From: an uncultured archaeon
GTDB taxonomy: Archaea > Asgardarchaeota > Thorarchaeia > Thorarchaeales > Thorarchaeaceae
Reading direction: 5' to 3'
Length of the DNA stretch: 64,000 bases
Assembly: GCA_964473825.1 (NCBI GenBank)
Contig: CAYYQL010000002.1
Span: 32,001-96,000, forward strand
In this document: in pieces, positions 1 to 64,000 of the stretch
Position numbering within the stretch: position 1 is the stretch's first letter
How the letters are laid out: the number at the start of each line of letters is the position of its first letter
The notes under the pieces: model-generated
Database searches by the model: none
Told to the model about the DNA's origin: nothing
What the model saw: the letters and a program-made list of their open reading frames with translations, nothing else
Position numbers and translations under genes: made by a program

Positions 1-68
1 GCTCAGCTTGGTAGAGCGGCAGGCTCATAACCTGTCGGCCAAGGGTTCAAGTCCCTTTGGGCCCACCA
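1..68 (+). tRNA. tRNA with CAT anticodon, 5'-truncated by the window edge; probably tRNA-Ile2(CAU), alternatively Met
   Basis: D-arm GCTCAGCTTGGTAGAGC, anticodon arm GCAGG-CTCATAA-CCTGT, T-arm AAGGG-TTCAAGT-CCCTT, 3' TGGGCCC-A-CCA. A GGGCCC acceptor stem is typical of archaeal Ile tRNAs. Confidence 0.9.
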
Positions 69-153
69 TTCTTTCTCTCTTTGAATAGAGAATCTCACCT
101 ATCATACTCGAAAATGAGATAAACCCATGATGTGCCTTCTCTGAAGAGGCGTA

Positions 154-942
154 ATGATGCAGATGCTGTCAGATCCAGTCATTATGGGCATAGTTGCTAG
201 TCTGGTAGCGGGCGCTGCGACCGGACTTGGGGCCATTCCGGTTCTACTAGGTGGCAAGTTCAGTCAGAAGACTCTAGATATCATGCTTGGTTTCGCAGCT
301 GGGGTCATGCTTGCAGCTTCAGCATTCAGTCTCTTGGTTCCTGCGTATGAGATGGTTGTTGATTGGGTGGGAGTTCTTAGCGTTGTAGGACTTGGATTCG
401 CTCTTGGTGGAGTCTTTGTCCATGAGGCGGACAAACATGTTCCCCATGAGCACTTTCAGAAAGGACATGAGGGGCCATCATCCTCCCTTGCAAGGGTATG
501 GCTTCTGATTCTTGCCATAACCATTCACAACTTCCCGGAGGGCCTTGCCGTAGGTGTCGCTTTTGGCACAGATGACGTCTTGACAGGAATCTCGGTTGCC
601 GTGGCCATAGGCCTGCAGAATATACCGGAAGGACTAGCAGTGGCTGCGCCATTAGTACGAGAGGGGTACTCTAGGAGATATGCGGCAGGACTTGCTCTGC
701 TTACAGGTCTTGTTGAGCCAATAGGAGGAATAATTGGTGTTTCGATTGTGACAGTTGCAGCATTCCTGTTGCCCTATGGACTGGCTTTTGCAGCAGGAGC
801 CATGATATTTGTGGTTAGTGACGAGATGGTACCAGAGAGCCATGTGGGAGGACATGCTCGTGAGGCGACATGGGGGATTATGGTGGGATTTCTGATAATG
901 ATGACTCTGGACAATATCTTCGCTTTTATCTTTGCAGGATAG
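154..942 (+). CDS. zupT: ZIP family metal transporter (ZupT/GufA-like)
   Basis: HNFPEGLAVG and QNIPEG motifs, ~8 TM helices, His-rich loop HVPHEH. Confidence 0.9.
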   Translation: MMQMLSDPVIMGIVASLVAGAATGLGAIPVLLGGKFSQKTLDIMLGFAAGVMLAASAFSLLVPAYEMVVDWVGVLSVVGLGFALGGVFVHEADKHVPHEHFQKGHEGPSSSLARVWLLILAITIHNFPEGLAVGVAFGTDDVLTGISVAVAIGLQNIPEGLAVAAPLVREGYSRRYAAGLALLTGLVEPIGGIIGVSIVTVAAFLLPYGLAFAAGAMIFVVSDEMVPESHVGGHAREATWGIMVGFLIMMTLDNIFAFIFAG

Positions 943-1142
943 GTTAGGCGACCAGAGGGCATACAAGCAGGGAGAGGGGGCTATGCTGCAGACTGGCAGG
1001 AAGAGGGAACAAAAAAGAAACGATAGGATGTCTCCAGCCAGTGTCAACGTAACCAATGCGCGAAGGCGAATATCCATCACTGGTCAAAGGAATGACGCCC
1101 TAGTTATCGACAAATCGACGAGATAGATGCAGAATCGGCTAA

Positions 1143-1760
1143 CTATAGCCATTCGATCTGATCAAGGTATGGACTGAGGCCGCGTGAAACCTTGGTCTTT
1201 GTTTTGAATTTAGTGTCTGCGGTGAGTTTGATGTCTGAATCCAAGTCAAGCGTTCTCAGATTCGGGCACCGGAATAGTGCAGAAACATCCATTGCACTTA
1301 TGTCGTTCTTGGTCAGGGTCAACGTACGGAGTTTTGGGCAATTCTTTAGGGGTGAAGGGTCAATGGCGCTCAGCTTGTTTTCATAGAGGTGCAGGGATCT
1401 GAGGTTCTTACAGGAAGACAGCGGGGTCAAGTCTATGTCCCTGAGTCGATTGAAGGAGAGTCCTAAGTACGTGAGGTCAGGACATGCTCTGAGAGGTCCT
1501 AGGTCAATTGCAGTGAGCTCGTTTCCGCCCAGAGAGAGTTCAACCAGTGACGGACACTGCTCTAGGACTGAGAGGTCAATACTCTCAAGCTCATTCCCTG
1601 ACAGAGTGAGAACCTCGAGATTCGGAAACTCTTCCAGTGGCGACAGGTCAGTGGATCCAATCCGTTTGTCATTCAAATCCACTACAGTAGTGCTTGGGTC
1701 GAATCGCTCGACCACTTTTCCGCCTTTCTTGGTTTCGCTCCAGATAGTAATCTCATCCAT
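1143..1760 (-). CDS. Leucine-rich repeat protein
   Basis: ~6 tandem 22-aa repeats LxxLxLxxNxLxxIDLxPLxxC; start moved to MDEITIW. Confidence 0.9.
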   Translation of the reverse strand: MDEITIWSETKKGGKVVERFDPSTTVVDLNDKRIGSTDLSPLEEFPNLEVLTLSGNELESIDLSVLEQCPSLVELSLGGNELTAIDLGPLRACPDLTYLGLSFNRLRDIDLTPLSSCKNLRSLHLYENKLSAIDPSPLKNCPKLRTLTLTKNDISAMDVSALFRCPNLRTLDLDSDIKLTADTKFKTKTKVSRGLSPYLDQIEWL

Positions 1761-1943
1761 GTGTACCGAGTCCCTGAGAGTCGTTATGGCGCTCCCTAAT
1801 AAAGTGACGTTACGAACCAAGAAGGCGACGGAGCATCACCACTCACTGGAAGATTAGATTGACCGATCTGTAGCACTCCGTCTATGTCTTTCCTCTCAGC
1901 CAACAGGTGTAGTGGGATTCTTACCTAGACGGTTGTATGCAGA

Positions 1944-2165
1944 CTACTTGACAGCACCCACTATCAATAAGATGACTCCAAGACCCGTGAGTCCAAGCAT
2001 CACCTCAGTGAAGTTGTATCCTGCAAGAGCGATGGAATAGATGCCTTGGTCAAAGTAGACAAGTATTGCACTCAGGTCCACGTACGCTGTGAGAAATGTA
2101 GCCCAAATCGGTAGTAGTCCTGCTATGATTAATAGCAGACCCAGAATAGCTAAGCCTTTACCCAT
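1944..2165 (-). CDS. Small membrane protein
   Basis: 73 aa, two hydrophobic segments. Confidence 0.65.
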   Translation of the reverse strand: MGKGLAILGLLLIIAGLLPIWATFLTAYVDLSAILVYFDQGIYSIALAGYNFTEVMLGLTGLGVILLIVGAVK

Positions 2166-2286
2166 GTTCAGTCCTCAGTTTCGTTTCGCAATGTACGTAC
2201 AAACAGCTATATCAGCTGTTCGGATTCTGGGCCGCCTGTCTTCTGCGTTCCTTCATGGAACGCTGGCCCAGAAGTAGCCGAATCTT

Positions 2287-2867
2287 CTATGGTCTGAAGT
2301 GCTTGCCAACCTCCCAAGCATCTGCAAGACATTCGCCAACGGTCCAGTATCGGTTATCAGGCATTGTGAGGACAACAAGATTTGCCTTCCTGATATCGAG
2401 TCCATCTTCAGTGAGGAATCGTTCCTCGGAGTATGCCTCTACTGCTTCTCCAAGGACCAGATAGTTCGTGGGTAGCTCTACAATGTCAAGGACTCTGCAT
2501 TCGATTGCCAAGGGACATCCCTCTATCATGGGTGCTCCTTCGAGTGTGCCATAGAAGACATCGAAGACGTCTGATTTGTCGATCTTACTCCCCGAGCCCA
2601 GACGCAATAGTCGGTCTTTGTGATCATCTCTGCAGTGGGGAAGTTGATGCTGAACTCGCGATTCTCGTGTATACCGTTCATGGTGAAGTGGCGCTTCGCG
2701 ATGCTCGCGGCCCAGATTGGGGGTTTGTTGTTCACCCGAGCAATCCATGCCACAGCCATGAAATTGACACGTCCCTCTACCTTTGTACCAACCAGCGTGA
2801 CCGACATGGGGCAGGGGGTCACCCGTGTTCCCATCCTGACATGATTCATTCTACAGACCTCTACCAT
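2287..2867 (-). pseudogene. Flavin reductase family protein, frameshifted near 2605
   Basis: N-half (NFMAVAW...NREFSINFP...KTDYC) and C-half (APMIEGCPLAIECRV...PDNRYW) lie in different frames; one extra G (TGC G[G]T CTG) would restore TDYCGLGSG. Confidence 0.85.
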
Positions 2868-3061
2868 GTATCTGGACCAGACTGTCTTTTAGGCTATATG
2901 CCCGGCCCAGTACGCTAACTCTACAACATAGTGACAACAGTGCCCCTTGTAGTTTCTGTCGCATGGGTCTGAGCAATTCAATCAGCAAGAGTGAAAACCT
3001 AGAGAATCTCTCTTTTCCTTACTCAGTTGGTTTACCGACTTTTGGCCACTCTTCTGAGGGC

Positions 3062-3436
3062 CTAGCATTTATTGCATTCACCGTTATGCAAAACCAGCAC
3101 TTTGCACTCTTCAATTATACCTGCAAAGGCCTGGTAGAAGTAACATGCTGATTCACGTCTTGCCTCTTTGCCGGACTCGGTCAACCTGTAGAATATCTCT
3201 CGGCCATCTTGATGGCCCTCAATGTAGCCTTCTCCTCTGAGGTTCGCTAATGCAGGATAGATTGTCCCCGGAGTTGGCTTTGTGCCGCGCCGTTCCGCAA
3301 TCTTCTCTGCAATCTGTTGACCGGTAAGAGCTTCCTTTCCTAGCTCCCATAGAATTTGGAACGTGAGAAACCCTCTCATGTCACAGCAGTCTGGAGGACA
3401 GCAGAGCTCATTCTCATTTCCAGTTTCATCTGTCAT
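3062..3436 (-). CDS. PadR family transcriptional regulator with N-terminal CCPPDCC motif
   Basis: PGTIYPAL...YRLTESG winged-helix signature. Confidence 0.85.
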   Translation of the reverse strand: MTDETGNENELCCPPDCCDMRGFLTFQILWELGKEALTGQQIAEKIAERRGTKPTPGTIYPALANLRGEGYIEGHQDGREIFYRLTESGKEARRESACYFYQAFAGIIEECKVLVLHNGECNKC

Positions 3437-3490
3437 TAGGTGATGTCTCCGGACCAATGGTTCTCTAACGAGCTGACAGCGTGCACAACC

Positions 3491-3533
3491 TTTTTATAAA
3501 TATTGGGCGCCCAATATATTGGATATCCGATAT
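3491..3533. promoter_or_regulatory. TATA box followed by two tandem palindromic operators between padR and arsM
   Basis: TTTTTATAAA (3491-3500); perfect palindrome ATATTGGGCGCCCAATAT (3500-3517); near-perfect ATATTGGATATCCGATAT (3516-3533). Confidence 0.65.
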
Positions 3534-3581
3534 AATCTCTGTTTGGTGGTTCTATTGAATCGTGAGAGAAAGGTCAGCGAA

Positions 3582-4415
3582 ATGACTCCAGACGAAATCA
3601 AACAAGAAGTGAGTAGGAAATACTCCGAGGTTGCAGCACGTGGCAGGTCTCACAGAGGCACAGACTGCTGTAGTCCACATAAGTTGGATGGACGAAGTGA
3701 AGCGCAGACTTCCTGCTGTGATACCCATGCGACGACGACCATGCACATAACCGACTGTTACAGTAGTCCCGAGTCATTGCAGCCGACAGAATATGCCAAA
3801 TCAATCGGCTACGAAGTTAGTGGGCTACCGCGAGCAGCGACCGAATCGTTTGCCGGTTGTGGGAACCCGGTGGCGTTGGCGATGCTTCAAGAAGGGAAAA
3901 CAGTGGTTGACTTCGGATCCGGCGCAGGTCTGGATGTATTCGTTGCTGCGGAGAAGGTCGGGGCAACTGGACGCGTTATCGGCATTGACATGACACCTGA
4001 GATGCTTGAAAGCGCCCGAAAGAGCGCAATTGAGATGGGGGTCACCAATGTCGAATTCAGAGCGGGAGACATTGAAGACTTGCCTATTGATGACAGTTCG
4101 GTCGATGTGATTATCAGCAACTGTGTGATCAACCTTGCCCCGAACAAGGCCAGCGTCTTCGAGGAGGCGTATCGGATACTCCGTCCAGGCGGGAGGATAC
4201 TGATTTCTGACATCGTTCTTGAAGAGGATCTCTCACTGGAGGAGCGTGACAGTCTGGCTAACTACACTGGCTGTCTTGGGGGAGCAATCCTCGAACAGGA
4301 ATATCTCAGACTCATTCGGAAGGCAGGATTTGAGAGAATCAGTGTTTTGGATCGTACGGGCTATGGTCGGGCTATCAGTGCTAAGATAAGAGCATACAAA
4401 CCACCTATAGACTAG
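3582..4415 (+). CDS. arsM: Arsenite S-adenosylmethionine methyltransferase
   Basis: GCGNP, VDFGSGAGLD, ISNCVINL and GCLGGA motifs with conserved Cys; Cys-rich N-terminus. Confidence 0.88.
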   Translation: MTPDEIKQEVSRKYSEVAARGRSHRGTDCCSPHKLDGRSEAQTSCCDTHATTTMHITDCYSSPESLQPTEYAKSIGYEVSGLPRAATESFAGCGNPVALAMLQEGKTVVDFGSGAGLDVFVAAEKVGATGRVIGIDMTPEMLESARKSAIEMGVTNVEFRAGDIEDLPIDDSSVDVIISNCVINLAPNKASVFEEAYRILRPGGRILISDIVLEEDLSLEERDSLANYTGCLGGAILEQEYLRLIRKAGFERISVLDRTGYGRAISAKIRAYKPPID

Positions 4416-4854
4416 AACCGGCGAACAGCGTCTACTCAGACAAGAAACAGGATGTGTGCGATTCTGTGACTGAAAAGATCACTTGTTCCTCCAAGAGTCT
4501 ACTGCATCCATGCATATGATAGCAACGCTCTATGCCGCGCGGTCATAGCTTCTGGTGTATCGCCACAGAACAATACAGCCTACCACTACGATGGGAACTA
4601 CGATGAGGACAGCCAGAAGAAAGGGGTCTGGACCTAGAGGTGGTAAAACGACATCCTGCAAAGCTATCACTCCCAGCCATGAATCAGAGAGTGTGCTATT
4701 ACGCTTTCTACCGTGTGTCAGGAAGTGTTCAGAGTACTGTTGCCAAGCGCTCCATAGCGAGCAATCAGAGATTCGCCCATTGACAATGTGACGGAGTTCT
4801 TGTATCGGGATAGCAATCTTAATATTCAATCCGTGGCCGTTCTGCGTTGCACTT

Positions 4855-5050
4855 GCCGCCGTGGCTCAGCCGGTAGTTGTTGTTCCTCTTGAGGAGCAGC
4901 AGCTGAAAGCGACAACGCCTTGCACTCCGCAATGCGGCGCTCTAGCCTGTTACCTTTCGGTCAGGTGGCCGAGAGCCAGACAGTTGTAGTGCATCACGCT
5001 TCGTGATGTGCGACGTATGGTCCCAGGTTCAAGTCCTGGCGGCGGCGCCA
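4855..5050 (+). tRNA. tRNA-Asn(GTT) with four predicted introns (4877-4907, 4914-4943, 4953-4981, ~4990-5019)
   Basis: Spliced product GCCGCCG TG GCTC AGCCGGTA GAGC G ACAGC CTGTTAA GTTGT AGGTC CCAGG TTCAAGT CCTGG CGGCGGC G CCA (76 nt); each insert is a hairpin; GCCGCCG acceptor and G73 match archaeal tRNA-Asn. Confidence 0.85.
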
Positions 5051-5360
5051 TTCTTCTCCGAGTCTACTACTTGAATGACACTCAATGTCTAGTCCCTTCA
5101 TCTGGAAACGAGTAGGAAGCCTTCCCCAGAGGACACTTCAGACTCTAAGCAAATAGGATTTGACCCTTGGGAATCTGGTCTATAAGTCAGAACCATGCTT
5201 CTCAGTCCAAGACTTTCATGGAGAATCCTCTAGGCAAAGAACTGCGACCAATACTCTTCTTTGAACTCCCCATCATAGTACTTCTTGTACATCTCTTTCA
5301 GATCGTGCAGGATGAGACTGTTGGTTTCCAGGATGTCTACCATATCTCGAGGATAGGCGC

Positions 5361-5687
5361 ATGATCACAAAGGAGTCCATGCCTGACTCACGGACCCAGC
5401 TGTATGGGGGGCAGACTATACCTTTCCTCGACGGTTTTAGAGTATCTCTTGAAACGGCTGAGCGATTCATCAAGAGCAGAACGGAAGTCATAGACCACAT
5501 ACTAGATGCGTGGGAAAACCTGCTGAGAGCAGTCAAGGAAACGCCAGAGGCCAAGAAGCTCAAAGAGGTGGTTTCTGTCTTCTCAGTTTGGCTTGGAAGC
5601 TATCAGGACTTGCTTACCGACTTCAATGAACGCTTCAACGAGCGAATAGAGGATCTTGAGAAAGACCTACTGCTGTTGAAGTTCTAG
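5361..5687 (+). CDS. Hypothetical helical protein
   Basis: 108-aa ORF with amphipathic/coiled-coil pattern. Confidence 0.55.
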   Translation: MITKESMPDSRTQLYGGQTIPFLDGFRVSLETAERFIKSRTEVIDHILDAWENLLRAVKETPEAKKLKEVVSVFSVWLGSYQDLLTDFNERFNERIEDLEKDLLLLKF

Positions 5688-5825
5688 CCTGCTGGCTGTG
5701 ATGGAGCTCGAAGTAGATGAGAGGTACTGGGTCGGGAACACATTCCCTGATACGAAAAAAGGACAGGCATGTTGTAACCACAATGTCCAAAAGCACAGGG
5801 CTTCAAAATGGTTTAGTTGAGAATC

Positions 5826-6230
5826 ATGAAGACAATAGGATATTTCGATGGGACCGACTCTACGCTCCTGACAAAGCTTGTGGCTCTGGGATACAGTACC
5901 ATGCCATTGGCCAATGACTACGATGAGGCCGGGAAGCCTTCGGCACATCTAGAACCGGGAAACGTTGACATCATCATTGGATATCTGCACAAACTGACTC
6001 CAGTATCAAGGAAGAAACCACCCTCAACCGGTAGCAGTATGGGGAAACGCAAAGACATGAAACCTATCGAACTGCTCTATCCGGCCAAGACGTACGACAT
6101 TCCGGTCATTGTCATTGTGCCCGCAAACCACCATAAGGCCGCAAAGGAAATCCTCGGAGAAGCCGCGGAATTCGTTAAGATTGTGACCCCAGATGAACTC
6201 GAAGAGAGGGTTCTAGAACAACTCAAGTAG
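5826..6230 (+). CDS. Hypothetical protein (alpha/beta fold)
   Basis: MKTIGYFDG start, protein-like composition, downstream hairpin GGGGAGT-N6-ACTCCCC. Confidence 0.7.
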   Translation: MKTIGYFDGTDSTLLTKLVALGYSTMPLANDYDEAGKPSAHLEPGNVDIIIGYLHKLTPVSRKKPPSTGSSMGKRKDMKPIELLYPAKTYDIPVIVIVPANHHKAAKEILGEAAEFVKIVTPDELEERVLEQLK

Positions 6231-6393
6231 TGGCTAGTGAAAAGCGCGGGCAGTGTGACTCACAGGGGAGTAACATAACTCCCCTCATCTCATGCCTTCT
6301 CATTCTCGTCTGGTATGAGAGGACCTTCTTCGGACGTATTTCAATGGGTTCCTTTTCCTGTCAAGATGACAACTAGGATAGTACCCACGTTTC

Positions 6394-7104
6394 CTAATAG
6401 AGTAAAATGGTCCCATGCAGCAGTAGAGCTAGTACGACAATAGATAGGATGACATTGAACCGCCGTTTGCCGGTGACAGGAAACGGAACGAAGAAGGCGC
6501 TCTCTTGGATATAGGCAGCATATTCCTCTGGGCGATGCTTCAGCAGGTACTGCTCCTCGGCAATGGCAAGAAAGACATAGGCGAACAGCTCAGCATACCA
6601 GATAGCTATCGCCATCTCCGCGGTGAAGTAACCTAGCACGAATGTATGTGTGATAAGCCATACACTTTTTGTTGTAAGGCTCAGAGTGAACATGACTACG
6701 CCGAGATACTGCGGATGCCGGATGAACCTGTACGGCCCTTTGGTGACAGGGGGTATTTCCCTGTTCAATCTCAGATATAATATGGAGAAGATCAAGAGAG
6801 AGAATCCAATCACGGATATTACAAGCTCGAGTGGAAATCCACCAAAGATGAGAGATACCAGGAAGATGGGTAGCCCAACCAATGTAACGGGAGCAGTGGT
6901 CGCTATTCCAAGTAGATACAGCAGGAAGGGTGCACTCATGCCCAGCGCATAGCCGCCAAATGGAATCGACTGAAAGAGAGGAACTAGGTACCCCATGCCA
7001 TCCAGGAGCTTCTTCGTCAACTTCTGCTTGGGTGCAGGGGACGTGCCCTCCATTCGACTATCATCTCTATTCCTATCTTCTTTGAGGAATAGGCGCGTAG
7101 CCAT
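6394..7104 (-). CDS. Isoprenylcysteine carboxyl methyltransferase / PEMT family membrane protein
   Basis: TKGPYRFIRHPQYLG and EEQYL...EEYAAY motifs, multiple TM helices. Confidence 0.8.
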   Translation of the reverse strand: MATRLFLKEDRNRDDSRMEGTSPAPKQKLTKKLLDGMGYLVPLFQSIPFGGYALGMSAPFLLYLLGIATTAPVTLVGLPIFLVSLIFGGFPLELVISVIGFSLLIFSILYLRLNREIPPVTKGPYRFIRHPQYLGVVMFTLSLTTKSVWLITHTFVLGYFTAEMAIAIWYAELFAYVFLAIAEEQYLLKHRPEEYAAYIQESAFFVPFPVTGKRRFNVILSIVVLALLLHGTILLY

Positions 7105-7292
7105 TTAATCGTGTTGTACAGCAGCAGATTGAGTATGAGTTGTGTAAATGGGATGAATAATTTAGAACACGTGTTCTAGGATTCAGGAAAAAACGGCCTC
7201 CCTAAAAAGAACTATGCGGGCGGAAAGTCTTCCATGTTGAAAGCCCAAGGCTCAAAAGGCCATCTTCATTATAGTTTACTAGAGAGATACCC

Positions 7293-7496
7293 GTGAGTGT
7301 AGCAAAAGTAATCGAACTTGTCGGTCAGTCGGAGAAGAGCTTTGATGATGCTATCGAGAATGCATTGGAGACTGCATCTGAGTCCATCAGAAACATCCAT
7401 GGTCTCGATGTGCTTGACATGACTGCTGACGTTGAAAATGGGAAGATTATCAAGTATAGAGCGAACGTGAAGATAGCCTTCCGGTACGAAGAGTAG
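7293..7496 (+). CDS. Dodecin domain protein
   Basis: MSVAKVIELVGQSEKSFDDAI...YRANVKIAF. Confidence 0.88.
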   Translation: MSVAKVIELVGQSEKSFDDAIENALETASESIRNIHGLDVLDMTADVENGKIIKYRANVKIAFRYEE

Positions 7497-7505
7497 AAAC
7501 CCAGA

Positions 7506-7539
7506 GAGGGCGGCCCGGCCCTCGTGTTACCTTTTTTTG
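7506..7539 (+). terminator. Hairpin plus U-tract after dodecin
   Basis: GAGGGC-GGCCCG-GCCCTC followed by TTTTTTT. Confidence 0.45.
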
Positions 7540-7697
7540 TCTATTCTCCAACCATACTCAATGCCACCTCTTACAGCAGTACGAGGCTGTAGGATCAGGA
7601 CTCAGCAGGATTCTGTAGCCCTTTCGTCATAGGAGCGGTCATCTGTGGGAGTATAGACTGATAATGCTGAAAAGAGCATATCCTGCTCAAGACAGAT

Positions 7698-8318
7698 ATG
7701 GCGCACCACGATGAAAAACGGATGGACATGGACGTTTGGTGTCCCTTGATTCCACCCCAAGATTTCTCGAAGCTGGAAAGGTATGAGGGTGAATTAGACA
7801 AGGTCAGCAACGCCTATGATGACTGGCAGGCTTTCATGCGTGGTAAGCCCTTCATTGAGACAGATGTTGGTGTTCTCTTAGACCGTATCAGGATGCTCAT
7901 GATTGGGATAGGTGTTGCATGTGCTCAAGACCGAGATTTCGCAGAGGTTGTTCAGTCCATCCTGTCACATAATCTACGGAAGACTGCCATCGAGTTGGTG
8001 GAGAGGGTGTCAGATACAGGCCAGTACGATGGCCGGATAAAGGGAATCCTGACCAATTTCTTCTCTACAATCAAGTTCACTCGAGACCTCTATCCCCGTG
8101 AAGAGATAGAGAAGGCAATGGCGAATTACAGAGATGAACAGGGGGGCGGGACACTGCTCTCATCATTGAAGAAAGCAGCAGCCGAGGCTCGAAAAAACAG
8201 GGACGATGCCGATAGTGAAAGGGAGGAGGCTATACAGGCTGCACTATCTGAGGCTGCGAGTGTAGCAAAACGAATCTACCTCCGTCTTCTCAGCCCCGAC
8301 CCGTGGGGCATTCAATAG
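7698..8318 (+). CDS. Hypothetical protein
   Basis: 206-aa ORF, helical, no recognisable motif. Confidence 0.7.
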   Translation: MAHHDEKRMDMDVWCPLIPPQDFSKLERYEGELDKVSNAYDDWQAFMRGKPFIETDVGVLLDRIRMLMIGIGVACAQDRDFAEVVQSILSHNLRKTAIELVERVSDTGQYDGRIKGILTNFFSTIKFTRDLYPREEIEKAMANYRDEQGGGTLLSSLKKAAAEARKNRDDADSEREEAIQAALSEAASVAKRIYLRLLSPDPWGIQ

Positions 8319-8322
8319 GAGT

Positions 8323-8907
8323 TCATTCAATCCGCCTGATGCCAGCCGAAGTCTTGAGGAAGTCCGAGACTGACTTCTTTACACGCTTCCAGTCTGAAGC
8401 AAAGAGGGTGACCGATACCTTCCCTTGACCAATATGTAGTTCAATGAAGCTGGCCTCTTTTCTACCTCCCCTACCTCCTGTGGCACCAGTGATGGTCCCG
8501 GGATTGAGCAAGAGGCGACTCTTGCAGAGGTCAATAGAGGAATCATGAGTATGGCCATGAATAGCAATATCGGCTCCGACTTGCTGGGCTATCTCCCAGA
8601 GCTCGGATATGCTTCCGCGGGGGCTCAGCTGAGTGCCATGAATGAGAAGAATATGGAACTCCTCAATATCCATGGTCTTCTGGAAGTCATGCTCACCACC
8701 AAAGTCCATGTTACCATGGACCATATGACTCGGAGGAAGGGGAGGAAGACTGTTTCGCATCGCCTGCTCTTGGACTAAGTCGCCCGTTATCAGGGCCAGG
8801 TCGTAGTCGGTATCCTCAATATGACAGTAAAACTCCTCAGGAATTGAAGTGGCCCTGGTGGGAATGTGCGTGTCCCCAAAGACTAAGATCCTCTTCAACT
8901 CAGCCAT
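8323..8907 (-). CDS. YfcE/MJ0936 family metallophosphoesterase (Vps29-like)
   Basis: GDTHIP, TGD, HGNMD, HG, GHTH and NPG motifs. Confidence 0.85.
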   Translation of the reverse strand: MAELKRILVFGDTHIPTRATSIPEEFYCHIEDTDYDLALITGDLVQEQAMRNSLPPLPPSHMVHGNMDFGGEHDFQKTMDIEEFHILLIHGTQLSPRGSISELWEIAQQVGADIAIHGHTHDSSIDLCKSRLLLNPGTITGATGGRGGRKEASFIELHIGQGKVSVTLFASDWKRVKKSVSDFLKTSAGIRRIE

Positions 8908-8910
8908 GCC

Positions 8911-11139
8911 TCATGAGGATATTCGCGCCTCAGTAAGATGGTCAAGTATCTTGGAGAAGACCTCTTTCTTGGGTCCCTTGGCCAGTTTGGCAAGACGCTC
9001 TACTATCAGTTCAGGGGTGCTTCTTGCTAAATATCCAAACCTCGGCGTTCGATCCACTATCAGCTCCAGTTCCTGATTGAGGCCCTTGGCCTCGATACCA
9101 TCAATCCGAACAGGAACCTGAGCGACCTCCTTTATCTCGCGAGCAAGATGACTACAAATGACTGTTGCACTGTTCGGGTCGTCTTGAAGAATCTCGATGA
9201 GTCCTGCAATCACATTGGCCGCACTGCCTGGTTCTGTGATAGCCTCTACCTCGTCGAAGAGTACTAGTTTTGACCTATCTGACACTACAATGTCAGCAAA
9301 TTGCTCTAAGGTTGTTTCAAAGGCCCCTGCATTCACCATTCCCTTACTCTTGTAGAAGAAGAAGAGTTCCTCAAAGACTCTCAGATGTACTTCTTCAGCA
9401 GGGACAGGGAGGCCGGTCTGTGCCATGGTGACTATCTGTGCAAGTGTCTGAATCGTGGTAGTCTTGCCACCGCTATTTGCTCCCGACAGGATCGCGCAGT
9501 TCTCACCATTGGTACCCTCAGGTCGGATGGGCGTGACTCCAATGGCGTAGTCGATAGGCTGGACCGGGCCATGTTTGCCCTTCAGCATGCTCTCAACCAG
9601 AAAGAGATTGCGCGCGTTCCTGACACCCACACCTGAGTACTCCAGTGAGATCTCAGGAAGGTGAAGATCATATTCTCTGGCAAACAGACCAACTGCCAGA
9701 AACAGGTCGAACTCAAGCAGCGTCTGTACCGCCTTGTCAACTGGATCCCTCAGCTGGTCCAGCTCGCCTGCTATTTTTTTGATGATTCTGAATTGTTTCT
9801 CAGCAAAGAGGCGCCTGAGGCGGTCTTCTAGCTCGTTGATTCGGGTAGCAACCATCTGGACAGGAAGTGAAATCTCTTCGCTGATTATACCCGTTACCCA
9901 GTCCGCCTCACGAGGTGTGAGCCCGAGCATATTGACCAGGCGATTTTCGGCCTCTTGGATTGTGGTCGTGAAAGTTTCTACTATCTCTGCGGGCAGCATG
10001 TTTCTCAGTGCCCCAGCATCTGCACCATCCATATCAGCGGACTGCAAAATACTGATAATCTGTTGTCCTCCAAGCGTCACTTCGCTACTGGATATTCTCG
10101 AGTTTATCTCATCATTTAGCCATGCTTCGACCTCTGCGATAGCTGTTGGGAATGCTTTCACTGACTTCCTAAATCGATCGAGCTCGCTATTGACCCCCAT
10201 AGCTATGGAACCAGATTCGTCTATGAAGTCCAGTAGTTCACTGACCTTTGTCAGGCTCTCAAAGTCTAGGCCATCTATGAATTGCTGGACGGTCGTGTTT
10301 GAAGGAATGCTCTTGAAAATCGTGGCTATCTCACATGCAGCATCAATGACACGATAATTCTTGGAGTAGAAACTCACCGTCTGCTCGGGGATGATATCTC
10401 CTACTTTCCAGTCTTTGCCAATGATTTCAACATTCTCCATCAAATCCAGCGAGTCATCATATACTCCATATGGAGAGATATACATCACAAGATCGTAACC
10501 CTGAGCGTAATCGGTTGCACTCTCATCTTCGGACAGAATATAGACTGGGCACCATTTGTCAACTTTCTCCTCCACCAGTCTATCAAAGGTCTTCTCGTCA
10601 TTGGTGAGGACAACTCGACCATCCAAGCGTTGGTGCTGTATCCTCTTGAAGAGAGCTCGCACTTGACCCAAGTTCTTTCGAAGCTGTGCTTTCTGGTCCT
10701 CCGTCAATCCTTGGGCCATCTCCAATGCATCAGCAAAATACGCTTGACGTTCTCGAATCACGTCAATCTTGTCAGGGGGAAGTGGAAAGTACAAGACTAG
10801 CTTGTCCTTGGCATAAGTCGTATTGGTATATCCCCGGATAATGTCCAGGATAGACTCGAAGATTCTTCGGATATCATGGCTTCGCATAATGGTATACGAG
10901 TTGGCGCCAAACTCGTGCTCAAACGCACCCTTCACAATATTGACAGCTTGACGGTCACCTATTCCCGGTACAGCAGCTACAAGGTCAACTCGAGAGTCCA
11001 TAATAACCTTGAGTGCAACGGCTTCGTTTCCGAAGTGCTCTATGAGAGCTTGCTTCATCTTCTTGCCCACACCAGGAATGTCAGATAGATTAGATATACT
11101 CACTCTAAGTTCCCCTGTAGCTAAGGCTGTCTTTTGCAT
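8911..11139 (-). CDS. MutS-related ATPase (archaeal MutS2/MutS5-like) with N-terminal HhH motifs
   Basis: IPGVG and VPGIG HhH motifs; GANSGGKTT Walker A; AGAFE; LFDEVE Walker B; CSHL. Confidence 0.85.
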   Translation of the reverse strand: MQKTALATGELRVSISNLSDIPGVGKKMKQALIEHFGNEAVALKVIMDSRVDLVAAVPGIGDRQAVNIVKGAFEHEFGANSYTIMRSHDIRRIFESILDIIRGYTNTTYAKDKLVLYFPLPPDKIDVIRERQAYFADALEMAQGLTEDQKAQLRKNLGQVRALFKRIQHQRLDGRVVLTNDEKTFDRLVEEKVDKWCPVYILSEDESATDYAQGYDLVMYISPYGVYDDSLDLMENVEIIGKDWKVGDIIPEQTVSFYSKNYRVIDAACEIATIFKSIPSNTTVQQFIDGLDFESLTKVSELLDFIDESGSIAMGVNSELDRFRKSVKAFPTAIAEVEAWLNDEINSRISSSEVTLGGQQIISILQSADMDGADAGALRNMLPAEIVETFTTTIQEAENRLVNMLGLTPREADWVTGIISEEISLPVQMVATRINELEDRLRRLFAEKQFRIIKKIAGELDQLRDPVDKAVQTLLEFDLFLAVGLFAREYDLHLPEISLEYSGVGVRNARNLFLVESMLKGKHGPVQPIDYAIGVTPIRPEGTNGENCAILSGANSGGKTTTIQTLAQIVTMAQTGLPVPAEEVHLRVFEELFFFYKSKGMVNAGAFETTLEQFADIVVSDRSKLVLFDEVEAITEPGSAANVIAGLIEILQDDPNSATVICSHLAREIKEVAQVPVRIDGIEAKGLNQELELIVDRTPRFGYLARSTPELIVERLAKLAKGPKKEVFSKILDHLTEARISS

Positions 11140-11211
11140 TCATGATGCTTGTCCTAAAAACGTTGACTCTCGGTCAAATGGAGAGAGCAGCATCTGCTCA
11201 TTCTCTTCTGG

Positions 11212-12347
11212 CTAGTATCCAAGATCGAGATCAACGATGTTTAGCGGCTTCTCACCATGAATAAACCGTAGGAGATTCTTCCCTACGAATCTAATCTGGT
11301 CATGCATTATATGCTCCGAGTAGGCGCCCCTATGTGGGGAGACCACAATATTATCTAGTTCGTGAAAAGGGGCTCTGTAAAATAACTCTCATATTGTTCA
11401 CGAAATGAATTCTGTGAACAACGAAATGGGTCTCTTCTGATAGTTTTGAGTTGCTCCATACAAGTTTTCCTTTATCTAAGCCATGTGAACTCGATTTATT
11501 TTACAGGTCCGTGAAAAGGGAAGTGCTTAGAAGGAAGAACACCTGACCCACCCCACTGTTGCGGGTAATCCCACCAGACATCAAGAGCGGCACCACGTAT
11601 TCGTTTCTCGTCTAGGGCATGAAAGAGTGCCTCTTCATCAACGATGTGTGCTCTTGAAACGTTCACCAATACTGATGTTTTCTTCATCCACGACAGAAAC
11701 TCATCATCCACCAGCTTGCGGGTCTCTTGGGTTAGAGGCAGGGTCAGAAACACAAAGTCCGAATCCGATACTGCCTGTGCTATCTCTTCAGGACCAAGCA
11801 TCTTATCCACTAGATGTGCATGTGGCGACTGACCAGACCGTGTCACAGCCTTCAAGTGGACATCGAAGCATTGAAGACGTTTCGCCAGTTCAGTACCTAC
11901 ACTTCCTAACCCAACGATTAGCACCTGCTTATGCCGAATCTCGATATTGGGACTGGAACCTCCCCAACCATATCTCCAGTTACCGCTGCGCAGCTCCCTA
12001 TCATTCACGATGATATTCTTTGTGACAGCCAAGAGAAGCATGAGTGCATACTCTGCAACCTCTGCGGCATTGACATGAGAATTACACACGAGAACGTCAC
12101 CTCGTTCACGCACTGCGTCAAGATCTATCTTGTCGATACCGGCTCCAAACGCTTGTATCATCCTGAGTTGCTCAGCACGTTCTATGTACTCCCTTGGGAC
12201 ACGACCTGAAGCGACAGCAACGGCATCATGCCCCTTCTCGAGCATATCCTCAGCCGTGCGTTCGGATTGCACAATCTCAGCCTGCGATCCGACTGTTTCT
12301 CGAATTTGTTCTACTATGTCATTGCCATACGGAACCAGTATCTTCAT
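11212..12347 (-). pseudogene. D-2-hydroxyacid dehydrogenase disrupted by a MITE
   Basis: GLGSVG, NVSRA and ALDVW motifs; removing the MITE and one TSD rejoins HFPFH to ELDNIVVSPHRGAYS...VDLDLGY*. Confidence 0.9.
11371..11510. mobile_element. 140-bp MITE (type A, copy 1)
   Basis: TIRs GGCTCTGTAAAATAA / TTATTTTACAGGTCC; 9-bp TSD GTGAAAAGG (11362-11370, 11511-11519); near-identical inverted copy at 29127-29266. Confidence 0.93.
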
Positions 12348-12435
12348 CGTGGAACTCTCCCAAAACCCCAAGAGATTAGCCAAGACAGGTGATAAATGAT
12401 TTCTAAGATGGGTCGCAGAGCCGTCCGTTTCACTG

Positions 12436-13917
12436 CTAGTATGATCTCGCCACATAGACAATGGCTTCAGCTGGCTTCCCACATACCACACAAACGCCGT
12501 CAGCCTTATCATCTACGTCGATTCGGGTGCCGAGGACATCTCCAGCAGTCTTGTCCTTAATCTCTTCGGCGCAGTGAAGACCATCCATATCGGTGCTGCA
12601 GAATTGTATTCTTGCAATCTTGCCATCTTCCATTGCATCTTGAATCCCGCCAATTGTTTCTACATCCACGATAAGATTCTCGAATTTCGACTCGGCTTGA
12701 GAACGAAGTGTCTTATCAATCTCAGCACCAAGCTCCTCAGTGAAAGCTACCACTCTGTCCAAAGGGATGGTTTCTCGTTCAAGGAGGTCTCGTCGAAAGA
12801 CAGATACTTTCTTCTGTTTTACCTCCCTAGGACCCACTTCCATTCGTATTGGAACGCCCTTCATCTCCCAGTGGTTGTATTTCCAGCCCGGTGTAGAGTC
12901 ATCATCGTCAAGATGGACGCGGATGCCAGCGGCGGATAGCGTTCCCTCCAATTCTCTACAATAGTCCAGCACTTCGTCTATGTCATCACCTCTAAAGATG
13001 GGCACAATAACGACTTGGTAAGGGGCGAGCCGATAGGGCAATCTAAGGCCCCGGTTGTCCCCATGAATCGAAATCATGGCGCCGTAGATTCGTGATATTG
13101 CAGGACCGTAACAGGTCTGCCAAGCATATACAGGTTCATTGTTCTCATCCACATACTTCACGTCGAAAGCGCGAGCGAAGTTGTCGCCTAAATCGTGTGT
13201 GGATGGAAGCTGGATGACCTTCCCGTCAGGCATGAGTGTGTCTGCCGCGTATGTATTCAGTCCACCAGGGAATTTGTCCCATTGGGTTCTCTTGAACACC
13301 ATCACGGGAATTCCGTAGTACTCTGTCACAACCTCCTTGGTGGTTTCGAGATCTTCCATGACCTGTTCCTTTGCCTCTTCATGGGTCGCAAAGACATTGT
13401 GAGACTCTATCCAGAGGAACTCTCTCCCTCTGAGAAACGGACGGGTACTCTTTACCTCGGAACGAAAGACGGTGCATCGTTGATAGCGTTTCATGGGTAA
13501 GTCGCGCCAGCTTCGAACCCAGAGAGAATACATCGGATATATTGCAGTCTCGCTGGTTGGCCTGAGGGCCAGTCGTTCCTCCAGTTCTTCTTGATCCCCG
13601 ATCTCACTGATCCAGAAGACCTGTGGGGTGAACCCTTCAACGTGGTCAGCCTCTCGTGTAAGATTGCTCTCAGGAATCACAGTGGGAAATATCATGGGTT
13701 GGTGACCTTTTCGATGGAGCACTGATTCGAGGAGGGCAAACATGATCTCCATCGAGATAACACTCCAGGGCATGAAGGGTGTAAACCCTTTCACACCATA
13801 CCTGATGTCAGCCAGTTCCGCGACTTTGCAAATCTCTCCAAACCAGTTCGGAAAGTCCTCGGTCTTATCGATGTCGAATATGACCTGTCTTGAGTCGCTC
13901 TTGTCATCATCGTTCAT
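12436..13917 (-). CDS. proS: Proline--tRNA ligase, archaeal/eukaryotic type
   Basis: LRPTSET, FRSE...PFLRGREFLW, GVPIRMEVGP, C-terminal ARSY. Confidence 0.95.
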   Translation of the reverse strand: MNDDDKSDSRQVIFDIDKTEDFPNWFGEICKVAELADIRYGVKGFTPFMPWSVISMEIMFALLESVLHRKGHQPMIFPTVIPESNLTREADHVEGFTPQVFWISEIGDQEELEERLALRPTSETAIYPMYSLWVRSWRDLPMKRYQRCTVFRSEVKSTRPFLRGREFLWIESHNVFATHEEAKEQVMEDLETTKEVVTEYYGIPVMVFKRTQWDKFPGGLNTYAADTLMPDGKVIQLPSTHDLGDNFARAFDVKYVDENNEPVYAWQTCYGPAISRIYGAMISIHGDNRGLRLPYRLAPYQVVIVPIFRGDDIDEVLDYCRELEGTLSAAGIRVHLDDDDSTPGWKYNHWEMKGVPIRMEVGPREVKQKKVSVFRRDLLERETIPLDRVVAFTEELGAEIDKTLRSQAESKFENLIVDVETIGGIQDAMEDGKIARIQFCSTDMDGLHCAEEIKDKTAGDVLGTRIDVDDKADGVCVVCGKPAEAIVYVARSY

Positions 13918-14070
13918 TCTATCATCCTCACAGATTTGCTAGAAGCGGAGAACAGACTGGAATACAGAAGGAGTCTATTGGAGGTGTGGAACGTATTCAC
14001 CTTGTGTCATTGTGCATTCTCCAATTTGTGCATCGATATGTACGCCTTATAAACTGTAGCTTACTAGTCG

Positions 14071-14592
14071 TCATCGCTTTGTCGTGGTCTCACCTACTTC
14101 TCTGATTCTTTCATCAAGTTTCCGGTCCTTAATCAACTTGGCAACAACTGGTGGAACAAGATGCTCCCAATCACCGCCCTCTCTAATCAGACTACGGATG
14201 TGGCTTCCGCTGTAGGTCTTTCGTTTGAGAAGATCGGTTTCGTCAATTTCGATGCCTGCATCCTTGAAGAGGCTTCTTACAAGGGGATTGTGCGTGTATG
14301 CCAGATCGAAAGGTGGTACGTAACTCTTCAAGTGGGAAACCCAGAGAGGATGGATGTGAATGTCTGATAGAGGGATAATATCAATGCGGTCTAATGGAAG
14401 ACTCTCAGCAATCAGGGTCCTCTTGATTAGATGGACTCGTTCACCACCACTGAATGGGTTGTCTGGCGTGTGCGAATACTGTGAGCTACCGATGACTATT
14501 ATCAGGTCCTGTTCTCTATCGAGAATCTGAGTTATGGTATGGAGATGGCCCTTATGGATGGGCTGGAATCTCCCTATGAAGACAGATCGCAT
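14071..14592 (-). CDS. nadM: Nicotinamide-nucleotide adenylyltransferase
   Basis: FIGRFQPIHKGH, SHTPDNPFSGGER, SGSHIR. Confidence 0.92.
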   Translation of the reverse strand: MRSVFIGRFQPIHKGHLHTITQILDREQDLIIVIGSSQYSHTPDNPFSGGERVHLIKRTLIAESLPLDRIDIIPLSDIHIHPLWVSHLKSYVPPFDLAYTHNPLVRSLFKDAGIEIDETDLLKRKTYSGSHIRSLIREGGDWEHLVPPVVAKLIKDRKLDERIREVGETTTKR

Positions 14593-14703
14593 ATTGACCA
14601 CATAATGCTGATGCTTGTACCACATAAGGATTCTGAAGCCATGTCTTGGTAATCCATGAAAGGGCTTAACAGTATGTCAACCAGATTAGTCATGGATAGT
14701 ACA

Positions 14704-15771
14704 ATGATTGAGATTGATGGCTCGTACGGCGAAGGAGGCGGACAGATCCTCCGTACCACTGTGGCTCTGTCAGCCCTCACAATGAAACCTGTCAAGGTCA
14801 CCAACATCAGGGCGGGGCGCAAGACTCCTGGGCTCAGAAATCAGCATATTGCCGGCATTAAACTTACGGGTCAGCTGGTCGACGCGGAAACGGCGGGCCT
14901 CTCTGAGGGAAGCATGGAGATTCAGTTCAGACCTCGCGAGAGAAAGGGAGGGAAATTCACATATGATATAGGCACCGCGGGATCCATATCACTGGTTCTG
15001 CAGGCCGTCATCCCTGCAGCGGTATTTGCCCCTGAACCAGTCGAATTTGAGATACGGGGCGGCACAGATGTGGCATGGAGCCCACCCATTGATTATATGA
15101 AGAATGTATTCGTTCCGATGGTCCGACATTTTGGTGTTAACGTTTCAATCGAGGTGATACGCAGAGGGCACTATCCGAAAGGTGGAGGACTTGTGAGATG
15201 TCACGTGGAGCCAACAACCGAGATAATATCAAAAGACATGGTAGAATTCGGTGAACTACATAAGGTGCTGGGAATATCCCATTGCGTCAGATTGCCGCGT
15301 CATGTCGCTAAGAGACAATCCAAGACTGCGGAAACGAATTTACGACACAAGGGGGTATCAGACATTGAAATTAAAATCGAGAGTTACTCTAAGGATGAAG
15401 ATCCGCATCTTGGTCCAGGCTCTGGTATAGTAATCTGGGCTGAATCTAACGATGGATTCCGAATTGGAGGTGACAGCCTTGGAGCTCGTGGAAAGCCCGC
15501 TGAGAAAGTGGGAGAGGAGGCTGCATATCGTCTTATCGATGCGCTCTCAACAGGGATGGCAGTGGATTCCAATCTTGGAGATATGCTCGTTCCCTACATG
15601 GCACTCAGCAGTGACGAAACGCGGATAGGGCTTGCAGAGATCACAAGACATCTGAAGACGAACGTGTGGGTTGTTGAGAGGATTCTTGGCTGTTCTACAA
15701 CACTGGAGGGAGAACTAGGTCGTAGCGGCATTCTCTCAGTTGCCGGAACCGGACCACTTCTCTCTGATTGA
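14704..15771 (+). CDS. rtcA: RNA 3'-terminal phosphate cyclase
   Basis: IDGSYGEGGGQILRT, GLRNQH, GGTDVAWSP, RGHYPKGGG, catalytic TRH. Confidence 0.95.
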   Translation: MIEIDGSYGEGGGQILRTTVALSALTMKPVKVTNIRAGRKTPGLRNQHIAGIKLTGQLVDAETAGLSEGSMEIQFRPRERKGGKFTYDIGTAGSISLVLQAVIPAAVFAPEPVEFEIRGGTDVAWSPPIDYMKNVFVPMVRHFGVNVSIEVIRRGHYPKGGGLVRCHVEPTTEIISKDMVEFGELHKVLGISHCVRLPRHVAKRQSKTAETNLRHKGVSDIEIKIESYSKDEDPHLGPGSGIVIWAESNDGFRIGGDSLGARGKPAEKVGEEAAYRLIDALSTGMAVDSNLGDMLVPYMALSSDETRIGLAEITRHLKTNVWVVERILGCSTTLEGELGRSGILSVAGTGPLLSD

Positions 15772-16809
15772 TTCCAGATACTCGTCAATGGCCTGCTGCA
15801 TAGGTTCAACATCAATCTCATCAAGTGCAGTCTTCATCAGTGTGTCAACACCCTTTCCTTCGGTTGCGACAATCTCGATTGCGCCAGGTAGTTTCTCCCT
15901 TGCAATCTCTAGTCTATCAGGAGGGGTAATGTCAACCTTATTGAAGGCGACGATGATGGGACTCAAAGGAAACATTCTCCGAACCTCATTGTATAGGTTG
16001 ATCTGTGCGTCAATAGACCAGCCACAGGCCTCAGACGGGTCTAAGAGAAATAGTATCACTTGAGCAAGATATTTCAGGGCGGCAATTGCCTCCCTTTCGA
16101 TCTCGTTTCGATCTGACATGGGGCGATCCAGTATTCCGGGAGTGTCAACCACCTGTATCTGATGTCCCTCCATGGTCAGATGACCTACAATCACCTCTTT
16201 GGTCGTGAATGGGTAGTAAGCAACCTCAGGAGTGGCTGTAGAAACGCCTCGAACGAGTGTTGACTTTCCTACATTCGGGAATCCCGCACATACCAAAGTG
16301 GGAGAAAGAGGGCTGACCCCAGGGAGCCGGGCGAGTTTTCTCTTGGCATCAATGATGAAGTCCAAGTTTTCTGCAGTATCTCGCACTATGGATGCAATTC
16401 GCCCTTTTGCCGCACTTCGGAGACGTTTCATCTTTCGCGAGTCTTCAGCGAGTTTAAGAGCCTCGATATGATCATCAGCAATAGCATTGATGGGGGGAAT
16501 ACAGTTGTACACGGATCCAAGTGACTGCTTCAGCTTGTCAGTACCCACGATGATCTCTGCAAGTTCGCGGTAGAAGGGATGAAGCCTATCAAGAGAAGGA
16601 AACTCTTCTACGGCAATCTTGAGTTTGGTCTTTACTTGCTTCACGAACTCCTGTACACGACCAATCTCTCGGATCTTGGCACGTTGTTCTCGTGTGATTC
16701 GGAGTGAGCTCTTCCTACTTATCTTCTTGGACTTTCTGTGCGCAAACTCTATGATTTCATCTGCCTTCATCACTGTTGGCATACTGGCGAAAGGATTGAG
16801 TTTGCGCAT
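15736..16809 (-). CDS. NOG1-family GTP-binding protein
   Basis: HPFYREL, GFPNVGKS, YPFTT, DTPGILDR, NKVD. Confidence 0.92.
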   Translation of the reverse strand: MRKLNPFASMPTVMKADEIIEFAHRKSKKISRKSSLRITREQRAKIREIGRVQEFVKQVKTKLKIAVEEFPSLDRLHPFYRELAEIIVGTDKLKQSLGSVYNCIPPINAIADDHIEALKLAEDSRKMKRLRSAAKGRIASIVRDTAENLDFIIDAKRKLARLPGVSPLSPTLVCAGFPNVGKSTLVRGVSTATPEVAYYPFTTKEVIVGHLTMEGHQIQVVDTPGILDRPMSDRNEIEREAIAALKYLAQVILFLLDPSEACGWSIDAQINLYNEVRRMFPLSPIIVAFNKVDITPPDRLEIAREKLPGAIEIVATEGKGVDTLMKTALDEIDVEPMQQAIDEYLESIREKWSGSGN

Positions 16810-16922
16810 TCTTATCACATCGGGAGGAATCGGTCCCACAGTATTGGTGTTAAGTAAACGTTTTAAAAAGGAATGGAACTGACCATAGCTAACTGAATAA
16901 AGGCGTCGGAGGCCACAGACTA

Positions 16923-17516
16923 ATGTCACTCCCAACAGGTGCAACCGTAGTAGGAATCAAGTGTAAGGACGGCGTGGTAGTAGCTACTGATTCACTCATT
17001 AGCTGGGGAACAATGATTCTAACAGATAAGGGAGTCAAGGCATTCAAGCTGACAGACACCATCGTTCTGGCATCTGCTGGACTCACCTCAGACTACCAGA
17101 TGCTAGTCAATCGGCTCAAGGCTCAAATTAAGTTGTATGAGATGAGAGAGAAGAAGGACATGAGTGTGAAGGCACTGGCCAAGATGGTTGCAAACACTCT
17201 CTACGCGCGGAGATTCGCTCCTCTTTTCGTTCAGACTGTCATAGTTGGGGTTGATGATGACGGTCCTGCGCTGTATTCACTAGACATGGGTGGATCACTC
17301 CTGCCAGAAGATGTCACCGCAGCAGGAAGTGGGACCCAGATGGCGTTCGGTGTTCTTGAGAAGATGTATGAAGAGGATCTGACTGTCAAGGATGCCGAGG
17401 ATATTGCTGCACAGGCGGTTCGAGCAGGGATTGCCCGTGATGCCCAGTCAGGCGGGAAGATTCATCTCATGATTGTGACTGAGAAGGGCGTCAAAGAGAA
17501 GAGCCTAGAACACTGA
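16923..17516 (+). CDS. psmB: Proteasome beta subunit, probably non-catalytic
   Basis: ATVVGIKCKDGVVVATD, GSG, RDAQSGG; Ala replaces the Thr1 nucleophile. Confidence 0.9.
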   Translation: MSLPTGATVVGIKCKDGVVVATDSLISWGTMILTDKGVKAFKLTDTIVLASAGLTSDYQMLVNRLKAQIKLYEMREKKDMSVKALAKMVANTLYARRFAPLFVQTVIVGVDDDGPALYSLDMGGSLLPEDVTAAGSGTQMAFGVLEKMYEEDLTVKDAEDIAAQAVRAGIARDAQSGGKIHLMIVTEKGVKEKSLEH

Positions 17517-17532
17517 AGATTGTGTCCCAATA

Positions 17533-18780
17533 TTGTCAAGAAATAGCCTTATCTTTCGCTTTCATAGACAGTCCAGATACAGTGCTGCAGCCCTGCTGGG
17601 GGCAATTGAGGTAGACCCACGACTGGATGATTGGGATGTCTATGCCCCTGAAGGAATCTCTGATTTTCTCATCACCGATTGTATTGCAAGGGGAGAAACG
17701 GTCATAGCACACTCAGTAATGAGCACCCAACTCAAACGTATCAGAAGAGAGGTCAAAAATATCAGACAGACCTTTGGCGACCGGGTGACCATTATTGGAG
17801 GGGGCCCTCATGCTAGTGCGAGCCCTCGTAGCCTGCTGGACACTGGATTTGACTACGTTGTAGTTGGAGAGGGAGAAAGGGCTTTTCCGCAGTTACTCTG
17901 GCATCTCGCCACTGACCGCGAGCCAGATTCAATAGCGGGAGTTGTTGGACCTCATTCGAAGACCTATCCTATCCCGAGGGAGTTGGATTATGTCGAGTTG
18001 GACCAGTATCCCCCCTTTGCACTAAACATGAATGTCGTTGGACCTATTGAAGTCACAAGAGGGTGCCCATTTGGATGTAAATTCTGTAGTACACCGTTCC
18101 TGTCTGGCGGGATTGTTCGCCACAGATCAATTGAGGCCGTCAAGCATTGGTTGACTCGGGCGGTAAACGAGAGAGGTTTTTCAAGAGCGTGGCTTCTGTC
18201 GCCAAACGCCTTATGCTATGGGGGCAGAGGACGAAGTGTTGAGAGGAAAGAGCTTGAGCGCCTGCTAAGTGAGTGTACATCTATCAACGGATTGGATGAG
18301 CTGTTTTTTGGGTCTTTTCCGTCCGAGGTGCGACCTGAATTTGTCGATAGACCAGTACTAGAAATGATGCGACAATATGTTGCCAATGAAACACTCCAAG
18401 TAGGTCTGCAATCGGGAAGCGATCGGGTGCTCAAAATATCTAACCGCCATCACACTGTACAGCAAGGAGTAGATGCGGCACGGATTGCCCTCGATTGTGG
18501 GTTTCGTGCTCATGTCGACATCATATTCGGTCTACCAGGTGAGAGAAAGGAGGATTTGGACCTCAGCTTGAAGACCTGTAACGAACTGATTGACATGGGC
18601 GCTATGTTACACGGACACGTCTTCATGCCATTACCCGGCAGTGCATTTGAGAATGAAGAACCCGGGGCGTTGGATGCGGAAACTAGGGCGATACTCGGCG
18701 AACTCTCTAGAAAGGGCTTGATGACCGGTTCATGGTGCAACCAAGAACAGCTGGGTGAAGACCTGTCGATTGGACAATAA
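17533..18780 (+). CDS. B12-binding domain radical SAM protein
   Basis: GGPHAS, GEGE, RGCPFGCKFC, GLQSGS. Confidence 0.88.
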   Translation: MSRNSLIFRFHRQSRYSAAALLGAIEVDPRLDDWDVYAPEGISDFLITDCIARGETVIAHSVMSTQLKRIRREVKNIRQTFGDRVTIIGGGPHASASPRSLLDTGFDYVVVGEGERAFPQLLWHLATDREPDSIAGVVGPHSKTYPIPRELDYVELDQYPPFALNMNVVGPIEVTRGCPFGCKFCSTPFLSGGIVRHRSIEAVKHWLTRAVNERGFSRAWLLSPNALCYGGRGRSVERKELERLLSECTSINGLDELFFGSFPSEVRPEFVDRPVLEMMRQYVANETLQVGLQSGSDRVLKISNRHHTVQQGVDAARIALDCGFRAHVDIIFGLPGERKEDLDLSLKTCNELIDMGAMLHGHVFMPLPGSAFENEEPGALDAETRAILGELSRKGLMTGSWCNQEQLGEDLSIGQ

Positions 18781-18841
18781 TGATTGTGCCAACTGGTAAA
18801 TGCTGATAAACAAGCGTTGGAGAATCTGAACAGGTGGTTCA

Positions 18842-19813
18842 TTGACTCAGGATATGCCCCCAGAACTCAAGGAGAGATTCCAAAGCCAAGGGTATCATCT
18901 GCTTGGCAAGAGGGGGGCATTCAAGGCTTGCCAATGGCAAAGGAAGAGCCTGATTGAAGGAAAGACCTGCTACAAGCAGAGATTCTATGGGATAGAATCG
19001 CATCGTTGCCTTCAGATGACTCCTACGGTGGACAAATGCACCCAGCAGTGCGAATTCTGTTGGAGAATCTTACCAGATGACGTGGGGGTAGAATGGGACC
19101 AGACTGACGTACACCGAGAAGACGTATTGCCTGCGGAGACTCTGTTGGAGGAAACGCTGAAGGCCAACCTCATGTCATTGGGAGGTTATAATCCAGAAGC
19201 AGGTGCTGACGTGTCAGAGAAGAAATATCGGGAGGCTAGGAATCCAAAACATGTGGCTATTTCTTTGGCTGGCGAACCAACACTCTATCCCTTCCTAAGC
19301 GACTTCATTGAGGCTGTAAAGAACAGGGATATGACCACGTTTCTGGTCACGAATGGTACACAGCCCGACACCCTGAGAAGACTCAAACTGCCAACCCAGT
19401 TGTATGTCACCCTAGCTGCACCCAATGAACGAATCTATAAGACATTGTGCAGGCCGTCGATGGTGGATGGCTGGAAGAGAATTCAGGAATCACAGGAAGT
19501 GTTGTCGACCCTATCATGCAGAACAGTGAATCGACTCACCATGGTTGAGAAATGCAACATGACAGACGTGCGTTCATATGCCGACATGATCCTAACAGGA
19601 GAACCCGATTTCGTCGAGGTTAAAGGATACATGTTCATTGGATCATCCCGAAACCGATTGCAGGCAGCCAATTCACCCTCACACAGATCAATCCGGGCGT
19701 TCTCAGATAAGTTAGAAGCAATGACAGGTTACCATGTAGTGGATGAACAGGTAGAGAGCAGAGTCGTTCTCCTGTCGCGCGAGGTCGATTATGATAGAAT
19801 CAGTGGAGTATGA
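18842..19813 (+). CDS. taw1: 4-demethylwyosine synthase TYW1/Taw1
   Basis: CYKQRFYGIESHRCLQMTP, CTQQCEFCWR, ISLAGEPT, FVEVKGY. Confidence 0.95.
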   Translation: MTQDMPPELKERFQSQGYHLLGKRGAFKACQWQRKSLIEGKTCYKQRFYGIESHRCLQMTPTVDKCTQQCEFCWRILPDDVGVEWDQTDVHREDVLPAETLLEETLKANLMSLGGYNPEAGADVSEKKYREARNPKHVAISLAGEPTLYPFLSDFIEAVKNRDMTTFLVTNGTQPDTLRRLKLPTQLYVTLAAPNERIYKTLCRPSMVDGWKRIQESQEVLSTLSCRTVNRLTMVEKCNMTDVRSYADMILTGEPDFVEVKGYMFIGSSRNRLQAANSPSHRSIRAFSDKLEAMTGYHVVDEQVESRVVLLSREVDYDRISGV

Positions 19814-19819
19814 ACAAAA

Positions 19820-20443
19820 ATGGAGTTAGCAGATCAACTAGCCGCACTCAGAACAGAGATTGAGCATGATGACAGAGTAAGAGAGAGTGTCATACCAATG
19901 GCACGAGAGGCAACTCGGAAATGTAGTGAGGCAGTAAAGGAAATACATCGAGGTAACTATGATGCGGCCGATGGTCTCGTGAAGAAGGCCCATTCGGTTC
20001 TGAAGAGAGCAGAGGACAAGTGCGACGAGAGTGAGTTCATCTCCAAGAACAAGTACCTTGATACAGCTTATCAGGAACTGACCGAGGCGGCTAACCTCCT
20101 TTCTATACTCAAGAGAGGCACGTACACCCCGGGTTCCGAGTATGGAATACTTACAAGGCCGTATCTGACAGGTCTAGGAGATACCATCGGAGAGCTCCGA
20201 AGAGCAACTCTTGATGCATTGAGGCGTGAAGAAGTCAGTCGGGCCGAGGACCTCCTAGGCTTCATGGAAGATATCTTGGAAGAGCTCAGCGGCTTCGATT
20301 TTCCTGACTCCTTGATTCCTAGCCTACGAAGGAAGGTTGATGTTGGGAGACGCATAATTGAAAAGACTCGTGGGGATGTCACCAATGCAGTACTGCAGCA
20401 GAGCCTGATGAAACAGCTCAAAGAGTTCGGAAATAAGATATGA
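19820..20443 (+). CDS. Translin/TRAX family protein
   Basis: QELTEA, YLTGLGDTIGELRR, LRRKVDV. Confidence 0.85.
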   Translation: MELADQLAALRTEIEHDDRVRESVIPMAREATRKCSEAVKEIHRGNYDAADGLVKKAHSVLKRAEDKCDESEFISKNKYLDTAYQELTEAANLLSILKRGTYTPGSEYGILTRPYLTGLGDTIGELRRATLDALRREEVSRAEDLLGFMEDILEELSGFDFPDSLIPSLRRKVDVGRRIIEKTRGDVTNAVLQQSLMKQLKEFGNKI

Positions 20444-20463
20444 AGGAGGAGAGATGAGTAGGG

Positions 20464-21144
20464 TTGACAGCACCAGAGATCTGGTTTACACTTTACGAAC
20501 TTGCAAAGCGAGGAGCAGTGCATGGATACTGCGAGATCACAACGAGTGAACTGGGAGATGCACTTGATGTGAGTCAGCAGACTGCCTCAAGGAGAATACG
20601 AGACTCTGTGGAAGGAGGATTTGTTGAGAGAGTTCACACAGCAAGCGGCATGATGCTGAAGCTGACTGAGCAGGGTAAAAGAGAACTGCTGAACGTTCTC
20701 AATGACCTTGAGGTCTCACTAGCTCCACCTAGTGATGAAATCAAGTTTGTGGGAATAGCCGTCAGTGGTATCGGAGAAGGAGCATATTACGTGGAGGCCT
20801 ATTCGGATCGTTTCAAGGAGTCTCTGGGCTTTGAGCCATTCGCGGGGACTCTGAATGTCAAGGTGTCAGATGAACAATCACAGGCAGCAGTCAAGAAGAT
20901 GAAACATAGTCCCCCCATCATTGTACCCGGATTCAGCAAGGAAGATAGAACGTTCGGCGATGTGATCTGTTATCGAGTCAGAATAAACGAGAAGGTGGAG
21001 GGGGCTGTAGTGATTGCACAGAGAACACATCATAGTAAGGACATACTCGAAGTGATTGCGCCATTCAACCTGAGAGAAAAACTCGGCATCAAGGACAATG
21101 ACAGGGTGAGGCTGAGGGTGATTCCGCTCCATCTTGCAACTTGA
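20464..21144 (+). CDS. ribK: CTP-dependent riboflavin kinase with N-terminal HTH
   Basis: SQQTASR HTH; SGIGEGAYY, PFAGTLN, RTHH...EVIAP. Confidence 0.9.
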   Translation: MTAPEIWFTLYELAKRGAVHGYCEITTSELGDALDVSQQTASRRIRDSVEGGFVERVHTASGMMLKLTEQGKRELLNVLNDLEVSLAPPSDEIKFVGIAVSGIGEGAYYVEAYSDRFKESLGFEPFAGTLNVKVSDEQSQAAVKKMKHSPPIIVPGFSKEDRTFGDVICYRVRINEKVEGAVVIAQRTHHSKDILEVIAPFNLREKLGIKDNDRVRLRVIPLHLAT

Positions 21145-21145
21145 A

Positions 21146-21820
21146 TCACTGACCGTAATCACCAGTCATTGGTACAAAGGCCACACCGCCCCAACGCTTC
21201 TTTGAGATGCTCAAGTCTTCGTTCTTATGCACGACCATGAGGTCTTGGAAGAATCCCCTTGCTCCAACTGGAATCAACATTATTCCACCGGGTACGAGCT
21301 GGTCTACGAGTGGTTGAGGAACATCGGGCGCAGCTGCGGCAACTAAGATGCGATCAAAAGGAGCGTGTTCCGGAAGGCCCTTCCCGCCATCCCCATGTAT
21401 CATAGTGACCCTGTCCGAATATCCGGTCTTCTCGAGGTTCTTCTTTGCAGATTCAACGAGTGCTTTCACGATTTCAATCGTGTATACGTGCCCAGGATTC
21501 TTGCTGCCTGCAGGAGCCACAATCTCGGCACAGAGTGCTGCATGATACCCTGAGCCTCCTCCGACATCTAGGACTGACAGTCCCTCAGATAGTTCAAGAA
21601 ACTCGCACATGATGGCACACATATGAGGAGCAGAAATCGTCTGGCCGTGTGCAATTGACAGAGGTGTGTCTCTATAGGCGTGACGTCTGACCTCTGGAGG
21701 GACGAACTCTTCGCGAGGGACCTGCCTCATGGCCCGTTCCACTTTCTCACTCTTTATGTATCCGGAGGCCTTAAGGCGTTGAATCAGTCGTTCGTGTTCC
21801 CTATTGATAGAGTCATTCAT
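21146..21820 (-). CDS. pcm: Protein-L-isoaspartate O-methyltransferase
   Basis: VPREEF, GQTISAPHM, GGGSGYHAA, APFDRI, VAFVPM. Confidence 0.93.
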   Translation of the reverse strand: MNDSINREHERLIQRLKASGYIKSEKVERAMRQVPREEFVPPEVRRHAYRDTPLSIAHGQTISAPHMCAIMCEFLELSEGLSVLDVGGGSGYHAALCAEIVAPAGSKNPGHVYTIEIVKALVESAKKNLEKTGYSDRVTMIHGDGGKGLPEHAPFDRILVAAAAPDVPQPLVDQLVPGGIMLIPVGARGFFQDLMVVHKNEDLSISKKRWGGVAFVPMTGDYGQ

Positions 21821-21880
21821 ATCAATTCTGTATGAATTAAGATGTGCATTGATAAAAGACTTGGCGGTCAGGAATCCCAG

Positions 21881-22312
21881 ATGAAATACGAAGAAGTATT
21901 TGAAGCAAGTGGGCACAGGAATGTTGCAGGAACCCATAGGACTACTCTTGAAATCACCAAGGAGTCCCATCTCACACACAGCGGTACCTGCATAGTAGCT
22001 ACAGATTCAACCCTTGCTCTTGGAGACCTAGATGAATATATTCGGAGCCTCGCCCAGAAGAGTACAACGCGGATAGTCCTCAGAATGTCTGTCAATGATC
22101 TGACGGAAACGATTATCGGGTGGGGCAGTCCGGGGCTGACGTATAGGAGCAATACATGCATGGTGGCTCGGACCAGTGAATTCGAATGCGACAGAACTCT
22201 GATGATCAATGCTGACAGGGCAGCAGGAGACCTGAACCGCAGTTTCGTCAGAATGTTGAGAGATTCGGATGTACTGGTACACTGTGAGCTGACCTTCATC
22301 AGTGAACAATGA
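21881..22312 (+). CDS. DUF371 family protein
   Basis: GHRNVAGTHRTTLEITKE, ADRAAGDL. Confidence 0.85.
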   Translation: MKYEEVFEASGHRNVAGTHRTTLEITKESHLTHSGTCIVATDSTLALGDLDEYIRSLAQKSTTRIVLRMSVNDLTETIIGWGSPGLTYRSNTCMVARTSEFECDRTLMINADRAAGDLNRSFVRMLRDSDVLVHCELTFISEQ

Positions 22313-23354
22313 CATCTGCAACCATCTGGTATTCATATGGAGCGCTATCCCGTACTCGTCGCACCTTTTTGATTAGATCTACCCGTCGACCTGCCTCTTC
22401 TACCAGGCGTTGAATCTTTGCCTTGAGCAAGGATTCCGCATTTTCTCCACCTAAGAAATCATAGTAATGAAGTATTCCGCCCTCTCGTATCGCAGTACAG
22501 GCATCTGTAACAAACGCTGCAGCTCCGGAGGGGTGATTCATGATGACTCTGTCGACATTGTGGTCGAAATTACGGGACACATATTCGGACGCATCCGCCA
22601 CCACAGGGATAATCTGCCCCTCTAGTGGATTCATGGTGATGCTCTCCTCTAAGAGTGCAATGGCATCCGGATTAATGTCAATCGCATACACTGTACACTC
22701 GGAGCGGCCAGCAATATGGATGGCAAAGGGACCAACCCCGGTGAACATGTCTATTACTGTTTCTTCGCTGTCCACTTGTTGTGCGACCCGATAGTGTTCT
22801 TGAAGGAGTCGTGGACTGAAGTAGGCTTTTGCGAGATTCACAGCGATACGGAAACCATACTCAGTGTGGATTGTATAAGTCTTCTTCTCTCCATAGAGAT
22901 GCTCATACTCGCGTACTCGACGAGTACCGCCGATAGCACTGCTCTTTGCCAATACTGTAGAAAAGTTGGGATGTGTCTTATGGAATGCCTCACCTATGAC
23001 ATCGGCATGGTGTTGAATCTCATCAGGAATCTCCAACACTGCAATATCTCCAATCAAATCATAGGCACGAGGGAGATGCTTCAACTCCATGGGGCTCATC
23101 TTGTCTTCTAAGGCCTCCTCTAGTGAGCGTGGGCCTTCTACTGTAGAGTCAAAAACCCTCTCTCCGAAATCTACCTCCTCTGAGGAGAAGTGGAACCTTA
23201 TCGCCTCTTCATAACGCGTCAAGGGGATATAGAGGAATCCGCCTTCTGAGATGATACGGTGTTCTTTGTCGAATACTCCCATGTCTACGAGCATCTGCCG
23301 TATCCGCTCACCAGACTCTACCGGCACTCTCACAAAGGGGCTTTTATCTGTCAC
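22299..23354 (-). CDS. trm5: tRNA (guanine-37-N1) methyltransferase, Trm5/Met10+ family
   Basis: YDLIGDIA, AYFSPRL, DMFTGVGPF, DINP, VIMNHP. Confidence 0.88.
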   Translation of the reverse strand: MTDKSPFVRVPVESGERIRQMLVDMGVFDKEHRIISEGGFLYIPLTRYEEAIRFHFSSEEVDFGERVFDSTVEGPRSLEEALEDKMSPMELKHLPRAYDLIGDIAVLEIPDEIQHHADVIGEAFHKTHPNFSTVLAKSSAIGGTRRVREYEHLYGEKKTYTIHTEYGFRIAVNLAKAYFSPRLLQEHYRVAQQVDSEETVIDMFTGVGPFAIHIAGRSECTVYAIDINPDAIALLEESITMNPLEGQIIPVVADASEYVSRNFDHNVDRVIMNHPSGAAAFVTDACTAIREGGILHYYDFLGGENAESLLKAKIQRLVEEAGRRVDLIKKVRRVRDSAPYEYQMVADVIVH

Positions 23355-23396
23355 ACTAGCAGAGAATCATCCCATACCTAAGACCCTTGCGCTATA

Positions 23397-24464
23397 TCAG
23401 AGGATTTTGATGTATTCTCTGCCTGCTCCAGCCTTGGTGCCCACCATGAGTTGATGGAAGGCTGTCTTGCCGGATGGTTTCATAACTCTCTGAACAGTAC
23501 CTGCAACTTCAAGTTGGTCCCCTACTTGTGCCAGTCCTCTAAAGACCCCCTCATAGATCATGAGTCTGCTTGTCTTCTGTCCGTTGATGCACTGCAATTC
23601 GTCGGATTCACCGATGTAGAGTGAAGGAAGAAAAAGGCCATACGTTGCATCACGGACATCAAATGTGGTCTTCACAGGTTTGGAGGATACGTCCTGATAC
23701 CTCTCAGTGAGGTATGGGATTGGAGTTTCATGACTCAGCAGTACAGGAGTGACGCCGATAAACTGATTGTCAAGATGCAGAGCTCGTCGCCTCTCAAAGA
23801 GTGCATGGAGGTCCCCGATATCCAGTCTCGGAACCCGTGATAGAACTCTCGACTTCGCAGCAAGCCACTCTGTATTCTTCCTAAGAGAGACTCTCCTATC
23901 TTCGTCAGGTAGTTGTTCGTAGGATTTCTGCAATCGCCAAGAGTTCTCCAGACCATAGACACACATGTTGATGTCCGAGTGTTTGGGGTTATGGGCATGC
24001 CACGCAATGCTACCGGCCACCCCTAAGAATTGCGGTTTGATTCCAGCCGTATCGGATAGTATTTCTGCAAGTGCCAGCGCTCTCTCTTCAAGCGGATCTT
24101 TGGGACCAAGTTCAAGTATCTGTCTGAGGCGAACCTCAGGTTCGAAGTGCTTCGTTATGTATTGAACGGGTATACTTGGAAGCAGTGTGCCAAAATGGGG
24201 GTCATTGAAAAGGAACGCAGCACTCATCTGGTCCATCCCATCGGCTACTGATTGGACACCGCCCCAGAAGACACGGCGGAATCGCCTGTGACCTCTCGAC
24301 CATCGACCATCTTTGTCTGGCACGTATTTCAGGAAGGCAATGACACGGCCTTCAGGCTGAATATGGCCGAGAACAACCCAGATACGCCCCTCATTGTCAC
24401 AGGTTATATCTCGGTCAAGGAAGCCTCTCCGTGATACTTCAGCAGTTGTCATAAGATGTTCCAC
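23397..24464 (-). CDS. Predicted nucleotidyltransferase-fold protein
   Basis: AFLKYVP; GVAGS...SDIN motif (second Asp replaced by Asn). Confidence 0.65.
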   Translation of the reverse strand: MEHLMTTAEVSRRGFLDRDITCDNEGRIWVVLGHIQPEGRVIAFLKYVPDKDGRWSRGHRRFRRVFWGGVQSVADGMDQMSAAFLFNDPHFGTLLPSIPVQYITKHFEPEVRLRQILELGPKDPLEERALALAEILSDTAGIKPQFLGVAGSIAWHAHNPKHSDINMCVYGLENSWRLQKSYEQLPDEDRRVSLRKNTEWLAAKSRVLSRVPRLDIGDLHALFERRRALHLDNQFIGVTPVLLSHETPIPYLTERYQDVSSKPVKTTFDVRDATYGLFLPSLYIGESDELQCINGQKTSRLMIYEGVFRGLAQVGDQLEVAGTVQRVMKPSGKTAFHQLMVGTKAGAGREYIKIL

Positions 24465-24543
24465 CTCGATTTCGTCAAGACTCCCAGAAGATAGATAGGT
24501 GTCACTTAGTTAGATGATGACAGCACCCCTTGGAAGCCATATA

Positions 24544-25291
24544 ATGAGAATCCTTCATCTCTGTGATAGCCTTAATCCTGCCGGTCTGGGAGGATAGGAG
24601 TCCTACCTTCACTACCTCTCTGGGGTCTTGAGCCGAGCAGCACACGAGGGTATTATCTCGAGCCAGAAACCAAGACGAAACAGCCCCGGCTGGATCGAGT
24701 CGGAACACTATCGGAGTGGGCATCTTGAAGGGAATCTACTGGAGGCGAGGAAATGGGAGTATCCGGCCCTGCCTCAGGAGAAGCGGGGAAGTGTGGCGGA
24801 AAAGCTCTTCTCTCCTGATGACCTCGAGAAGAATGTCGAGTTACTTGTAACGGAATTCCAAAGTCTAATTGAGGATTTCCAACCAGATGTGGTTCAAGCC
24901 CACAGCACCTACGTTGGCTTCAACCGCATCCTTGAGCAATGTTGCTCTGAACCAAGTATCGAACAGCTGCCCCTGATTGCCACTATTCACGGGTTACCGA
25001 AACCGCTGGTTTTTTCCGAATGGCATTGAAACATCTGACTATGAACAACTCGCCACCCACTGCCCGTTTGATATTCTCATTGACCCTGATAAACTTGACA
25101 TCCTCGTGGATTCCATCTTGGCCCTGCTCAATAGCTCCGAGAGAAGGAATTTACTGGGAACTGGTGCACGCAGGACGGTTCAACATAGATTCAATATCCA
25201 AGATCATGCGAAACGGCTAGTTAACTACTACGGGAACATGATATCTGGAAAAAACGTGAGGGGGCTTCATTGCCCCCGCGGTTTGTGTTGA
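24544..25291 (+). pseudogene. GT4 glycosyltransferase remnant
   Basis: MRILHLCDSLNPAGLGG*ESY with TAG at 24595-24597; PDVVQAH...ATIHG; frameshift in a T-run near 25010; C-terminal GARRTVQHRF; central region apparently deleted. Confidence 0.75.
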
Positions 25292-25306
25292 AACGAGTCT
25301 AGTGTC

Positions 25307-25996
25307 TTATTCGAAGACTTTTGCAGCCCGCTCAAGGAACTTCCTCGCGGCGGAGGCTTCTTCCTTTGGGACTTCCTTGTGGCACAGCCACCAGTCCAAA
25401 CACTCGTACTCTTTGGTGCGCTTCTCTGCTTCTTCTATGGATTTTGGAGGCGGCACGATTACGTGCTCCCCAACGATCTCGTTGTTTGGCCAGTTAGCAG
25501 GCATAGCAGCCTTGTATTCGCCACCTACTTGGAAGGCTTTGATCATTCGTAGGAACTCATCTATGTTACGACCCAGCTCCAAGGGGTAGAACAGGATTGC
25601 ACGGATAGTCTGGTTGGGGTCCACAATGTAGACAGCCCTTACAGTCGCGGTCGAGGACTGTGCATGGAGCAGACCAAGCGTCTGTGAAACGTTCCCCATT
25701 GGGTCTCCAATCACAGGGTAGTCGATCTTTTCGCCGACGTTATCCTCAATCCACTCAACCCATTTCATGTGGCTTATCGTACTGTCAACACTTAGTCCAA
25801 TAAGCTCAGTATTTAGTTTCCTGAAATCCTCATGCCTCTTCGCAAAAGCTATGAATTCCGTGGTGCACACTGGAGTGAAATCGCCAGGGTGACTGAACAA
25901 TACAAACCACTTGTCTTTGTAGTGATCCGGCAGTTTCAACGGGCCAAATGTAGTATCTACTTCCATCTCAGGGAATTTCTCACCGATTGTTAGCAT
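25307..25996 (-). CDS. Peroxiredoxin (archaeal Prx6/TdxH type)
   Basis: [21 protein letters not shown]-terminal CLDWWLC. Confidence 0.95.
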
Positions 25997-26121
25997 TCTT
26001 CTTTTCTCCTCAAACTGTTGTTTGCGTCAGATAGTATTCAAATCAGTCCCACAAGAAACGGTCGCCTCAATCATTTGATGTCGGGTCTTACCGCGAACTG
26101 TAGGACATGCTGGTCTAAACC

Positions 26122-26134
26122 AATAATCATTATT
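26122..26134. promoter_or_regulatory. Fur/Per-box-like palindrome
   Basis: AATAAT-C-ATTATT between divergent peroxiredoxin and Fur/PerR genes. Confidence 0.55.
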
Positions 26135-26212
26135 ACTTAAACTTTACTATCGATAAGTAACAAGTTGTAACAAAGAATGTTTTTATATGTAAGATTCAAC
26201 ATGGAAATCATA

Positions 26213-26635
26213 ATGAAGGCCAAGAAGTCCAGACAAGCGATTGCCAAGGTGATCCGTGTACACGGATACAGAGCCACGCCTCAGAGGCTCGCAATCTATG
26301 ATGCACTGCACGAGTCCGGCTCTCATCCTACTGCACAGGAGATACACAAGACCGTCTTAGAGAGAGATCCGTCCGTCAGTCTGGCCACCGTCTACAAGAC
26401 ATTGCAGCTGTTTGTAGAGCTAGGTCTGGCTGGAGAGATGGGTTTCAGAGACCAGACCCACTATGACCCTGAAACGGGATATCACATCCACCTAGTCTGT
26501 ACCAACTGTGGGAGAATCGACGATTTTCATGTTGACGAGTTAGAGAGCTTCATGTCCCAGATAGAAGATCGGACTGAGTTCAAGATTTCAGGGCAGCGGT
26601 TCGATATGTACGGCCTCTGCTCAGATTGTAAGTGA
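26213..26635 (+). CDS. Fur/PerR family transcriptional repressor
   Basis: RATPQRLAI, HPTAQEI, SLATVYKTL, HIHLVCTNCG, CSDC. Confidence 0.92.
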   Translation: MKAKKSRQAIAKVIRVHGYRATPQRLAIYDALHESGSHPTAQEIHKTVLERDPSVSLATVYKTLQLFVELGLAGEMGFRDQTHYDPETGYHIHLVCTNCGRIDDFHVDELESFMSQIEDRTEFKISGQRFDMYGLCSDCK

Positions 26636-26668
26636 GAGAAGAGGGATGTCAGTCCCCCCATCTCCTGC

Positions 26669-27283
26669 CTAGTGTACTATACTTGACACAACCGCTGGGG
26701 CTGCGATGCTCCAGATTCTTGCCAGGACAGGTGTCAGGAATACGACTGTTGGAAGGCCAGCTGTCAGAACAGGGAGTAAGACAAACCCGATGGCAACCAA
26801 TGTAGCATACCCTTCAATCACGATGCCAATGATGACCAAGAGAAGCGCTGTCATGATAAGACCAAATGCCGAGAGGAGGGACATCTTGACTAGGGAGCGT
26901 CCGCTTGAGAGTTCATAGGATGCCATTCCCACTACAAGACCTAGGACACCATATGCCAGTGCGGGAAGTGTGAAGGTCACAACAACGTTGTAAACTAGGA
27001 GCCCATAGATCACCTCGCCCAAGTATCCTGCCAGAAGACCTGCGATGGGTCCTCTGATAGCGCCTGCAAAGGCGATGAGCGCCAGAGCAGGAACTAGTCC
27101 CAGAGTGAAGAGACCCTCCATGACGAAGGGCATCGGAATTATTGAAATGAGGGCATAGATGACCGCCACAACCACGGCGAAGAGGATTGTTTCTGCTGCC
27201 ATTCGTGCATCCTTCATTCGGAGGAACTCGAATACGGTGGATACTGTCACGGGGGTTTCGGTTTCTTGGTTTTCTTTACTCAT
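26669..27283 (-). CDS. ECF transporter S component-like membrane protein
   Basis: GAIRGPIAGLLAGYLG motif, ~6 TM helices. Confidence 0.7.
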   Translation of the reverse strand: MSKENQETETPVTVSTVFEFLRMKDARMAAETILFAVVVAVIYALISIIPMPFVMEGLFTLGLVPALALIAFAGAIRGPIAGLLAGYLGEVIYGLLVYNVVVTFTLPALAYGVLGLVVGMASYELSSGRSLVKMSLLSAFGLIMTALLLVIIGIVIEGYATLVAIGFVLLPVLTAGLPTVVFLTPVLARIWSIAAPAVVSSIVH

Positions 27284-27295
27284 TCTCGGATCACC

Positions 27296-28936
27296 TCATC
27301 TTATCACAAGCTGATACACTCCCGACTCCAGTGATAGGTCGTAGTCTGTACCAGAAGCAGTGAGTACGCCTAGGACGGAGCCAGACGAATAGGCTGTTGG
27401 TGCCGAGTCGAAGTTGCTGAATGATAACGTTGCCGACTGGTCCACCCGTACATTGAGAATAAAGGCCTCCTTTGCTGCATCCCATTCTGCCTGATAGACC
27501 CAGATACGGTCGTCATCTGCAGAACTGATGTAGGGATAATCCCAGAACTCTGCAGGCCGAGCGTCCCCCAGATCCATGATTGTGATGGGGGCATGGGCCC
27601 AGATCCATCCAAATGCCGCTACTGACTGGAGGAACGGTTCCAGTGACATGGTATCGAAGTGCATCTGACGACCATCAGGAGACCAGACCTTGTTGTAAGA
27701 GTTGAAGAAGAAATTCGCTAGGCGATCTCGTGTCACGTAATCACCCATTTGATTCGCGAGGTGCATGGTGAAGAGTGTGCCCAAGATGTCAAAGGTGCCA
27801 AACCCACCGGGGTTGTTGTAGCTATCCATGATGTACGAAGAATCGGCAGAGACGTCCTTCATGAAGTACTCCAGGAACACGGGATAGTCGGCTATACTCT
27901 CCTCTGGCTGGATGTATTGCAGAAAGGCAAGCGCCCACCCATTGCAGTAGGACGAGACCTTCGGGCTACCATCACTGGTATAGAGGGACAGCTGAGGACC
28001 AGGAATCTCTTCCGGAACGCGACTGGTGTCATAAAGTGAAGACGTGGGTCTGTCGACGAAGTACCCGTCGATGAACAGGTCGTACTTGTCTTGGGCGACC
28101 GTGTTCACGAAATTGAGCCCATAGTCCCACATTCCCCCGTTCCAGTATTCGGACCCATACAGATTGTCGTACAGCTTCGTGCAGAGCATCGGTATCGAGT
28201 TGCATTGCACAAATACGATATAGGGTTCACAGGGAATCAGTCCGGTTCCCCAGAGACCGTCTTCCTTTGGATTGCCTCGCCTATCGCTTGTAAGAGAAAC
28301 ATTCCAATCGTCAACAAAATAGTCGAGATCATTCTTCATCAGGCCGGTGTTGAAACTGCGTTCATACATGGCCTCCATGAGAGCGATGTGCCCGGTCCAC
28401 ATGATATTGGCTGGACCTCGGAAGCCTCCAGTATAGATTGCCTCCGGATCGGATGCATTGTTGGGGTAGTGGTAGTCCACATAGTTGTAGGATGGATGTA
28501 GCCATTCCTTGTATTCGATGCTGTTGTTGCCCCACTCTTCAGCGGTTGTATTCATTTTCATTATCAGATCGTACAAGAAGTCGTGATAGTAATCGGTCCT
28601 ATAGCCCGAGGTTGCCTCGAACATCATTGCGACTGTGTATGCCATGAATGCTAACACATAGTGATGTAGGCCATGATACTTCTCGGCGTACCAGCCGTCC
28701 CACTCCCCGTAGCCCTGATAGTCACTACTCACAATCGTGTCCAAATAGTTGAAGACTGCAAGCATCTGGTGGTCAATCGCAGTGTAGTCAGCAAAGTCAA
28801 ACTGGATGCTGTCAACCGTCTGAACCCCTCTAGACACAGGAAGCCCTGGCAGATTGCCAACGGTAAGACCCCCAATCACAAGCGTCATGACAAGGGCGAC
28901 TAGGAAATACTTGTTGCTCATCACCTTTTTGCTCAT
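27296..28936 (-). CDS. Secreted linalool dehydratase/isomerase-like protein
   Basis: N-terminal signal/TM helix; HYVLAFMAY, NIMWTGH and IPCEPYIVFVQCN resemble LinD motifs. Confidence 0.7.
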   Translation of the reverse strand: MSKKVMSNKYFLVALVMTLVIGGLTVGNLPGLPVSRGVQTVDSIQFDFADYTAIDHQMLAVFNYLDTIVSSDYQGYGEWDGWYAEKYHGLHHYVLAFMAYTVAMMFEATSGYRTDYYHDFLYDLIMKMNTTAEEWGNNSIEYKEWLHPSYNYVDYHYPNNASDPEAIYTGGFRGPANIMWTGHIALMEAMYERSFNTGLMKNDLDYFVDDWNVSLTSDRRGNPKEDGLWGTGLIPCEPYIVFVQCNSIPMLCTKLYDNLYGSEYWNGGMWDYGLNFVNTVAQDKYDLFIDGYFVDRPTSSLYDTSRVPEEIPGPQLSLYTSDGSPKVSSYCNGWALAFLQYIQPEESIADYPVFLEYFMKDVSADSSYIMDSYNNPGGFGTFDILGTLFTMHLANQMGDYVTRDRLANFFFNSYNKVWSPDGRQMHFDTMSLEPFLQSVAAFGWIWAHAPITIMDLGDARPAEFWDYPYISSADDDRIWVYQAEWDAAKEAFILNVRVDQSATLSFSNFDSAPTAYSSGSVLGVLTASGTDYDLSLESGVYQLVIR

Positions 28937-29126
28937 TTTGGAAACTCTCTGGAATGTTTCATTGCTACAGATTGTCACATAGCTTCCGTGAGCGATGAGA
29001 AACGCTCCATAAATACTTTGCAAAATTGTCTAGAAACAAATCGACATATGACGAAATGCACAGACACAGTCATGAAAGAACGAAGAGCGGATGTCAATCC
29101 TGTCGAAATCCAGCTCGCTGATTGAC

Positions 29127-29266
29127 GGCCCTGTAAAATAAATCGAGTTCACATGGCTTAGATGAAGGAAAACTTGTATGGAGCAACTCAAAACTATCAG
29201 AAGAGACCCATTTCGTTGCTCACGGAATTCATTTCGTGAACAATATGAGAATTATTTTACAGAGCC
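29127..29266. mobile_element. 140-bp MITE (type A, copy 2, inverted relative to copy 1)
   Basis: TIRs GGCCCTGTAAAATAA / TTATTTTACAGAGCC; flanked by CTGATTGAC (29118-29126, 29267-29275). Confidence 0.93.
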
Positions 29267-29275
29267 CTGATTGAC

Positions 29276-29417
29276 GGCTCTGTAGAATAATTCACATCAG
29301 GTGTGGGAGCGAGTCCTGTCCTTGTTCCAGAATGTCCGGATGTGAACATTATGCTAGCAAACTGATGATGATCATGGTCATCGCGACCCTAGTCCCGTTG
29401 ACTTTTTCTACAGAGCC
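29276..29417. mobile_element. 142-bp MITE (type B, related TIRs, different interior)
   Basis: TIRs GGCTCTGTAGAA / TTCTACAGAGCC; flanked by CTGATTGAC (29267-29275, 29418-29426). Confidence 0.88.
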
Positions 29418-29497
29418 CTGATTGACAAAACACTGATTAGTCGCTTTCCAAAGCTCAGCAGCTCAGTCTTGCTCTCACATGGAGACCGACGAGTGCA

Positions 29498-29908
29498 ATG
29501 AAAGCCCGAAACAAACTGATCTGCGTAGGCATCCTGATCATGGGAGTGCTTGCTACGACCGTGGTCTTGTTGGTCACCGATGACGTAGATGGACCAATAA
29601 TCTATCAGATAGATGTCCTTCCTAGAAGACCTCACCCAGGCGATGTCATCAACATAGTCATCTACTGCATAGATTCATCAGGAGTGTCGGGGGCAACCTT
29701 GCATTATTCAGTCAATGACGGCGAGTGGCAGGAGCAGACGATGTACTTCTATGCATGCCTGTGCATTGCAGGTGGACGATGGGTGGGAGAAGTTGGCCCC
29801 TTGGATGCTGGCGAGAACGTCCAGTTCTATGCCACAGCGTTTGATAATTCGGTCACAATAAACTCAGCAGATACCCAGAAGTTCACAGTGGAAGTCGTTG
29901 AAACGTAA
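29498..29908 (+). CDS. Membrane-anchored beta-rich extracellular protein with CxC motif
   Basis: N-terminal TM helix, YSVNDGEW, ACLCIAGG. Confidence 0.7.
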   Translation: MKARNKLICVGILIMGVLATTVVLLVTDDVDGPIIYQIDVLPRRPHPGDVINIVIYCIDSSGVSGATLHYSVNDGEWQEQTMYFYACLCIAGGRWVGEVGPLDAGENVQFYATAFDNSVTINSADTQKFTVEVVET

Positions 29909-30110
29909 GGGAGAATCGAAATTGAAGTCGGACACTATCATCTACTTGCTGGTCATGATTCTTGGAATCGTGGTTGCTATTGCACCATGGACTTTTGCGC
30001 CCGTATGCGTCACCGAGATGCGTTGTTGGTTCACACGGGATGTCGAAACAGTGTTGGGAGCCGGCATAACAGTGCTGGCTGCCATCGGGCTGTTCAGAAA
30101 TCTGGCCTGA
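29898..30110 (+). CDS. Small membrane protein, DUF4418-like
   Basis: APWTFAPVCVTEMRCW between two TM helices. Confidence 0.6.
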   Translation: MKRKGESKLKSDTIIYLLVMILGIVVAIAPWTFAPVCVTEMRCWFTRDVETVLGAGITVLAAIGLFRNLA

Positions 30111-30132
30111 TAGGACATGGAGTCATATATCA

Positions 30133-30597
30133 ATGAACAGAGAACAACGTAAAGCAGTACAGGTCATGCTGGTGATTCTGGGCTGCTTTGCAGTCTTTAC
30201 GTATACATACGCTCTAGAAACGAAGCGGTACTGTGATTGGACAGGTCTAGAGATTCAAGAGCGACTGGGACACGAAGTCACATTCACTCTCACAAACGGC
30301 ACTGCGCGTCACTACTGCTGTATCAATGTATCACTGGAGGCCCTTCAGGATATGATATGGCAAAGTGAAGCAATCCACATTGAGAGAATACAGATACGAT
30401 GTCCCATGTGTGGAATGCTCATGGACTCGGACGACACCATGATAGTCTGGATATATTCGGAAGACTACCTCAATCCGACTACCCATACCGCGACCATTGT
30501 TGGCGTCTGCGAAGATACGGCCGACCAATCCATGTGTGAGAGCCATTTTCTTGACCAGTACGGGGGGATCATAATATCTAACCCGTATGGGTTCTAG
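30133..30597 (+). CDS. NosL/TRASH-like metal-binding membrane-anchored protein
   Basis: YCDWTG, HYCC, CPMCGM, FLDQYGG. Confidence 0.55.
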   Translation: MNREQRKAVQVMLVILGCFAVFTYTYALETKRYCDWTGLEIQERLGHEVTFTLTNGTARHYCCINVSLEALQDMIWQSEAIHIERIQIRCPMCGMLMDSDDTMIVWIYSEDYLNPTTHTATIVGVCEDTADQSMCESHFLDQYGGIIISNPYGF

Positions 30598-30609
30598 GAG
30601 GAATGAAGA

Positions 30610-31017
30610 ATGAGGAAAGGTGTGCTTCTCCTTGTGATGACCGCTCTGTTAGTTCTGGTTGTGGGTACAACGTTAGCTGTGACATCCTCAACACGAGGTC
30701 AGGTGGATTGGTTGTTTCCCGAGCTCGGACCGGCAGTGATTCAAGATACTCAGTATGGGAGGGCACCAATGCTGGATTCGCCGTTCAGTCTATTCGGAGA
30801 TGTTCCAGGCGGATACTCGCCCTATTGGGGGAATCCACTCGTTGACGAATTAGCAATAGATGGATGGGAGTGGGTTGAATTGCAGGAGGGCCTGAATCCA
30901 AGGGCATACACAGCCGATATCGGCATACTCCTACAGGGACTGCTGATCACTGTGGTTCCATTGATAGTCGTACTTTTTGCCGGGAGGAGATCCTATGGGA
31001 CTTCGAAGACACGTTAA
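30610..31017 (+). CDS. Hypothetical membrane protein
   Basis: N- and C-terminal TM helices; operonic position. Confidence 0.6.
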   Translation: MRKGVLLLVMTALLVLVVGTTLAVTSSTRGQVDWLFPELGPAVIQDTQYGRAPMLDSPFSLFGDVPGGYSPYWGNPLVDELAIDGWEWVELQEGLNPRAYTADIGILLQGLLITVVPLIVVLFAGRRSYGTSKTR

Positions 31018-32209
31018 TCTTGCAGACTATGCCATTGGAAATGTGTTCAAATACCGAACAAAGAGCACTGCAATCATATCGATATTGGTCATCTCATCAG
31101 GGCTGCTTGGTTCGCTTGAGTTCATCAGAGAGGGGGTGGTGCAAGATGTGATTGCTTCAATAGATGAGGGACCAGATGTGATAGTACAGAGACTTGAGGG
31201 CGGACGCCAGGTAATGGTGCCTACTGACTGGAGGACAAATATCTCGGAGATAACAGGAGTGCGACTGATCTCTCACAGGGTCTGGGGGTATGTGAGCATA
31301 GGGAACGGCCAGCTTCTCACCGTGATGGGCATAAATGCCTCGGAGTACTCCTCAATTCCAGGGATGGTGGGAACAGAGATTGTGGGTGAAGGAAGGTTTC
31401 TTGAGAAGGATGATAGCAGGAAGATGGTAGTTGGTGAAGGAATCATCGATTTGATGCGAAATGCTGCGCATCCTCTAGATGTCGGTGTGGGAAGCAGAAT
31501 TCAGCTCATCGCCTATGATAATTCACTGGTTGAATTCGAGATTGTTGGAGTGTTTGCATCCGACTCGAAGATTTTCAGTTACGACCTCATATTGACGGAT
31601 GCTGATAGTGCCCGTGAGCTGCTCGGGATTGCGGAGGGTGAGTGTACGGACATAGTCGTATGGGTCAACTACGGGACAATCGTGGACTCGGTTGCGTTGG
31701 TGATAGATATGGACTTCCCTGATGCAAGGGTCCTGACCCGTCAGGGGATAGCTGATGCGAGTCTAAGAGCTTACCTTGGGCGTTCCGGCATTGTCGCTCT
31801 GATGTGGGCCGTATTAGTTTTCGCAGTTGTCATGACAGCCATCACAGCTTCGGGGATTGGATCCGAGGAGGCCAGAAGAGAAGTAGGCCTGCTCAAGGCT
31901 CTTGGATTCGATACTGCCAGTGTCCTTGAGATCAGACTCATAGAGTCCCTAGTCACAAGCATCCTCGGGGGCAGTCTGGGCATCTCACTCGCAATCGTGT
32001 ATGATTTCGTGCTTCAAGCACCACTACTCTCGGGCTTCATTCTTGGGTGGAGCTTGGCCCTGATAAACGGGGGAATACCACTGGCAATCTCGACTCAGAC
32101 GCTATTCATGATCTATACCGTTGCAATAGTCCCAGTTCTTGTTGCGACCGTGGTGCCTGCATGGCGAAATGCAATCACTGACCCAGATATCGTACTGAGA
32201 GGGGTATAG
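30995..32209 (+). CDS. ABC transporter permease, FtsX/MacB/LolE family
   Basis: GRFL, EIVGVF, RREVGLLKALG, VPAWRNAITDP. Confidence 0.9.
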   Translation: MGLRRHVNLADYAIGNVFKYRTKSTAIISILVISSGLLGSLEFIREGVVQDVIASIDEGPDVIVQRLEGGRQVMVPTDWRTNISEITGVRLISHRVWGYVSIGNGQLLTVMGINASEYSSIPGMVGTEIVGEGRFLEKDDSRKMVVGEGIIDLMRNAAHPLDVGVGSRIQLIAYDNSLVEFEIVGVFASDSKIFSYDLILTDADSARELLGIAEGECTDIVVWVNYGTIVDSVALVIDMDFPDARVLTRQGIADASLRAYLGRSGIVALMWAVLVFAVVMTAITASGIGSEEARREVGLLKALGFDTASVLEIRLIESLVTSILGGSLGISLAIVYDFVLQAPLLSGFILGWSLALINGGIPLAISTQTLFMIYTVAIVPVLVATVVPAWRNAITDPDIVLRGV

Positions 32210-32210
32210 C

Positions 32211-32897
32211 ATGGAAACAGCAATTCGGATTGAGAGAGTTTCGAAATTCTACAAGTCTGGGAGAACGAGAGTCGCCGCCCTCGAAGATGTGACGCTGGGC
32301 ATCAGGAAAAGGAGTGCAACGGTGATTGCAGGGCCAAGTGGCTCCGGAAAGACCACGTTGCTGAGCATGATTGGACTCCTTGCGAGACCATCAGAAGGGC
32401 AGATATACATTCAGGGGCGCGAAGTATCAGGCATATCTGACATATTCAGAAGCAAAATCAGGCAGCAAGATATTGGGTTTGTGTTCCAGAATCAGTATCT
32501 GTTGCCCCAGCTGACGGCCATTCAGAATGTGGCCCTGCCCTTTCTCGCCACCGATACTGCAATCAGTGATGCAGAGAAGAGGGCCAAGGAACAACTCTCT
32601 GAGTTTGGACTAGAAGACCGACTCGACTTCCGAGTAGCAGAGCTGAGCGGAGGAGAGCAGCAGAGAGTCAGTATTGCCAGAGGGCTCATGAATGATCCTT
32701 CCATTCTCATTGCAGATGAACCAAGCAGTTCGATGGAACAGGACTTGGTGGAGTACCTGCTTGACCTGCTTCGAGCCATGTGCGACAAGCACGGATTGAC
32801 AGTGATCGTGGCATCGCACGACCCACGAGTGCTTGAATGGGGAGATGAGGTGTATCGCCTCTCAAGGGGGACTCTGGTTGATACTCAGAGTACCTAA
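32211..32897 (+). CDS. ABC transporter ATP-binding protein, LolD-like
   Basis: GPSGSGKT, LSGGEQQR, IADEP, SHD. Confidence 0.93.
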   Translation: METAIRIERVSKFYKSGRTRVAALEDVTLGIRKRSATVIAGPSGSGKTTLLSMIGLLARPSEGQIYIQGREVSGISDIFRSKIRQQDIGFVFQNQYLLPQLTAIQNVALPFLATDTAISDAEKRAKEQLSEFGLEDRLDFRVAELSGGEQQRVSIARGLMNDPSILIADEPSSSMEQDLVEYLLDLLRAMCDKHGLTVIVASHDPRVLEWGDEVYRLSRGTLVDTQST

Positions 32898-33884
32898 TCA
32901 TCCAGTGATTGCAACAAGAAAATGAGATAGCAGAGATACCATACTGAAGAGAATACAGACTGTTGAGACCTTGAGGAGAACCGTTGAGAGGGGAGTGATT
33001 GACTGCTCATTGAGAGATTGATGCTGCCAGCTCCGCTCCATGATGGCTCTCCATCCAGCTGATGCAATTCCCACCCAGAATAGGACAGTGAAGAAAGCAG
33101 TATCTGGAAACTCCTGAAAGAGACAGTAAGGACAATGATGGTCGGGCAGTCCGAGGACCAGCGGGGCGTAGGTATCGTGCAGCACGAACAGATAGACAAG
33201 TCCTGCAGAGAGAGCCAGAATAAGGGTCGGAACAGACCGCGTTCTGGGTTTGATGGGGCTCCACTGAACCAGAATAAGGATAGATGCCAGGATGACCAGA
33301 ACCACAAGAAGAAACATTCCGAATTCAGGGCCGAAGAGAGAAGAGGGAGAAAATGGGGGATCGACATCGTAGACACTTCCGCAGCAGGGAGCGAAGACTG
33401 GCTTTACGGTCGCCACAAACAGGACATCCAGTGCCGCCTCGATGACCACCATGGGCAGAAGAATCAGAAGGAATGAACGGGCTAAGTGTGTCATAAGAGG
33501 GAGTTGCGGATGGGTCCGGTTTGCCAGTTCAAGGACAATCCAGGCACCATAGGCAAAGGGTAGCACAATCTTCAATGTCAAGTCGATGAAAGAATACGGA
33601 CTGCCCACATTCATGACACCATAGGCGCACATCGCGCCCGGACAGAAGGGAACAAGGGACTGAAGCATCCAGAAGAAGACAGGCACGATGAGAAGGCGTC
33701 CAAGCAGAACGATGATACCAATCATGGAGAGAAGGTAGTACTTCTGTTCTGATGCCTCATACTCTTCGAGATTCTCCCGCGAGTCCTCCAGCATATCCGA
33801 CGCTATGAATCCCCCATACAGGGCCAATGCCAAGGAGAGAATGCCCACTACAAGGACGATGATTGTGGTCACCGTGAAGATCAT
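32898..33884 (-). CDS. Cys-rich polytopic membrane protein
   Basis: CPGAMCAYG, PCCGS and HHCPYC motifs in loops. Confidence 0.75.
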   Translation of the reverse strand: MIFTVTTIIVLVVGILSLALALYGGFIASDMLEDSRENLEEYEASEQKYYLLSMIGIIVLLGRLLIVPVFFWMLQSLVPFCPGAMCAYGVMNVGSPYSFIDLTLKIVLPFAYGAWIVLELANRTHPQLPLMTHLARSFLLILLPMVVIEAALDVLFVATVKPVFAPCCGSVYDVDPPFSPSSLFGPEFGMFLLVVLVILASILILVQWSPIKPRTRSVPTLILALSAGLVYLFVLHDTYAPLVLGLPDHHCPYCLFQEFPDTAFFTVLFWVGIASAGWRAIMERSWQHQSLNEQSITPLSTVLLKVSTVCILFSMVSLLSHFLVAITG

Positions 33885-34029
33885 GCATCGCACCAATCCC
33901 TGAGAAACAGAAGACTGGCAATAAAACATTCCTACTGTTTCAAGCCTCTGTCATGATAAAGCAAGGCTCTGTTTTGTACGAACACTTAATCTGGGGGTCA
34001 GTAGACAAAGCTCTAGGTGATATTGTAGT

Positions 34030-34281
34030 ATGGTATTTGCAGGTGGTGCAGCTGGAGCTGCGGCGGCGGTACATTCTAGCTCCTATCGTGTGAAGTATAG
34101 GAAAGAGGAATTTCTTCGACTCGTACATCGTGCTGAGCCCGAGAGAGTATACCAGACAGGGCGAATGCATTTCTTTGCGTTCGACGGCTTTGTGATGTAT
34201 ACGTTCGAGTGTGAGGACGAAGACTTTCGACAGGAGATATTCCACGCTATCGAGTTCTCAAACATCCAGTGGTCGGAATAG
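34030..34281 (+). CDS. Small hypothetical protein
   Basis: 83-aa ORF with ATG start and Ala-rich N-terminus. Confidence 0.5.
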   Translation: MVFAGGAAGAAAAVHSSSYRVKYRKEEFLRLVHRAEPERVYQTGRMHFFAFDGFVMYTFECEDEDFRQEIFHAIEFSNIQWSE

Positions 34282-34345
34282 AACAGCAGTCCTCTGTCCG
34301 GGTATTATATGTGGACAGGTTCCAGTTGGAACAAGCGTGAATCTC

Positions 34346-34906
34346 ATGACTGACAAAGAAGCACCGGACGACAAGGAGGAGTTCGGCGAGGCAGATCTCT
34401 TCGAGGCCATCTCTCACGAAACGAGAATCCGTGCTCTCTTTGCACTCAGAGATGAGCCCCTTGGCTTCGCGCAGCTCAAGAGAGAACTAGGCATCTCGAG
34501 CAGTGGAAATCTACAACATCATATCATGAAGCTCGGAGGTCTCGTTCAGACGGATGCAGCTGGCAACTACATACTTACTGACCAAGGACGAGAGGCACTG
34601 ATTGCGGTGCGCACAGTCAGAAATCTTGATGATCAGCTGGAGTTCAACCTGCGAGCGATGACGTTGATTATGGTGTTCGCCTATTATGTTGTCCAGATGA
34701 ATGTCCCCTTCATACTGGGAACTGTGACTGCCATGACTCCCATCACAGCACTGTTAGGCACTGCGGTCTCCGGAGTGATATGGTATGTGCTTTGGAGAGC
34801 TGCCTTTCAAGTCATGCAAAAGAACCGAGCTTTGCGTGTTCCCGTCGCCTCCTTGGGCCACTCTTGCCTGCTGGTGATGGACAAGCCTCGATGCTCTGTA
34901 TCCTGA
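34346..34906 (+). CDS. ArsR-like winged-helix regulator with C-terminal TM helices
   Basis: FEAISHETRIRAL...SSGNLQHH...YILTDQG. Confidence 0.8.
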   Translation: MTDKEAPDDKEEFGEADLFEAISHETRIRALFALRDEPLGFAQLKRELGISSSGNLQHHIMKLGGLVQTDAAGNYILTDQGREALIAVRTVRNLDDQLEFNLRAMTLIMVFAYYVVQMNVPFILGTVTAMTPITALLGTAVSGVIWYVLWRAAFQVMQKNRALRVPVASLGHSCLLVMDKPRCSVS

Positions 34907-35348
34907 CCTCGGTGATGAGCCGTACCGCAATTTCAGTGGTTCTGAAACCTACTACACGCGGCTTGAAGAAGTTCAGTTTGTCATCGGGCACATGAGCTTC
35001 TGGTTCGACAGCTGGTCTGGATGGACTGCGTTGTCAATCTAACCACTGGAGGTCCGTTCTACTACCAGGACTGGACATACGATTACACCGTCCATCCAAA
35101 CTACATGCCCAATGGCTTTTCTCTCCTATCAGCGGTGTTCCTTGTTGGATGGTGATGCATTCATTCCTGCACTTCGTAGAGCTCTCAACAGAGGTGATTC
35201 TCTCGTCTTGGATCGCCCTCTTTGAGTCCAAGAAGATCTATAGAATGGTGTGGCAGGAGGTAGTTCTCAAGATTTTAAAAAAGGTTAGATGGCTGTCCTA
35301 TCTCCCTGCCAAAATGCCTATATACCAAACAGCAATGAGGGCCTCATA

Positions 35349-35425
35349 GGGCCGATGGCTCAGCCCGGTAGAGCGACAGGCTCTTAACTTGTTGGTCGCG
35401 GGTTCGAATCCCGCTCGGCCCGCCA
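35349..35425 (+). tRNA. tRNA-Lys(CTT), intronless
   Basis: GGGCCGA...ACAGG-CTCTTAA-CTTGT...GCGGG-TTCGAAT-CCCGC-TCGGCCC-G-CCA. Confidence 0.95.
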
Positions 35426-35470
35426 CCTGTTCTTCAGGAGGTACTCCTCACTTCCAATTGTTCTCCGTAA

Positions 35471-35560
35471 TTGATGGAACCCAATACCTGCTAAGCCACC
35501 AGTCGTTGATTGTCTTATGGACTAGCTGGTCCTCCCAGCAACGACACTGGGTTTTCTCAT
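35471..35560 (-). ncRNA. Candidate omegaRNA/reRNA 3' scaffold and IS200/IS605-type right end
   Basis: Inverted repeats 35499-35508/35539-35550 and 35525-35539 overlap the tnpB stop; minus-strand TCAA at 35474-35471. Confidence 0.35.
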
Positions 35561-37678
35561 ATCAACTTCAATGATGTTCCGCGCCGCGTTGACATCAGCA
35601 TGGAAGTATGCAGCGCAGTTCTCACAGTAGAAGTATTCCCCGCCCTTGTACTCCTCTGTCGACCCTTCGCACTTCACCCTCACCCCTGTCTCCCCGCAGA
35701 TGTGACATTTTCGAGATGTCCATGCTGGACTCACCGTCCAGACGGCGCCGTAGCAATGCCCAAGAGCCTGACGCATATACCGCACGGTCTCAAGCACCTG
35801 TGACCACAGGTTGAACGACAACCGCCAGGATAGGTCCCCGTAGCCCTTGGGCGGCTGGTAATTCTTCAGATTCTCGAAGTACAGGGTCTTGACTCCGTGC
35901 CTCTCGCAGAACCAGACGGCCCTTGAGGCAATCTGCCGAGCTATCTCACGATCGAGTCGTCGAACCTTCTTCCAGATGGCATCCAGATGTCGCTCCTTCT
36001 TCCTGAGGGGGCCGGGTCGAGGATAGTCTTTATCGTGCTTGCGCTCCCAGTTGTTGCGCATGAGAGCAACCCGTGAGGAGAGCGCCTTTGTCTGATGCCT
36101 GAGGAGGTTGCGTTTCCTCACCAGCTCGTCAAGAGAGACAAGCTCATCCACGTAACCCTGACCGTTCCGCACCGAGAGCACGATGGGCACACGGATGCCA
36201 CGATCTGCACCGGCCTTCCGCGTATACTCGCGTTCCCCAATGACTTCATCGACCATCTCCTGAGTGGGTGGGAGGAAGGGTATGTCCAGGATGACCCGGT
36301 GACCACGCAAGAGCAGAGCGGGTGGACCACAGGTACGGGACTCCCTGAGTCGCTGCACCTTCTCCTTCAGTTGTGCCAGCTTCTCGGGGTCGGCGTTCTT
36401 GCGGTTCTTCCATCTGTTCAGCTGATAGACGGCATGCTGAAGCTCGATGGTGTTGGTCAGCTGCTCGTGCTGGTCCTCGTATTTTCGTGCTCGAAAGCGA
36501 AGTTTCTTTGCTCTCAGGTGCTTGCCCTGAGCCTCCGCCTCCGCTGCCCTTACTCTGTCCTCTCTTGCGGCCCGGGGTAGCCAATCAAGGAAACGAAACG
36601 CAAGAGTCCGCGTCTTGTATGGAGAGGTCTCATGTGTTTCTCCCTCCATGTGCTCAGGGAGCTTCAGGAAAAAGAGGATCTCATCTTCCCTGTTGAGGTC
36701 CCGAGAGTACCAGTATCCTTGACTGGGAGTGTTCTCCGTGCTGGCAGAGAAGTCCTCCGTATGGGAGTACATCCTGGGAGTGGCGAAGGGGTAGCCCTTC
36801 TTGTGCCAGTGACGGAGCCGCCACTTGGCAGTTGTAAGGATGCCTTTTGCTGTCTGTTCTTCCTTGAGATACCTGCGAATCCGTCCCCGCTGGTAGGGAC
36901 GAGTCCCAAGCGGTTCTCCTCTCTTCTCGAGAATCGAGTGGTCCAGTCTCCGGCGGAGCTGCTTGAGGACCGAGAGGCTGTAGTAGAAGCCTGTCCCGTT
37001 GTTCTTGGTGGACTCACACGCTGCTCGGACTGCCTTGGTCAGGTCGCTTGCGATGTACCGGTTCTTCAGCAGCCGGATCAGGTCGGTCTCGTTCTCACAG
37101 AGATACTCGATAGCTGTCTTCATCAGCTGTCGTCGCAGCCAGTTGGACTGGATGATGCGCGCAGCATGCTCCAGCGCGTTTCGATACAGGCGTTCGAAGC
37201 ACTGCTTTTGGATCTCAGGGTGACTCCTGTATCTCACAGAGTCCTCGTTCTTGAGAAGAGCGTAGCCCTGTCTGGGATACGAGGCCAGCTCCTCGCCGAG
37301 AAACGCAAACCGTCCCTTGTCAGCATACACTCGTTCAAGAACCTCGTTCACCAGTGAGACAAACGTCTCGAAATAGGAGCCAAGAAGAGAGAGGTCGATG
37401 TTGTTGACCTTCCGCCCGGTGGCTGCGGAGAGGCGCTCCTGAATCGCAGCAAGTTCACCCCTTCGGAATCGTGGATCTGGCCCCCTTCCCTTCCCCCTCT
37501 TGTTCACCTCGCGATGAACGGAGCAGAGGGAGAACTTGGAGGTCAGGTACTTCAGACCCGTACCGTGGTGCGTTGTTGATGTGACCGATATAAAGTTGTC
37601 ATCCATTGTCTGTTGCTTCTCCGAGGGATCCCTCGTAGCATGCTCCCGGGGATGACGCCGGGCTTCTTTCGTCATCAA
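35522..37678 (-). CDS. tnpB: Large TnpB/Cas12-like RNA-guided RuvC nuclease (718 aa)
   Basis: RuvC-I AGADRG, RuvC-II LYFENL, TSRKCHICG...FYCENC zinc ribbon, RuvC-III HADVNAARNI. Confidence 0.88.
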   Translation of the reverse strand: MMTKEARRHPREHATRDPSEKQQTMDDNFISVTSTTHHGTGLKYLTSKFSLCSVHREVNKRGKGRGPDPRFRRGELAAIQERLSAATGRKVNNIDLSLLGSYFETFVSLVNEVLERVYADKGRFAFLGEELASYPRQGYALLKNEDSVRYRSHPEIQKQCFERLYRNALEHAARIIQSNWLRRQLMKTAIEYLCENETDLIRLLKNRYIASDLTKAVRAACESTKNNGTGFYYSLSVLKQLRRRLDHSILEKRGEPLGTRPYQRGRIRRYLKEEQTAKGILTTAKWRLRHWHKKGYPFATPRMYSHTEDFSASTENTPSQGYWYSRDLNREDEILFFLKLPEHMEGETHETSPYKTRTLAFRFLDWLPRAAREDRVRAAEAEAQGKHLRAKKLRFRARKYEDQHEQLTNTIELQHAVYQLNRWKNRKNADPEKLAQLKEKVQRLRESRTCGPPALLLRGHRVILDIPFLPPTQEMVDEVIGEREYTRKAGADRGIRVPIVLSVRNGQGYVDELVSLDELVRKRNLLRHQTKALSSRVALMRNNWERKHDKDYPRPGPLRKKERHLDAIWKKVRRLDREIARQIASRAVWFCERHGVKTLYFENLKNYQPPKGYGDLSWRLSFNLWSQVLETVRYMRQALGHCYGAVWTVSPAWTSRKCHICGETGVRVKCEGSTEEYKGGEYFYCENCAAYFHADVNAARNIIEVDMRKPSVVAGRTS

Positions 37679-37873
37679 CAGTACACCTCTCTCTTGTGTG
37701 GCTCAGAAGTTATAATCTCATAATCCGTTATAAAGTTACCAAGCAAGATTGCTTCTTGTCGGCTTAAAAGGATTATTAGGCTTTTTTACTTAAAATAAAG
37801 GCTTATGAGAGAATTTTGCTTCTTACAAATAGTCTAGAATATCTATATAAATAACCATGACCAATGGATAGAA

Positions 37874-40800
37874 GTGTCGCGTCTAGGGAGTTCAGGGAAA
37901 CCAAGCCAGATTCTGGCCCAATCAGTCATGACTGGGCTTGCTGCCTTAGTCAGACTGGCGCAGGCTCGAGGTAACTCCCAGACCCAGAAGTATGTCAACT
38001 CCATGACTGAGGTCTGGACTAGTGCGAAGAAGGAGCTGAAAGAAAATCAGGTCTTGAGCCCCCATGACTTCTCTTCTGTCCAGAATATCGAACATCTCTT
38101 GCGTCAGAGGTGGCTGGACATAATCTGGCACAGCACGAAACGGTACGGCAATCGTGAGTTCAAACGGATATACAGCTGGCGAGAGGGAAGTGTGGGTCCA
38201 CTGAATGGTCTACTGAACTATGCGGGAGCTCGTCTCCGAGATCTCGCTACAACTCACTACTCCTTTCCCGACCCGCAGCACTATCTCATCTTGCAGTACT
38301 CTGACGGTATCAAGACAGTCGTGCCTCAATCAGCCATATCAGAGGATGTCCCTAAAGATGTCGCGAAGAAGTATTGGCGAGTCGGCTATTCTGGTGACTC
38401 CAAGAGTCCACGTTTCTTGCTCTCACACCCTACACTTCCAGAACTCGATTTCGTAGACATGATCCGCGGACACGTACAAGAGCTCTGCCGACAACTCTTC
38501 ATCTACAACGTTCCGCGAAACGAGGCCCACCGATACATCCGCCTTCTTGTTCACAGACTCAAGCCCTTCCTGGACTGGTTCTATTCTCAAGGCGAAATAG
38601 GGCGAAAGGACTTCTATCCCGATGGAGACAGAGAACTGAGGGATATTGTACTCGAGGTACGGGCCGTGTATGGGCGTCGGGCTGGTAGACGAGAGCGTCT
38701 TTCCGACCAACTTGAGTGGAAAGACACGGCCCCTCTCACAGTAGAGTTCCTCAAGGCTCATGCAGAATCACTCTGCAATGGCTCGACATCGGAAGAGATC
38801 AGGGATGCTTGTGATAAAATCCTCGGCTACATCAATTCGGAGTATATTACCGAGCCTGACTTGCAGAAGCTCGAGGACCAGATTTCTGCCATCAGCCAAC
38901 GCGAGGGAAATGACTGGCACCGGGTGCTTCTCTCAGTCTTCCATCATCCGCGATCTCTGAAGTCGGTACTGTTCGCCGGGGACTCGATGTTGGAACGCCC
39001 TACAGACAGACAGTTCTTCGCTGAGGTGCCCATCCGTTCAAACACGGGCCATGGCAAGGCAGACTTGGTGCTCTTTGTTCGACGAAGTGTTGGACAGCGC
39101 ATGGTCTGGACTCCCGTAATGATTCTCGAACTCAAGACGAAGACCGCCTTCGACTACAACCTATACTGGATGCGACCACGGACGAAGAAGAACTACTCTG
39201 TTCCGGTGTTACATGGCTGGAAGACACGACTGACGCCCAAGGATTGGTCGACCATATCGACCTCCCTGCCCATCAAACGGACACGTGAACAGCTGGCGCT
39301 CTATGAGAAGATACTCCTTCGTGAGTACAGACAATTAGTACCTCAGGATGCATTTGCTCCCCGTGAGCTATGGAAGGGTGTCGTCATTGTTGACACGGCA
39401 GAGAGCTACGGGTCGATATTGGATGCTCTTGAGGGGATGCTTTCCAGCCTCCAGGCAGACCCAGCAGGCTTCGTTTCTACAATGGGGTGGACCTCTCACA
39501 GGTTCAAGAAGTCGGGAGGAGGTGACCGAATAGCCCTCCTCAAATCTCCCTGTTCGGGGCCCGTAGGCGTACTGCGAGAAGCTGTCATGGCAGATAAGAT
39601 CAAGTTAGACGATCCCTTTGAGCATCGGATCGCTGACGAACGCACTCTCACGCAGTATATCTCTGTTTCCTCAGCCACCTCTGGAGGAAATGCCGCTGCA
39701 TGGCATGCAAAGAACTGGCACCTCTTACATCACATTGACGAAGTCGTGGAACAGTGTCCCTCTACTGCCTCCGTCTGGTGGCTTGACTTGTTGGGAAGTC
39801 TTCCTGAACATCTGCGTAAACGGCGTTTCGGCCTGGACGACAAGTCATCGGATTTGCTCGAGAATATCACGTTCCTAAATCTGAGCAATGAGGTCGAGTC
39901 GTTTCTCAAAAGGAAATCAAACATCGTGCAGAGCCTTACCACCATCCCTGGGCCGGATAAGACAGAACACGTAATCATCATAGATGGCTGGGCGGACCTG
40001 AACCGGATGACTCCAACCTTGCAGAAGGAACGGCTCTTAGCTCTCGAATACGCTATCCTTGATACACTACCTGACAGGAATGTCAACATCATCTGGGTGG
40101 ATAGTGGCGTGAAAGGCACAAGGATGAACGAAACCTACCAACGGCCGTGTCTTGATGTTCTGCCCTATGACTCTCCTAGGCGTTTCCAGTTGGATGAGGT
40201 CATCTGGAATATACCCACTGCTCCCAGAGTATTCGGGTGGCAGACTCCCTATGCCGATGAGAAACGGATAATCGTTCAAGATACACCGACGAGTGCTCCT
40301 CCTTGGACCACTATGATTGAGGTGCCCATCCTTAGGAAGTGGGCGCGGAAGTTTAGGGGCGGCCCAAAACGCGACAAGATAGTGGCCGAGGAAGTCATCA
40401 TGGAAGAGCTAGTCACTACGCAGTCGATGTACGGACGAAACATAGTACTCGGGGACATCCAAGGTACAATCTCCTACCTCACAGAACAGACAGTCCAAGA
40501 TCTCCAGGCCGAGGCGATGACTGTCTCGCCGGCTCTTCTTCGCCCGAGGGACGAAGAAAGCATTGCCTTGGTGGCTGAACCGGAGAGCAAAAAGCACTCT
40601 TTCTCTAGTCGGTTAGTAGAGAAGGCTGAGGGGACATCGCTAAGAGAACGACTTCATCTCTGTCCGATTCATCCGCCTCCTAGTCCAAAACGAGCAACTG
40701 AAGCAAAGATGTATGCAAATCCTCTGGGTATCCCACGTCACTGGTATCACAAGACAGAGAGAGAAACTGAGGCTGAGAAACACTACACAAGGAAACCTCC

Positions 40801-42541
40801 CCTCTACGGGAAGAGTGAACTGATCTTTCTTGATAGTCCCACTGCGCGCAGGAGGGAGATCAGACGGTTACGAGATGCGGCGTGGTTTCTGAAACGCCTG
40901 TTCCCTGTGCATGACGACATGCATGGCCTGTGTGGACAGGTGTATTCACTCTGTGAAGACGCCCTAGATAATCCTGATGAGCCTGATAGATATGTTGGCG
41001 TACTTCTCCAAGTCAGAGACCTCATCATCCGTCATCCCAGCCGAGCTCGGGCTTGGCAATTGATTGAGCCGTATCGCGAGTTGGTAGGGGAGGTTCTCGG
41101 TGCGGAGAATCGTCTGCTCCTTGCCGATATCCGCCGTGAGAATCCAGATATCCTTTCCCTATATGGGAACAATCTCCTCATGGGAATCATGGCTGCATTG
41201 GCTAAGACGGTTCGTGATGAGGGGCACTCGGCTGCGATTTCCCTCTGGGAATCTGTGGTTGAATGGCTACCGTATCAGATGGGATTCGCCCCGGTTCAGG
41301 CATCTCAGGAGAGAATCCAGTCAGTGTACGACTTTCAGACGATCTTCGCAAATCTCCTCTCGCGTGCGGGATACCTTACAATGAAAGACCCCCAAGTGGA
41401 AGACCATATGGACGAGATAGCCTTGCTGCCCGCCATCTATAGGCCAGGGCTTCTAGTGGGCAAAGAAGACCATCTTTGGTTCCTCTTCGAACGCCCAGAC
41501 GGTCAAGCTGTCTGTGGTCTTATGAGAGAAAGACAGGAGAGGTTACGTTTGGGATTCCAGTGGTGTTCGAGCAATCCAGCAGAACTCAGTGATAGTGCAC
41601 AAGAGCTGCTTGACGCATCTTGCCTTTGGATCGAAGAGTCACTAGCCGTGACCAATGTAGGCGGTCAAGAGATTCTATGGGGATGGAGTCATGATGAAGA
41701 TGAATGGGGGCTCGTTGGCAGACTTGACTACGGAAGCCACCAAGATTCAGAGGGGGTCCCCTCTCTCTTGTGGGTTCGGCTCTCCCCTCTTTCTATGAAA
41801 ACGACACTTAATCTAGAAGAGTGCCCCATTGGAGCACCCATACACAGTCTTGAGAGATTTCATCCAGTGCTGGAGAGGCTTGCGGGGCAACAGCATAGAG
41901 TGATATCTGTCACATGTGAGGTGACCGTGGACTTGAGCCAAGAAACCTATGTTGTCAGGTGCAAATCATCACGGGAGCTGTATCACGAGTTCCTAACTCC
42001 GCGAACCAAGGAGGTTGTGGCTTTTCTTCGGTCAACTGCCCTCAATGGGCGCAGTGTCACTAACGAAGAGGGCGCAATCCTGACATGGGACCACCTCACT
42101 GATATTGAATATGGGTATGCTGGAAGCGGAGAGGAATGGTTCAGCCTCTCATTTCTGAAACCGCTGGTGCACCGCAGTCGTTTCTTCGAGAGCTATGCCT
42201 ATCCGGAGAATGCGGAACATCTTCTCTCTGCACAAATGGGTCCCCCCGTGACCATGCACATCTGTTATGATAAGGGAATCATGGTTATGCATCGGTTCCT
42301 ACATCCTGTACTTACTGTCAGGTTAGATGGTCTGCCCGAGAATTCACATCTGAAGAAACTTGAGGGGGAAAGAATGAACATCTATGACGTGGCCTTGCTT
42401 GCAGAATTGGAGCAGTTGATAGATATTTCAACAGGATCAATCCATCCTCTAGAGTTTGATGTGACTGCAATCACTAGCGTAGGATTGCCCGTGAAACTTG
42501 AAACCAGTCGCCTTGCCAACCTTCTTCTGTATAGAAGGTGA
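37874..42541 (+). CDS. 1555-aa protein with PD-(D/E)XK nuclease domain and possible degenerate RecA/KaiC-like domain
   Basis: AEVPI...GKADLVLF...ILELKT...EQLALY; later SSATSGGN...VWWLD...VIIIDGW. Confidence 0.65.
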   Translation: MSRLGSSGKPSQILAQSVMTGLAALVRLAQARGNSQTQKYVNSMTEVWTSAKKELKENQVLSPHDFSSVQNIEHLLRQRWLDIIWHSTKRYGNREFKRIYSWREGSVGPLNGLLNYAGARLRDLATTHYSFPDPQHYLILQYSDGIKTVVPQSAISEDVPKDVAKKYWRVGYSGDSKSPRFLLSHPTLPELDFVDMIRGHVQELCRQLFIYNVPRNEAHRYIRLLVHRLKPFLDWFYSQGEIGRKDFYPDGDRELRDIVLEVRAVYGRRAGRRERLSDQLEWKDTAPLTVEFLKAHAESLCNGSTSEEIRDACDKILGYINSEYITEPDLQKLEDQISAISQREGNDWHRVLLSVFHHPRSLKSVLFAGDSMLERPTDRQFFAEVPIRSNTGHGKADLVLFVRRSVGQRMVWTPVMILELKTKTAFDYNLYWMRPRTKKNYSVPVLHGWKTRLTPKDWSTISTSLPIKRTREQLALYEKILLREYRQLVPQDAFAPRELWKGVVIVDTAESYGSILDALEGMLSSLQADPAGFVSTMGWTSHRFKKSGGGDRIALLKSPCSGPVGVLREAVMADKIKLDDPFEHRIADERTLTQYISVSSATSGGNAAAWHAKNWHLLHHIDEVVEQCPSTASVWWLDLLGSLPEHLRKRRFGLDDKSSDLLENITFLNLSNEVESFLKRKSNIVQSLTTIPGPDKTEHVIIIDGWADLNRMTPTLQKERLLALEYAILDTLPDRNVNIIWVDSGVKGTRMNETYQRPCLDVLPYDSPRRFQLDEVIWNIPTAPRVFGWQTPYADEKRIIVQDTPTSAPPWTTMIEVPILRKWARKFRGGPKRDKIVAEEVIMEELVTTQSMYGRNIVLGDIQGTISYLTEQTVQDLQAEAMTVSPALLRPRDEESIALVAEPESKKHSFSSRLVEKAEGTSLRERLHLCPIHPPPSPKRATEAKMYANPLGIPRHWYHKTERETEAEKHYTRKPPLYGKSELIFLDSPTARRREIRRLRDAAWFLKRLFPVHDDMHGLCGQVYSLCEDALDNPDEPDRYVGVLLQVRDLIIRHPSRARAWQLIEPYRELVGEVLGAENRLLLADIRRENPDILSLYGNNLLMGIMAALAKTVRDEGHSAAISLWESVVEWLPYQMGFAPVQASQERIQSVYDFQTIFANLLSRAGYLTMKDPQVEDHMDEIALLPAIYRPGLLVGKEDHLWFLFERPDGQAVCGLMRERQERLRLGFQWCSSNPAELSDSAQELLDASCLWIEESLAVTNVGGQEILWGWSHDEDEWGLVGRLDYGSHQDSEGVPSLLWVRLSPLSMKTTLNLEECPIGAPIHSLERFHPVLERLAGQQHRVISVTCEVTVDLSQETYVVRCKSSRELYHEFLTPRTKEVVAFLRSTALNGRSVTNEEGAILTWDHLTDIEYGYAGSGEEWFSLSFLKPLVHRSRFFESYAYPENAEHLLSAQMGPPVTMHICYDKGIMVMHRFLHPVLTVRLDGLPENSHLKKLEGERMNIYDVALLAELEQLIDISTGSIHPLEFDVTAITSVGLPVKLETSRLANLLLYRR

Positions 42542-42926
42542 GATTCCTGTTGCTGGAATATTGGAGTCGGACTTACCCGTCCGTTTCGCCTATCTCATCA
42601 ATGAACGAGTAATGTGGATTGTTTGCCCAGAAGCGTACCTCTCAACTTCATGTGGCCAATGATGGTTCTCGATATATGCTTGCCAACATCGAAAGAAAGG
42701 TTATCAGGAGTGATCTCTTTGCGTGATTGAGATAGCATGTATGGCATGTGCGCTAGGTGGATTGATAGCCGTCATAAGATTGGCGATGTAGTTATTTCGA
42801 TTAGCTCGCGGAATGCCAGACAACTTGCAGACACGTGGCATCTGAAACCCAATGGCTAGCCTAGGATATGATTGGTATGCGGTGGAACCCTCATCAGTTT
42901 GTCTTCTTGTGTGGTTCAAGGGAGGA

Positions 42927-44729
42927 ATGGTTATGAAAGGAACAGAAGAAGTGTTTCGCCAGCGCCAGTACTTCGAGTTTGTTGCTCATATGAAATGGGG
43001 CTGGGAATTCCAGCATCTCTTCGAGCGGTTGATGATGAGAACTGAACCCGGCTTTATCCCAGTTAGACCACAGGGACGCTTAGGCGATTGGAAATGCGAT
43101 GGATACTCACATCGGACAAGTCGTTTCTTTCAAGTATATGCCCCAAGATTCACCAAGTCAAAGGTAGCCGTACAAAAAGCAGAAGAAGACCTTGTTTATG
43201 TACTCGAAAACTGGCCTGAAGATACAGCTCCATTACGCGAGTGGATTTTTGTATACGGCCATCATGATGTATATCCTGCTCTACGTACAGAGATTCTCAA
43301 GATTGCCCAGAATCGTGGTATCAAAATCATCGAGTGGAACCTACAAGATATTTGGAACAAGTTTCTGGAACTGAGTCGAGATAGTCGTCTAGCGGTACTA
43401 CAGATGCCCGGAGAATGGCTCACCGATGATAGTAGAAAGCTCGACCAGATACTTTCTAGATTGCCAGAAGCCCAAGGAAAAGAAAGCCAAGAAAAGAAGT
43501 CTTGGACATCTGTCCCCATACAAAGCACGCCGTCATACAGGGTGACCATAGATGAAACAAAGGGAGTTGATGGCACATTATGGTTTTTGTTCGAAATGGG
43601 GATCGAGGTGAAAGAATTCCTGGTTGAATCTTTGGACAAAATTCATCGGGAATTCAATGAATTATGCTCTTGGGGGAGAAATAAGAGCTTCCAGTGGCTT
43701 CACCGATCCAATGAAACCCTCTTGAAGGGGCATTACTGGCGTGATGATATTGGGTTTCTAACCACAACTCACATCAGAAAGCTGTCCAGTGCATCCTTTG
43801 AGCTGAGTTGTTCTCTTTCTAGAGCATTGGATGGTCACTGGCTATCGCAGTCACTTGTCGGGCTTCTTGGTAAGACCCCTGTTTTCCCTCTTGAGGAGAA
43901 TACGATAGTAGATGGCGGGAGAATTCTCATCAAAGATCCAAAGAAACCCCATCTAACGATTTTGGTGAATCTGAAAGACCTCTATGCTGGGATGATTGCC
44001 AATCCGAAGTACGAAATCAATTTTCAATCAACAGATGCATCTATAACTGAGTATTGTACATCCTCAGGTCAGAGGGTATTATCCTTCCATATTCGTTCTA
44101 ATCTAGGCAGTTTTGAAAGAATCGCTCAGATAATAGGGCCTAATGTAATTCAGCCAAGTGAAACGACTTCTTCAGATGTTAGAGCTTTCGACGTAGGTTG
44201 GAACGGAGACGGTCTTGAGATTCGGATATGGATTAACGCAGCGGAACCTGATGGATGTATTCAAGACTGCACATGTTGTCCCCTATTCTTGAAGGGCTGT
44301 AACAACGCCCATTATTGGCAATCGGTAAATCTTAAACACCTCACAGAGGAGCTCGAGTATGCATCTGTGTTTCTGCCGGCTGATTCTGAGGCGGAGCTAT
44401 TAGAGTTGGTTCGAGAAGAGATGAGTGACACCTTGCGAGTCATCTTAGGCAAGAAGGAAAGGGAAAAAGTTTCATCGCTGTTCAGACAGATAGCAGATGC
44501 TCGCGCGAAATTGAATGAACAGTTCTCGAAATTGCTAGATTACTGCCGACGAATACACCTGATGACCCCAAGAGAGCGCCGAAATGTATCTGATCTTGCA
44601 CGGGTTGTAAGGCATCGAATAGAGCGAGGCGGCAAGTTAGCAGATCCTCGCGTTATTGGTGCGAACCCAAAGTACATGGATTTGGAAACGTTTGATTGTC
44701 TAATGGAGGACTACGGCGTCGTTTTCTAG
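42927..44729 (+). CDS. Protein with N-terminal restriction endonuclease-like domain (Cap4/ABC-3C-like); possibly truncated by a TAG
   Basis: FQHLFERLM...QGRLGDWKCDGY...FFQVYAP; frame stays open 91 codons past the TAG, to 45005. Confidence 0.6.
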   Translation: MVMKGTEEVFRQRQYFEFVAHMKWGWEFQHLFERLMMRTEPGFIPVRPQGRLGDWKCDGYSHRTSRFFQVYAPRFTKSKVAVQKAEEDLVYVLENWPEDTAPLREWIFVYGHHDVYPALRTEILKIAQNRGIKIIEWNLQDIWNKFLELSRDSRLAVLQMPGEWLTDDSRKLDQILSRLPEAQGKESQEKKSWTSVPIQSTPSYRVTIDETKGVDGTLWFLFEMGIEVKEFLVESLDKIHREFNELCSWGRNKSFQWLHRSNETLLKGHYWRDDIGFLTTTHIRKLSSASFELSCSLSRALDGHWLSQSLVGLLGKTPVFPLEENTIVDGGRILIKDPKKPHLTILVNLKDLYAGMIANPKYEINFQSTDASITEYCTSSGQRVLSFHIRSNLGSFERIAQIIGPNVIQPSETTSSDVRAFDVGWNGDGLEIRIWINAAEPDGCIQDCTCCPLFLKGCNNAHYWQSVNLKHLTEELEYASVFLPADSEAELLELVREEMSDTLRVILGKKEREKVSSLFRQIADARAKLNEQFSKLLDYCRRIHLMTPRERRNVSDLARVVRHRIERGGKLADPRVIGANPKYMDLETFDCLMEDYGVVF

Positions 44730-45024
44730 GCGATTTGCTCAGACACTGATGGAGTTCTGCAACTGTTTCGAGGAAGACCATTCAAGGAAAATCGGGAATA
44801 TCTGAACTCCCTCCTTCCCTCCATTGCGGAAATAAAGGACCAGTATCTTGGACATTCCACAGAGCTATCGTACATTACAAGTTGTACGCCAGAGATAGTA
44901 GATTACGACTCGCTGGGCGTTGATTTTCTACTGGCAAATTCGTTGGGCCTCATGAAGAGTGGAGGCAAGATAGACAATTCCTCTTGGACTTTCGACAGAG
45001 ATTAAAGTGGTTGGGTTCAGATAA

Positions 45025-46638
45025 ATGTCGGAATGCCAGAAGAAATTCTTCTTTCAGATCATGTGGGGAGTAGTAATGACGAAATCCCAGTTCATTGTAG
45101 AATATACACATCCACGGTTTGCAGCAATCATGCCAGCGGAACAAATCTTGACAGTTGGAGATTTGGATGGCGATTTATGGCACTTCTCTGATGGCGATAT
45201 AACAACGGCAACTTTCTCCGATTTAGTACCTCCAGGTTCGGAACAAGGCTACGTTGGCTCGCTGTCTATCAGCCTTGTAGGTCTTGAGGTTCCAGAGATT
45301 GTGTATGAGTCTACTCGGCGCATAGATGTAACCGATATTGGCAGCTATCTGTTGCCTCTTCCTACAGCGAAACTGAGAGCAGAAGTCACTCTTGTGGATT
45401 TGGACAAGAGAGTCCTCGAAACCCTTAGATGGTATAGAACTGTCGCATCTGAGAACGGGATTGGCGCGCCACAGGCATCTATTGATGAGATGATTGAGAA
45501 ACTAAAAGAATGCTTCATAGAAGACCCATCTCGATTGCCTGAGATGCTGTCAGAGTATCAGCAAAGCGAAAGGCGTTTCAGGTTCCTTGCGAGGAAAGCA
45601 CGGGAAGACCCAACATCACAAGCAGTCGATGCTTTGCTGATTGAAAGACCTCTAGATCCCCTCGGTATGGGTAGCCAGATTGTTAGGGAATTGCCCGGGA
45701 TTATAGAAGCTTTGGATCCTCAGTCTCAACAAGAAGCGATAGATATGCTGGATGATTTGAAGAGAAGAATCCTGTCAACATCAATTCAGAAGCCTGACAA
45801 TTCAGAAGAATACGATGTTGCATTGCGACTGAGAGAAAGCCTCCGGATTCAAAAAGCGCTGCGAAAGTTTGAAGACGAAAGTACGAGACTGCCTAACAAC
45901 GTTGACCCGGATGCAACAAAGCAGTTTGCATTTGATTTCTTTCATCTACTAATGCATTACTGGAATAACGCAATCAGATATCTCAAGTACGAGAAGTCAC
46001 AGCATTGGATGAGGGAGTATCCAGAGTATGCAGCCGGTCTTTTCTATGTCAGAAATCGTGTTTCACTGGACGGCGAACACATTCTCCCGCATGTAACAGC
46101 TCACGTTAGGCAGGAGGTCCTTCGTCATAATCTGATCCAGAGAAGAGAATGGAAGGAAATCGTCCAAGCAACAAGTGACGCAGCACGCCTTGAGAGATAC
46201 ATGCTAGACTGGACGGTTGAGGGTATCCTCTCCCAGGCCCTCTCACATCTCACAAAAGGAGAGCTTCTTCCGCCGATTGTATTGGGGGGAGTTGCTCTAG
46301 AGGAGGCGATGACCAGAGCGCTGTTTCACGTGAATCCCGACGATTATGACAAGAGGGGATTGGGTCTGAAGATAAAGGACGTCCATAGAATGATAGGACG
46401 CGAAGCTCTTGGGTATGAGAAGAGTCAGTGGAAGAAGGACTGGAATCTCCTAAACAAGGGCTCAAAGGAGGAGGGGACGGGATTGGTTCAGATCAGGACC
46501 AGACTGCAACACCCCCAGATTGGATTAGAGAAGAACATCCCTTCAAGGAAAGATGTTGCTGAAATGATTCTGGCTTGCCAACGAATGTGCAATGCTTTAC
46601 TCAAATACGATCGTCACAGGTGTAGCGAACTTGCCTAG
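45025..46638 (+). CDS. Protein with C-terminal HEPN-like domain
   Basis: GGVALEEAM helix and R-x4-H motif IRTRLQHP near the C-terminus. Confidence 0.55.
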   Translation: MSECQKKFFFQIMWGVVMTKSQFIVEYTHPRFAAIMPAEQILTVGDLDGDLWHFSDGDITTATFSDLVPPGSEQGYVGSLSISLVGLEVPEIVYESTRRIDVTDIGSYLLPLPTAKLRAEVTLVDLDKRVLETLRWYRTVASENGIGAPQASIDEMIEKLKECFIEDPSRLPEMLSEYQQSERRFRFLARKAREDPTSQAVDALLIERPLDPLGMGSQIVRELPGIIEALDPQSQQEAIDMLDDLKRRILSTSIQKPDNSEEYDVALRLRESLRIQKALRKFEDESTRLPNNVDPDATKQFAFDFFHLLMHYWNNAIRYLKYEKSQHWMREYPEYAAGLFYVRNRVSLDGEHILPHVTAHVRQEVLRHNLIQRREWKEIVQATSDAARLERYMLDWTVEGILSQALSHLTKGELLPPIVLGGVALEEAMTRALFHVNPDDYDKRGLGLKIKDVHRMIGREALGYEKSQWKKDWNLLNKGSKEEGTGLVQIRTRLQHPQIGLEKNIPSRKDVAEMILACQRMCNALLKYDRHRCSELA

Positions 46639-46857
46639 GAGACCCCTTTGGTCCTTCGGTGTCTTCTAACATAGATGAGATGTGAATCAGGAAACGAGTT
46701 TGTTCCTGTTGAAATATTCTACATGCTGATCGCAGGCGATAGATAGAAATCAGTGTAACTATTCATATTCGTTTGAGTAGGAAGGGGATGTCAGAACAAA
46801 CGAAACAGAATCTCAAGCGACTGCTAAGAACCATAGAGAATCGAATCGTTTAGAGAT

Positions 46858-48075
46858 GTGCAAGTTTCACTTGCGGTTTTTACCCCAAGAGAAGAGGATC
46901 CGCAATTTGTCTATTCAATAGTACGATTCCTCAATCACGATGAACCTCATAGGAACGAGCTATACGACTGGGATAGATTCAAAGTAATTCACACTGTCAT
47001 CAGCACCGACGATGCAAAGAACCTGATTGAGCGATTATTCAATGAAAACGTCTTTGTCTTGAGAGATCGGGATTCCACGGAAGAACGAATGCTAATTCCC
47101 ATGGAATGCAATCTTCATGATATTCGTGATGTTGGAAGTCAAGAAAGCTATGGCTATGCGAAACACGATTGGCCGTCACTCTTTGCAATAGCTGATGCTC
47201 GAAACGAACCCTCTGGAGAGATATGGCATTCCTATCTATGTGCCATTGGACAGCCTCTGTTTCCGAGTGTGCAAGAGGGAGTCAGAACACTCTTTGGTTT
47301 CAGTGTTGACGAGAAATGGGGAATCAGAAGTAGGTTGGAAGTAGTCGTACCGGACTTCCGGGCGAGAATCAGGAACTTCGTGATTGAGGGCATAAGAGTA
47401 CGAATCGAAGTAGATGTAGAAAGACTGACGCTTGAAGATGTCCGGCTCAAATTATACAGCAAAGGCCGTAAGAAGCGATTCAATTCTGACGACATCAGAC
47501 TAACCGGCAACATTCACACTTGTACACTTGATGAGGAACCCGTGATGCTTGAGGCGTGTATACTATCTGTAGTTGACGGCAGTCTTGTTGATAGAGTGAG
47601 TTATGATAGGCGATACCCTTCAGGGATCACACCCCTCAGAATGTATGACACTCGTATGGCTCTAGGTCTAATCTCTGAAGGTGAGAATAGACATGTAGAG
47701 TTCAAAGAGAAACTGAATACCCAAAACCCCTATGAGTTTCTTGAGAGTGTTGTGGCATTTGCCAACACCAAAGGGGGGCAAATTCTTTTGGGCGTTAACG
47801 ATAGAGGTGAAGTGAGAGGCATAAGAAAGGACTACTCGGAAACCATAATCAATCTGATTCATTCCCATATGAATCCCCCCATCGAACCGAACATTCAGCA
47901 CGGAATAGTCATAGAGGGGCGGGAGATAACAATCGTTGAAATCCCGGAGGGCGGTGCAAAGCCCTATTGGCTCAAGAATCATGGATCTTATGTCAGAAGA
48001 GGGGCTACTGACAAACCCATTTCGAGAACCGAAGCAGAGCAATTATTCAAGAATCGAGCTGGAATAGACTTCTAG
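46858..48075 (+). CDS. Protein with C-terminal Schlafen/AlbA_2 domain
   Basis: GENRHVEFKE, VAFANTKGGQILLGVND, YVRRGATD; true start may be 46788 with a frameshift near 46845. Confidence 0.85.
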   Translation: MQVSLAVFTPREEDPQFVYSIVRFLNHDEPHRNELYDWDRFKVIHTVISTDDAKNLIERLFNENVFVLRDRDSTEERMLIPMECNLHDIRDVGSQESYGYAKHDWPSLFAIADARNEPSGEIWHSYLCAIGQPLFPSVQEGVRTLFGFSVDEKWGIRSRLEVVVPDFRARIRNFVIEGIRVRIEVDVERLTLEDVRLKLYSKGRKKRFNSDDIRLTGNIHTCTLDEEPVMLEACILSVVDGSLVDRVSYDRRYPSGITPLRMYDTRMALGLISEGENRHVEFKEKLNTQNPYEFLESVVAFANTKGGQILLGVNDRGEVRGIRKDYSETIINLIHSHMNPPIEPNIQHGIVIEGREITIVEIPEGGAKPYWLKNHGSYVRRGATDKPISRTEAEQLFKNRAGIDF

Positions 48076-48167
48076 TTCCATCTATGACTTTGGATATGAT
48101 GCCGAATATTCCTATACGCGCTCTGCACCAAAATCTGACTATTGATTTCTTTTGCGTCCCTTTTCTT

Positions 48168-48968
48168 CTAAGGGTGCCAATATCTTGCGCTACACCTTTT
48201 TCTGTAACGGAACGCCCACTTTTGAAGGCCTGAGGGCAATGGTTCAAGTGAGAAGTAGGAATGGTAATAGCTATTGCATATGGTGAAATCGAGAAACTGA
48301 TCGCATGAGGGGCAGCTGATTTCAAGACCGTCACATCGTTGGGACATGTGAGCAGAACTTGCCCGAATGTTGAGAATGGGAATATCGGATTCAATGTAAA
48401 TCTCAGTTCCACAGAAAGGACATTTGCCCACGACTTCAATCCAGCCATAGGGTTCCCAATCTAAAATAGGTCCAGAGGTGTCAGTTTCCGCATCTATCCA
48501 AGGGTTGATTTGTTCATAGACTGCTTCTGCTGTACGAAAGATGGCTTGAAGATCATCATCGCTTTGGAGTCTACTAACGAACCGATCAAGATCACAAATC
48601 ATACCTTCATCCCGATAAATCAGGTCCATCATCGCACTCTTGGCGCATCCTGATTGTTCAGTGGTTACATAGCTCTTTACGAGTTCGAAGTGATCGTAGA
48701 CATCCAAACCCATTTGGTTCCCTCTTCCCTTCAAGTAGCCAAGTTTAGCCATCGCACTTGCCTTATTCTCGAACATGCTCAAACCAAGTATGACTCTATC
48801 GATCTGGCTCCTATCAGATTCATATCCATGAAACTCAAGGAACTGCTGGTAGGCAACAACGCCGTGCTCAAAGGGCCATTGAGCATTCCAGCCTACGTCC
48901 GGAAATGGGAGGGCGACTACTGAGAAATCATTGGAATAGGCATCTGGGAGAATTTGTGCTAGTGCCAT
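48168..48968 (-). CDS. Hypothetical protein with C-terminal zinc ribbon
   Basis: CPFCG and CPSCD pairs. Confidence 0.55.
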   Translation of the reverse strand: MALAQILPDAYSNDFSVVALPFPDVGWNAQWPFEHGVVAYQQFLEFHGYESDRSQIDRVILGLSMFENKASAMAKLGYLKGRGNQMGLDVYDHFELVKSYVTTEQSGCAKSAMMDLIYRDEGMICDLDRFVSRLQSDDDLQAIFRTAEAVYEQINPWIDAETDTSGPILDWEPYGWIEVVGKCPFCGTEIYIESDIPILNIRASSAHMSQRCDGLEISCPSCDQFLDFTICNSYYHSYFSLEPLPSGLQKWAFRYRKRCSARYWHP

Positions 48969-49099
48969 ATGGGGTAGAGTGAATGTGTCTTCTCCGGGAG
49001 AATCGCCCTTGGAAACTTACCTCCCCCCCTTGTGTTCAACTCGTACAACAGCGCATTGATTAGCCGAGTTTGCGTTGAACCGTGAAACGGAGTGGCAAC

Positions 49100-50096
49100 T
49101 ACTTCCCCCACAAAATCTCGATGAAACATCGGTCGTAGTAATCCTCAATTGTGTCGGCCATATCAAAGGTGACCATGTTTTTCAAGCTCAATTTCTTCTC
49201 TTCCGCCTCTCGAAGGGCGACCTTGAGAAAAGTTAGGCTGTTTCCACATTGCTCTTCAATTCCTGAAGCCAGTCAAGGCACTCGTCACCGCTTGACCAAG
49301 GCATATCATGGCTTTGCCTTTGACAATACTTTGTGACTATTCCCTTTGCTGTCTCCTCAAATGCGGTTTCCTCTAGAAGAAAAAACACAATCTCATCTGT
49401 ACATCTCTCTCTGGATGGTCTTCTTCGCCAATCCTCTTCGTCTGCTCTAACACTTGCATTTGTACAACGAGCTATGAAGGGCACATGGATGCCATCTCCA
49501 AACCAATTCTTCTTCTCTGTCAGTAGATGCAGAAACAACTTCGTATCAAAATGCACGTTGTCGATAATTGCCAGTGCTTTTGCCCTTCCGAAAAAAGGCT
49601 CGGAAAGCGATTCGAATACTTGGTGGAGCCTCTGTGCAGGATTAGAATAACCTCCAGAAGCTGCAGCCCAGTAGAATACGAAGCTCCAATCATTCTTTTC
49701 GGTCAGAATACGATAACCAAGATGCTGTGCCAGCGTAGTCTTCCCCAGTCCAAGAAGAAACCTTCTCGGCCCGAGGTGGCTTTCCATTCCTCATTCGTTT
49801 CAAGCCCTATATGTTTCTCCCGAAACTGCGTAAGTAGGGCAGTTTCCTGTTTGAAAAGCATTACTGTCACATGAGAGATTGGCCATAGAGACCTCGATTA
49901 ACCCCTCACCGGCCCACTCGTTCGCCTCTTCTCGCTTTCTGGTTATAGAGATTTCGGAATACTCTCTTTCAAAATCTACAGCATAATCGCGAGAGTTTGT
50001 GTGGACGCCCATGATTAAGAGAACTCTTCGATGACTACAAGATAACACAAGTGAAGGGATTTCAAGGTATTCGGAAAAGACTTTATTGAAACGCAT
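49100..50096 (-). pseudogene. Decayed P-loop (STAND/NACHT-like) ATPase
   Basis: GLGKTTLA (Walker A remnant) and AIIDNVH (Walker B) within fragmented ORFs; boundaries approximate. Confidence 0.5.
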
Positions 50097-50111
50097 CCCT
50101 TAGTAGATGCA

Positions 50112-51359
50112 GTGGCAGAGGGGATGAAACTTATGGATGTCGAGAAGCTTCTAAGAAAAGGTGAGTCTCAAGAGGTTGAATTCAGAATTAAGTACGACAA
50201 GTCGCGAGAGGGGCGAAGGAACTTGGCCGACATAGTTGCTGCCTTTGCAAATACTGATGGTGGGACCATCATCTTCGGGGTTGAGGACAGTGGTGAGGTC
50301 GTTGGTTTGCCGCTATCCGACATTGATCTTTCACAAATCAAGAACCATATCGAATCATTTCTTGATCCCGTTCCTGAAATCCGATTCAGATTTGAAACGT
50401 TTGAGAAAAAACGGCTTGGAATTATCGAAGTCGACAAATCGAAACAGACTATTACATCTCGAGGTGGCAAACCACCGATACGAAGAGGGACAGCCACGGT
50501 ATACAAGGACGTAGAATACATCTACAAATCACAGAGGGAGGCGCAAAGACGTGCTATGTTCATCATGGTTGCCATCACATCAGTACTGATGGCTCTTGCT
50601 CTAGGTTTGATAGAAACGATTCTTGTCGGAGTATCAATCCGTTTCTTAATGACTATTATGATGTTCACCGTGGGCTTTCTACTACCCCTTGGCTACTCTT
50701 TGATTAAGGCTGAAACGAAATACTCAGCTGAAGCCTCAAGAACTAGAATCCATGCCTTTCTAGGGAAATCAGCACCGCTCGTTGCCATGTTTATTGTGAT
50801 TCTTGAGTTTGCTATTGCATATGTGTGGCTGTCATTTGGCATGAGCCAGCTTGGGTTTCTAACACTATCAAATCTAGCGATGTATCTTATTCTGGGCGCG
50901 ATTGACTTGGTTCCATCGAACAGACTGGCCCAGTGGTCTGGCCTGTTTTTAATTGCCATTCTAGCAGGATTCAGCCTAGCGACAATGCAAGATGCAGAAA
51001 CTCTTCCTAGCATCGTTGTTGAGCTGAGCGGTGTCTTTGTTGGCCTTCTTGGTGCGTTCTCACTGGGCGAAACTTGGAAGGAGATTGAGAACAGAAGAAG
51101 GGGTCGAGATTTAGAGCTACTACTAATCGAGGAGTTAGACTCGATTCAAAACTCCATTCTCCAGAATACGAACCAATCGTTACAATATCCCATATGGGAT
51201 GCAATAACCTCAGGAGGTGACCTGCTATCTATTCGCGGGGTTATGGTGACGAAACTGAGTAGAGCGTATCAAGCCATATCAACATACATCTCTCAGCCGA
51301 CGAGAGAGAACAAGAACACAGTCTTGAACCTGATCTCCGATTTGACCAGATCCAATTAG
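50112..51359 (+). CDS. Schlafen/AlbA_2 domain fused to a multi-pass membrane domain
   Basis: GESQEVEFR, AAFANTDGGTIIFGVED, IRRGTAT, followed by ~6 TM helices. Confidence 0.85.
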   Translation: MAEGMKLMDVEKLLRKGESQEVEFRIKYDKSREGRRNLADIVAAFANTDGGTIIFGVEDSGEVVGLPLSDIDLSQIKNHIESFLDPVPEIRFRFETFEKKRLGIIEVDKSKQTITSRGGKPPIRRGTATVYKDVEYIYKSQREAQRRAMFIMVAITSVLMALALGLIETILVGVSIRFLMTIMMFTVGFLLPLGYSLIKAETKYSAEASRTRIHAFLGKSAPLVAMFIVILEFAIAYVWLSFGMSQLGFLTLSNLAMYLILGAIDLVPSNRLAQWSGLFLIAILAGFSLATMQDAETLPSIVVELSGVFVGLLGAFSLGETWKEIENRRRGRDLELLLIEELDSIQNSILQNTNQSLQYPIWDAITSGGDLLSIRGVMVTKLSRAYQAISTYISQPTRENKNTVLNLISDLTRSN

Positions 51360-51527
51360 TCCACTAACGAAATAGTCAGAAACCTCATTCTCTTACCCAT
51401 TCAACTAATACTTCCTAGGCCATCCTTATCTTCTCCTTTACCGTTTATGTCTTGAAGTCTACTGAGGAGTTGAATCTCATCACTGGTGTTGCTTATATGA
51501 CTCCCTTCCATATCATAAGCGGTCAGA

Positions 51528-51965
51528 ATGGTCGACGAAGATTCACAGGGCGAATCAACGAATATGCGTAACAATATCGCGGTTGCTATGGCAATTCTAT
51601 CTGGTCTAGGATCAATCGGTTCTCTTATCTTGAATCTCTTGGATGCCTCGGGCTCCGTGGGTGCCGCGGCTCTTTGGTTCCAAGCATTCGCAGTACTTAC
51701 AATCCTCCTTGCAGTTGCGTTCATGAGTATGGAATGGGACCTGAGGAGAAACAAATGGCCGGGAATAGAAGAAAGGTACATGCAGTCAGACCTGCTTACC
51801 ACCGTTCCTCATCCCGAATCCACTCCTCAAGCCCTTCACCGAATGCGTATCGAAACGCTTAGAAAAAGAAAGAGGTTGGCTTTGGCAGAAGGGAAACAAC
51901 AACTTGCTGATCAGTATCAATCTGAAATAGATGAGGCAAAGAAGCATCTCAATCACGATGAATAG
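51528..51965 (+). CDS. Small 2-TM membrane protein
   Basis: Two hydrophobic helices plus a helical C-terminal tail. Confidence 0.6.
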   Translation: MVDEDSQGESTNMRNNIAVAMAILSGLGSIGSLILNLLDASGSVGAAALWFQAFAVLTILLAVAFMSMEWDLRRNKWPGIEERYMQSDLLTTVPHPESTPQALHRMRIETLRKRKRLALAEGKQQLADQYQSEIDEAKKHLNHDE

Positions 51966-52007
51966 CAATAGGCCTAGCGATAGGCTATTGACTTGTAGAA
52001 GTTTGCT

Positions 52008-53624
52008 TCATTTCTGCAACTTCTGGTTTTTGATTGTACTGAACAAATCTGAACTCCATGCAAAGATGATGAGGTCCGAGGTTATGTACGAGAATCTGAA
52101 CCTTATTAGAAAATCATAGTTACCCATGAAAGCAAGAAAGCCCATGATAGAAAAGATAGTGTATATTGCTACAATCCACACAATGCAACGCTTCCTTGAG
52201 AATAGTTTATTCCATTTCGATAAATCGGTCATCTCTCTACGAAACTTCTTTCTGAAATGTGGTAAGGCTAAAGCCTGTGTGAAACCACTGTTGTAGAATG
52301 TTACTGTTGAAATGAGATAAACTGTTTCTGCACCAATGAAGTTCGCAAGTGAAAGCATAATTATGCCAACAAGTAAACCTTTGATAAACATAGGATACAG
52401 CACAAATTGCATTGCTGCGTTGGCCGCTTCACTGTTTGCTTGCTTGACTATAGGCCTTGGAATCCCTGATGGAATAGGTTCTAGACGGATGTGCAGTTCA
52501 TATAGTCCCCACCAAATCAAGACTGCATCTGCAAGAAACAGTATCAGGGAACTGATGATGTCACCAGTTCTCAGGTAAAAAATGGTTTCAAAGCAGAAAA
52601 ACCAACTGATGGCCAGCAACGAGTAGCCCAAATAGTTTCTGAACCTTCTTTCTTTCTTCTTCTTTTTCTTGGCCAGACGGCTTCTGAGCTCAGCCACCGC
52701 TTTTCTAAGATCTATTCCGTGGGATTCTTCATAATGAATCAGCAGTGCACTTGGTTTGGGGAGTGTAAGATGTGCACATCTTGGATTAGGGCACCCTAGA
52801 TACTCTCCCTTTCTCCACTGTGCATAGCGGTAAAGGATTGCTGTCGATACCAAGGATATTGTGCCTATCGCAAGACCCATGAAGACATCCGATGAAGGAA
52901 CCAGAGAAAGAATCAGCTCAACAAGATACAGAATGGCCGCAACAAGAAGGCCTGCTATTGGGACCAAGAGAGTCCATAGACCATCCCAGTTGATTAGTTT
53001 ACCCGCTAGGGATTCCACTGATGGGAGATAAAGCCAGAATGGTTTGGTCCACACAACGAAGAAGAGATCCACCAAAACTGCCATCGTGATAACTACGAAG
53101 AGGATAAGCATGTATGTAAGAAGTAGATTGAGCTGCCAAGCGTAAGCAACAAACACAAGGCCGCCTAAGTAAATGAGCGAAACCAAGCCGAAGACTGTGA
53201 AACGATAATTCCCCATTCTTTCATCTATTAGGAAGGAATCTCTTCTGACTATCCTCTCCCTGAGTTTGTCCAGTTGTGTGTCAACGGCACGCTTTCCCTT
53301 TTGGGTCACGTCCATTATCTTTGAACTGGTATTGCCCAGCACCTTTTCCCTTTCTGAGCTGCTGCAAAAATCGTCAATTGCAGATAGGATGTCATTCGAT
53401 AGTCTTTCAAGGAAACGAGCTAGCTTCGAATTCGTCCGAACCCCTCTCAGCTGAACACACTGGACGCGTATCCCGTCTAGAATGCTTGCTTCTTCCTCTG
53501 AAGATACTGAGGGATTGGAGATTAGTTCCTTCGTTTTGGATTCTACAGTTAGGAGTGACTTATAGGCTCCCCTTAGCTCAACTCGTTCATCATGTTGTGG
53601 ATCGGAAACATGGCTTTCTCCCAA
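52008..53624 (-). CDS. Polytopic membrane protein with internal C2H2-like zinc finger
   Basis: Helical N-terminus, many TM helices, CPNPRC-x13-HYEESH, KKKKKKERR. Confidence 0.65.
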   Translation of the reverse strand: MGESHVSDPQHDERVELRGAYKSLLTVESKTKELISNPSVSSEEEASILDGIRVQCVQLRGVRTNSKLARFLERLSNDILSAIDDFCSSSEREKVLGNTSSKIMDVTQKGKRAVDTQLDKLRERIVRRDSFLIDERMGNYRFTVFGLVSLIYLGGLVFVAYAWQLNLLLTYMLILFVVITMAVLVDLFFVVWTKPFWLYLPSVESLAGKLINWDGLWTLLVPIAGLLVAAILYLVELILSLVPSSDVFMGLAIGTISLVSTAILYRYAQWRKGEYLGCPNPRCAHLTLPKPSALLIHYEESHGIDLRKAVAELRSRLAKKKKKKERRFRNYLGYSLLAISWFFCFETIFYLRTGDIISSLILFLADAVLIWWGLYELHIRLEPIPSGIPRPIVKQANSEAANAAMQFVLYPMFIKGLLVGIIMLSLANFIGAETVYLISTVTFYNSGFTQALALPHFRKKFRREMTDLSKWNKLFSRKRCIVWIVAIYTIFSIMGFLAFMGNYDFLIRFRFSYITSDLIIFAWSSDLFSTIKNQKLQK

Positions 53625-53935
53625 TTACATCCGTCCCATAGGCTCAAACAGGCATCATTCTGTTTTATGGAGATTGCGGTGCCTACTCTGCATTGTGTCG
53701 GTCGGATAGGGCCATTCACCATAGCAAGTCACGTGATATTTTGGAGTCGAATGTCTGCCGATAGACTTGGAGCCGCTAACGATACCTTGTCTTCTTAGAT
53801 GATGGAAAATCACCTTCAGAATTTGTCCAGACTGCATCATCCTTGACAGAAGGGGCACACCAACAATGATGATTGCCGCCCGACTCAGAACGGCTGGTAA
53901 GGCGAGAGCTGTGCAGTGAGTGAGAACGAGGATGT

Positions 53936-54919
53936 CTACTCGAATCTACTATACAGCCGCGAGACCATCTCCTCGGCCTCGCCCATAATCCTATCAATTA
54001 ACTCTTTGACGGTGGGGACATCCCTGACCAGGCCCACACCCTGACCGCAACTCACGACTCCCAGGTCGGTATCTCCCTCATCGTACATCTTCTGTGCCTT
54101 GGTGCCAGCGGCGGCCTGCACGAGGCTGAATAACGACGCGCCCTCAGCCTCTAGTTCGAGGACCTTCTGCGCAGCCTCGTTGTTCCATATCCGATGGGTG
54201 TTTCCGATGGAACGCAAGGCGAGGACTGTATCGGTCTCCTTCGCCTCCACAAAGGCCTGCTTGAGATTGTCGTGGATGGGGCACTCCTTTGTTGCCATCA
54301 TCCTTGTACCCATGATCACTCCTTCAGCACCCAGTGCCAACGCCGCCGCGACCCCTCTGCCGTCTGCTATGCCACCCCCGGCAATCACAGGGATGTCCAG
54401 AGCATCAACTACTGATGGCGTCATCACCATCGTGCCGATATCCAGCTTCCCAGTGGCTCCCCCGTTCTCGTATCCAACAACCGTGACCATGTCTGCACCT
54501 AGAGAGGCTCCCTTCAACGCGTATCTAACTCCGGCACACTTGTGGATCCAGGTGGCACCGCCATCCTTGAACTTGGGAACGAGGTCCTCTGGAGCCTTGT
54601 GGCCGCTGGTTTCGATGATCTCGACGCCCTCATCCAGAGTGGCATCTACGTAGTCCTCCAGCTTGTCTTGAGGCATTAGAGCGGGAAACAGGTTGATATT
54701 CACTGCAAATGGTTGGTCGGTGAGAGACTGGGTCTTTCTTATGGCATCACGCAGCTTGTCAGGAGAGTCATAGTTCGCACTGGCAAGCACTGCGCAGGCA
54801 CCAGCATTGCTCGCAGCGGCAACGAATTCAGGATTCGTGATCCTTGCCATGGCCCCCACGACGAGCGGATACTTGCATCCCAGCATTTCGGTCACTCGCG
54901 TCTCTATCATATGGCTCAC
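53936..54919 (-). CDS. Nitronate monooxygenase / FabK-like flavoprotein
   Basis: TDQPFAVN, IPVIAGGGIADGRG, MGTR, CGQGVG. Confidence 0.9.
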   Translation of the reverse strand: MSHMIETRVTEMLGCKYPLVVGAMARITNPEFVAAASNAGACAVLASANYDSPDKLRDAIRKTQSLTDQPFAVNINLFPALMPQDKLEDYVDATLDEGVEIIETSGHKAPEDLVPKFKDGGATWIHKCAGVRYALKGASLGADMVTVVGYENGGATGKLDIGTMVMTPSVVDALDIPVIAGGGIADGRGVAAALALGAEGVIMGTRMMATKECPIHDNLKQAFVEAKETDTVLALRSIGNTHRIWNNEAAQKVLELEAEGASLFSLVQAAAGTKAQKMYDEGDTDLGVVSCGQGVGLVRDVPTVKELIDRIMGEAEEMVSRLYSRFE

Positions 54920-55108
54920 TCACTCTTTTCTTATGGACTTCTGACCAGATTATCACAGATAAACTACATCATCAGTTCGTAAATCAATGGGATTCATGCC
55001 TCCTGCTCCTCAAGAGAGGGCGCCCTCATTAACTAGTATCGAATCGGTTGTGTCGTAAGTCATATAACGAAGGCGGGGCATGCGACATGTCGTACACAGA
55101 CTCTACTG

Positions 55109-56446
55109 TTGGGAGTGTCCAATGTGAGCAAGCACAAGAAGCGGTATGATGAGATTTTCGATCTTTTGGAGAAGCATGACAACTGGATGAGTAACACTAT
55201 CAACCTCATAGCCTCAGAGAACGTGAGTTCGCCGGCAGTTCGGTCTGCCATAGTGAGCGATTTTCGTGACCGATATGCAGAGGGCTGGCCGGGTGAGCGA
55301 GTCTATGCGGGTTGTGTCTACATAGATGAGGTTGAGAAGCTCTGCATCGAGATGGCAAAGGACCTTTTCAATGCCGAATTCGCTGATGTTCGGGCAATAT
55401 CAGGTGTCGTTGCCAACCTGATGATGTATACTGCCTTCATGGATCCCCTTGATAGGATGATGGCACTCTCTATCGCTCATGGTGGGCACATCTCACATGC
55501 GCGTTCGAGTCTGGGGGGAACGGCGGGAGCAATACGCGGACACAAGGTCAGGACGTGGGACTTTGATGAGGAAGAGTTCAACATAGACGTTGACGCCAGC
55601 AAGAAACAGATCCGCGACCTGTTCGACAGCGGCAATGAAGTGAAATTCCTGCTGTTCGGCGGAAGCGTGTTCTTGTTTCCACACCCCGTCAAAGAGTTCC
55701 GAGAGATTGCTGATGAGTATTCCATGAAGATTGGGTATGACTCCGCTCACGTTGCGGGGTTGATTGCAGGCGGGAAATTCCAAGATCCGTTCGCGGACGG
55801 CGCTGATGTGGTCACCGCGTCTACTCATAAGACGCTTCCTGGGCCGCAAAAAGGATGCACACTTGCGCGTATGGAATACGCCGATGCAATCAAACGCGCA
55901 GCTTTTCCAGGCCTGATGAGCAATCATCATCTCCACAACGTCGCGGGATTGGCCGTGGCTCTTGCAGAGATGGCCGAGTTTGGCGAGGAGTATTCTACAC
56001 AGATCATCAAGAACGCGAAGGCCCTAGCCCAATCCCTGCATGACAGAGGATGGGAGGTCGTTGCAGAACACAAGGGTTTCACCGAGTCGCACATCGTTCT
56101 AGTAGAGGTGTCCGAAACCCCTATGAAGAATGGGCGAAAGGTGGAGGAAGAGCTCGAGAAGGCCAATATCATCATCAATCGTAACCTCCTGCCCTGGGAC
56201 AAGAAAGAGGGCCGCGACTACCGCAAGCCTGGCGGTATCAGGTTGGGCACCAGCGAGATGACCCGCTTGGGCATGAAGGAGTCCGAGATGGACCACATAG
56301 CAGAGCTCATGACGCGGGTGGTCATGAAGGGCGAGGATGTCGAGAAGATATCTGATGAGGTAAGCACCTTCCGTGAGGACTATCAGCATGTCCACTACGC
56401 CTTCGACACGGAGACCGAGGCCTACAAACATCTCAGATTTAAGTAG
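55109..56446 (+). CDS. glyA: Serine hydroxymethyltransferase
   Basis: LIASEN, YAEG, GGHISH, STHKTLPGP, GIRLGT. Confidence 0.96.
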   Translation: MGVSNVSKHKKRYDEIFDLLEKHDNWMSNTINLIASENVSSPAVRSAIVSDFRDRYAEGWPGERVYAGCVYIDEVEKLCIEMAKDLFNAEFADVRAISGVVANLMMYTAFMDPLDRMMALSIAHGGHISHARSSLGGTAGAIRGHKVRTWDFDEEEFNIDVDASKKQIRDLFDSGNEVKFLLFGGSVFLFPHPVKEFREIADEYSMKIGYDSAHVAGLIAGGKFQDPFADGADVVTASTHKTLPGPQKGCTLARMEYADAIKRAAFPGLMSNHHLHNVAGLAVALAEMAEFGEEYSTQIIKNAKALAQSLHDRGWEVVAEHKGFTESHIVLVEVSETPMKNGRKVEEELEKANIIINRNLLPWDKKEGRDYRKPGGIRLGTSEMTRLGMKESEMDHIAELMTRVVMKGEDVEKISDEVSTFREDYQHVHYAFDTETEAYKHLRFK

Positions 56447-56477
56447 AGAGGGCATTAGTCCCTCTTGAGGAGTCTTC

Positions 56478-56774
56478 ATGGACATAGCGGAAGCTCAGAA
56501 GATGATGCGCCGAATCTATCTTGAAAGAGATAGACAGCGCGGTGTCGAACGGACAGTTCTACGAACGTACGAAGAGCTTGCTGAGCTAAGTGAAGCAATC
56601 CGGGGAGCCGGGGTCCGAGATGAAATAGAAAGTGAATTTGGAGATGTATTTGCCTGGCTCTGTTCCCTTGCAAATCTCTTGGATGTTGACCTTGAGAAGG
56701 CACTGGTCAACAAGTACAATCATGTCTGTTCTAGGTGTGGGAAGGCCCCGTGTGAGTGTATCGATACTCCGTAG
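56478..56774 (+). CDS. MazG-like nucleotide pyrophosphohydrolase
   Basis: EELAEL...EFGDVFAWL, C-terminal CSRCGKAPCEC. Confidence 0.85.
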   Translation: MDIAEAQKMMRRIYLERDRQRGVERTVLRTYEELAELSEAIRGAGVRDEIESEFGDVFAWLCSLANLLDVDLEKALVNKYNHVCSRCGKAPCECIDTP

Positions 56775-56892
56775 AACGGAGAGAAAACCACACTAGCGTC
56801 AGTCCTCCACGACAGCTTCTCTCCGAGATGGTAACAAAGGGTTTTTATCCATATCAGAGTCCGGAGAGGCAACGCTAGGAGACAGACAGGCA

Positions 56893-57087
56893 ATGCCAAA
56901 GACTGCCAAGAAACGTCGGAAGAAGAAAGGAAAGGGCGAAACCCCGGTCACTGGTGGTGCCGGCCTGATCAGATTCTTCGAAGATGAAACACCCGGGATC
57001 AAGGTTGGACCCACGCTAGTGGTAGTCTTCGCGGCAGTTCTGCTCATTGTCGTCATAATTGCACATCTGAACATCCTGTCGTTTTAG
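56893..57087 (+). CDS. secG: Preprotein translocase Sec61beta subunit
   Basis: GAGLIRFFEDETPGIKVGP plus one C-terminal TM helix. Confidence 0.9.
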   Translation: MPKTAKKRRKKKGKGETPVTGGAGLIRFFEDETPGIKVGPTLVVVFAAVLLIVVIIAHLNILSF

Positions 57088-57154
57088 GCAGCTGGTGCTA
57101 CTTCCTAACGGTTATAAAGCGCGGGAATGCCAAACGCAGACCAGAATCTGGTGA

Positions 57155-57442
57155 TTGGAAATGAATATCAAGAGTGAGCTTCGAAAGCATTGTCCACGGT
57201 GCAATACGCATACTATGCATAAGGTCAGCATATACAAGAAAGGACAGACCAGACCTCGAGCTGCGGGTAGCCGACGAATGAAAAGGAAGACTAAGGGCTA
57301 CGGGTCATTTCCAAAACCAATCCAGAAGCGATTCGCCAAGACCACGAAGAAAACCATGCTTCAGTATGAATGCAAGGAGTGTGGCCACATGTTCCAAAGC
57401 GATGGAATACGCCTGAAGAAGGTCGAAATTCAACGCGTCTAG
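57155..57442 (+). CDS. rpl44e: 50S ribosomal protein L44e (eL42)
   Basis: CPRCNTHTMHKV, KGYG, AKTTKK, CKEC. Confidence 0.95.
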   Translation: MEMNIKSELRKHCPRCNTHTMHKVSIYKKGQTRPRAAGSRRMKRKTKGYGSFPKPIQKRFAKTTKKTMLQYECKECGHMFQSDGIRLKKVEIQRV

Positions 57443-57788
57443 AATGAAGGTGTCTCATAGTTTCACCTCTGGTAGTTCGCTCATCATGAATTGCACGGAG
57501 TGCGATTTTGATTACAAGAGATTGGTATTGCCATCAGAACGGTAACACGTTAGTCCTGTGGGGCGTAGTTTCTGAAATGCATACTCTATTTCGAGTCGTT
57601 GCGCTGAGGAAGAAGAGATTTCGTCAGTCCGCTGGTAAGTTATGGTGACTGGTGTTCAAGTTTTACATTGCTGGCTGCAACCTATGTCGATACAGTTATA
57701 ATGCGAGTCATCGCCGACGATACGAAGTCCCTCCGGGATGCTCTTCTGCTATCCAAGCAGGTTTACAACGCAGTCTAATGCGGTGATG

Positions 57789-57992
57789 ATGTTGAGTAAG
57801 AAAGAAGTAGTCCAGCAACCAAGCTCGCGATTTATCCGAATCAAGTGTCTTGAATGCGAACACGAGCAGATTATATTTGGAAGTGCCTCGACTGAGGTCA
57901 AGTGTGTTGAATGTGAAAGAGTGCTTGCCAAGCCATCAGGCGGAAAAGCGAAGCTAGAACCGATTGCAAGAGAACTCGAGATTCTTCCGTAG
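57789..57992 (+). CDS. rps27e: 30S ribosomal protein S27e
   Basis: PSSRFIRIKCLEC...CVEC...PSGGKA. Confidence 0.95.
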   Translation: MLSKKEVVQQPSSRFIRIKCLECEHEQIIFGSASTEVKCVECERVLAKPSGGKAKLEPIARELEILP

Positions 57993-58030
57993 AATTGGGG
58001 TTCTGATTCATTGAAGGAGGATAGATTCTC

Positions 58031-58825
58031 ATGGTCTTGAAGCGTACCGAGTGGCCCGAACCGGATGAGTATGTTGTGGCGGTGGCGTCCAAAGTTGCGC
58101 CTTATGGTGCGTATGTGACTCTCCCAGAATATGGGGACAAAGAGGGGTTCATACACATCTCAGAAGTCAGTAGTACGTGGGTTAGGAACATACGGAACCA
58201 TATCCATGAGAACCAAAGGATAGTTGTGAAGGTACTTCAGGTTGACAGGTCAAAGGGCCATATTGATTGTTCATTGAGAAGAGTTTCCAGTGAGGCAAAA
58301 CGAGCCAAGAATACCGAGTGGAAACGTACGCAGAAGGCGGAGAAGTTCTTAGAACTGATTGCACATGAAAATGACACAGACCTCGAAGATATTTATGAGA
58401 AGGTTGGTTGGGCTCTAGAGGAGCACTTCGGGGAGATCTACAAGGGTCTTGAGGCCGCAGCAGATTTGGGCTATGAGGCGCTCAAAGATGTTGATGCTCC
58501 AAAAGATTTGCTGAAGCAGATTGCTGAAAATGCTGAGGCGCGTATTGAGATTCCTTCTGTAGAAGTTGACGGTGAGTTGAAGATACAGGTACCGGGGTCA
58601 GAAGGTGTCGAAGTGATTAAGTCAGCCCTGACGAAGGGACTTGATATCGGGAAGGCTGACGAGAAGTCTGAAGTAGAGATATACACTCTAGGTGCACCAA
58701 GATACAAACTCTCGATTATTAGTCCCGACTACAGAGAGGCGGAAGAGTTGCTCTCCGAGATTGTTCAAAGTGTCAGAGCTACTATTGAGAAAGCTGAGGG
58801 TGTCTTTGAGTTCAAAAGAAAATAG
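58031..58825 (+). CDS. eif2a: Translation initiation factor aIF2 alpha
   Basis: S1 domain YGAYVTLPEY...GFIHISEVSSTWVRNI; GAPRY. Confidence 0.95.
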   Translation: MVLKRTEWPEPDEYVVAVASKVAPYGAYVTLPEYGDKEGFIHISEVSSTWVRNIRNHIHENQRIVVKVLQVDRSKGHIDCSLRRVSSEAKRAKNTEWKRTQKAEKFLELIAHENDTDLEDIYEKVGWALEEHFGEIYKGLEAAADLGYEALKDVDAPKDLLKQIAENAEARIEIPSVEVDGELKIQVPGSEGVEVIKSALTKGLDIGKADEKSEVEIYTLGAPRYKLSIISPDYREAEELLSEIVQSVRATIEKAEGVFEFKRK

Positions 58826-58834
58826 GTTGTGAGT

Positions 58835-59005
58835 ATGCCATATATTTTCAAGTGTTCAGAGTGCGGCGAGTACACTCTCGAACGAAACAGATGCCCAAGA
58901 TGTGATGGGCTTGTCAAGACCCCACATCCACCACGATTCAGCCCAGTGGACAAATACGGCGAATACCGTAGAAAGGCAAAGCGAAAACAACGCGACGAAG
59001 AATAG
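58835..59005 (+). CDS. nop10: H/ACA RNP protein Nop10 (56 aa, below the ORF-track cutoff)
   Basis: Hand translation MPYIFKCSECGEYTL...CPRCDG...PHPPRFSPVDKYGEYRR; usual position after aIF2alpha. Confidence 0.92.
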   Translation: MPYIFKCSECGEYTLERNRCPRCDGLVKTPHPPRFSPVDKYGEYRRKAKRKQRDEE

Positions 59006-59044
59006 AAAGGGGGCGATTGGTTCTACCAATCACCCGGAGTGTTC

Positions 59045-61810
59045 TCAATACAAGTCAACAGGCACCCAGAAGGTTGTCCATGGAGCTGCAAATGTCGGTT
59101 CGCCAGACTGTATGTTGTCCCAGAACAGAAAGCGAATTTGATAGTTCATCCCTGGAATCATCCTCAAGTCCTGGGGGTCTGAGGAGTTCAGTGGTAACAG
59201 GAATTCCACAGTCCGATTACCGATGGCGTATTCTGACGGGGTGGAGTCAGACGAGTCTGGTACCCAATCGCCTTCGAAGCTCACATATCCGTCAAAATAG
59301 TCATGACCATCATAATTCACGACGCGAATGTCTGGACTCGAGATAGTTCCCAGATCGGATAGCTGAATCCCAAAGGCGTCATTCTCCACGTCAAGCTGAT
59401 CCATTTCGATTCCGAAGTACACATGTGTGCCGTTGGCACGTGTGTACACCGTCGCCTCATAGCCGCCTCCGAAGACTACCTCAAAGGAGGCAAAGTCCTG
59501 CTCGGACGCTGAAACATTACCATTCATGTCTACATTGAGAGTGCCCTTTTCAATGGGCCAGTCTGAATCGAGCTTGTTCTGATATTGTTCCAGCATCGTG
59601 TAGTCTATCTCATAAATTTTCACGAGACCATATTCACCGCTGGTGAAGACCAAATCAAACGCACCATGGAGATTCTGAGGAGCATTGTTCTTCCAGCGTG
59701 TATCGGGGTTGTTCTGATCACTCAGATACTGCATGTCAGCCTGCTGCCGCGATTCAGGCAGATTCATCTGAGCCAGCTCTTCCTCACTGCGTGGTTCCCC
59801 ATATAGCATCAGTTTGTAAAGCGTTGTTTCGAAGAACGCATTTAGAGTGTAGTCGGTCTCAGTCTGAGACGTATCAGGGTTGTCGCCGAGATAGGTCTTG
59901 TCGTCAATCACGGCACTTCCGAGACGGTCCTCAGCAATGCGCACCATCCAAGGCCATTTCCCCTCGTCGCCACCAAAGCCCGACACACGGTGGCCCCAAT
60001 ACACTAGGACATGCGACGTATTCCACTTCTTGAAGGTCTCCAAGGATGCTGTCAGGTTTCGGGCCATCATTGCATAGCCCATGAGAGCTATCTGTGTGGC
60101 ATTATGTGTGGAGTTGTCCACTATCGTCTGGGCACCCCCGGCACTGTTGATCCAGTAACCGTAATCCCACCAGCTTGCAATGGTAGCAGTTGAAGGGAGA
60201 ACATTCCGAATGAAGTTCATTGCCGTCTGCCAGTCCGTATTCCTTGCACCAGTAGAGATCTGGCCAGATGCAAATTCAGGCCTTCCTGCTTGATTTGTCG
60301 AGTAGTTCACGCCGCCGAATATTGTCATTGAGAGCAACAGCCCGACAAAGACATAGGCAGCAAGAGCGTGTTCGGAGGTCAGTGATGAGCTCATGCGCAG
60401 TCGCCGTCGTTCAAATACAGACTGCTGAGTGAAGATTCTGGAGAAGGGGGTTAGTACTTGATTCACAGCAATAGCTGACAGCACTGCGACACCAGGGGCA
60501 AGGATAAGACCAAGACGAATCATACTCCCTGCGAAATAGACAGCAGTGACTCCGTACAGAATGATTAGCCAATCCTCATCTTTTCCTCTTTTGAAAGCGA
60601 AGTACATGCCCAATGGGAAGAAGAAGACAAGAACGAGGAGGGTGTTATAGAAACTACTCCATGGAGTCGGCATGTGTTCCGCCACTGATGCGAATATCCT
60701 CTGGTCAAGCCTGTAGAATGGGTTGATAACTGTCAGAAACTTGCCGCCAATGGTTAGAATAGGGTTGGCATTGGCCGTGGAAATGTCTAGCTCGGAACCA
60801 CTGGCGTAGATGAAGTACGATGTTGCTGCAATCACAGGAGCACCTATCGCGAGAAGTATGGGTTTCATGTGGGGAGAGAGTGCTTCTGCTGTGGATTCTC
60901 TATAGCTCTCCACCCTCAACCATATCTCGTATATTGCCAGCAGAGCAGCAACGCCGATAGGCACCAATGTTGAAAATTGCGTCAGATTGTTGAAGCCATT
61001 CCTAGGGACCAGCCCCCCAATGAACATACCAATCGAAACTGTGGTCAGATATGATGAGAGCAATCTCTTGCTGTAGCGACCTGCGACCAACAATAGAAAT
61101 GCATAGAGGGCAAACAGGTCAAGAAGAAAGTCAGCTGCACCCCATGAAGATAGAAGATATGCCAGAGACAGACCTGCTCCAACAGCAGAGGGAAGGGAAT
61201 TCCTCTTGATACTTCTGGTAAAGAAGAACACTGTCAGAACGATAGCAAACACACCGATACATTCGTTGTCATAAAATCCTACTATTGTTCTCTGTAGAAA
61301 TGCAGGCATGAATCCCATGAAGAGAGCACTTAGAAGACCAACTGAATTATTCGAGATCTCTCGTCCAAGGAAGAAAGCTGCAATAGTTGTGAGTGCGCCC
61401 AATAAGGCGGGCATCAGGATTGAAACATAAGTCACACTGACGGGTATACCAAGTCCGTTTGCAGCAAAGTATAGGAAAGCACTTGTGAAGGGTACTCCAA
61501 CATAGGTAGTCCTACCTATCTCTCTGCCAAAGGGCACCCACGTATAGGCATCATGCCAGCCAAAATACGCGCCGTATCCGTTCTCGACTACATACTCGGT
61601 CGCCTTCAGCTGAAACCACGGGTCAAATGCACGGACAATAGGTTGTGCATCAATAAGAGGAATAAGTCGTAGTGCCAGAGAAGCGAAGAAGATGATAGTG
61701 AGCGTAACGGCAATGATGATGGATCCTCGTGAAATCTTTGCTTTTGGTCTATGGAATGCTCTTCTCAGAAACCTTCCAGTTGACCGCTTGTATCTATTGA
61801 ACTTAGACAT
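59045..61810 (-). CDS. aglB: Oligosaccharyltransferase AglB/STT3
   Basis: FDPWF, GFYDNE, SVAEH, WWDYG, DEGKWPWMVRI. Confidence 0.93.
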   Translation of the reverse strand: MSKFNRYKRSTGRFLRRAFHRPKAKISRGSIIIAVTLTIIFFASLALRLIPLIDAQPIVRAFDPWFQLKATEYVVENGYGAYFGWHDAYTWVPFGREIGRTTYVGVPFTSAFLYFAANGLGIPVSVTYVSILMPALLGALTTIAAFFLGREISNNSVGLLSALFMGFMPAFLQRTIVGFYDNECIGVFAIVLTVFFFTRSIKRNSLPSAVGAGLSLAYLLSSWGAADFLLDLFALYAFLLLVAGRYSKRLLSSYLTTVSIGMFIGGLVPRNGFNNLTQFSTLVPIGVAALLAIYEIWLRVESYRESTAEALSPHMKPILLAIGAPVIAATSYFIYASGSELDISTANANPILTIGGKFLTVINPFYRLDQRIFASVAEHMPTPWSSFYNTLLVLVFFFPLGMYFAFKRGKDEDWLIILYGVTAVYFAGSMIRLGLILAPGVAVLSAIAVNQVLTPFSRIFTQQSVFERRRLRMSSSLTSEHALAAYVFVGLLLSMTIFGGVNYSTNQAGRPEFASGQISTGARNTDWQTAMNFIRNVLPSTATIASWWDYGYWINSAGGAQTIVDNSTHNATQIALMGYAMMARNLTASLETFKKWNTSHVLVYWGHRVSGFGGDEGKWPWMVRIAEDRLGSAVIDDKTYLGDNPDTSQTETDYTLNAFFETTLYKLMLYGEPRSEEELAQMNLPESRQQADMQYLSDQNNPDTRWKNNAPQNLHGAFDLVFTSGEYGLVKIYEIDYTMLEQYQNKLDSDWPIEKGTLNVDMNGNVSASEQDFASFEVVFGGGYEATVYTRANGTHVYFGIEMDQLDVENDAFGIQLSDLGTISSPDIRVVNYDGHDYFDGYVSFEGDWVPDSSDSTPSEYAIGNRTVEFLLPLNSSDPQDLRMIPGMNYQIRFLFWDNIQSGEPTFAAPWTTFWVPVDLY

Positions 61811-61993
61811 GCAGAGTGCTCTCTCCGTTCTGACTCGAATCCAACGGAGCAGATTTGGGATGTGCTAAAAAGGTTGTGTTTGGAGGTAGAGGTGTACTAC
61901 CTAGTATGACCTATTGGTGGCAAAAAGATTGGATTCTTGAAAAGAAAAGTGGTGATGACCTGCCACAGAAGGCCATCGGTCACCATCTGGATA

Positions 61994-62380
61994 TCATTCC
62001 TCGATGAACTCGGCGTATGCTTTTGCATCCATGAGTTTCTTCAGTTCCGCATCTAGGTTGGAGGGTTTAATCTTGAACATCCAGCCCTTACCATAAGGGT
62101 CTTCGTTGACAATCTCCGGAGCATCCTCCAAATCACGATTGACTTCAACAATCTCACCGGAGAGTGGAGAGAATATGTCAGAAGAGGCTTTCATGGACTC
62201 TACCAGGCCAATCTCATCACCCGCATCAACAGCAGTACCTTCTTCGGTTATCTCTACAAAGGTTATCTCGTGCAAAGAGTTCTGTGCGTGATCTGTGATT
62301 CCAACCACAGCTGTGTTGTCCTCAACTCTCACCCATTCGTGTTCTTCGCTGTATACTAAATCATCTGGAACTTTCGTCAT
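61994..62380 (-). CDS. gcvH: Glycine cleavage system H protein
   Basis: HEWV, VGITDHAQ, VESMKA lipoyl site, NEDPYGKGW. Confidence 0.95.
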   Translation of the reverse strand: MTKVPDDLVYSEEHEWVRVEDNTAVVGITDHAQNSLHEITFVEITEEGTAVDAGDEIGLVESMKASSDIFSPLSGEIVEVNRDLEDAPEIVNEDPYGKGWMFKIKPSNLDAELKKLMDAKAYAEFIEE

Positions 62381-62435
62381 ATGGCTCCACCAACTAAGCA
62401 GGTCTGAACTCCTGCTCATTTAAATGACTTCTCAT

Positions 62436-63581
62436 TCAGTCCTTTCGGCTCTCGCCGTATTCATCCGGGTCGTAGAAAGGCCATTGAGTAACTCTGGCTT
62501 TGCGAATGCGTCCTTTGATACCAACCTCGATGGAATCGCCATCTTCAACCAGATTTGGCTTTACATATGCCATACCAATTCCATTGCTAAGCACTGGGGA
62601 CATGGTGCCACTGGTCACTTCTCCAATCTCCTCTCCATTCAGAAGGACAGGATAGTGCTGTCGAGGTATTCCTCGGTCAACCATGACTAGTCCAATGCGG
62701 GTCTTCTCAACACCTTCCTTCTTCTGTTTCCGCACGATATCATAGCCAATATAGTGGGGGTCAACCTTGAACTTCACTGCGTAAGGAATTCGAGCCTCGA
62801 TGGGCGAGGTTTCTTCGTCGAGTTCATGTCCGTACAGAACGAAACCAGCCTCTAGACGAGCAGCATCGCGCGCGCCCAGACCACAGGGCTTGATACCGAA
62901 CTCAGCTCCCAAGTCGAGAATCCCCTCCCAGAATGCAGTGGCCTTCTTCTTCCCGGCGTTGTCAAATGGTGTGTCTAGAAGGAGAATCTCGCCTCCTGTT
63001 TCGCCAGTATAACCTGTCCGACAGAGATAGCATTCTTCATTGAGCAGCTGAACCTTATGTGCACTAAACCGAGGCTGGTCTGAAACGTCATGTTCGCCCA
63101 TTCTTGAGAGGAGTTCCAGGGCCTTTGGCCCCTGGACAGCAATCATCACTATCTCATGTGACTTATCCTGAACCTCTACGTCGAATCTGCTCCGATATTG
63201 AAGCATGTGTGCCCATATTTTGGGCCCATTAGCCGCATTAGTCACCCAGATGTATTGGTTCTCAGCAACCCTGTATAACATGAGGTCGTCTTGAGTTCCA
63301 CCATGCTCGTTGAGACAGGTCGAATAGTGACCATCATTTACATTAAGTTTCTTGACGTTGTTTGTGGTCAGATATTGAAGGAAGTCCGCTGACTCCGGAC
63401 CTTCAATCATAAAACGAAACATGTTGCTAGTGTCAAAGACGCCAACCCCTTCACGGACTGCCATAGTTTCCTCCCGGATGCTGGTGAATCTTACCGGCAT
63501 CTTCCACCCAACGAAATCGACGATGTCACTATGTTTCTTGTGCCAGTCATAGAGATGTGTTCGCTTTGGTTCATTGGTCAT
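62436..63581 (-). CDS. gcvT: Glycine cleavage system T protein
   Basis: GWKMP, VQGP, RTGYTGE, GLGARDAARLEAG, GEVTSG. Confidence 0.95.
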   Translation of the reverse strand: MTNEPKRTHLYDWHKKHSDIVDFVGWKMPVRFTSIREETMAVREGVGVFDTSNMFRFMIEGPESADFLQYLTTNNVKKLNVNDGHYSTCLNEHGGTQDDLMLYRVAENQYIWVTNAANGPKIWAHMLQYRSRFDVEVQDKSHEIVMIAVQGPKALELLSRMGEHDVSDQPRFSAHKVQLLNEECYLCRTGYTGETGGEILLLDTPFDNAGKKKATAFWEGILDLGAEFGIKPCGLGARDAARLEAGFVLYGHELDEETSPIEARIPYAVKFKVDPHYIGYDIVRKQKKEGVEKTRIGLVMVDRGIPRQHYPVLLNGEEIGEVTSGTMSPVLSNGIGMAYVKPNLVEDGDSIEVGIKGRIRKARVTQWPFYDPDEYGESRKD

Positions 63582-63669
63582 CTTGTTTCACCACGAGTCG
63601 CACATGGTGGGTCAAATCCGCTATGTTTTATCTTCTTCCATGTGTCATCTATGATAGAGGTCTTCAACA

Positions 63670-64000
63670 TTGCATGATAGTACTGTCGATATCAATGGGC
63701 TCTTGATAGGTAACAGATATCCACCAAGAGTGATGGGGGTCATCAACCTTTCCCCTGAATCGTTCTACAAGGGTTCTGTACATCAGAACGTTGAGGAAGT
63801 TGTTTCCGCAGCGGGCCAAATGGAGGAAGATGGGGCAGAGCTGATCGACATCGGAGGTGCATCTACCGCACCAAAGGAAATGTATGGAACACTGGGAACC
63901 AACATTGAAACAGAGCTAGAACGTGTCAAGGGAGCCCTGCAAGCCCTAGATGGAAATGTGAGCGTCCCCATCTCAATAGACACTACATCTGCAAAGGTTG
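63670..64000 (+). CDS. folP: Dihydropteroate synthase, 5' part (runs off the window)
   Basis: Hand translation PRVMGVINLSPESFY...GAELIDIGGASTAP...ELERV...PISIDT. Confidence 0.9.
   Translation, partial: MHDSTVDINGLLIGNRYPPRVMGVINLSPESFYKGSVHQNVEEVVSAAGQMEEDGAELIDIGGASTAPKEMYGTLGTNIETELERVKGALQALDGNVSVPISIDTTSAKV

Follow-up and report, generated by a model that had tools for sequence, protein, structure and literature searches.

The window, a 64,000-nt stretch of DNA, carries a tRNA-Asn(GTT) gene at positions 4855–5050 (plus strand), the ends of which lie 196 nt apart. The host genome is a Thorarchaeota MAG of 95.7% completeness, and the proteins encoded beside the locus match MAGs titled Candidatus Thorarchaeota. 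The gene starts at 4855 as GCCGCCG-TG-GCTC-AGCCGGTAG, where GCCGCCG is the 5′ strand of the acceptor stem. It closes with the T arm CCAGG-TTCAAGT-CCTGG, the complementary acceptor strand, a discriminator G and an encoded CCA that runs to 5050. The computed fold of the 196-nt RNA contains the acceptor stem and the T arm with four hairpins between them (−92.8 kcal/mol, z = −4.2 versus shuffles). A sequence-only reading of the same DNA had proposed a tRNA-Asn(GTT) gene with exactly these ends, split into micro-exons by four bulge-helix-bulge (BHB) introns, and this proposal is borne out by orthologs lacking all or some of the introns, by the BHB register, by covariation and by the splicing enzymes of the genome.

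The boundaries of the inserts were set without reference to any splicing motif, by a spliced alignment of the uninterrupted gene of G035, a genome of the same family, with the window gene. This alignment placed the inserts at 4877–4907, 4914–4943, 4953–4981 and 4988–5017. All parts of the gene lie on the plus strand. Exon 1 (4855–4876) covers tRNA positions 1–22, namely, the acceptor 5′ strand, U8, the 5′ strand of the D stem, the D loop and G22. It is followed by intron 1 (4877–4907, 31 nt, at 22/23), which has the central helix CGGT/GCTG, the bulges AG↓T and AA↓A (arrows mark the assumed cuts) and a 10-bp inner stem. Exon 2 (4908–4913, AGCGAC) comprises 6 nt, corresponds to positions 23–28 and is invariant in 29/29 parsed orthologs. 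Intron 2 (4914–4943, 30 nt, at 28/29) has the helix AGCG/CGCT and the bulges AC↓A and CT↓A. Exon 3 (4944–4952, AGCCTGTTA) contributes the 9 nt of positions 29–37, including the anticodon GTT, and is likewise invariant in the orthologs. Intron 3 (4953–4981, 29 nt) occupies the canonical site 37/38, with the helix CTGT/CCAG, the bulges TA↓C and AC↓A and a 9-bp inner stem. Exon 4 (4982–4987, AGTTGT, 6 nt) supplies positions 38–43 and is followed by intron 4 (4988–5017, 30 nt, at 43/44), with the helix AGTT/GACG, the bulges GT↓A and TA↓T and a 10-bp inner stem (4989–4998/5002–5011). Exon 5 (5018–5050) covers positions 44–76 and consists of the variable loop TGGTC, the T arm, the acceptor 3′ strand, G73 and CCA (5048–5050).

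For introns 1, 2 and 3, the motif-free alignment reproduced to the nucleotide the coordinates given by the sequence-only reading, which had also described the helix of intron 3 as relaxed. Intron 4 had been put at about 4990–5019 (45/46), and its true place is 2 nt upstream. Consequently, the sizes of 6 and 9 nt proposed for the first two internal exons stand, while exon 4 comprises 6 nt and not the 8 nt (4982–4989) suggested before.

Removal of the four introns (29–31 nt) restores a canonical tRNA: exons of 22, 6, 9, 6 and 33 nt join into a 76-nt cloverleaf. The product shows the features of tRNA-Asn, with GUU in a 7-nt loop, U33, A37, the discriminator G73 and canonical arms. G73 and the anticodon are identity elements for AsnRS. 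The corrected product is annotated by ARAGORN as tRNA-Asn(gtt) and is identical to the uninterrupted G035 gene at 75/76 positions, and the differences between them are a D loop shorter by one base and one difference in the T loop. The five exons as originally proposed also gave a 76-nt product with the GTT anticodon, annotated by ARAGORN as tRNA-Asn(gtt) with a perfect cloverleaf, so the earlier claim about the spliced molecule holds, with the correction at intron 4.

The intronless genes of G035 and G013 are 77 nt long and score 70.1 bits on the Rfam model RF00005. At 4855–5050, no call was returned by ARAGORN in default mode or by the Rfam tRNA model, as had been expected for standard scanners. 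When introns were allowed, ARAGORN recovered the same gene ends, but reported a tRNA-Ile(gat) whose D stem is defective and whose single intron, of 119 nt, lies at 30/31. The sequence-only reading had named an equally good cloverleaf from fewer introns among the outcomes that would overturn the four-intron structure, and this model is a candidate for it. The gene ends are shared, but the D stem of this model has only three pairs and includes a mismatch, its anticodon stem contains two G-U pairs, and its intron falls within the anticodon stem and lacks a BHB. In addition, the mature sequence it predicts is matched by no ortholog, the genome has a normal tRNA-Ile(GAT) at C2:268744–268820, and the four-intron product matches the intronless gene at 75/76 positions. 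We therefore rejected the single-intron model on its D stem, on its BHB-less stem intron and on the orthologs, and the probability that any such parse is correct is negligible.

The orthologous loci of related Asgard genomes were compared for intron gain and loss, as the sequence-only reading had recommended. In a DNA search of 60 related genomes, almost every one of the 36 family members yielded the locus. Twenty-nine orthologs were read by a parser keyed to the conserved exon blocks and three more by eye, giving 32. Left unscored were G004, G030 and G032, in which the pattern matches were not tRNA-Asn genes, and G011, in which a contig end truncates the gene. The exon blocks AGCGAC, AGCCTGTTA, AGTTGT and TGGTC are invariant in the 29 fully parsed orthologs, and it is precisely at these junctions that inserts of 23–34 nt (mostly 29–32 nt) occur or are missing. 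Across the 32 family orthologs, the number of introns per gene ranges from 0 to 5, distributed over six positions. A fifth intron, found in the T loop at 59/60, occurs in 22/29 orthologs, with a mean of 3.4 of 4 central pairs, and is absent from the genus of the window genome.

The distribution can be written as five digits for positions 22/23, 28/29, 37/38, 43/44 and 59/60, where 1 means that the intron is present. The pattern 11110 is shared by the window genome (G000) and G002 of the same genus, whose gene spans the full 196 nt with 93% identity and the same four introns. Another genome of this genus, G001, shows 01110 and lacks intron 1 only; exactly these 31 nt (query bases 23–53) are missing. 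The pattern 01111 was found in G027. Five introns (11111) are present in G036 (L005) and G031 (L006), and the tRNA-Asn genes of relatives thus carry up to five introns. The patterns 11101 and 00111 occur in five genomes each, 10111, 10101, 10100 and 01101 in one genome each, 00101 and 00100 in two genomes each, and 00011 in four, while 00000 is represented by G035 and G013. Intron 2 is missing from 17/29 orthologs, with the exons joined exactly at 28/29, and intron 3 from 6/29 parsed orthologs. Outside the family, a 130-nt tRNA-Asn gene of G053 (L030), which belongs to another family of the phylum, was read by eye and contains three inserts at different positions. Heavy interruption of tRNA-Asn is therefore not confined to one family.

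In the BHB geometry assumed here, four exon bases precede a 3-nt bulge in which the cut falls between the second and third bases, and the last six bases of the intron comprise the partner strand and two bulge bases. The central helix of intron 1 has 4/4 pairs, two of which are G-U, and that of intron 2 has 4/4 Watson–Crick pairs; in all four introns, an intron stem adjoins the motif. Introns 3 and 4 are relaxed motifs, because their central helices have 3/4 pairs. In intron 3, the outer helix is the anticodon stem, and in intron 4, the inner stem is the 10-bp helix described above. At the register given by the intronless orthologs, the BHB scores across orthologs were 7.2, 6.6, 6.8 and 7.2 of 8 for introns 1–4, respectively, and this register was the best among equal-length shifts for 4/4 introns. 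The comparison also bears on a version of the gene in which intron 4 stays at 45/46 (4990–5019) and the mature tRNA would contain A44. Its product has 76 nt as well, differs by one base from the 43/44 product and is accepted by ARAGORN as tRNA-Asn. However, this register scores 4.2 of 8 against 7.2 for 4988–5017, and its product matches the intronless gene at 74/76 rather than 75/76 positions. Moreover, all orthologs without intron 4 read AGTTGT-TGGTC, i.e., T44, whereas the 45/46 register would make base 44 vary (A or G) among the intron-bearing orthologs. Intron 4 at 45/46 is thus very unlikely, and we place it at 43/44.

Covariation was counted on gapless intron alignments, with slid partners and shuffles as controls. 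For intron 1 (8 orthologs), 90.6% of the cells were paired versus 33–51% after sliding, and compensatory changes were observed in 11 pairs, including 10/10 pairs of the inner stem. The corresponding values for intron 3 were 91.3% versus 28–47%, with compensatory changes in 4 pairs (15 orthologs), and for intron 4, 88.3% versus 19–50%, with compensatory changes in 5 pairs (14 orthologs). The observed covariation score was reached by no shuffle; since the sequences are related, this significance is overstated, while the slid controls and the double changes are independent of kinship. Base 17 of the D loop covaries with the last base of the central helix of intron 1 as C-G, A-U or U-A, and these two bases form the first central pair of that intron. 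All four motifs can be accommodated in one structure without using any base twice (−78.1 kcal/mol). In the minimum-free-energy fold at −92.8 kcal/mol, some stems run through the bulges, which are not displayed there. Judged by motif, the four inserts are BHB introns of the archaeal tRNA type, and the retained pairing indicates that their helices are probably kept by selection.

A box AGCAATCTTAATATT is located upstream of the gene at 4812–4826 (plus strand), its last base lying 28 nt from the mature 5′ terminus. It probably represents a BRE/TATA promoter. The 15-nt consensus of the box, CAGCAAYGTTAATATTG, was found 24–31 nt upstream in 29/29 parsed orthologs with any intron number, and in the family consensus, the box is often an inverted repeat, GCAAT-N6-ATTGC. 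The sequence GCAANNTTAATATT has a single occurrence in the window genome, and the box is therefore specific to the tRNA-Asn gene. We also considered the box as a general tRNA promoter signal that could reveal hidden genes, and this use was rejected because it occurs once in the genome.

Whether this is the only tRNA-Asn gene of the genome, a question raised by the sequence-only reading, was checked by several searches. One Asn exon chain exists in the window genome, and neither ARAGORN, Rfam nor the exon-chain scan found a second tRNA-Asn in this 95.7%-complete assembly. It could be argued that 4855–5050 is a degenerating tRNA pseudogene into which hairpins have been inserted and that a working tRNA-Asn is encoded in the unassembled part: the MAG consists of 103 contigs, about 4% of the genome is missing, and scanners reject the locus. 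Against this, more than 25 genomes show invariant exons and compensatory changes that preserve the motif helices, the box in front of the gene is conserved, the genome yielded no second Asn exon chain, and the interrupted architecture is that of the sole Asn gene recovered in most relatives. A pseudogene is highly improbable on these grounds. The introns were also considered as dispersed repeats or MITE-like hairpin insertions. Each intron matched only itself in the genome at E < 0.01, and further matches were 15–16 nt long (E = 0.011–0.047), so this was rejected for want of further copies in the genome. We conclude with high confidence that 4855–5050 (plus strand) is a single, functional tRNA-Asn(GTT) gene with four BHB introns at 22/23, 28/29, 37/38 and 43/44. 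Splicing itself, its order and the exact cut sites are predictions from the sequence.

The genome encodes two EndA paralogs, in the regions C3:103320–103574 and C2:166335–166595, each with the domains PF01974 and PF02778. The 188-aa paralog is closest to the catalytic subunits of Aeropyrum, Sulfolobus and Pyrobaculum. It aligns with the catalytic subunit of Aeropyrum pernix without gaps over the Crenarchaea-specific loop and retains a Lys at the site corresponding to A. pernix residue 44. The 221-aa paralog is closest to the Methanopyrus heterotetramer. An RtcB protein is encoded as well (E = 5e-182). According to Kaneta et al. 2018 (PMC5829648), Asgard archaea have an (αβ)2 EndA with the Crenarchaea-specific loop, non-canonical introns are cut only by such EndA types, and incomplete tRNA sets of Asgard archaea point to undetected disrupted genes; the gene at 4855–5050 is one of these. 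The host thus possesses a two-paralog EndA of the crenarchaeal type, predicted to be active on non-canonical sites, and a predicted RNA ligase.

The maturation of this tRNA may proceed as follows. A primary transcript of about 200 nt would start from the conserved TATA-type box. Its fold, as the sequence and covariation show, comprises the acceptor stem and the T arm together with four hairpins in tandem. In each hairpin, four exon bases pair with the bases just upstream of the 3′ end of the intron, forming a 4-position central helix that is flanked by two 3-nt bulges and followed by the intron stem. The two-subunit crenarchaeal-type EndA would then cut after the second base of each bulge, making eight cuts, and RtcB would join the five exons by four ligations into a 76-nt tRNA with the encoded CCA. 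End trimming would complete the process. The D arm and the anticodon arm would form only after splicing. The EndA and RtcB steps are proposed from the genes present and from the published biochemistry of related enzymes.

The order of the reactions may be constrained by the 6-nt exons 2 and 4. Each of them consists of the four central-helix bases and two bulge bases of the next intron, and its first base also forms the third position of a bulge in the preceding intron. Because these exons sit inside neighbouring motifs, sequential removal, in which each intron is cut out and the exons are joined before the next one, seems more plausible than eight cuts made first. In the latter case, nothing but four base pairs with an excised intron would retain a free 6-mer. 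Such exons pose a biochemical question of how the pieces are held from cutting to joining.

In a simple genome scan, 18/33 recognisable tRNA genes were longer than an uninterrupted tRNA, and the Asn gene was the longest (193 nt). Four further tRNA-like genes of 124–163 nt are located in the window genome at C17:42257–42419, C6:60945–61078, C2:170608–170737 and C10:8102–8225. Given these lengths together with matching acceptor ends and T arms, they probably contain two or three introns each. ARAGORN and Rfam did not recover about 12 expected anticodons (e.g., Trp, Thr-GGT/TGT, Pro-TGG and Glu-CTC), and the corresponding genes may be hidden by interruption likewise. The window also contains an uninterrupted tRNA-Met(CAT) at 1–65, cut by the window start, and an uninterrupted tRNA-Lys(CTT) at 35349–35425, and compact and interrupted tRNA genes thus coexist on one contig. 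Annotation pipelines would list the window genome as lacking tRNA-Asn. The Rfam tRNA score decreases with the number of introns, from 70 bits in their absence through 58 (one intron) and 40 (three introns) to no match with four. In part, therefore, the tRNAs missing from Asgard sets are an artefact of interrupted genes.

The intron patterns were then compared with a tree of RtcB from 33 family genomes (L061–L098). On this single-gene tree, the fewest changes for the five positions were 9, 9, 4, 9 and 7, which is about equal to the values for shuffled labels (means 6.6–11.3). GTDB genera are mixed inside; for instance, g6 holds 11111, 00111 and 01101. The scattered pattern may reflect rapid intron loss, allele exchange or the assignment of contigs to a wrong MAG. 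Within one genus, the four-intron gene of G027 (L004) and the intronless genes of G035 (L016) and G013 (L021) share an upstream flank that is 78–89% identical over 1.2–1.5 kb; the genes are allelic. On the downstream side, the sequences of G027 and of G035/G013 do not align. This arrangement would fit gene replacement from the 3′ side or loss via a spliced copy. In G023 (L019), the 5′ exon is present a second time in truncated form (GCCGCCGTGGCTCAGTCGGT...), about 145 nt upstream of the tRNA-Asn gene, and is followed by unrelated sequence. This copy may have been left by a rearrangement or by an element that integrated there.

The sixth intron position was found in G003 (L042), G018 (L046) and G005 (L043), in which a 30-nt intron with 4/4 central pairs interrupts the T stem at 50/51. 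Aligned without gaps, this intron is identical to members of the intron 4 family at 20–24/30 positions, where the median within that family is 21, compared with medians of 8–14 for the other intron classes. Its 3′ helix strand GGCT pairs with both AGTT (38–41) and GGTC (45–48). One intron may therefore have been relocated between 43/44 and 50/51, as the two sites offer the same pairing. The on/off pattern resembling shuffled labels, the common flank of the intronless and four-intron alleles and the intron family found at 43/44 in most genomes and at 50/51 in three lead us to a tentative suggestion, which we regard as possible but rather doubtful, that tRNA-Asn keeps a live record of BHB-intron mobility, combining pairing-guided relocation with wholesale loss via a spliced copy. 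Relocation would occur by reverse splicing or by re-insertion through an RNA intermediate. If this were true, slow vertical decay would not fit the data.

To our knowledge, the published maximum in Thermoproteales is three introns per tRNA gene. The tRNA-Asn genes described here, with four introns in the window genome and five in relatives, exceed this number and belong to a different phylum, and the four introns of the window gene have no copies elsewhere in its genome. In other respects, the multi-intron tRNAs of Thermoproteales (Sugahara et al. 2007, 2008; Marck and Grosjean 2003), cited in PMC4090602 and PMC5829648, are similar: BHB introns occupy canonical and non-canonical positions, the EndA is (αβ)2 with the Crenarchaea-specific loop, RtcB performs the joining, and related introns occur at different positions. 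Several BHB-type introns outside 37/38 in a single tRNA gene are also known from the red alga Cyanidioschyzon merolae and from nucleomorphs (PMC3728597; PMC4090602). However, these are eukaryotic nuclear or nucleomorph genes processed by a different endonuclease complex, and the likeness is only architectural.

The closest systems were described in the same phylum. Valentin-Alvarado et al. 2024 (PMC11291895) reported introns in 92–95% of the tRNA genes of Atabeyarchaeia and Freyarchaeia and several introns in more than half of the tRNA genes. In their preprint, Goswami et al. 2026 (10.64898/2026.10.13.758758) describe up to five intervening sequences per gene, many D-arm introns missed by tRNAscan-SE and an enrichment at BHB boundaries, and leave the route of arrival unidentified. 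The statement of the sequence-only reading that no four-intron archaeal example was known is, in view of the five per Asgard gene given in the preprint, out of date, and the four-intron tRNA-Asn is an extreme but already described kind of gene. Common to those Asgard tRNAs and to our gene are multiple short non-canonical introns, often in the D arm, BHB boundaries, introns missed by annotators and two EndA paralogs. In contrast, those studies are centred on other classes, and Thorarchaeota are not treated in the main text of the preprint or in the text of PMC11291895. A four-intron archaeal tRNA is no longer surprising by itself, and the comparative series is more useful. Unlike those studies, the Thorarchaeota series follows one orthologous gene through 0–5 introns at six positions in one family, with each intron class recognisably conserved in sequence. 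It offers a compact natural system for the question of how archaeal tRNA introns arrive and leave, which is the one left by the 2026 preprint.

Follow-up and report, generated by a model that had tools for sequence, protein, structure and literature searches.

TnpB is the ancestor of the Cas12 and Fanzor nucleases. Among described systems, the closest to the locus considered here are the aCas1-associated TnpBs of Asgard archaea (Cas1H-Asgard-1 and -2), which have been placed in a published TnpB classification by computation (Altae-Tran et al. 2023, PMC10691335); aCas1 itself goes back to Makarova et al. 2020, as cited in PMC10691335. In the part of that paper devoted to them, Cas1H-Asgard elements are described as having a conserved region downstream of tnpB, a conserved T, a hypervariable putative guide and then a GTTCACTCA motif (PMC10691335). 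A second precedent, from a regulatory context, is the autoregulation of Cas9 via a long-form tracrRNA (Workman et al. 2021, as cited in PMC10705468).

The window, i.e. the whole stretch of 64 kb that was analysed, contains an ORF of 718 aa (35522..37678, minus strand), which a first-pass annotation had proposed as an oversized nuclease of a possibly uncharacterised clade. The ORF is real and intact; the clade, on the other hand, is covered by the classification cited above, albeit by computation only. Our reading is that the ORF encodes the predicted RNA-guided nuclease of a mobile element family confined to Thorarchaeia, and that this copy is a long-time resident of the tRNA-Lys(CTT)/NMO locus. 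Taken as a whole, the statement that this is an aCas1-TnpB element with an omegaRNA and with autorepression, present as an old resident copy, is in our judgement probable, and its parts differ in strength.

The tnpB-like gene, characterised by ORF calling, Pfam/NCBIfam searches, alignment and an AF2 model compared with Foldseek, begins with a TTG start codon, with an ATG one codon on. An intact D-E-D RuvC triad, a zinc ribbon and about 490 aa ahead of RuvC-I had been noticed before, and all three are borne out: the motifs GADRG (D492), FENL (E602) and ADVNAA (D695) are accompanied by a CxxC..CxxC zinc ribbon within RuvC, and the triad as well as C658, C661, C685 and C688 are invariant in 54 aligned homologues. 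The Pfam model Cas12f1-like_TNB (PF07282) covers residues 625-702 (E 1.8e-10, 41.3 bits vs a cut-off of 26.3), the NCBIfam model guided_TnpB aligns to residues 487-702 (E 2.7e-15, under the model's own cut-off) and the NCBIfam Cas12f2 model to residues 403-702. In the AF2 model (pLDDT 80, pTM 0.75) the predicted fold is Cas12f/TnpB-like along the entire length: WED strands, an expanded helical REC (~93-294), a coiled-coil insert (367-446), RuvC from ~454 and a zinc-ribbon TNB (650-700). The comparison by AlphaFold and Foldseek that the first-pass annotation had suggested returned Cas12f as the best match (E 7.5e-11), followed by Cas12g, Cas12k, TnpB and Fanzor2, with E values ranging to 3e-6; Fanzor2, at rank 33, is a distant structural match only. 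Sequence similarity to Cas12f is confined to the C-terminal 250 residues, and a search of 1.84 billion representatives with the N-terminal 480 residues recovered no sequence relatives outside the family. An accidental fusion of the N-terminal part is ruled out by more than 100 homologue clusters that span 94-100% of the protein length, and wherever an organism is named for a homologue, it belongs to Thorarchaeota in every source. The GC content of the ORF (55-59% vs ~50% on either side) likewise agrees with what had been stated about its flanks. Computation thus shows a protein with a complete predicted TnpB/Cas12f-type fold and catalytic set, which supports the earlier proposal of a large nuclease of an Asgard archaeon, catalytically intact by its motifs; RNA-guided DNA cleavage is its predicted activity.

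The absence of a transposase or cas1 nearby, also claimed at first, does not hold, as a Cas1-domain protein adjoins tnpB in the window and likewise its paralogue on contig C26. It is encoded by a giant gene of 1,555 aa (37874..42541, plus strand), which is divergent from tnpB and whose Cas1 nature is visible by fold comparison only: the protein has no Pfam, NCBIfam or PADLOC match, and a 34-sequence profile searched against PDB sequences found nothing. The predicted structure of residues 1-250, the Cas1 catalytic domain, matches 16 Cas1/casposase entries at Z 8.8-13.3, with the next unrelated fold at Z 5.8; the best match is 9p1d_F (Z 13.3, rmsd 4.0, 181 aligned residues; VIA-align). A possible Cas4/Dna2-like PD-(D/E)XK domain, with invariant D397, E419 and K421, extends over residues ~271-560, and the remaining ~1,000 residues have an unmatched fold. 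The aCas1 gene and tnpB are paired on contigs C2 and C26 of the genome and in G074, G082, G053, G071 and G055, and homologues of aCas1 are labelled Thorarchaeota, besides single Lokiarchaeota and Promethearchaeia labels. Neither a Y1 TnpA nor a serine recombinase was found among the 13 neighbouring ORFs scanned, and aCas1 is, judging from its modelled fold, the likely integrase of the tnpB element. Since the divergent neighbour has a Cas1 catalytic domain, we identify the locus with considerable confidence as an aCas1-associated TnpB element of Thorarchaeia with an omegaRNA.

The right end of the element is formed by an omegaRNA-like scaffold (35502..35566, minus strand), delimited by a conservation edge, covariation and fold, which shares 45 nt with the 3' end of the tnpB ORF and extends 20 nt past its stop codon. 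An enclosing stem GUUGAU/AUCAAC surrounds the hairpins CCCAG..CUGGG and GGAC..GUCC, and the scaffold terminates with ACAATCAACGAC. At the 35502 edge conservation ends abruptly (33 loci) and gives way to unique sequence, with a conserved T directly after the right end in most loci (AACGG, then T); homology between C26 and G074:C14 starts precisely at this end. Paired cells make up 91.6% of the alignment vs 84.6% in shuffles, double changes occur in 37 cells vs 13.5, 0 of 500 shuffles reach the observed value, and slid controls are paired to 26-50%. Computation therefore shows that the 3' end of tnpB and the next 20 nt are a conserved, covarying RNA scaffold. No Rfam family except tRNA was recovered over 35000-38200, and the minimum-free-energy z-scores of the two modules (-1.3 and 0.0) are unremarkable. 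The scaffold is followed by a guide-like flank, TGGTGGCTTAGCAGGTATTGG (35481..35501, minus strand), which resembles nt 5-25 of tRNA-Lys(CTT), i.e. the 5' part of the very tRNA whose intact gene lies beside it (35349..35425, plus strand). This gene, the sole tRNA-Lys(CTT) in the assembly according to ARAGORN, is convergent with tnpB at 96 nt from the stop codon, in keeping with the tail-to-tail arrangement described earlier. A scaffold with a locus-specific flank is the usual omegaRNA-plus-guide layout. For none of five guides of the genome was a second match found in that genome.

A second scaffold-like module (37598..37681, minus strand) lies inside the first 27 codons of tnpB, and its predicted topology is that of the 3' scaffold: a stem CUGUUG/CAACAG encloses the hairpin CCCGG-CGTCATCC-CCGGG (37645-37662) along with a further hairpin, and ACAATGGATGAC (37598-37609) forms the end of the module. 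Three positions of the 5' hairpin covary (CG 12/TA 13/AT 3; CG 20/GC 8; GC 21/AT 7) and are paired in 28-29 of 29 rows, compared with 27-29 over five stem pairs; because the module is within coding sequence, its conservation is partly protein-driven. It is followed by a putative second guide, AACTTTATATCGGTCA (37582..37597, minus strand), which doubles as codons 28-32 plus the first nucleotide of codon 33. A copy of this guide, AACTTTATAACGGATT (37722-37737), is present in the promoter of tnpB after the TAM-like TTGGT (37738-37742; together 37722..37742, minus strand), shortly before the proximal TATA-like box GATTATAAC. In the window guide and promoter copy are identical at 12/16 positions, 9 of them contiguous. 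The pattern recurs at 24/27 loci, in which the second guide matches its own promoter at 12-16 of 16 positions, directly after a TTGRT-like motif (conserved, ~130 nt upstream) and at a fixed distance of 109-139 nt, and in which guide and promoter copy change together in both places; a match of at least 13/16 is found at 19/27 loci vs 3% of non-self pairs. TTGRT is a putative TAM, with a promoter element as the alternative reading, and the transcription start, processing and length of both guides are predicted from sequence.

The two modules suggest a mechanism in which TnpB would release both RNAs from the transcript of its own gene. Loaded with the 3' guide, it would act as a transposon-maintenance nuclease on a site set by the right flank, and with the 5' guide it would bind its own promoter next to the TTGRT TAM; as the match is limited to the first 9-14 nt, binding without cutting is expected there. 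Promoter-bound TnpB could then silence tnpB, and perhaps also aCas1 on the other side, in a negative feedback loop akin to the long-tracrRNA loop of Cas9. That the 5' module mediates RNA-guided autorepression, and hence is a probable built-in off switch, is a reading towards which we lean by a narrow margin. We regard as evenly balanced the more demanding combination, in which an intact TnpB carries a second omegaRNA-like scaffold in codons 1-27 with its guide on its own promoter beside a TTGRT TAM, would switch itself off (perhaps together with aCas1) by binding without cutting, and would give rise, through recombination between 5' and 3' scaffolds, to miniatures of promoter plus guide only, ~18 of them in the genome.

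The family is multicopy and patchy. The genome holds 3 full tnpB copies and 3 fragments as well as 25 scaffold matches, of which 18 are solo, most of these from a miniature family of ~190 nt, and 41/87 genomes of the order have a tnpB match, many of them 3' fragments. The copy in the window is old, vertically inherited and under purifying selection: it is common to a congeneric genome, and its dS (0.45-0.46) resembles that of the right-hand flank genes, with a dN/dS of 0.107; for aCas1 the dN/dS is 0.20 at the same dS (0.45-0.46). A pseudogene or decaying copy is ruled out by the dN/dS of 0.11 for tnpB. A search of genome contigs for related loci recovered one close orthologue only.

A tentative left end is an inverted copy of the right end, consisting of a GGAC..GTCC hairpin and then CAATGAACG (42560..42607, plus strand), 19-66 nt past the aCas1 stop codon. 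It is a candidate only because it was not found in other subfamilies; among these no common block follows the aCas1 stop, and neither the window nor C26 contains the left end seen in the miniature family. A target-site duplication of ~12 bp at one miniature copy was considered and rejected, as 8 copies gave 6.6 of 14 vs 6.2 of 14 in non-self controls. Schlafen/AlbA_2 genes are located in a 7.3-kb and a 3.9-kb stretch adjoining the element.

The left piece of a broken tRNA-Lys gene is found at 49907-49915, where a canonical tRNA-Lys promoter, TTCCGAAATCTCTATAAC, precedes a 9-nt tRNA 5' stub, GGGCCGGTG (promoter and stub 49907..49959, minus strand), and equivalent stubs occur within ~100 nt of the aCas1 stop in G074, G053 and G082. 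This architecture raises the possibility of a tRNA-allele drive: the 3' guide would cut rival tRNA-Lys(CTT) alleles, the linked diverged copy would be immune, and the element together with its tRNA would replace sensitive alleles by recombination. In three TnpB clades the element occupies a broken tRNA-Lys gene, with an intact copy in inverted orientation next to it; the guides never match the linked allele (8-15/20 only), and the guide of G074 is identical to nt 1-13 of the G053-type allele. Moreover, between G000 and G074 the tRNA-Lys gene differs at 12/77 nt despite a flank dS of ~0.5, and element-free genomes possess another allele, which often contains an intron and is oriented like the broken copy. 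However, the best match of the guides to any of 17 alleles is 16/20, so that a guide aimed at rival alleles is unsupported, and the tRNA protospacer is preceded by GGGC instead of TTGRT. The divergence of the G000 and G074 guides (14/21 identical) is about that of neutral sites, and the common architecture could come from one old insertion and subsequent rearrangement. We consider such a drive improbable.

Somewhat better placed, yet still unlikely, is a domesticated locus, in which the aCas1-TnpB pair would be immobile and serve the host, for example through RNA-guided regulation or by anchoring the adjacent defence-like island, while its multicopy relatives would still be selfish. The same NMO/r445 neighbourhood is occupied by the element in G074, G082, G053 and G071; long vertical residence, with dS equal to that of right-flank genes and the low dN/dS, fits this explanation, and so do the adjoining Schlafen/AlbA_2 genes and a 3' guide that has neither a good target in the 17 tRNA-Lys alleles nor a second copy in its own genome. 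On the other hand, the aCas1 integrase is under purifying selection as well, the RuvC triad is intact, in contrast to the known domesticated TldR and Cas12k proteins, and decayed remnants are present at the same tRNA-Lys locus in G007, G081 and G031. The tRNA-linked copies fall into three separate clades with genera mixed within them, which suggests exchange over pure descent. Domestication, which the first-pass annotation had contemplated, is in line with vertical inheritance and purifying selection, but it is disfavoured by the multicopy, patchy nature of the family and by the fragments and miniature derivatives that it leaves behind. Far less probable than either is a type V CRISPR effector, i.e. 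a compact Cas12 with an overlooked or lost array and with the neighbouring Cas1 as its adaptation enzyme. PADLOC models for Cas12u3 and Cas12f match residues 487-703, Cas12f is the best structural match and a Cas1-domain gene is adjacent. Yet Tandem Repeats Finder returned 0 rows across the 64 kb, which confirms that the window has no array, no cas2 was noted, and each copy has a single scaffold and a unique flank, the copies being scattered in a transposon-like manner. An aCas1-associated mobile element remains our preferred reading.

The aCas1-associated Asgard TnpB family was already catalogued by computation; a self-aimed guide of this kind inside a transposon nuclease gene was not found in the papers searched. 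A large archaeal TnpB tied to a Cas1-type integrase bears on the first joining of RNA-guided nucleases and Cas1 integrases. If the self-promoter guide is real, its presence in an active nuclease would provide a compact self-limiting module of use to genome editing, and a circuit of binding without cutting would illustrate the way in which transposons keep a dangerous enzyme in check. All of its elements, from the two modules to the TTGRT motif and the target in the promoter, are short stretches of defined sequence and directly testable. The tRNA-Lys locus, with its broken copy, inverted intact copy and fast-diverging alleles, represents an unexplained reshaping of an essential gene by a mobile element.

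Compared with known systems, the element shares with Cas1H-Asgard an Asgard host, a tnpB beside a highly diverged Cas1 homologue, a dispersed, transposon-like occurrence and, as far as these elements are characterised in PMC10691335, the conserved stretch downstream of tnpB with the conserved T and the hypervariable putative guide. The promoter-matching second module, the residence at tRNA-Lys and the miniatures are not mentioned in the sections of PMC10691335 that treat these groups. The GTTCACTCA motif occurs downstream of the right end in 3/53 sequences (at most 1 mismatch) vs 0.8 expected and is at chance level in the window; because it is not enriched, we class the element broadly as an Asgard TnpB associated with aCas1, without assigning it to either named group. 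From Cas12f (type V-F), the best structural match over WED, REC, RuvC and TNB, it differs by the lack of a CRISPR array, its length (718 aa vs 400-550 aa) and a sequence similarity restricted to the C-terminal 250 residues, and from Fanzor by its archaeal host, vs eukaryotic or eukaryotic-virus hosts. It resembles TnpB of ISDra2-type IS200/IS605 elements in the RuvC and zinc-ribbon nuclease, the omegaRNA overlapping the 3' end of the gene, the guide supplied by the sequence beyond the right end, a likely TAM of TTGAT-like sequence and the 8 miniature copies without target-site duplication. By contrast, the protein exceeds ISDra2-type TnpB by ~300 residues and has both an expanded REC lobe and a coiled-coil insert, its partner is a 1,555-aa Cas1-domain protein, with Y1 TnpA absent from the 13 ORFs scanned, and a second scaffold with an internal guide is located at the 5' end of the gene. 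With the long-tracrRNA loop of Cas9, as summarised in PMC10705468, and with the nuclease-dead TnpB-like repressors TldR it would share a natural guide that aims the protein at a promoter and a short match from which binding without cutting is expected. The RuvC triad is intact and invariant here, which sets the protein apart from TldR, although it may act in a TldR-like manner with the 5' guide; and in contrast to both systems the guide lies in the first codons of the nuclease itself and its predicted target is the nuclease's own promoter.

The 718-aa ORF at 35522-37678 (minus strand) is real, as the first-pass annotation had it, and carries all three RuvC motifs (GADRG, FENL and ADVNAA); D492, E602 and D695, together with four zinc-ribbon cysteines, are invariant across an alignment of 54 full-length homologues. 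Also borne out are its GC content, 5-8 points above the surroundings, the convergent tRNA-Lys(CTT) at 35349-35425, 96 nt from the stop codon, and the absence of a tandem array across the entire window. Pfam matches a Cas12f1-like TNB domain above cut-off, and alignment to the NCBIfam models guided_TnpB and Cas12f2 is confined to the C-terminal 230-300 residues. Besides RuvC and the zinc ribbon, the AlphaFold model from the family alignment (pLDDT 80, pTM 0.75) predicts WED strands, a REC region that is large and helical (~93-294) and a long coiled coil inserted at 367-446, with residues 1-35 disordered; in Foldseek, Cas12f ranks first (E 7.5e-11, about 500-670 columns aligned), followed by Cas12g, Cas12k, TnpB and Fanzor2. 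Scanned exhaustively with HMMER, 1.84 billion representatives yielded two full-length 50%-identity clusters and family fragments. Because matches outside the family were found to residues ~450-705 only, the extra length is a recognition-lobe expansion specific to the family. An N-terminal fusion is ruled out, since more than 100 homologue clusters (90% identity) span 94-100% of the query; the organism, wherever the source names one, is Thorarchaeota. The gene encodes a genuine, intact, oversized TnpB and is not an orphan.

Two other claims, that no transposase or cas1 lies nearby and that the clade is possibly uncharacterised, did not survive. The immediate divergent neighbour (aCas1, 1,555 aa, 37874-42541) is without a match in Pfam, NCBIfam, PADLOC or PDB sequences, profile search included. 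When its first 580 residues are modelled (pLDDT 83), however, residues 1-250 align with the Cas1 catalytic domain: 16 Cas1/casposase entries reach Z 8.8-13.3 (best 9p1d_F, Z 13.3, rmsd 4.0 over 181 residues), whereas the next unrelated fold has Z 5.8; Foldseek by itself gave weak Cas1 rows only. Residues ~271-560 (38680-39550) show a weak Cas4/Dna2 nuclease resemblance (Z 4.9 only), with D397, E419 and K421 invariant, and may form a Cas4/Dna2-like PD-(D/E)XK nuclease domain fused behind the Cas1 domain. Roughly 1,000 residues beyond ~560 have no assigned fold. Homologues of aCas1 stand alongside tnpB in the congeneric genome G074 and in four further genomes (G082, G053, G071 and G055), and on contig C26 a paralogue (38% identity) occupies the same divergent position. 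Because this Cas1-domain neighbour recurs beside tnpB homologues, the locus fits the aCas1-TnpB elements that Altae-Tran et al. 2023 (PMC10691335) described computationally, and tnpB encodes the nuclease of an already catalogued family of Cas1-linked Asgard transposons.

The ORF's final 40-45 nt and the 20-60 nt beyond them show, across 33 loci, conservation that far exceeds what coding demands and that ends in ACAATnAACGG|T, past which no similarity is left. Pair counts and RNAalifold support a pair of hairpins within an enclosing stem: of all cells, 91.6% are paired (84.6% in shuffles, 26-50% in slid controls), 37 show double changes (13.5 in shuffles), and the covariation score of 0.246, against 0.124 in shuffles, was reached by 0 of 500. 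In the window, this conserved and covarying scaffold lies at 35566-35502 (minus) and is followed by a guide-like flank of 21 nt (35501-35481, minus), TGGTGGCTTAGCAGGTATTGG; no Rfam family matches the scaffold.

An alignment of 5' regions from 29 loci reveals a second module within the first codons, where a hairpin (37662-37645, minus; CCCGG-CGTCATCC-CCGGG) covaries at three positions (CG 12/TA 13/AT 3; CG 20/GC 8; GC 21/AT 7). These are paired in 28-29 of 29 rows, and all five stem pairs in 27-29. A variable hairpin follows, then ACAATGGATGRC, which mirrors the ACAATnAACGnn terminus of the 3' scaffold; in ViennaRNA both modules have identical topology and unexceptional energies. In 24 of 27 loci the 16 nt past this motif are best matched, among the 250-300 nt upstream, at a constant spacing of 109-139 nt and directly behind TTGGT, TTGAT, TTGTT or CTGGT. 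Identities between this second guide and its own promoter amount to 12-16 of 16, with at least 13 in 19 of 27 loci compared to 3% of non-self pairs. The matched words vary by lineage (AACTTTATAAC, ACACTTAAAAATG, AGACATATCTGCCC, ATTTTAAGTAGCCC); guide and target therefore vary in concert. The window's guide (37597-37582, minus) matches a target at 37737-37722 (minus) in 12 of 16 positions, the first nine contiguous, shortly before the proximal TATA-like box and directly behind the TTGRT-like motif TTGGT (37742-37738, minus). RNA-RNA pairing is excluded as the cause, because guide and promoter copy have the same sense; an RNA guide reading promoter DNA could explain such same-sense copies.

The family is mobile in appearance: tnpB matches occur in 41 of the 87 genomes of the order (maximum 12 per genome), 3'-terminal fragments are very numerous across them, and the window's genome holds three full copies (65-68% mutual identity) and three 3' fragments. 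The copies on C26 and G074:C14 share 88% DNA identity beginning exactly at the right end, the scaffold's 3' end, with unrelated sequence outside, and one copy in G043 is a deletion derivative of a 9.4-kb element (109-nt left end joined to tnpB). A solo copy without aCas1 (L049, G000:C78:1801-4537) is closely preceded by a 3' fragment (35 codons) from another copy and has a convergent tRNA-His downstream; the flank past its right end looks like a tRNA T-arm read in antisense. G074:C2 is syntenic with this copy and has 4.5 kb extra upstream of tnpB. The right-end scaffold HMM finds 25 sites in the window's genome, 18 of them lacking an upstream tnpB, and a sharp-ended 190-nt family with a TATA-like box accounts for at least nine of those 18 (e.g. 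C3:119518-119706, C48:14104-14292, C40:21268-21456); the window itself holds no solo copy. Each has a left end that bears the right-end hairpin in inverted form, then a stretch resembling the proximal tnpB promoter (AGGAGTTTATATCC) and then the right-end scaffold, followed by unique sequence; these elements look like derivatives reduced to promoter and guide RNA. (T/C)GAT closes 4 of 11 left flanks of element copies (L080 2757, L081 2901 and miniature copies of G000), recalling the TTGRT before the promoter target and the TTGAT TAM of ISDra2.

Eleven loci in 11 genomes share one order: past the right end come ~20 nt similar to nt 5-25 of tRNA-Lys and then another 15-50 nt. Nine of them continue into a convergent tRNA-Lys(CTT) that is intact; the copy next to the element is incomplete or degenerate in G069 and G071. 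On the far side of aCas1 the canonical promoter of tRNA-Lys is found with a 5' stub of 9-13 nt, within about 100 nt of the aCas1 stop in G074, G053 and G082, and 7.3 kb away in the window (49907-49959, minus). Because of this tRNA-like flank and stub, the element is placed in a broken tRNA-Lys gene with an inverted intact copy alongside. The NMO/r445 neighbourhood is common to several genera, and in an element-free relative the tRNA is oriented like the broken copy. At L056 (G007:C25, 1577-1872) a tnpB remnant of 73 codons, decayed and with a degenerate scaffold, immediately precedes the tRNA-Lys promoter and gene and points the same way, an eroded, different arrangement of the locus. Of the 77 positions of tRNA-Lys(CTT), 12 differ between the window and G074 (L059), including paired changes in stems, although dS in neighbouring genes is ~0.5; element-free relatives have a third, often intron-bearing allele. 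That the 3' guides cut rival tRNA alleles is kept as a minority reading, because they match the linked tRNA poorly (8-15/20) and none of 17 tRNA-Lys alleles above 16/20, and TTGRT is absent before the tRNA protospacer.

Relative to both conserved flanks, the block 35349-42471 (tRNA-Lys, tnpB, aCas1) is inverted compared to G074 (L012, 5208-12330), the breakpoints falling at two inverted copies of the tRNA-Lys promoter; the window has 7.3 kb and 3.9 kb of extra genes. The ~11 kb missing from G074 (42600-53900), interrupted by the promoter-plus-stub, contain several ORFs without family and two Schlafen/AlbA_2 proteins (46858-48075, also matching PADLOC PDC-S50, and 50112-51359). Between these genomes dN/dS is low (tnpB 0.107, aCas1 0.20) and dS (0.45-0.46) is similar to right-flank genes (0.49-0.53), so the copy predates their split and has stayed intact. 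The TnpB tree places the tRNA-linked copies in three clades with good support, and other copies fall between these; because the three clades are separate and mix genera, they argue for some exchange or repeated occupation.

A promoter-matching guide module within TnpB was not found in the literature searched, in which Cas9 autoregulation and nuclease-dead TldR repressors are described. Compared to the published description of aCas1-TnpB elements, as far as its excerpted text extends, the second, promoter-matching guide module inside tnpB, the guide-only miniatures derived from the element and the partly confirmed rearrangement at tRNA-Lys all go beyond what is described.

Follow-up and report, generated by a model that had tools for sequence, protein, structure and literature searches.

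The closest described relatives of the locus studied here are TnpB loci of Asgard archaea associated with aCas1, a name that reportedly comes from Makarova et al. (2020; CRISPR J 3:156). According to Altae-Tran et al. (2023; PMC10691335, section 9), these 'aCas1-associated TnpB' loci carry GTTCACTCA, their TnpBs form the groups Cas1H-Asgard-1 and Cas1H-Asgard-2, and the whole was proposed to be a transposon. We analyzed a 64,000-nucleotide stretch of DNA from an uncultured archaeon of the Thorarchaeaceae (the window), in which a protein of 1555 residues, here called the giant, is encoded next to a large TnpB. In the passages of PMC10691335 that deal with them, the described loci resemble ours in that the host is an Asgard archaeon, TnpB stands beside a highly divergent homologue of Cas1, the TnpBs fall into two distinct groups, a conserved T 3' of tnpB is followed by a variable segment, and a transposon was proposed. 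GTTCACTCA is found here in a class of TnpBs of about 570 residues (T570), where 9/13 sister loci have it ~100 nt past tnpB; of the remaining four, two have it just inside the open frame and two have one-base variants. As sister loci thus carry the published motif, we consider it highly probable that the window system is the known aCas1-TnpB element of Asgard archaea and the locus a resident copy of this Thorarchaeota mobile element family. The pairing of the giant with TnpB is, by the same passages, already catalogued computationally as aCas1-TnpB. Unlike the loci as described there, the window's 718-residue class (T718) lacks GTTCACTCA and ends in ACAATSAACGR instead, and flanking repeats were not found here. 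The Cas4/RecB domain, the missing Cas1 N-terminal domain, the possible second Cas1-like domain, the swapping of TnpB partners and the IS607 TnpA of some copies go beyond those passages.

Comparison with other systems

IS607-family transposons (TnpA, TnpB and an omega/reRNA) resemble the locus in the scaffold that runs over the tnpB 3' end, in a guide that lies immediately beyond the right end and in having no terminal inverted repeats (TIRs) or target-site duplication (TSD), and four relatives of the giant locus have a bona fide IS607 TnpA. They differ in that the window copy and its source genome are without an intact recombinase, that a 4.7-kb gene is here wedged divergently upstream of tnpB, and that TnpB has 718 rather than about 400 residues. 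Casposons (a Cas1 casposase with a family B polymerase) are likewise archaeal mobile elements with a Cas1-type catalytic domain, often beside tRNA genes, whereas the present element has neither polymerase nor TIRs and showed no duplication of 14-15 bp, and the giant, which is linked to TnpB, is five times longer and is without the N-terminal domain of Cas1. The Cas4-Cas1 fusions of CRISPR adaptation (e.g. PDB 7mi4, 8d3l) join Cas1 to a Cas4-type PD-(D/E)XK nuclease in one polypeptide, and both are structural matches of the giant; the giant, in contrast, has the reversed order (Cas1 first), about 1000 extra residues and no 4-Cys cluster, and neither Cas2 nor a CRISPR array was found in the window. 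In Tn7-type machinery (TnsA PD-(D/E)XK, TnsB, AAA+ TnsC), a site-directed transposon likewise relies on a restriction-like nuclease together with a P-loop module and an enzyme for strand transfer. The likeness is purely one of analogy: the strand-transfer enzyme here would be Cas1-like rather than DDE, and the P-loop is putative and without the Walker A lysine.

Table 1 Features of the locus, with positions in the window
Feature	Position	Strand	Details
tRNA-Lys(CTT), intact, convergent with tnpB	35349..35425	+	ARAGORN; 78 nt beyond the TnpB-side end
Flank right after scaffold, presumed built-in guide or target	35480..35502	-	related copies diverge abruptly here
omega-RNA-like scaffold, overlapping tnpB 3' end	35503..35720	-	ends in ACAATCAACGA, the right end of the element
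tnpB, 718 aa, TnpB/Cas12f-like	35522..37678	-	NF040570 E 2.7e-15; PF07282 E 1.8e-10
Divergent spacer tnpB/giant, AT-rich	37679..37873	.	195 bp, 32% GC; TATA-like boxes on both sides
Giant gene	37874-42541	+	1555 aa, GTG start; ORF real
Giant aa 1-256, predicted Cas1-type alpha-helical catalytic domain	37874..38641	+	predicted structure and motifs
Giant aa 271-562, predicted Cas4/RecB-type PD-(D/E)XK nuclease	38684..39559	+	fold match and invariant residues
Giant aa 565-960, middle domain, possibly degenerate P-loop NTPase	39566..40753	+	motifs SSATSGGN, VIIIDGW
Giant aa ~977-1160, helical domain, weak likeness to a second Cas1 catalytic domain	40802..41353	+	model
Giant aa ~1190-1555, beta-rich C-terminal domains and stop codon	41441..42541	+	model
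tRNA-Lys promoter and first ~9 nt of tRNA-Lys gene	49907..49975	-	7.4 kb from giant stop

Domains of the giant protein

By its predicted structure and its motifs, the giant is a highly divergent member of the Cas1 integrases known from CRISPR, and it carries a nuclease of the Cas4/RecB type in the same chain. These two kinds of evidence underlie the Cas1 assignment, as canonical Cas1 was reached by no sequence method from the giant protein. Against 12 Cas1 and casposase chains, aa 1-256 gave Z scores of 8.8-12.6 (VIA-align; rmsd 3.6-4.2, 147-185 residues aligned), compared with 6.2 for the best unrelated row, and the Foldseek probability for a Cas1-type domain was 0.82-0.98. In the homologue alignment E73, H185 and D195 are invariant, and E73 and PLNGLLNYAG line up with the catalytic Glu of Cas1 and with PVNALLSFGNSLLY, while the N-terminal beta domain of Cas1 is missing. 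The original prediction had overlooked this domain.

The RecB/Cas4-like PD-(D/E)XK core that had been read from the sequence is borne out by the model of aa 271-562, which matches the DinG-N, MGME1, Cas4, AddA, RecE and RecB nucleases with Z scores of 6.4-8.3. E384, D397, K421 and Q473-x3-Y477 are invariant among 41 homologues, down to 25% identity, and E419 is kept in at least 90% of them. This stretch contains a single Cys and, therefore, no Cas4-type 4-Cys cluster. The middle domain does contain the predicted degenerate Walker A and Walker-B-like motifs: D704-G705-W706 is invariant in the 41 closer full-length homologues, and the Walker A lysine is absent in every member. The language-model neighbours of this domain are P-loop NTPase families only, with scores of 0.75-0.79 that are below the trust level, and the suggested RecA/KaiC-like fold, a pseudo-ATPase or degenerate P-loop NTPase, is thus possibly present and should be considered a lead only.

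The following ~800 residues had been described as having no recognisable domain. However, aa ~977-1160 weakly resemble a second Cas1-type domain, with Cas1 or casposase in eight of the 11 top rows (Z 5.0-6.3, values that helical bundles reach by chance). E995, Y1097, G1098 and L1101 are invariant here, and there is no invariant His. The C-terminal part (aa ~1190-1555) is modelled with pLDDT values of mostly 80-94, and a structure search with it gave no match above Z 4.7.

TnpB, scaffold and pairing

For the 718-residue TnpB we predict RuvC nuclease activity and a zinc ribbon, as the RuvC triad (D493, E603, D695) and four Cys residues are conserved in 15/15 relatives. Taken with the invariant residues of the giant, the predicted catalytic residues of all three nuclease and integrase centres are conserved. 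In the scaffold, nucleotide conservation runs past the tnpB stop codon in 15 loci, and two stems covary: YCCAG/CTGGR, which changes from C-G to U-A (7 vs 7 sequences), and GGAC/GTCC, in three sequences.

Both genes are real and, as had been noted, stand head-to-head across an AT-rich region; their GC content is 52-57%, compared with 32% in the spacer. Across 17 loci the spacers measure 185-276 bp with 24-43% GC and have conserved TATAAAGTTATCAAG and TTATAAGT/TATATAAATA blocks and TATA-like boxes, the latter being presumed archaeal promoters in both directions. A divergent TnpB gene lies 185-276 bp from the giant in 44/44 loci with a readable upstream side, including three copies in the source genome, and the pairing is obligate, not due to chance. 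This supports the proposed co-regulated module, in which a large protein accompanies an RNA-guided one, and is the opposite of homologues occurring mostly without TnpB, which would have indicated an independent insertion. The partner is T718 in 20 loci and T570 in 24. The two TnpB clades are unrelated to each other and occur intermingled across the tree of the giant, which implies 5-6 or more changes of partner; what the giant is linked to is thus the TnpB function and not a single lineage.

Within the class, the giant occurs in 55/87 genomes; its distribution is patchy and multi-copy, with pseudogenes. It is present in 43/70 genomes of one family, vs 1/230 elsewhere in the phylum.

Element ends and insertion sites

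Giant and TnpB form one mobile unit of Thorarchaeota of roughly 7-8 kb. Two copies in the congener G074, L042 and L043, share 92.9% identity across 7.2 kb, and their alignment stops exactly at the giant stop codon, which is thus the left end in these sister copies (L042 vs L043 only). L042 is also 88% identical to a copy in the source genome (G000:C26), and these two split 2 nt past the scaffold motif, itself ending 31 nt beyond the tnpB stop. The three copies have unrelated flanks, and the L042 flank is syntenic with another contig of the source genome (G000:C18) up to the element boundary. As closely similar copies with sharp ends are present at different sites, the unit is mobile. Of the two original options, mobile element and defence system, the unit behaves as the former. 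Nevertheless, most copies that share a genome have no more than 70-75% identity, and the window copy also occurs in G074, a sister species, as an orthologue with shared flanking synteny (homology stops at 42471), so recent movement is rare.

The arrangement with tRNA-Lys seen in the window recurs in L041, L050 and L054 (ARAGORN), and in L051 with a tRNA-Lys-like sequence that ARAGORN does not call. The suggested co-occurrence with tRNA genes applies to a part of the loci: in 9/28, a tRNA gene is found no more than about 300 nt away from the TnpB-side end. In the flank right after the scaffold, ~20 nt resemble the 5' end of a tRNA-Lys gene, and no second full match to this flank was found in the genome. 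The tRNA-Lys promoter segment on the far side of the giant matches both arms of an inverted repeat that brackets the G074 orthologue of the element, and is likely the other half of the interrupted target. At the element copies we found neither terminal inverted repeats nor a clear target duplication in the style of Cas1 integrases, and no clean empty site was recovered.

Proposed model and alternatives

Our preferred explanation, to which we give a probability of about 0.5, is an aCas1-TnpB element with TnpB-guided retention or copying and with the giant as DNA-joining enzyme. Its core would consist of the TnpB nuclease, the scaffold over the tnpB 3' end at the right edge and the divergent giant, with the AT-rich spacer between them; the giant would comprise a Cas1-type integrase, a Cas4/RecB-type nuclease, possibly a dead P-loop, another helical domain with likeness to Cas1, and C-terminal domains rich in beta structure. 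TnpB and its RNA may cut the target while it is unoccupied (in this case, the 5' part of a tRNA-Lys gene), which would result in the element being retained or copied into the site, as for IS200/IS605/IS607. The giant would be the element's own DNA-joining and end-processing enzyme, a partner of TnpB, and could act as transposase in the many copies without an IS607 recombinase, the window copy included. That the giant is the transposase of the element is a tentative proposal.

In L044, L046, L047 and L048, there is an intact serine recombinase of the IS607 type (NF033518, 155-182 bits) immediately next to the giant 3' end, the canonical left-end position. L045, L055 and L039 have TnpA remnants there, and T718-type TnpBs occur in the ordinary tnpA-tnpB order in three genomes (G026, G027, G039). 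Movement of this element type may therefore depend on IS607 functions: the unit would be a non-autonomous transposon, and a TnpA supplied in trans or by the copies that encode one would do all of the moving. The giant would then be cargo or an accessory, which could resect the TnpB-made break and so favour recombinational copying. The right end, with its RNA scaffold and outside guide, is of the IS605/IS607 design, and the lack of TIR and TSD fits as well. Nonetheless, TnpA is present in just 4 (plus three remnants) of 44 loci and in 0/13 T570 loci examined, and a full TnpA in 18/87 genomes, compared with 55/87 for the giant; four high-quality genomes (G077, G079, G076, G061) have 7-9 matches to the giant and zero IS607 TnpA. 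The source genus has copies 88-93% identical at three sites yet no intact TnpA: the source genome (95.7% complete) contains only a 78-residue N-terminal fragment of an IS607 recombinase, located elsewhere, and zero matches to PF00239 and PF01797. Cargo would also not be expected to keep an obligate TnpB pairing through partner swaps with all catalytic residues invariant. We thus regard this reading as unlikely, though it deserves consideration.

The shared flanking synteny of the window copy and its G074 orthologue, T570 copies at orthologous positions in related species and the age of the intra-genome copies would suit a domesticated, non-mobile chromosomal module, in which an RNA-guided nuclease and a DNA-processing partner at a tRNA-Lys locus serve a host function, e.g. 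in controlling the locus or invading DNA; passages of Altae-Tran et al. (PMC10691335) describe several TnpB lineages that are fixed and non-mobile. We consider this improbable, as the giant is missing in 9/24 high-quality genomes, pseudogenes and fragments exist, the 88-93% identical copies sit at different insertion sites, and there are solo TnpBs and breaks at contig ends, as is typical of repeats.

Least probable of all is an adaptation-like enzyme, a Cas1 integrase with a Cas4-type trimmer that writes or replaces the guide segment beside the scaffold of a one-spacer proto-CRISPR system with a role in defence or in switching targets. In favour of it, CRISPR adaptation relies on the pair of Cas1 and Cas4, the giant has both folds with their active-site residues, a hypervariable segment bounded by repeat-like motifs 3' of tnpB is described in passages of PMC10691335, and L068 has an extra ~140-170 nt, including a second GTTCACTCAC unit, that is absent in the orthologous T570 locus L065, but the window has no Cas2 or CRISPR array, its guide is a tRNA-Lys-like sequence rather than foreign DNA, and close T718 copies differ in everything past the scaffold, not just in ~20 nt, with a flank of ordinary host DNA syntenic with another genome, which indicates transposition, not spacer exchange.

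Gene layout and distribution of the giant protein

The giant gene of the window and its neighboring tnpB belong to the aCas1-TnpB elements of Asgard archaea, a known system that has already been catalogued computationally and in which the roles of both proteins are predicted. The original prediction, that a 1555-aa open reading frame lies head-to-head with a large TnpB across an AT-rich region, agrees with the coordinates: the spacer spans 195 bp with 32% GC, as compared to 57% and 52% GC in the two genes. The C-terminal 230 residues of the 718-aa protein match NF040570 (E 2.7e-15) and PF07282 (E 1.8e-10), and the PADLOC labels matched are Cas12f/Cas12u. The giant protein gave zero matches in Pfam, PADLOC and NCBIfam. 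The opening codons of tnpB contain CCCGGGGATGACGCCGGG, a GC-rich and palindrome-like block that is kept at the nucleotide level in 17 loci; as the proteins of these loci are only 42-90% identical, the block may be a DNA or RNA signal in addition to its coding role.

Coordinates of features in the window and in the related loci discussed in the text
Feature	Sequence	Position (strand)	Remark
tRNA-Lys(CTT) gene	window	35349-35425 (+)	
tRNA-Lys, tnpB and giant gene block	window	35349-42471	
Same block in the orthologous locus	L041	7211-14333	opposite orientation
Guide-like segment	window	35502-35480 (-)	
End of conserved scaffold	window	35503	
tnpB	window	35522-37678 (-)	718 aa
CCCGGGGATGACGCCGGG block	window	37645-37662	
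Giant gene	window	37874-42541 (+)	1555 aa, GTG start
Stretch with no counterpart at the G074 locus	window	about 42.5-53.9 kb	~11 kb
Low-GC block	window	42852-53935	45-46% GC
16-nt copy of scaffold end	window	44692-44707	
Schlafen/AlbA_2 gene	window	46858-48075	
tRNA-Lys remnant	window	49907-49975 (-)	promoter and first ~9 nt of gene
Schlafen/AlbA_2 gene	window	50112-51359	
Solo TnpB	L058 (contig C78)	2107-4293	728 aa
Second TnpB-like ORF	L057 (contig C6)	13051-15162	703 aa
Decayed IS607 remnant	contig C1	113702-114304	
Extra stretch after scaffold	L068	11020-11330	~140-170 nt extra
Corresponding stretch	L065	5318-5394	

Homologues of the giant protein form 64 clusters of 30-83% identity, every one of which is annotated as 'hypothetical protein', and are confined to Thorarchaeota-type genomes (the source names are Thorarchaeota). 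In the class, the protein was found in 55 of 87 genomes with up to 11 matches per genome, some of these containing internal stops and many lying at contig ends, and it is missing from nine of 24 high-quality genomes. A phylum-wide sample revealed the protein in 43 of 70 genomes of one family versus one of 230 genomes elsewhere. The giant gene is thus an accessory, multi-copy gene; a core housekeeping gene was ruled out, as the family is patchy, multi-copy and pseudogenised. In the same sample, G190, a genome from a different family of the phylum, is the sole one beyond the Thorarchaeota-type family in which the giant N-terminal half finds matches (contigs C389 and C565, E 1e-69 and 5e-65), and these could reflect transfer or binning contamination.

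The genome of the window itself holds several copies. The copy on contig C26 has a partner TnpB with 68% identity, while that on C6 is paired with a 561-aa TnpB, directly after which lies a second TnpB-like ORF. Broken giant copies are found at contig ends on C39, C15, C35 and at the end of C2, the latter two being further copies of the element broken by assembly. A solo TnpB of the same type as that of the window is found on C78, adjoining the tyrosine decarboxylase gene mfnA; a 35-aa TnpB fragment lies directly upstream, with no giant gene at this locus.

Pairing with two types of TnpB

The first locus set consisted of 17 loci from 11 genomes, chosen where both genes matched, and in all 17 tnpB and the giant gene are head-to-head. 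Among 29 best-per-genome loci, 20 at first appeared to be without TnpB, yet all 20 were found to have a conserved divergent upstream ORF. In the 13 such loci for which full sequences were considered, this ORF is a TnpB of 545-589 aa from a second clade (NF040570, E 1e-23 to 1e-28), near-unrelated to the 718-aa type except for the zinc ribbon. Overall, pairing is obligate: a divergent TnpB accompanies the giant gene in 44/44 assessable loci, 20 with the 718-aa type (hereafter T718 loci) and 24 with the ~570-aa type (T570 loci), this count leaving aside one locus severed by a contig end. The proposed two-gene module is therefore supported, with TnpBs of two types.

On the tree of the giant protein, T718 and T570 loci are interleaved, and the well-supported branches require at least 5-6 switches. 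The giant protein thus retains 'a TnpB' while swapping which one. The RuvC triad and zinc ribbon of TnpB are conserved in 15 of 15 sequences (candidate catalytic residues D493, E603 and D695). As the triad is intact, a dead TnpB acting as a TldR-like repressor was ruled out.

Domains of the giant protein

AlphaFold models were built from family alignments for residues 1-570 (mean pLDDT 85) and 880-1555 (mean pLDDT 77.5). For residues 1-256, the best 12 of 48,161 chains are all Cas1 or casposase (8flj, 4n06, 4w8k, 7kft, 6qxf, 2yzs, 6opm, 7mi4, 8d3p, 7cr6, 5vvk and 3nke), with Z of 8.8-12.6 and rmsd of 3.6-4.2 Å over 147-185 residues, the best unrelated helical row reaching Z 6.2. Foldseek concurs on Cas1 (probability 0.82-0.98, E 0.015-0.1). 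In Cas1, these matches fall on the alpha-helical catalytic domain at the C-terminus (chain residues ~83-345); the N-terminal beta-sandwich domain of Cas1 has no counterpart, as Cas1 residues ~83-115 align to residue 1 of the model. At the level of predicted structure, residues 1-256 hence appear to be a Cas1-homologous catalytic domain.

The sequence evidence for Cas1 is weak but consistent. Profile-profile comparison (hhalign) of the giant protein with 12 Asgard Cas1 proteins gave E 0.035, placing the invariant E73 on the catalytic Glu of Cas1 and PLNGLLNYAG on PVNALLSFGNSLLY. Like E73, H185 and D195 do not vary, conservation of D192 is at least 90%, and the order of these residues is that of the Cas1 motifs (His...Asp/Glu), where it should be considered that only E73 and the NALLNY motif were aligned by hhalign, while H185 and LDFVDMIR (D192, D195) were placed by eye. 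These residues would make E73, H185 and D195 the candidate Cas1-like catalytic set. No Pfam match to Cas1 PF01867 was obtained for the giant protein or for any of 41 members, and a profile search with the N-domain against 1.84 billion representatives returned only 130 proteins; by length and matched range, all of them look like members of the family or fragments of such members, and none like a canonical Cas1. A profile search against PDB sequences gave just a chance-level intein match.

Residues 271-562 of the predicted structure match PD-(D/E)XK nucleases of the Cas4/RecB kind, with Z of 6.4-8.3 (DinG N-domain 8.3, MGME1 7.7, Cas4 8d3l_I 7.4, AddA 7.0, RecE 6.8, RecB 6.6 and Cas4 SSO0001 6.4). 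Together with E384, D397, K421 and Q473-x3-Y477, which are invariant in the family, and E419, which is at least 90% conserved, these matches confirm the RecB/Cas4-like core that had been proposed, with D397, E419 and K421 as candidate catalytic residues. The four-cysteine iron-sulfur cluster of Cas4 is missing, a single Cys being present between residues 330 and 570.

The middle part (565-960) bears the degenerate Walker motifs that had been noted earlier. Walker A GxxxxGK[ST] is not present, as the sequence reads SSATSGGN and the family consensus, SPTSSGxxAAW, has no Lys. Language-model neighbors of this part are all P-loop NTPases (AAA_22, NACHT, IstB), with scores of only 0.75-0.79. For residues ~977-1160, Cas1 or casposase chains make up 8 of the top 11 rows, with Z of 5.0-6.3, a range that helical bundles reach by chance. 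This region also lacks an invariant His, so that it is no more than a possible second Cas1-like domain, and probably an inactive one. The remaining C-terminus is modeled with confidence as a beta-rich fold, for which Foldseek and structure comparison gave no match. The abstract of Makarova et al. 2020 reportedly describes extremely diverged Cas1 homologues, distinct forms of Cas4 and likely new mobile elements.

Element ends, RNA scaffold and mobility

In 15 T718 loci, a block conserved at the nucleotide level lies downstream of tnpB, extends beyond the stop codon and terminates in ACAAT(G/C)A(A/T)CG(G/A), past which the sequences are unrelated. Just ahead of this end, two hairpins covary: the YCCAG/CTGGR hairpin holds C-G in seven sequences and U-A in seven, while the GGAC/GTCC hairpin shows three double changes. 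The block matches the guide-RNA scaffold typical of TnpB, which draws its guide from the adjacent flank.

The other end is seen in close copies. Two copies in G074, a congener, are 92.9% identical over 7.2 kb, and their similarity ends exactly at the giant stop codon. One of them is 88% identical to the copy on C26, with divergence beginning 2 nt past the scaffold motif, which in this comparison ends 31 nt after the tnpB stop. With these ends, and with flanks that differ among all three copies, the unit has moved. It comprises two genes and the RNA, and nothing else, over about 8.0 kb in the close copies and about 7.0 kb in the window. One G074 flank (L042) is syntenic with contig C18 of the window genome right to the boundary, on the TnpB side only, and no clean empty site was recovered.

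Neither terminal inverted repeats nor a clear target duplication were found, and the window copy has no meaningful bracketing direct or inverted repeat. GTTCACTCAC was ruled out as a terminal inverted repeat, since it does not recur on the downstream side of the giant gene. The scaffold end has a 16-nt copy, taken as chance because it lies inside an ORF and does not extend.

The tRNA-Lys site

In the window, the 20 nt past the scaffold resemble the 5' end of tRNA-Lys, and an intact convergent tRNA-Lys gene lies about 55 nt beyond this guide-like segment, which has no other match in the genome. The same layout is shared by L041 (the G074 orthologue of the window copy), L050, L051 and L054, and copies with this layout include giant proteins only 24% identical to that of the window. 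A tRNA gene is present within about 300 nt of the TnpB-side end in 6/15 T718 and 3/13 T570 loci.

A remnant of a second tRNA-Lys gene lies downstream of the giant gene. As the G074 orthologue has the same remnant only ~70 nt past the giant stop, the element in this genus probably sits near the start of a second tRNA-Lys gene, which it interrupts. In the window, the giant gene and the remnant have since been separated by about 7.4 kb of added low-GC DNA, which is part of a longer stretch with no counterpart at the G074 locus. The low-GC block that separates the giant gene from the syntenic right flank contains two Schlafen/AlbA_2 genes along with two unknown ORFs (625 and 537 aa); it is absent from the orthologous G074 locus and looks like a later insertion of defence-like cargo. 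Relative to G074, the block of tRNA-Lys, tnpB and giant gene is inverted, with both flanks syntenic; in G074 it is bracketed by a 36-nt inverted repeat consisting of two tRNA-Lys promoters, that is, a duplicated promoter.

What moves the element

A rival explanation is that IS607 TnpA could be the general mobiliser. In four loci (L044, L046, L047 and L048), an intact TnpA with a MerR-like HTH and a serine recombinase domain (NF033518, 155-182 bits, cut-off 110 bits) is convergent with, and abuts, the 3' end of the giant gene, such that some elements are tnpA / giant / tnpB; remnants are found in L045, L055 and L039. As T718-type TnpBs also occur in plain tnpA-tnpB order at other sites, the T718 lineage is of IS607 stock. 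However, the other T718 loci lack TnpA, as do all 13 of the T570 loci examined, and a full TnpA is present in only 18 of 87 genomes, as compared to 55 of 87 for the giant protein. Four high-quality genomes (G077, G079, G076 and G061) contain 7-9 giant matches and zero TnpA. The genome of the window, which is 95.7% complete, has no resolvase-domain match (PF00239) and just a 78-aa TnpA fragment on C1. That fragment is the N-terminal piece in a decayed ordinary IS607 remnant, where the final 126 aa of a TnpB of T718 type come directly after it. No Y1 transposase was found in this genome.

As its catalytic residues are invariant and its intact TnpB partner is constant, while TnpA is sporadic, the giant protein is the only constant candidate enzyme, and we consider it a candidate 'transposase' or 'accessory to TnpB-driven homing or repair'. 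In such a mechanism, divergent TATA-type promoters in the spacer would co-express both genes and the TnpB-RNA complex would cut the unoccupied target, here the tRNA-Lys 5' region, which would thereby be a natural target of the system. The Cas1-type center of the giant protein may then join DNA ends and its RecB/Cas4-type center trim them, with either transposition of the element or its break-directed copying as the outcome.

It was through the enzyme Cas1 that a transposon became CRISPR memory, and Cas12 descends from TnpB. An obligate coupling of a Cas1/Cas4-like protein with TnpB outside a CRISPR array is thus relevant to how RNA-guided nucleases and integrases first joined, as well as to what TnpB does for its transposon. 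A far-reaching and, in our estimate, quite improbable reading takes the giant protein for an 'adaptation' enzyme with Cas1 and Cas4 in a single chain, which puts in or renews the guide beside the TnpB scaffold, or integrates the entire element at an RNA-chosen site. The pair would then represent an intermediate, still living, between the TnpB of transposons and type V CRISPR-Cas. If true, this intermediate sits in the archaeal lineage nearest to eukaryotes.

Relation to known systems

As in the IS607 family, the TnpB of the window copy comes with an RNA scaffold on its 3' side that stops at the right end, whereas the left-end serine recombinase TnpA with its MerR-like HTH is not found in the window. 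Unlike casposons, the unit holds only two genes, and no family B DNA polymerase, terminal inverted repeats or 14-15 bp target site duplication were found. Cas1 of CRISPR systems is accompanied by Cas2 and a CRISPR array; this partner and array are not seen here, and the window contains no tandem array or repeats.

Section 9 of Altae-Tran et al. 2023 (PMC10691335) describes 'Asgard Cas1s (aCas1)', taken from Makarova et al. 2020 as cited there, as associated with TnpBs of two Asgard-specific groups, and proposes that aCas1 is the transposase. Downstream of tnpB, the same section reports a conserved T, then a hypervariable segment, then a conserved GTTCACTCA (PMC10691335). Of our 13 T570 loci, 11 have a conserved scaffold that ends with GTTCACTCA(C), which in nine lies some 100-150 nt beyond the tnpB stop and in two just within the open frame; the remaining two loci have one-base variants. 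At T718 loci, the nucleotide next to the conserved end is usually a T. The giant protein is therefore the aCas1 of Altae-Tran et al. Near the tnpB of the window, GTTCACTCA is absent (its frequency in the window is at chance level), and the variable flank comes after another conserved end. The Cas1-homologous large protein, the adjacent TnpB, the two TnpB groups and the Asgard host are all shared with the published element, while its flanking repeats were not found at the window copy. Our analysis adds to this known system a domain map, exact ends, partner swapping and the presence of IS607 TnpA in a minority of copies, and no new category.

Two orthologous T570 loci, from two species, differ after the scaffold, where L068 is longer than L065. 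In its additional sequence, L068 has the GTTCACTCAC unit a second time, an inverted copy of it (TGAGTGAAT) and AGGTCAT words that recur; this sequence may represent either a second guide unit or a small insertion.
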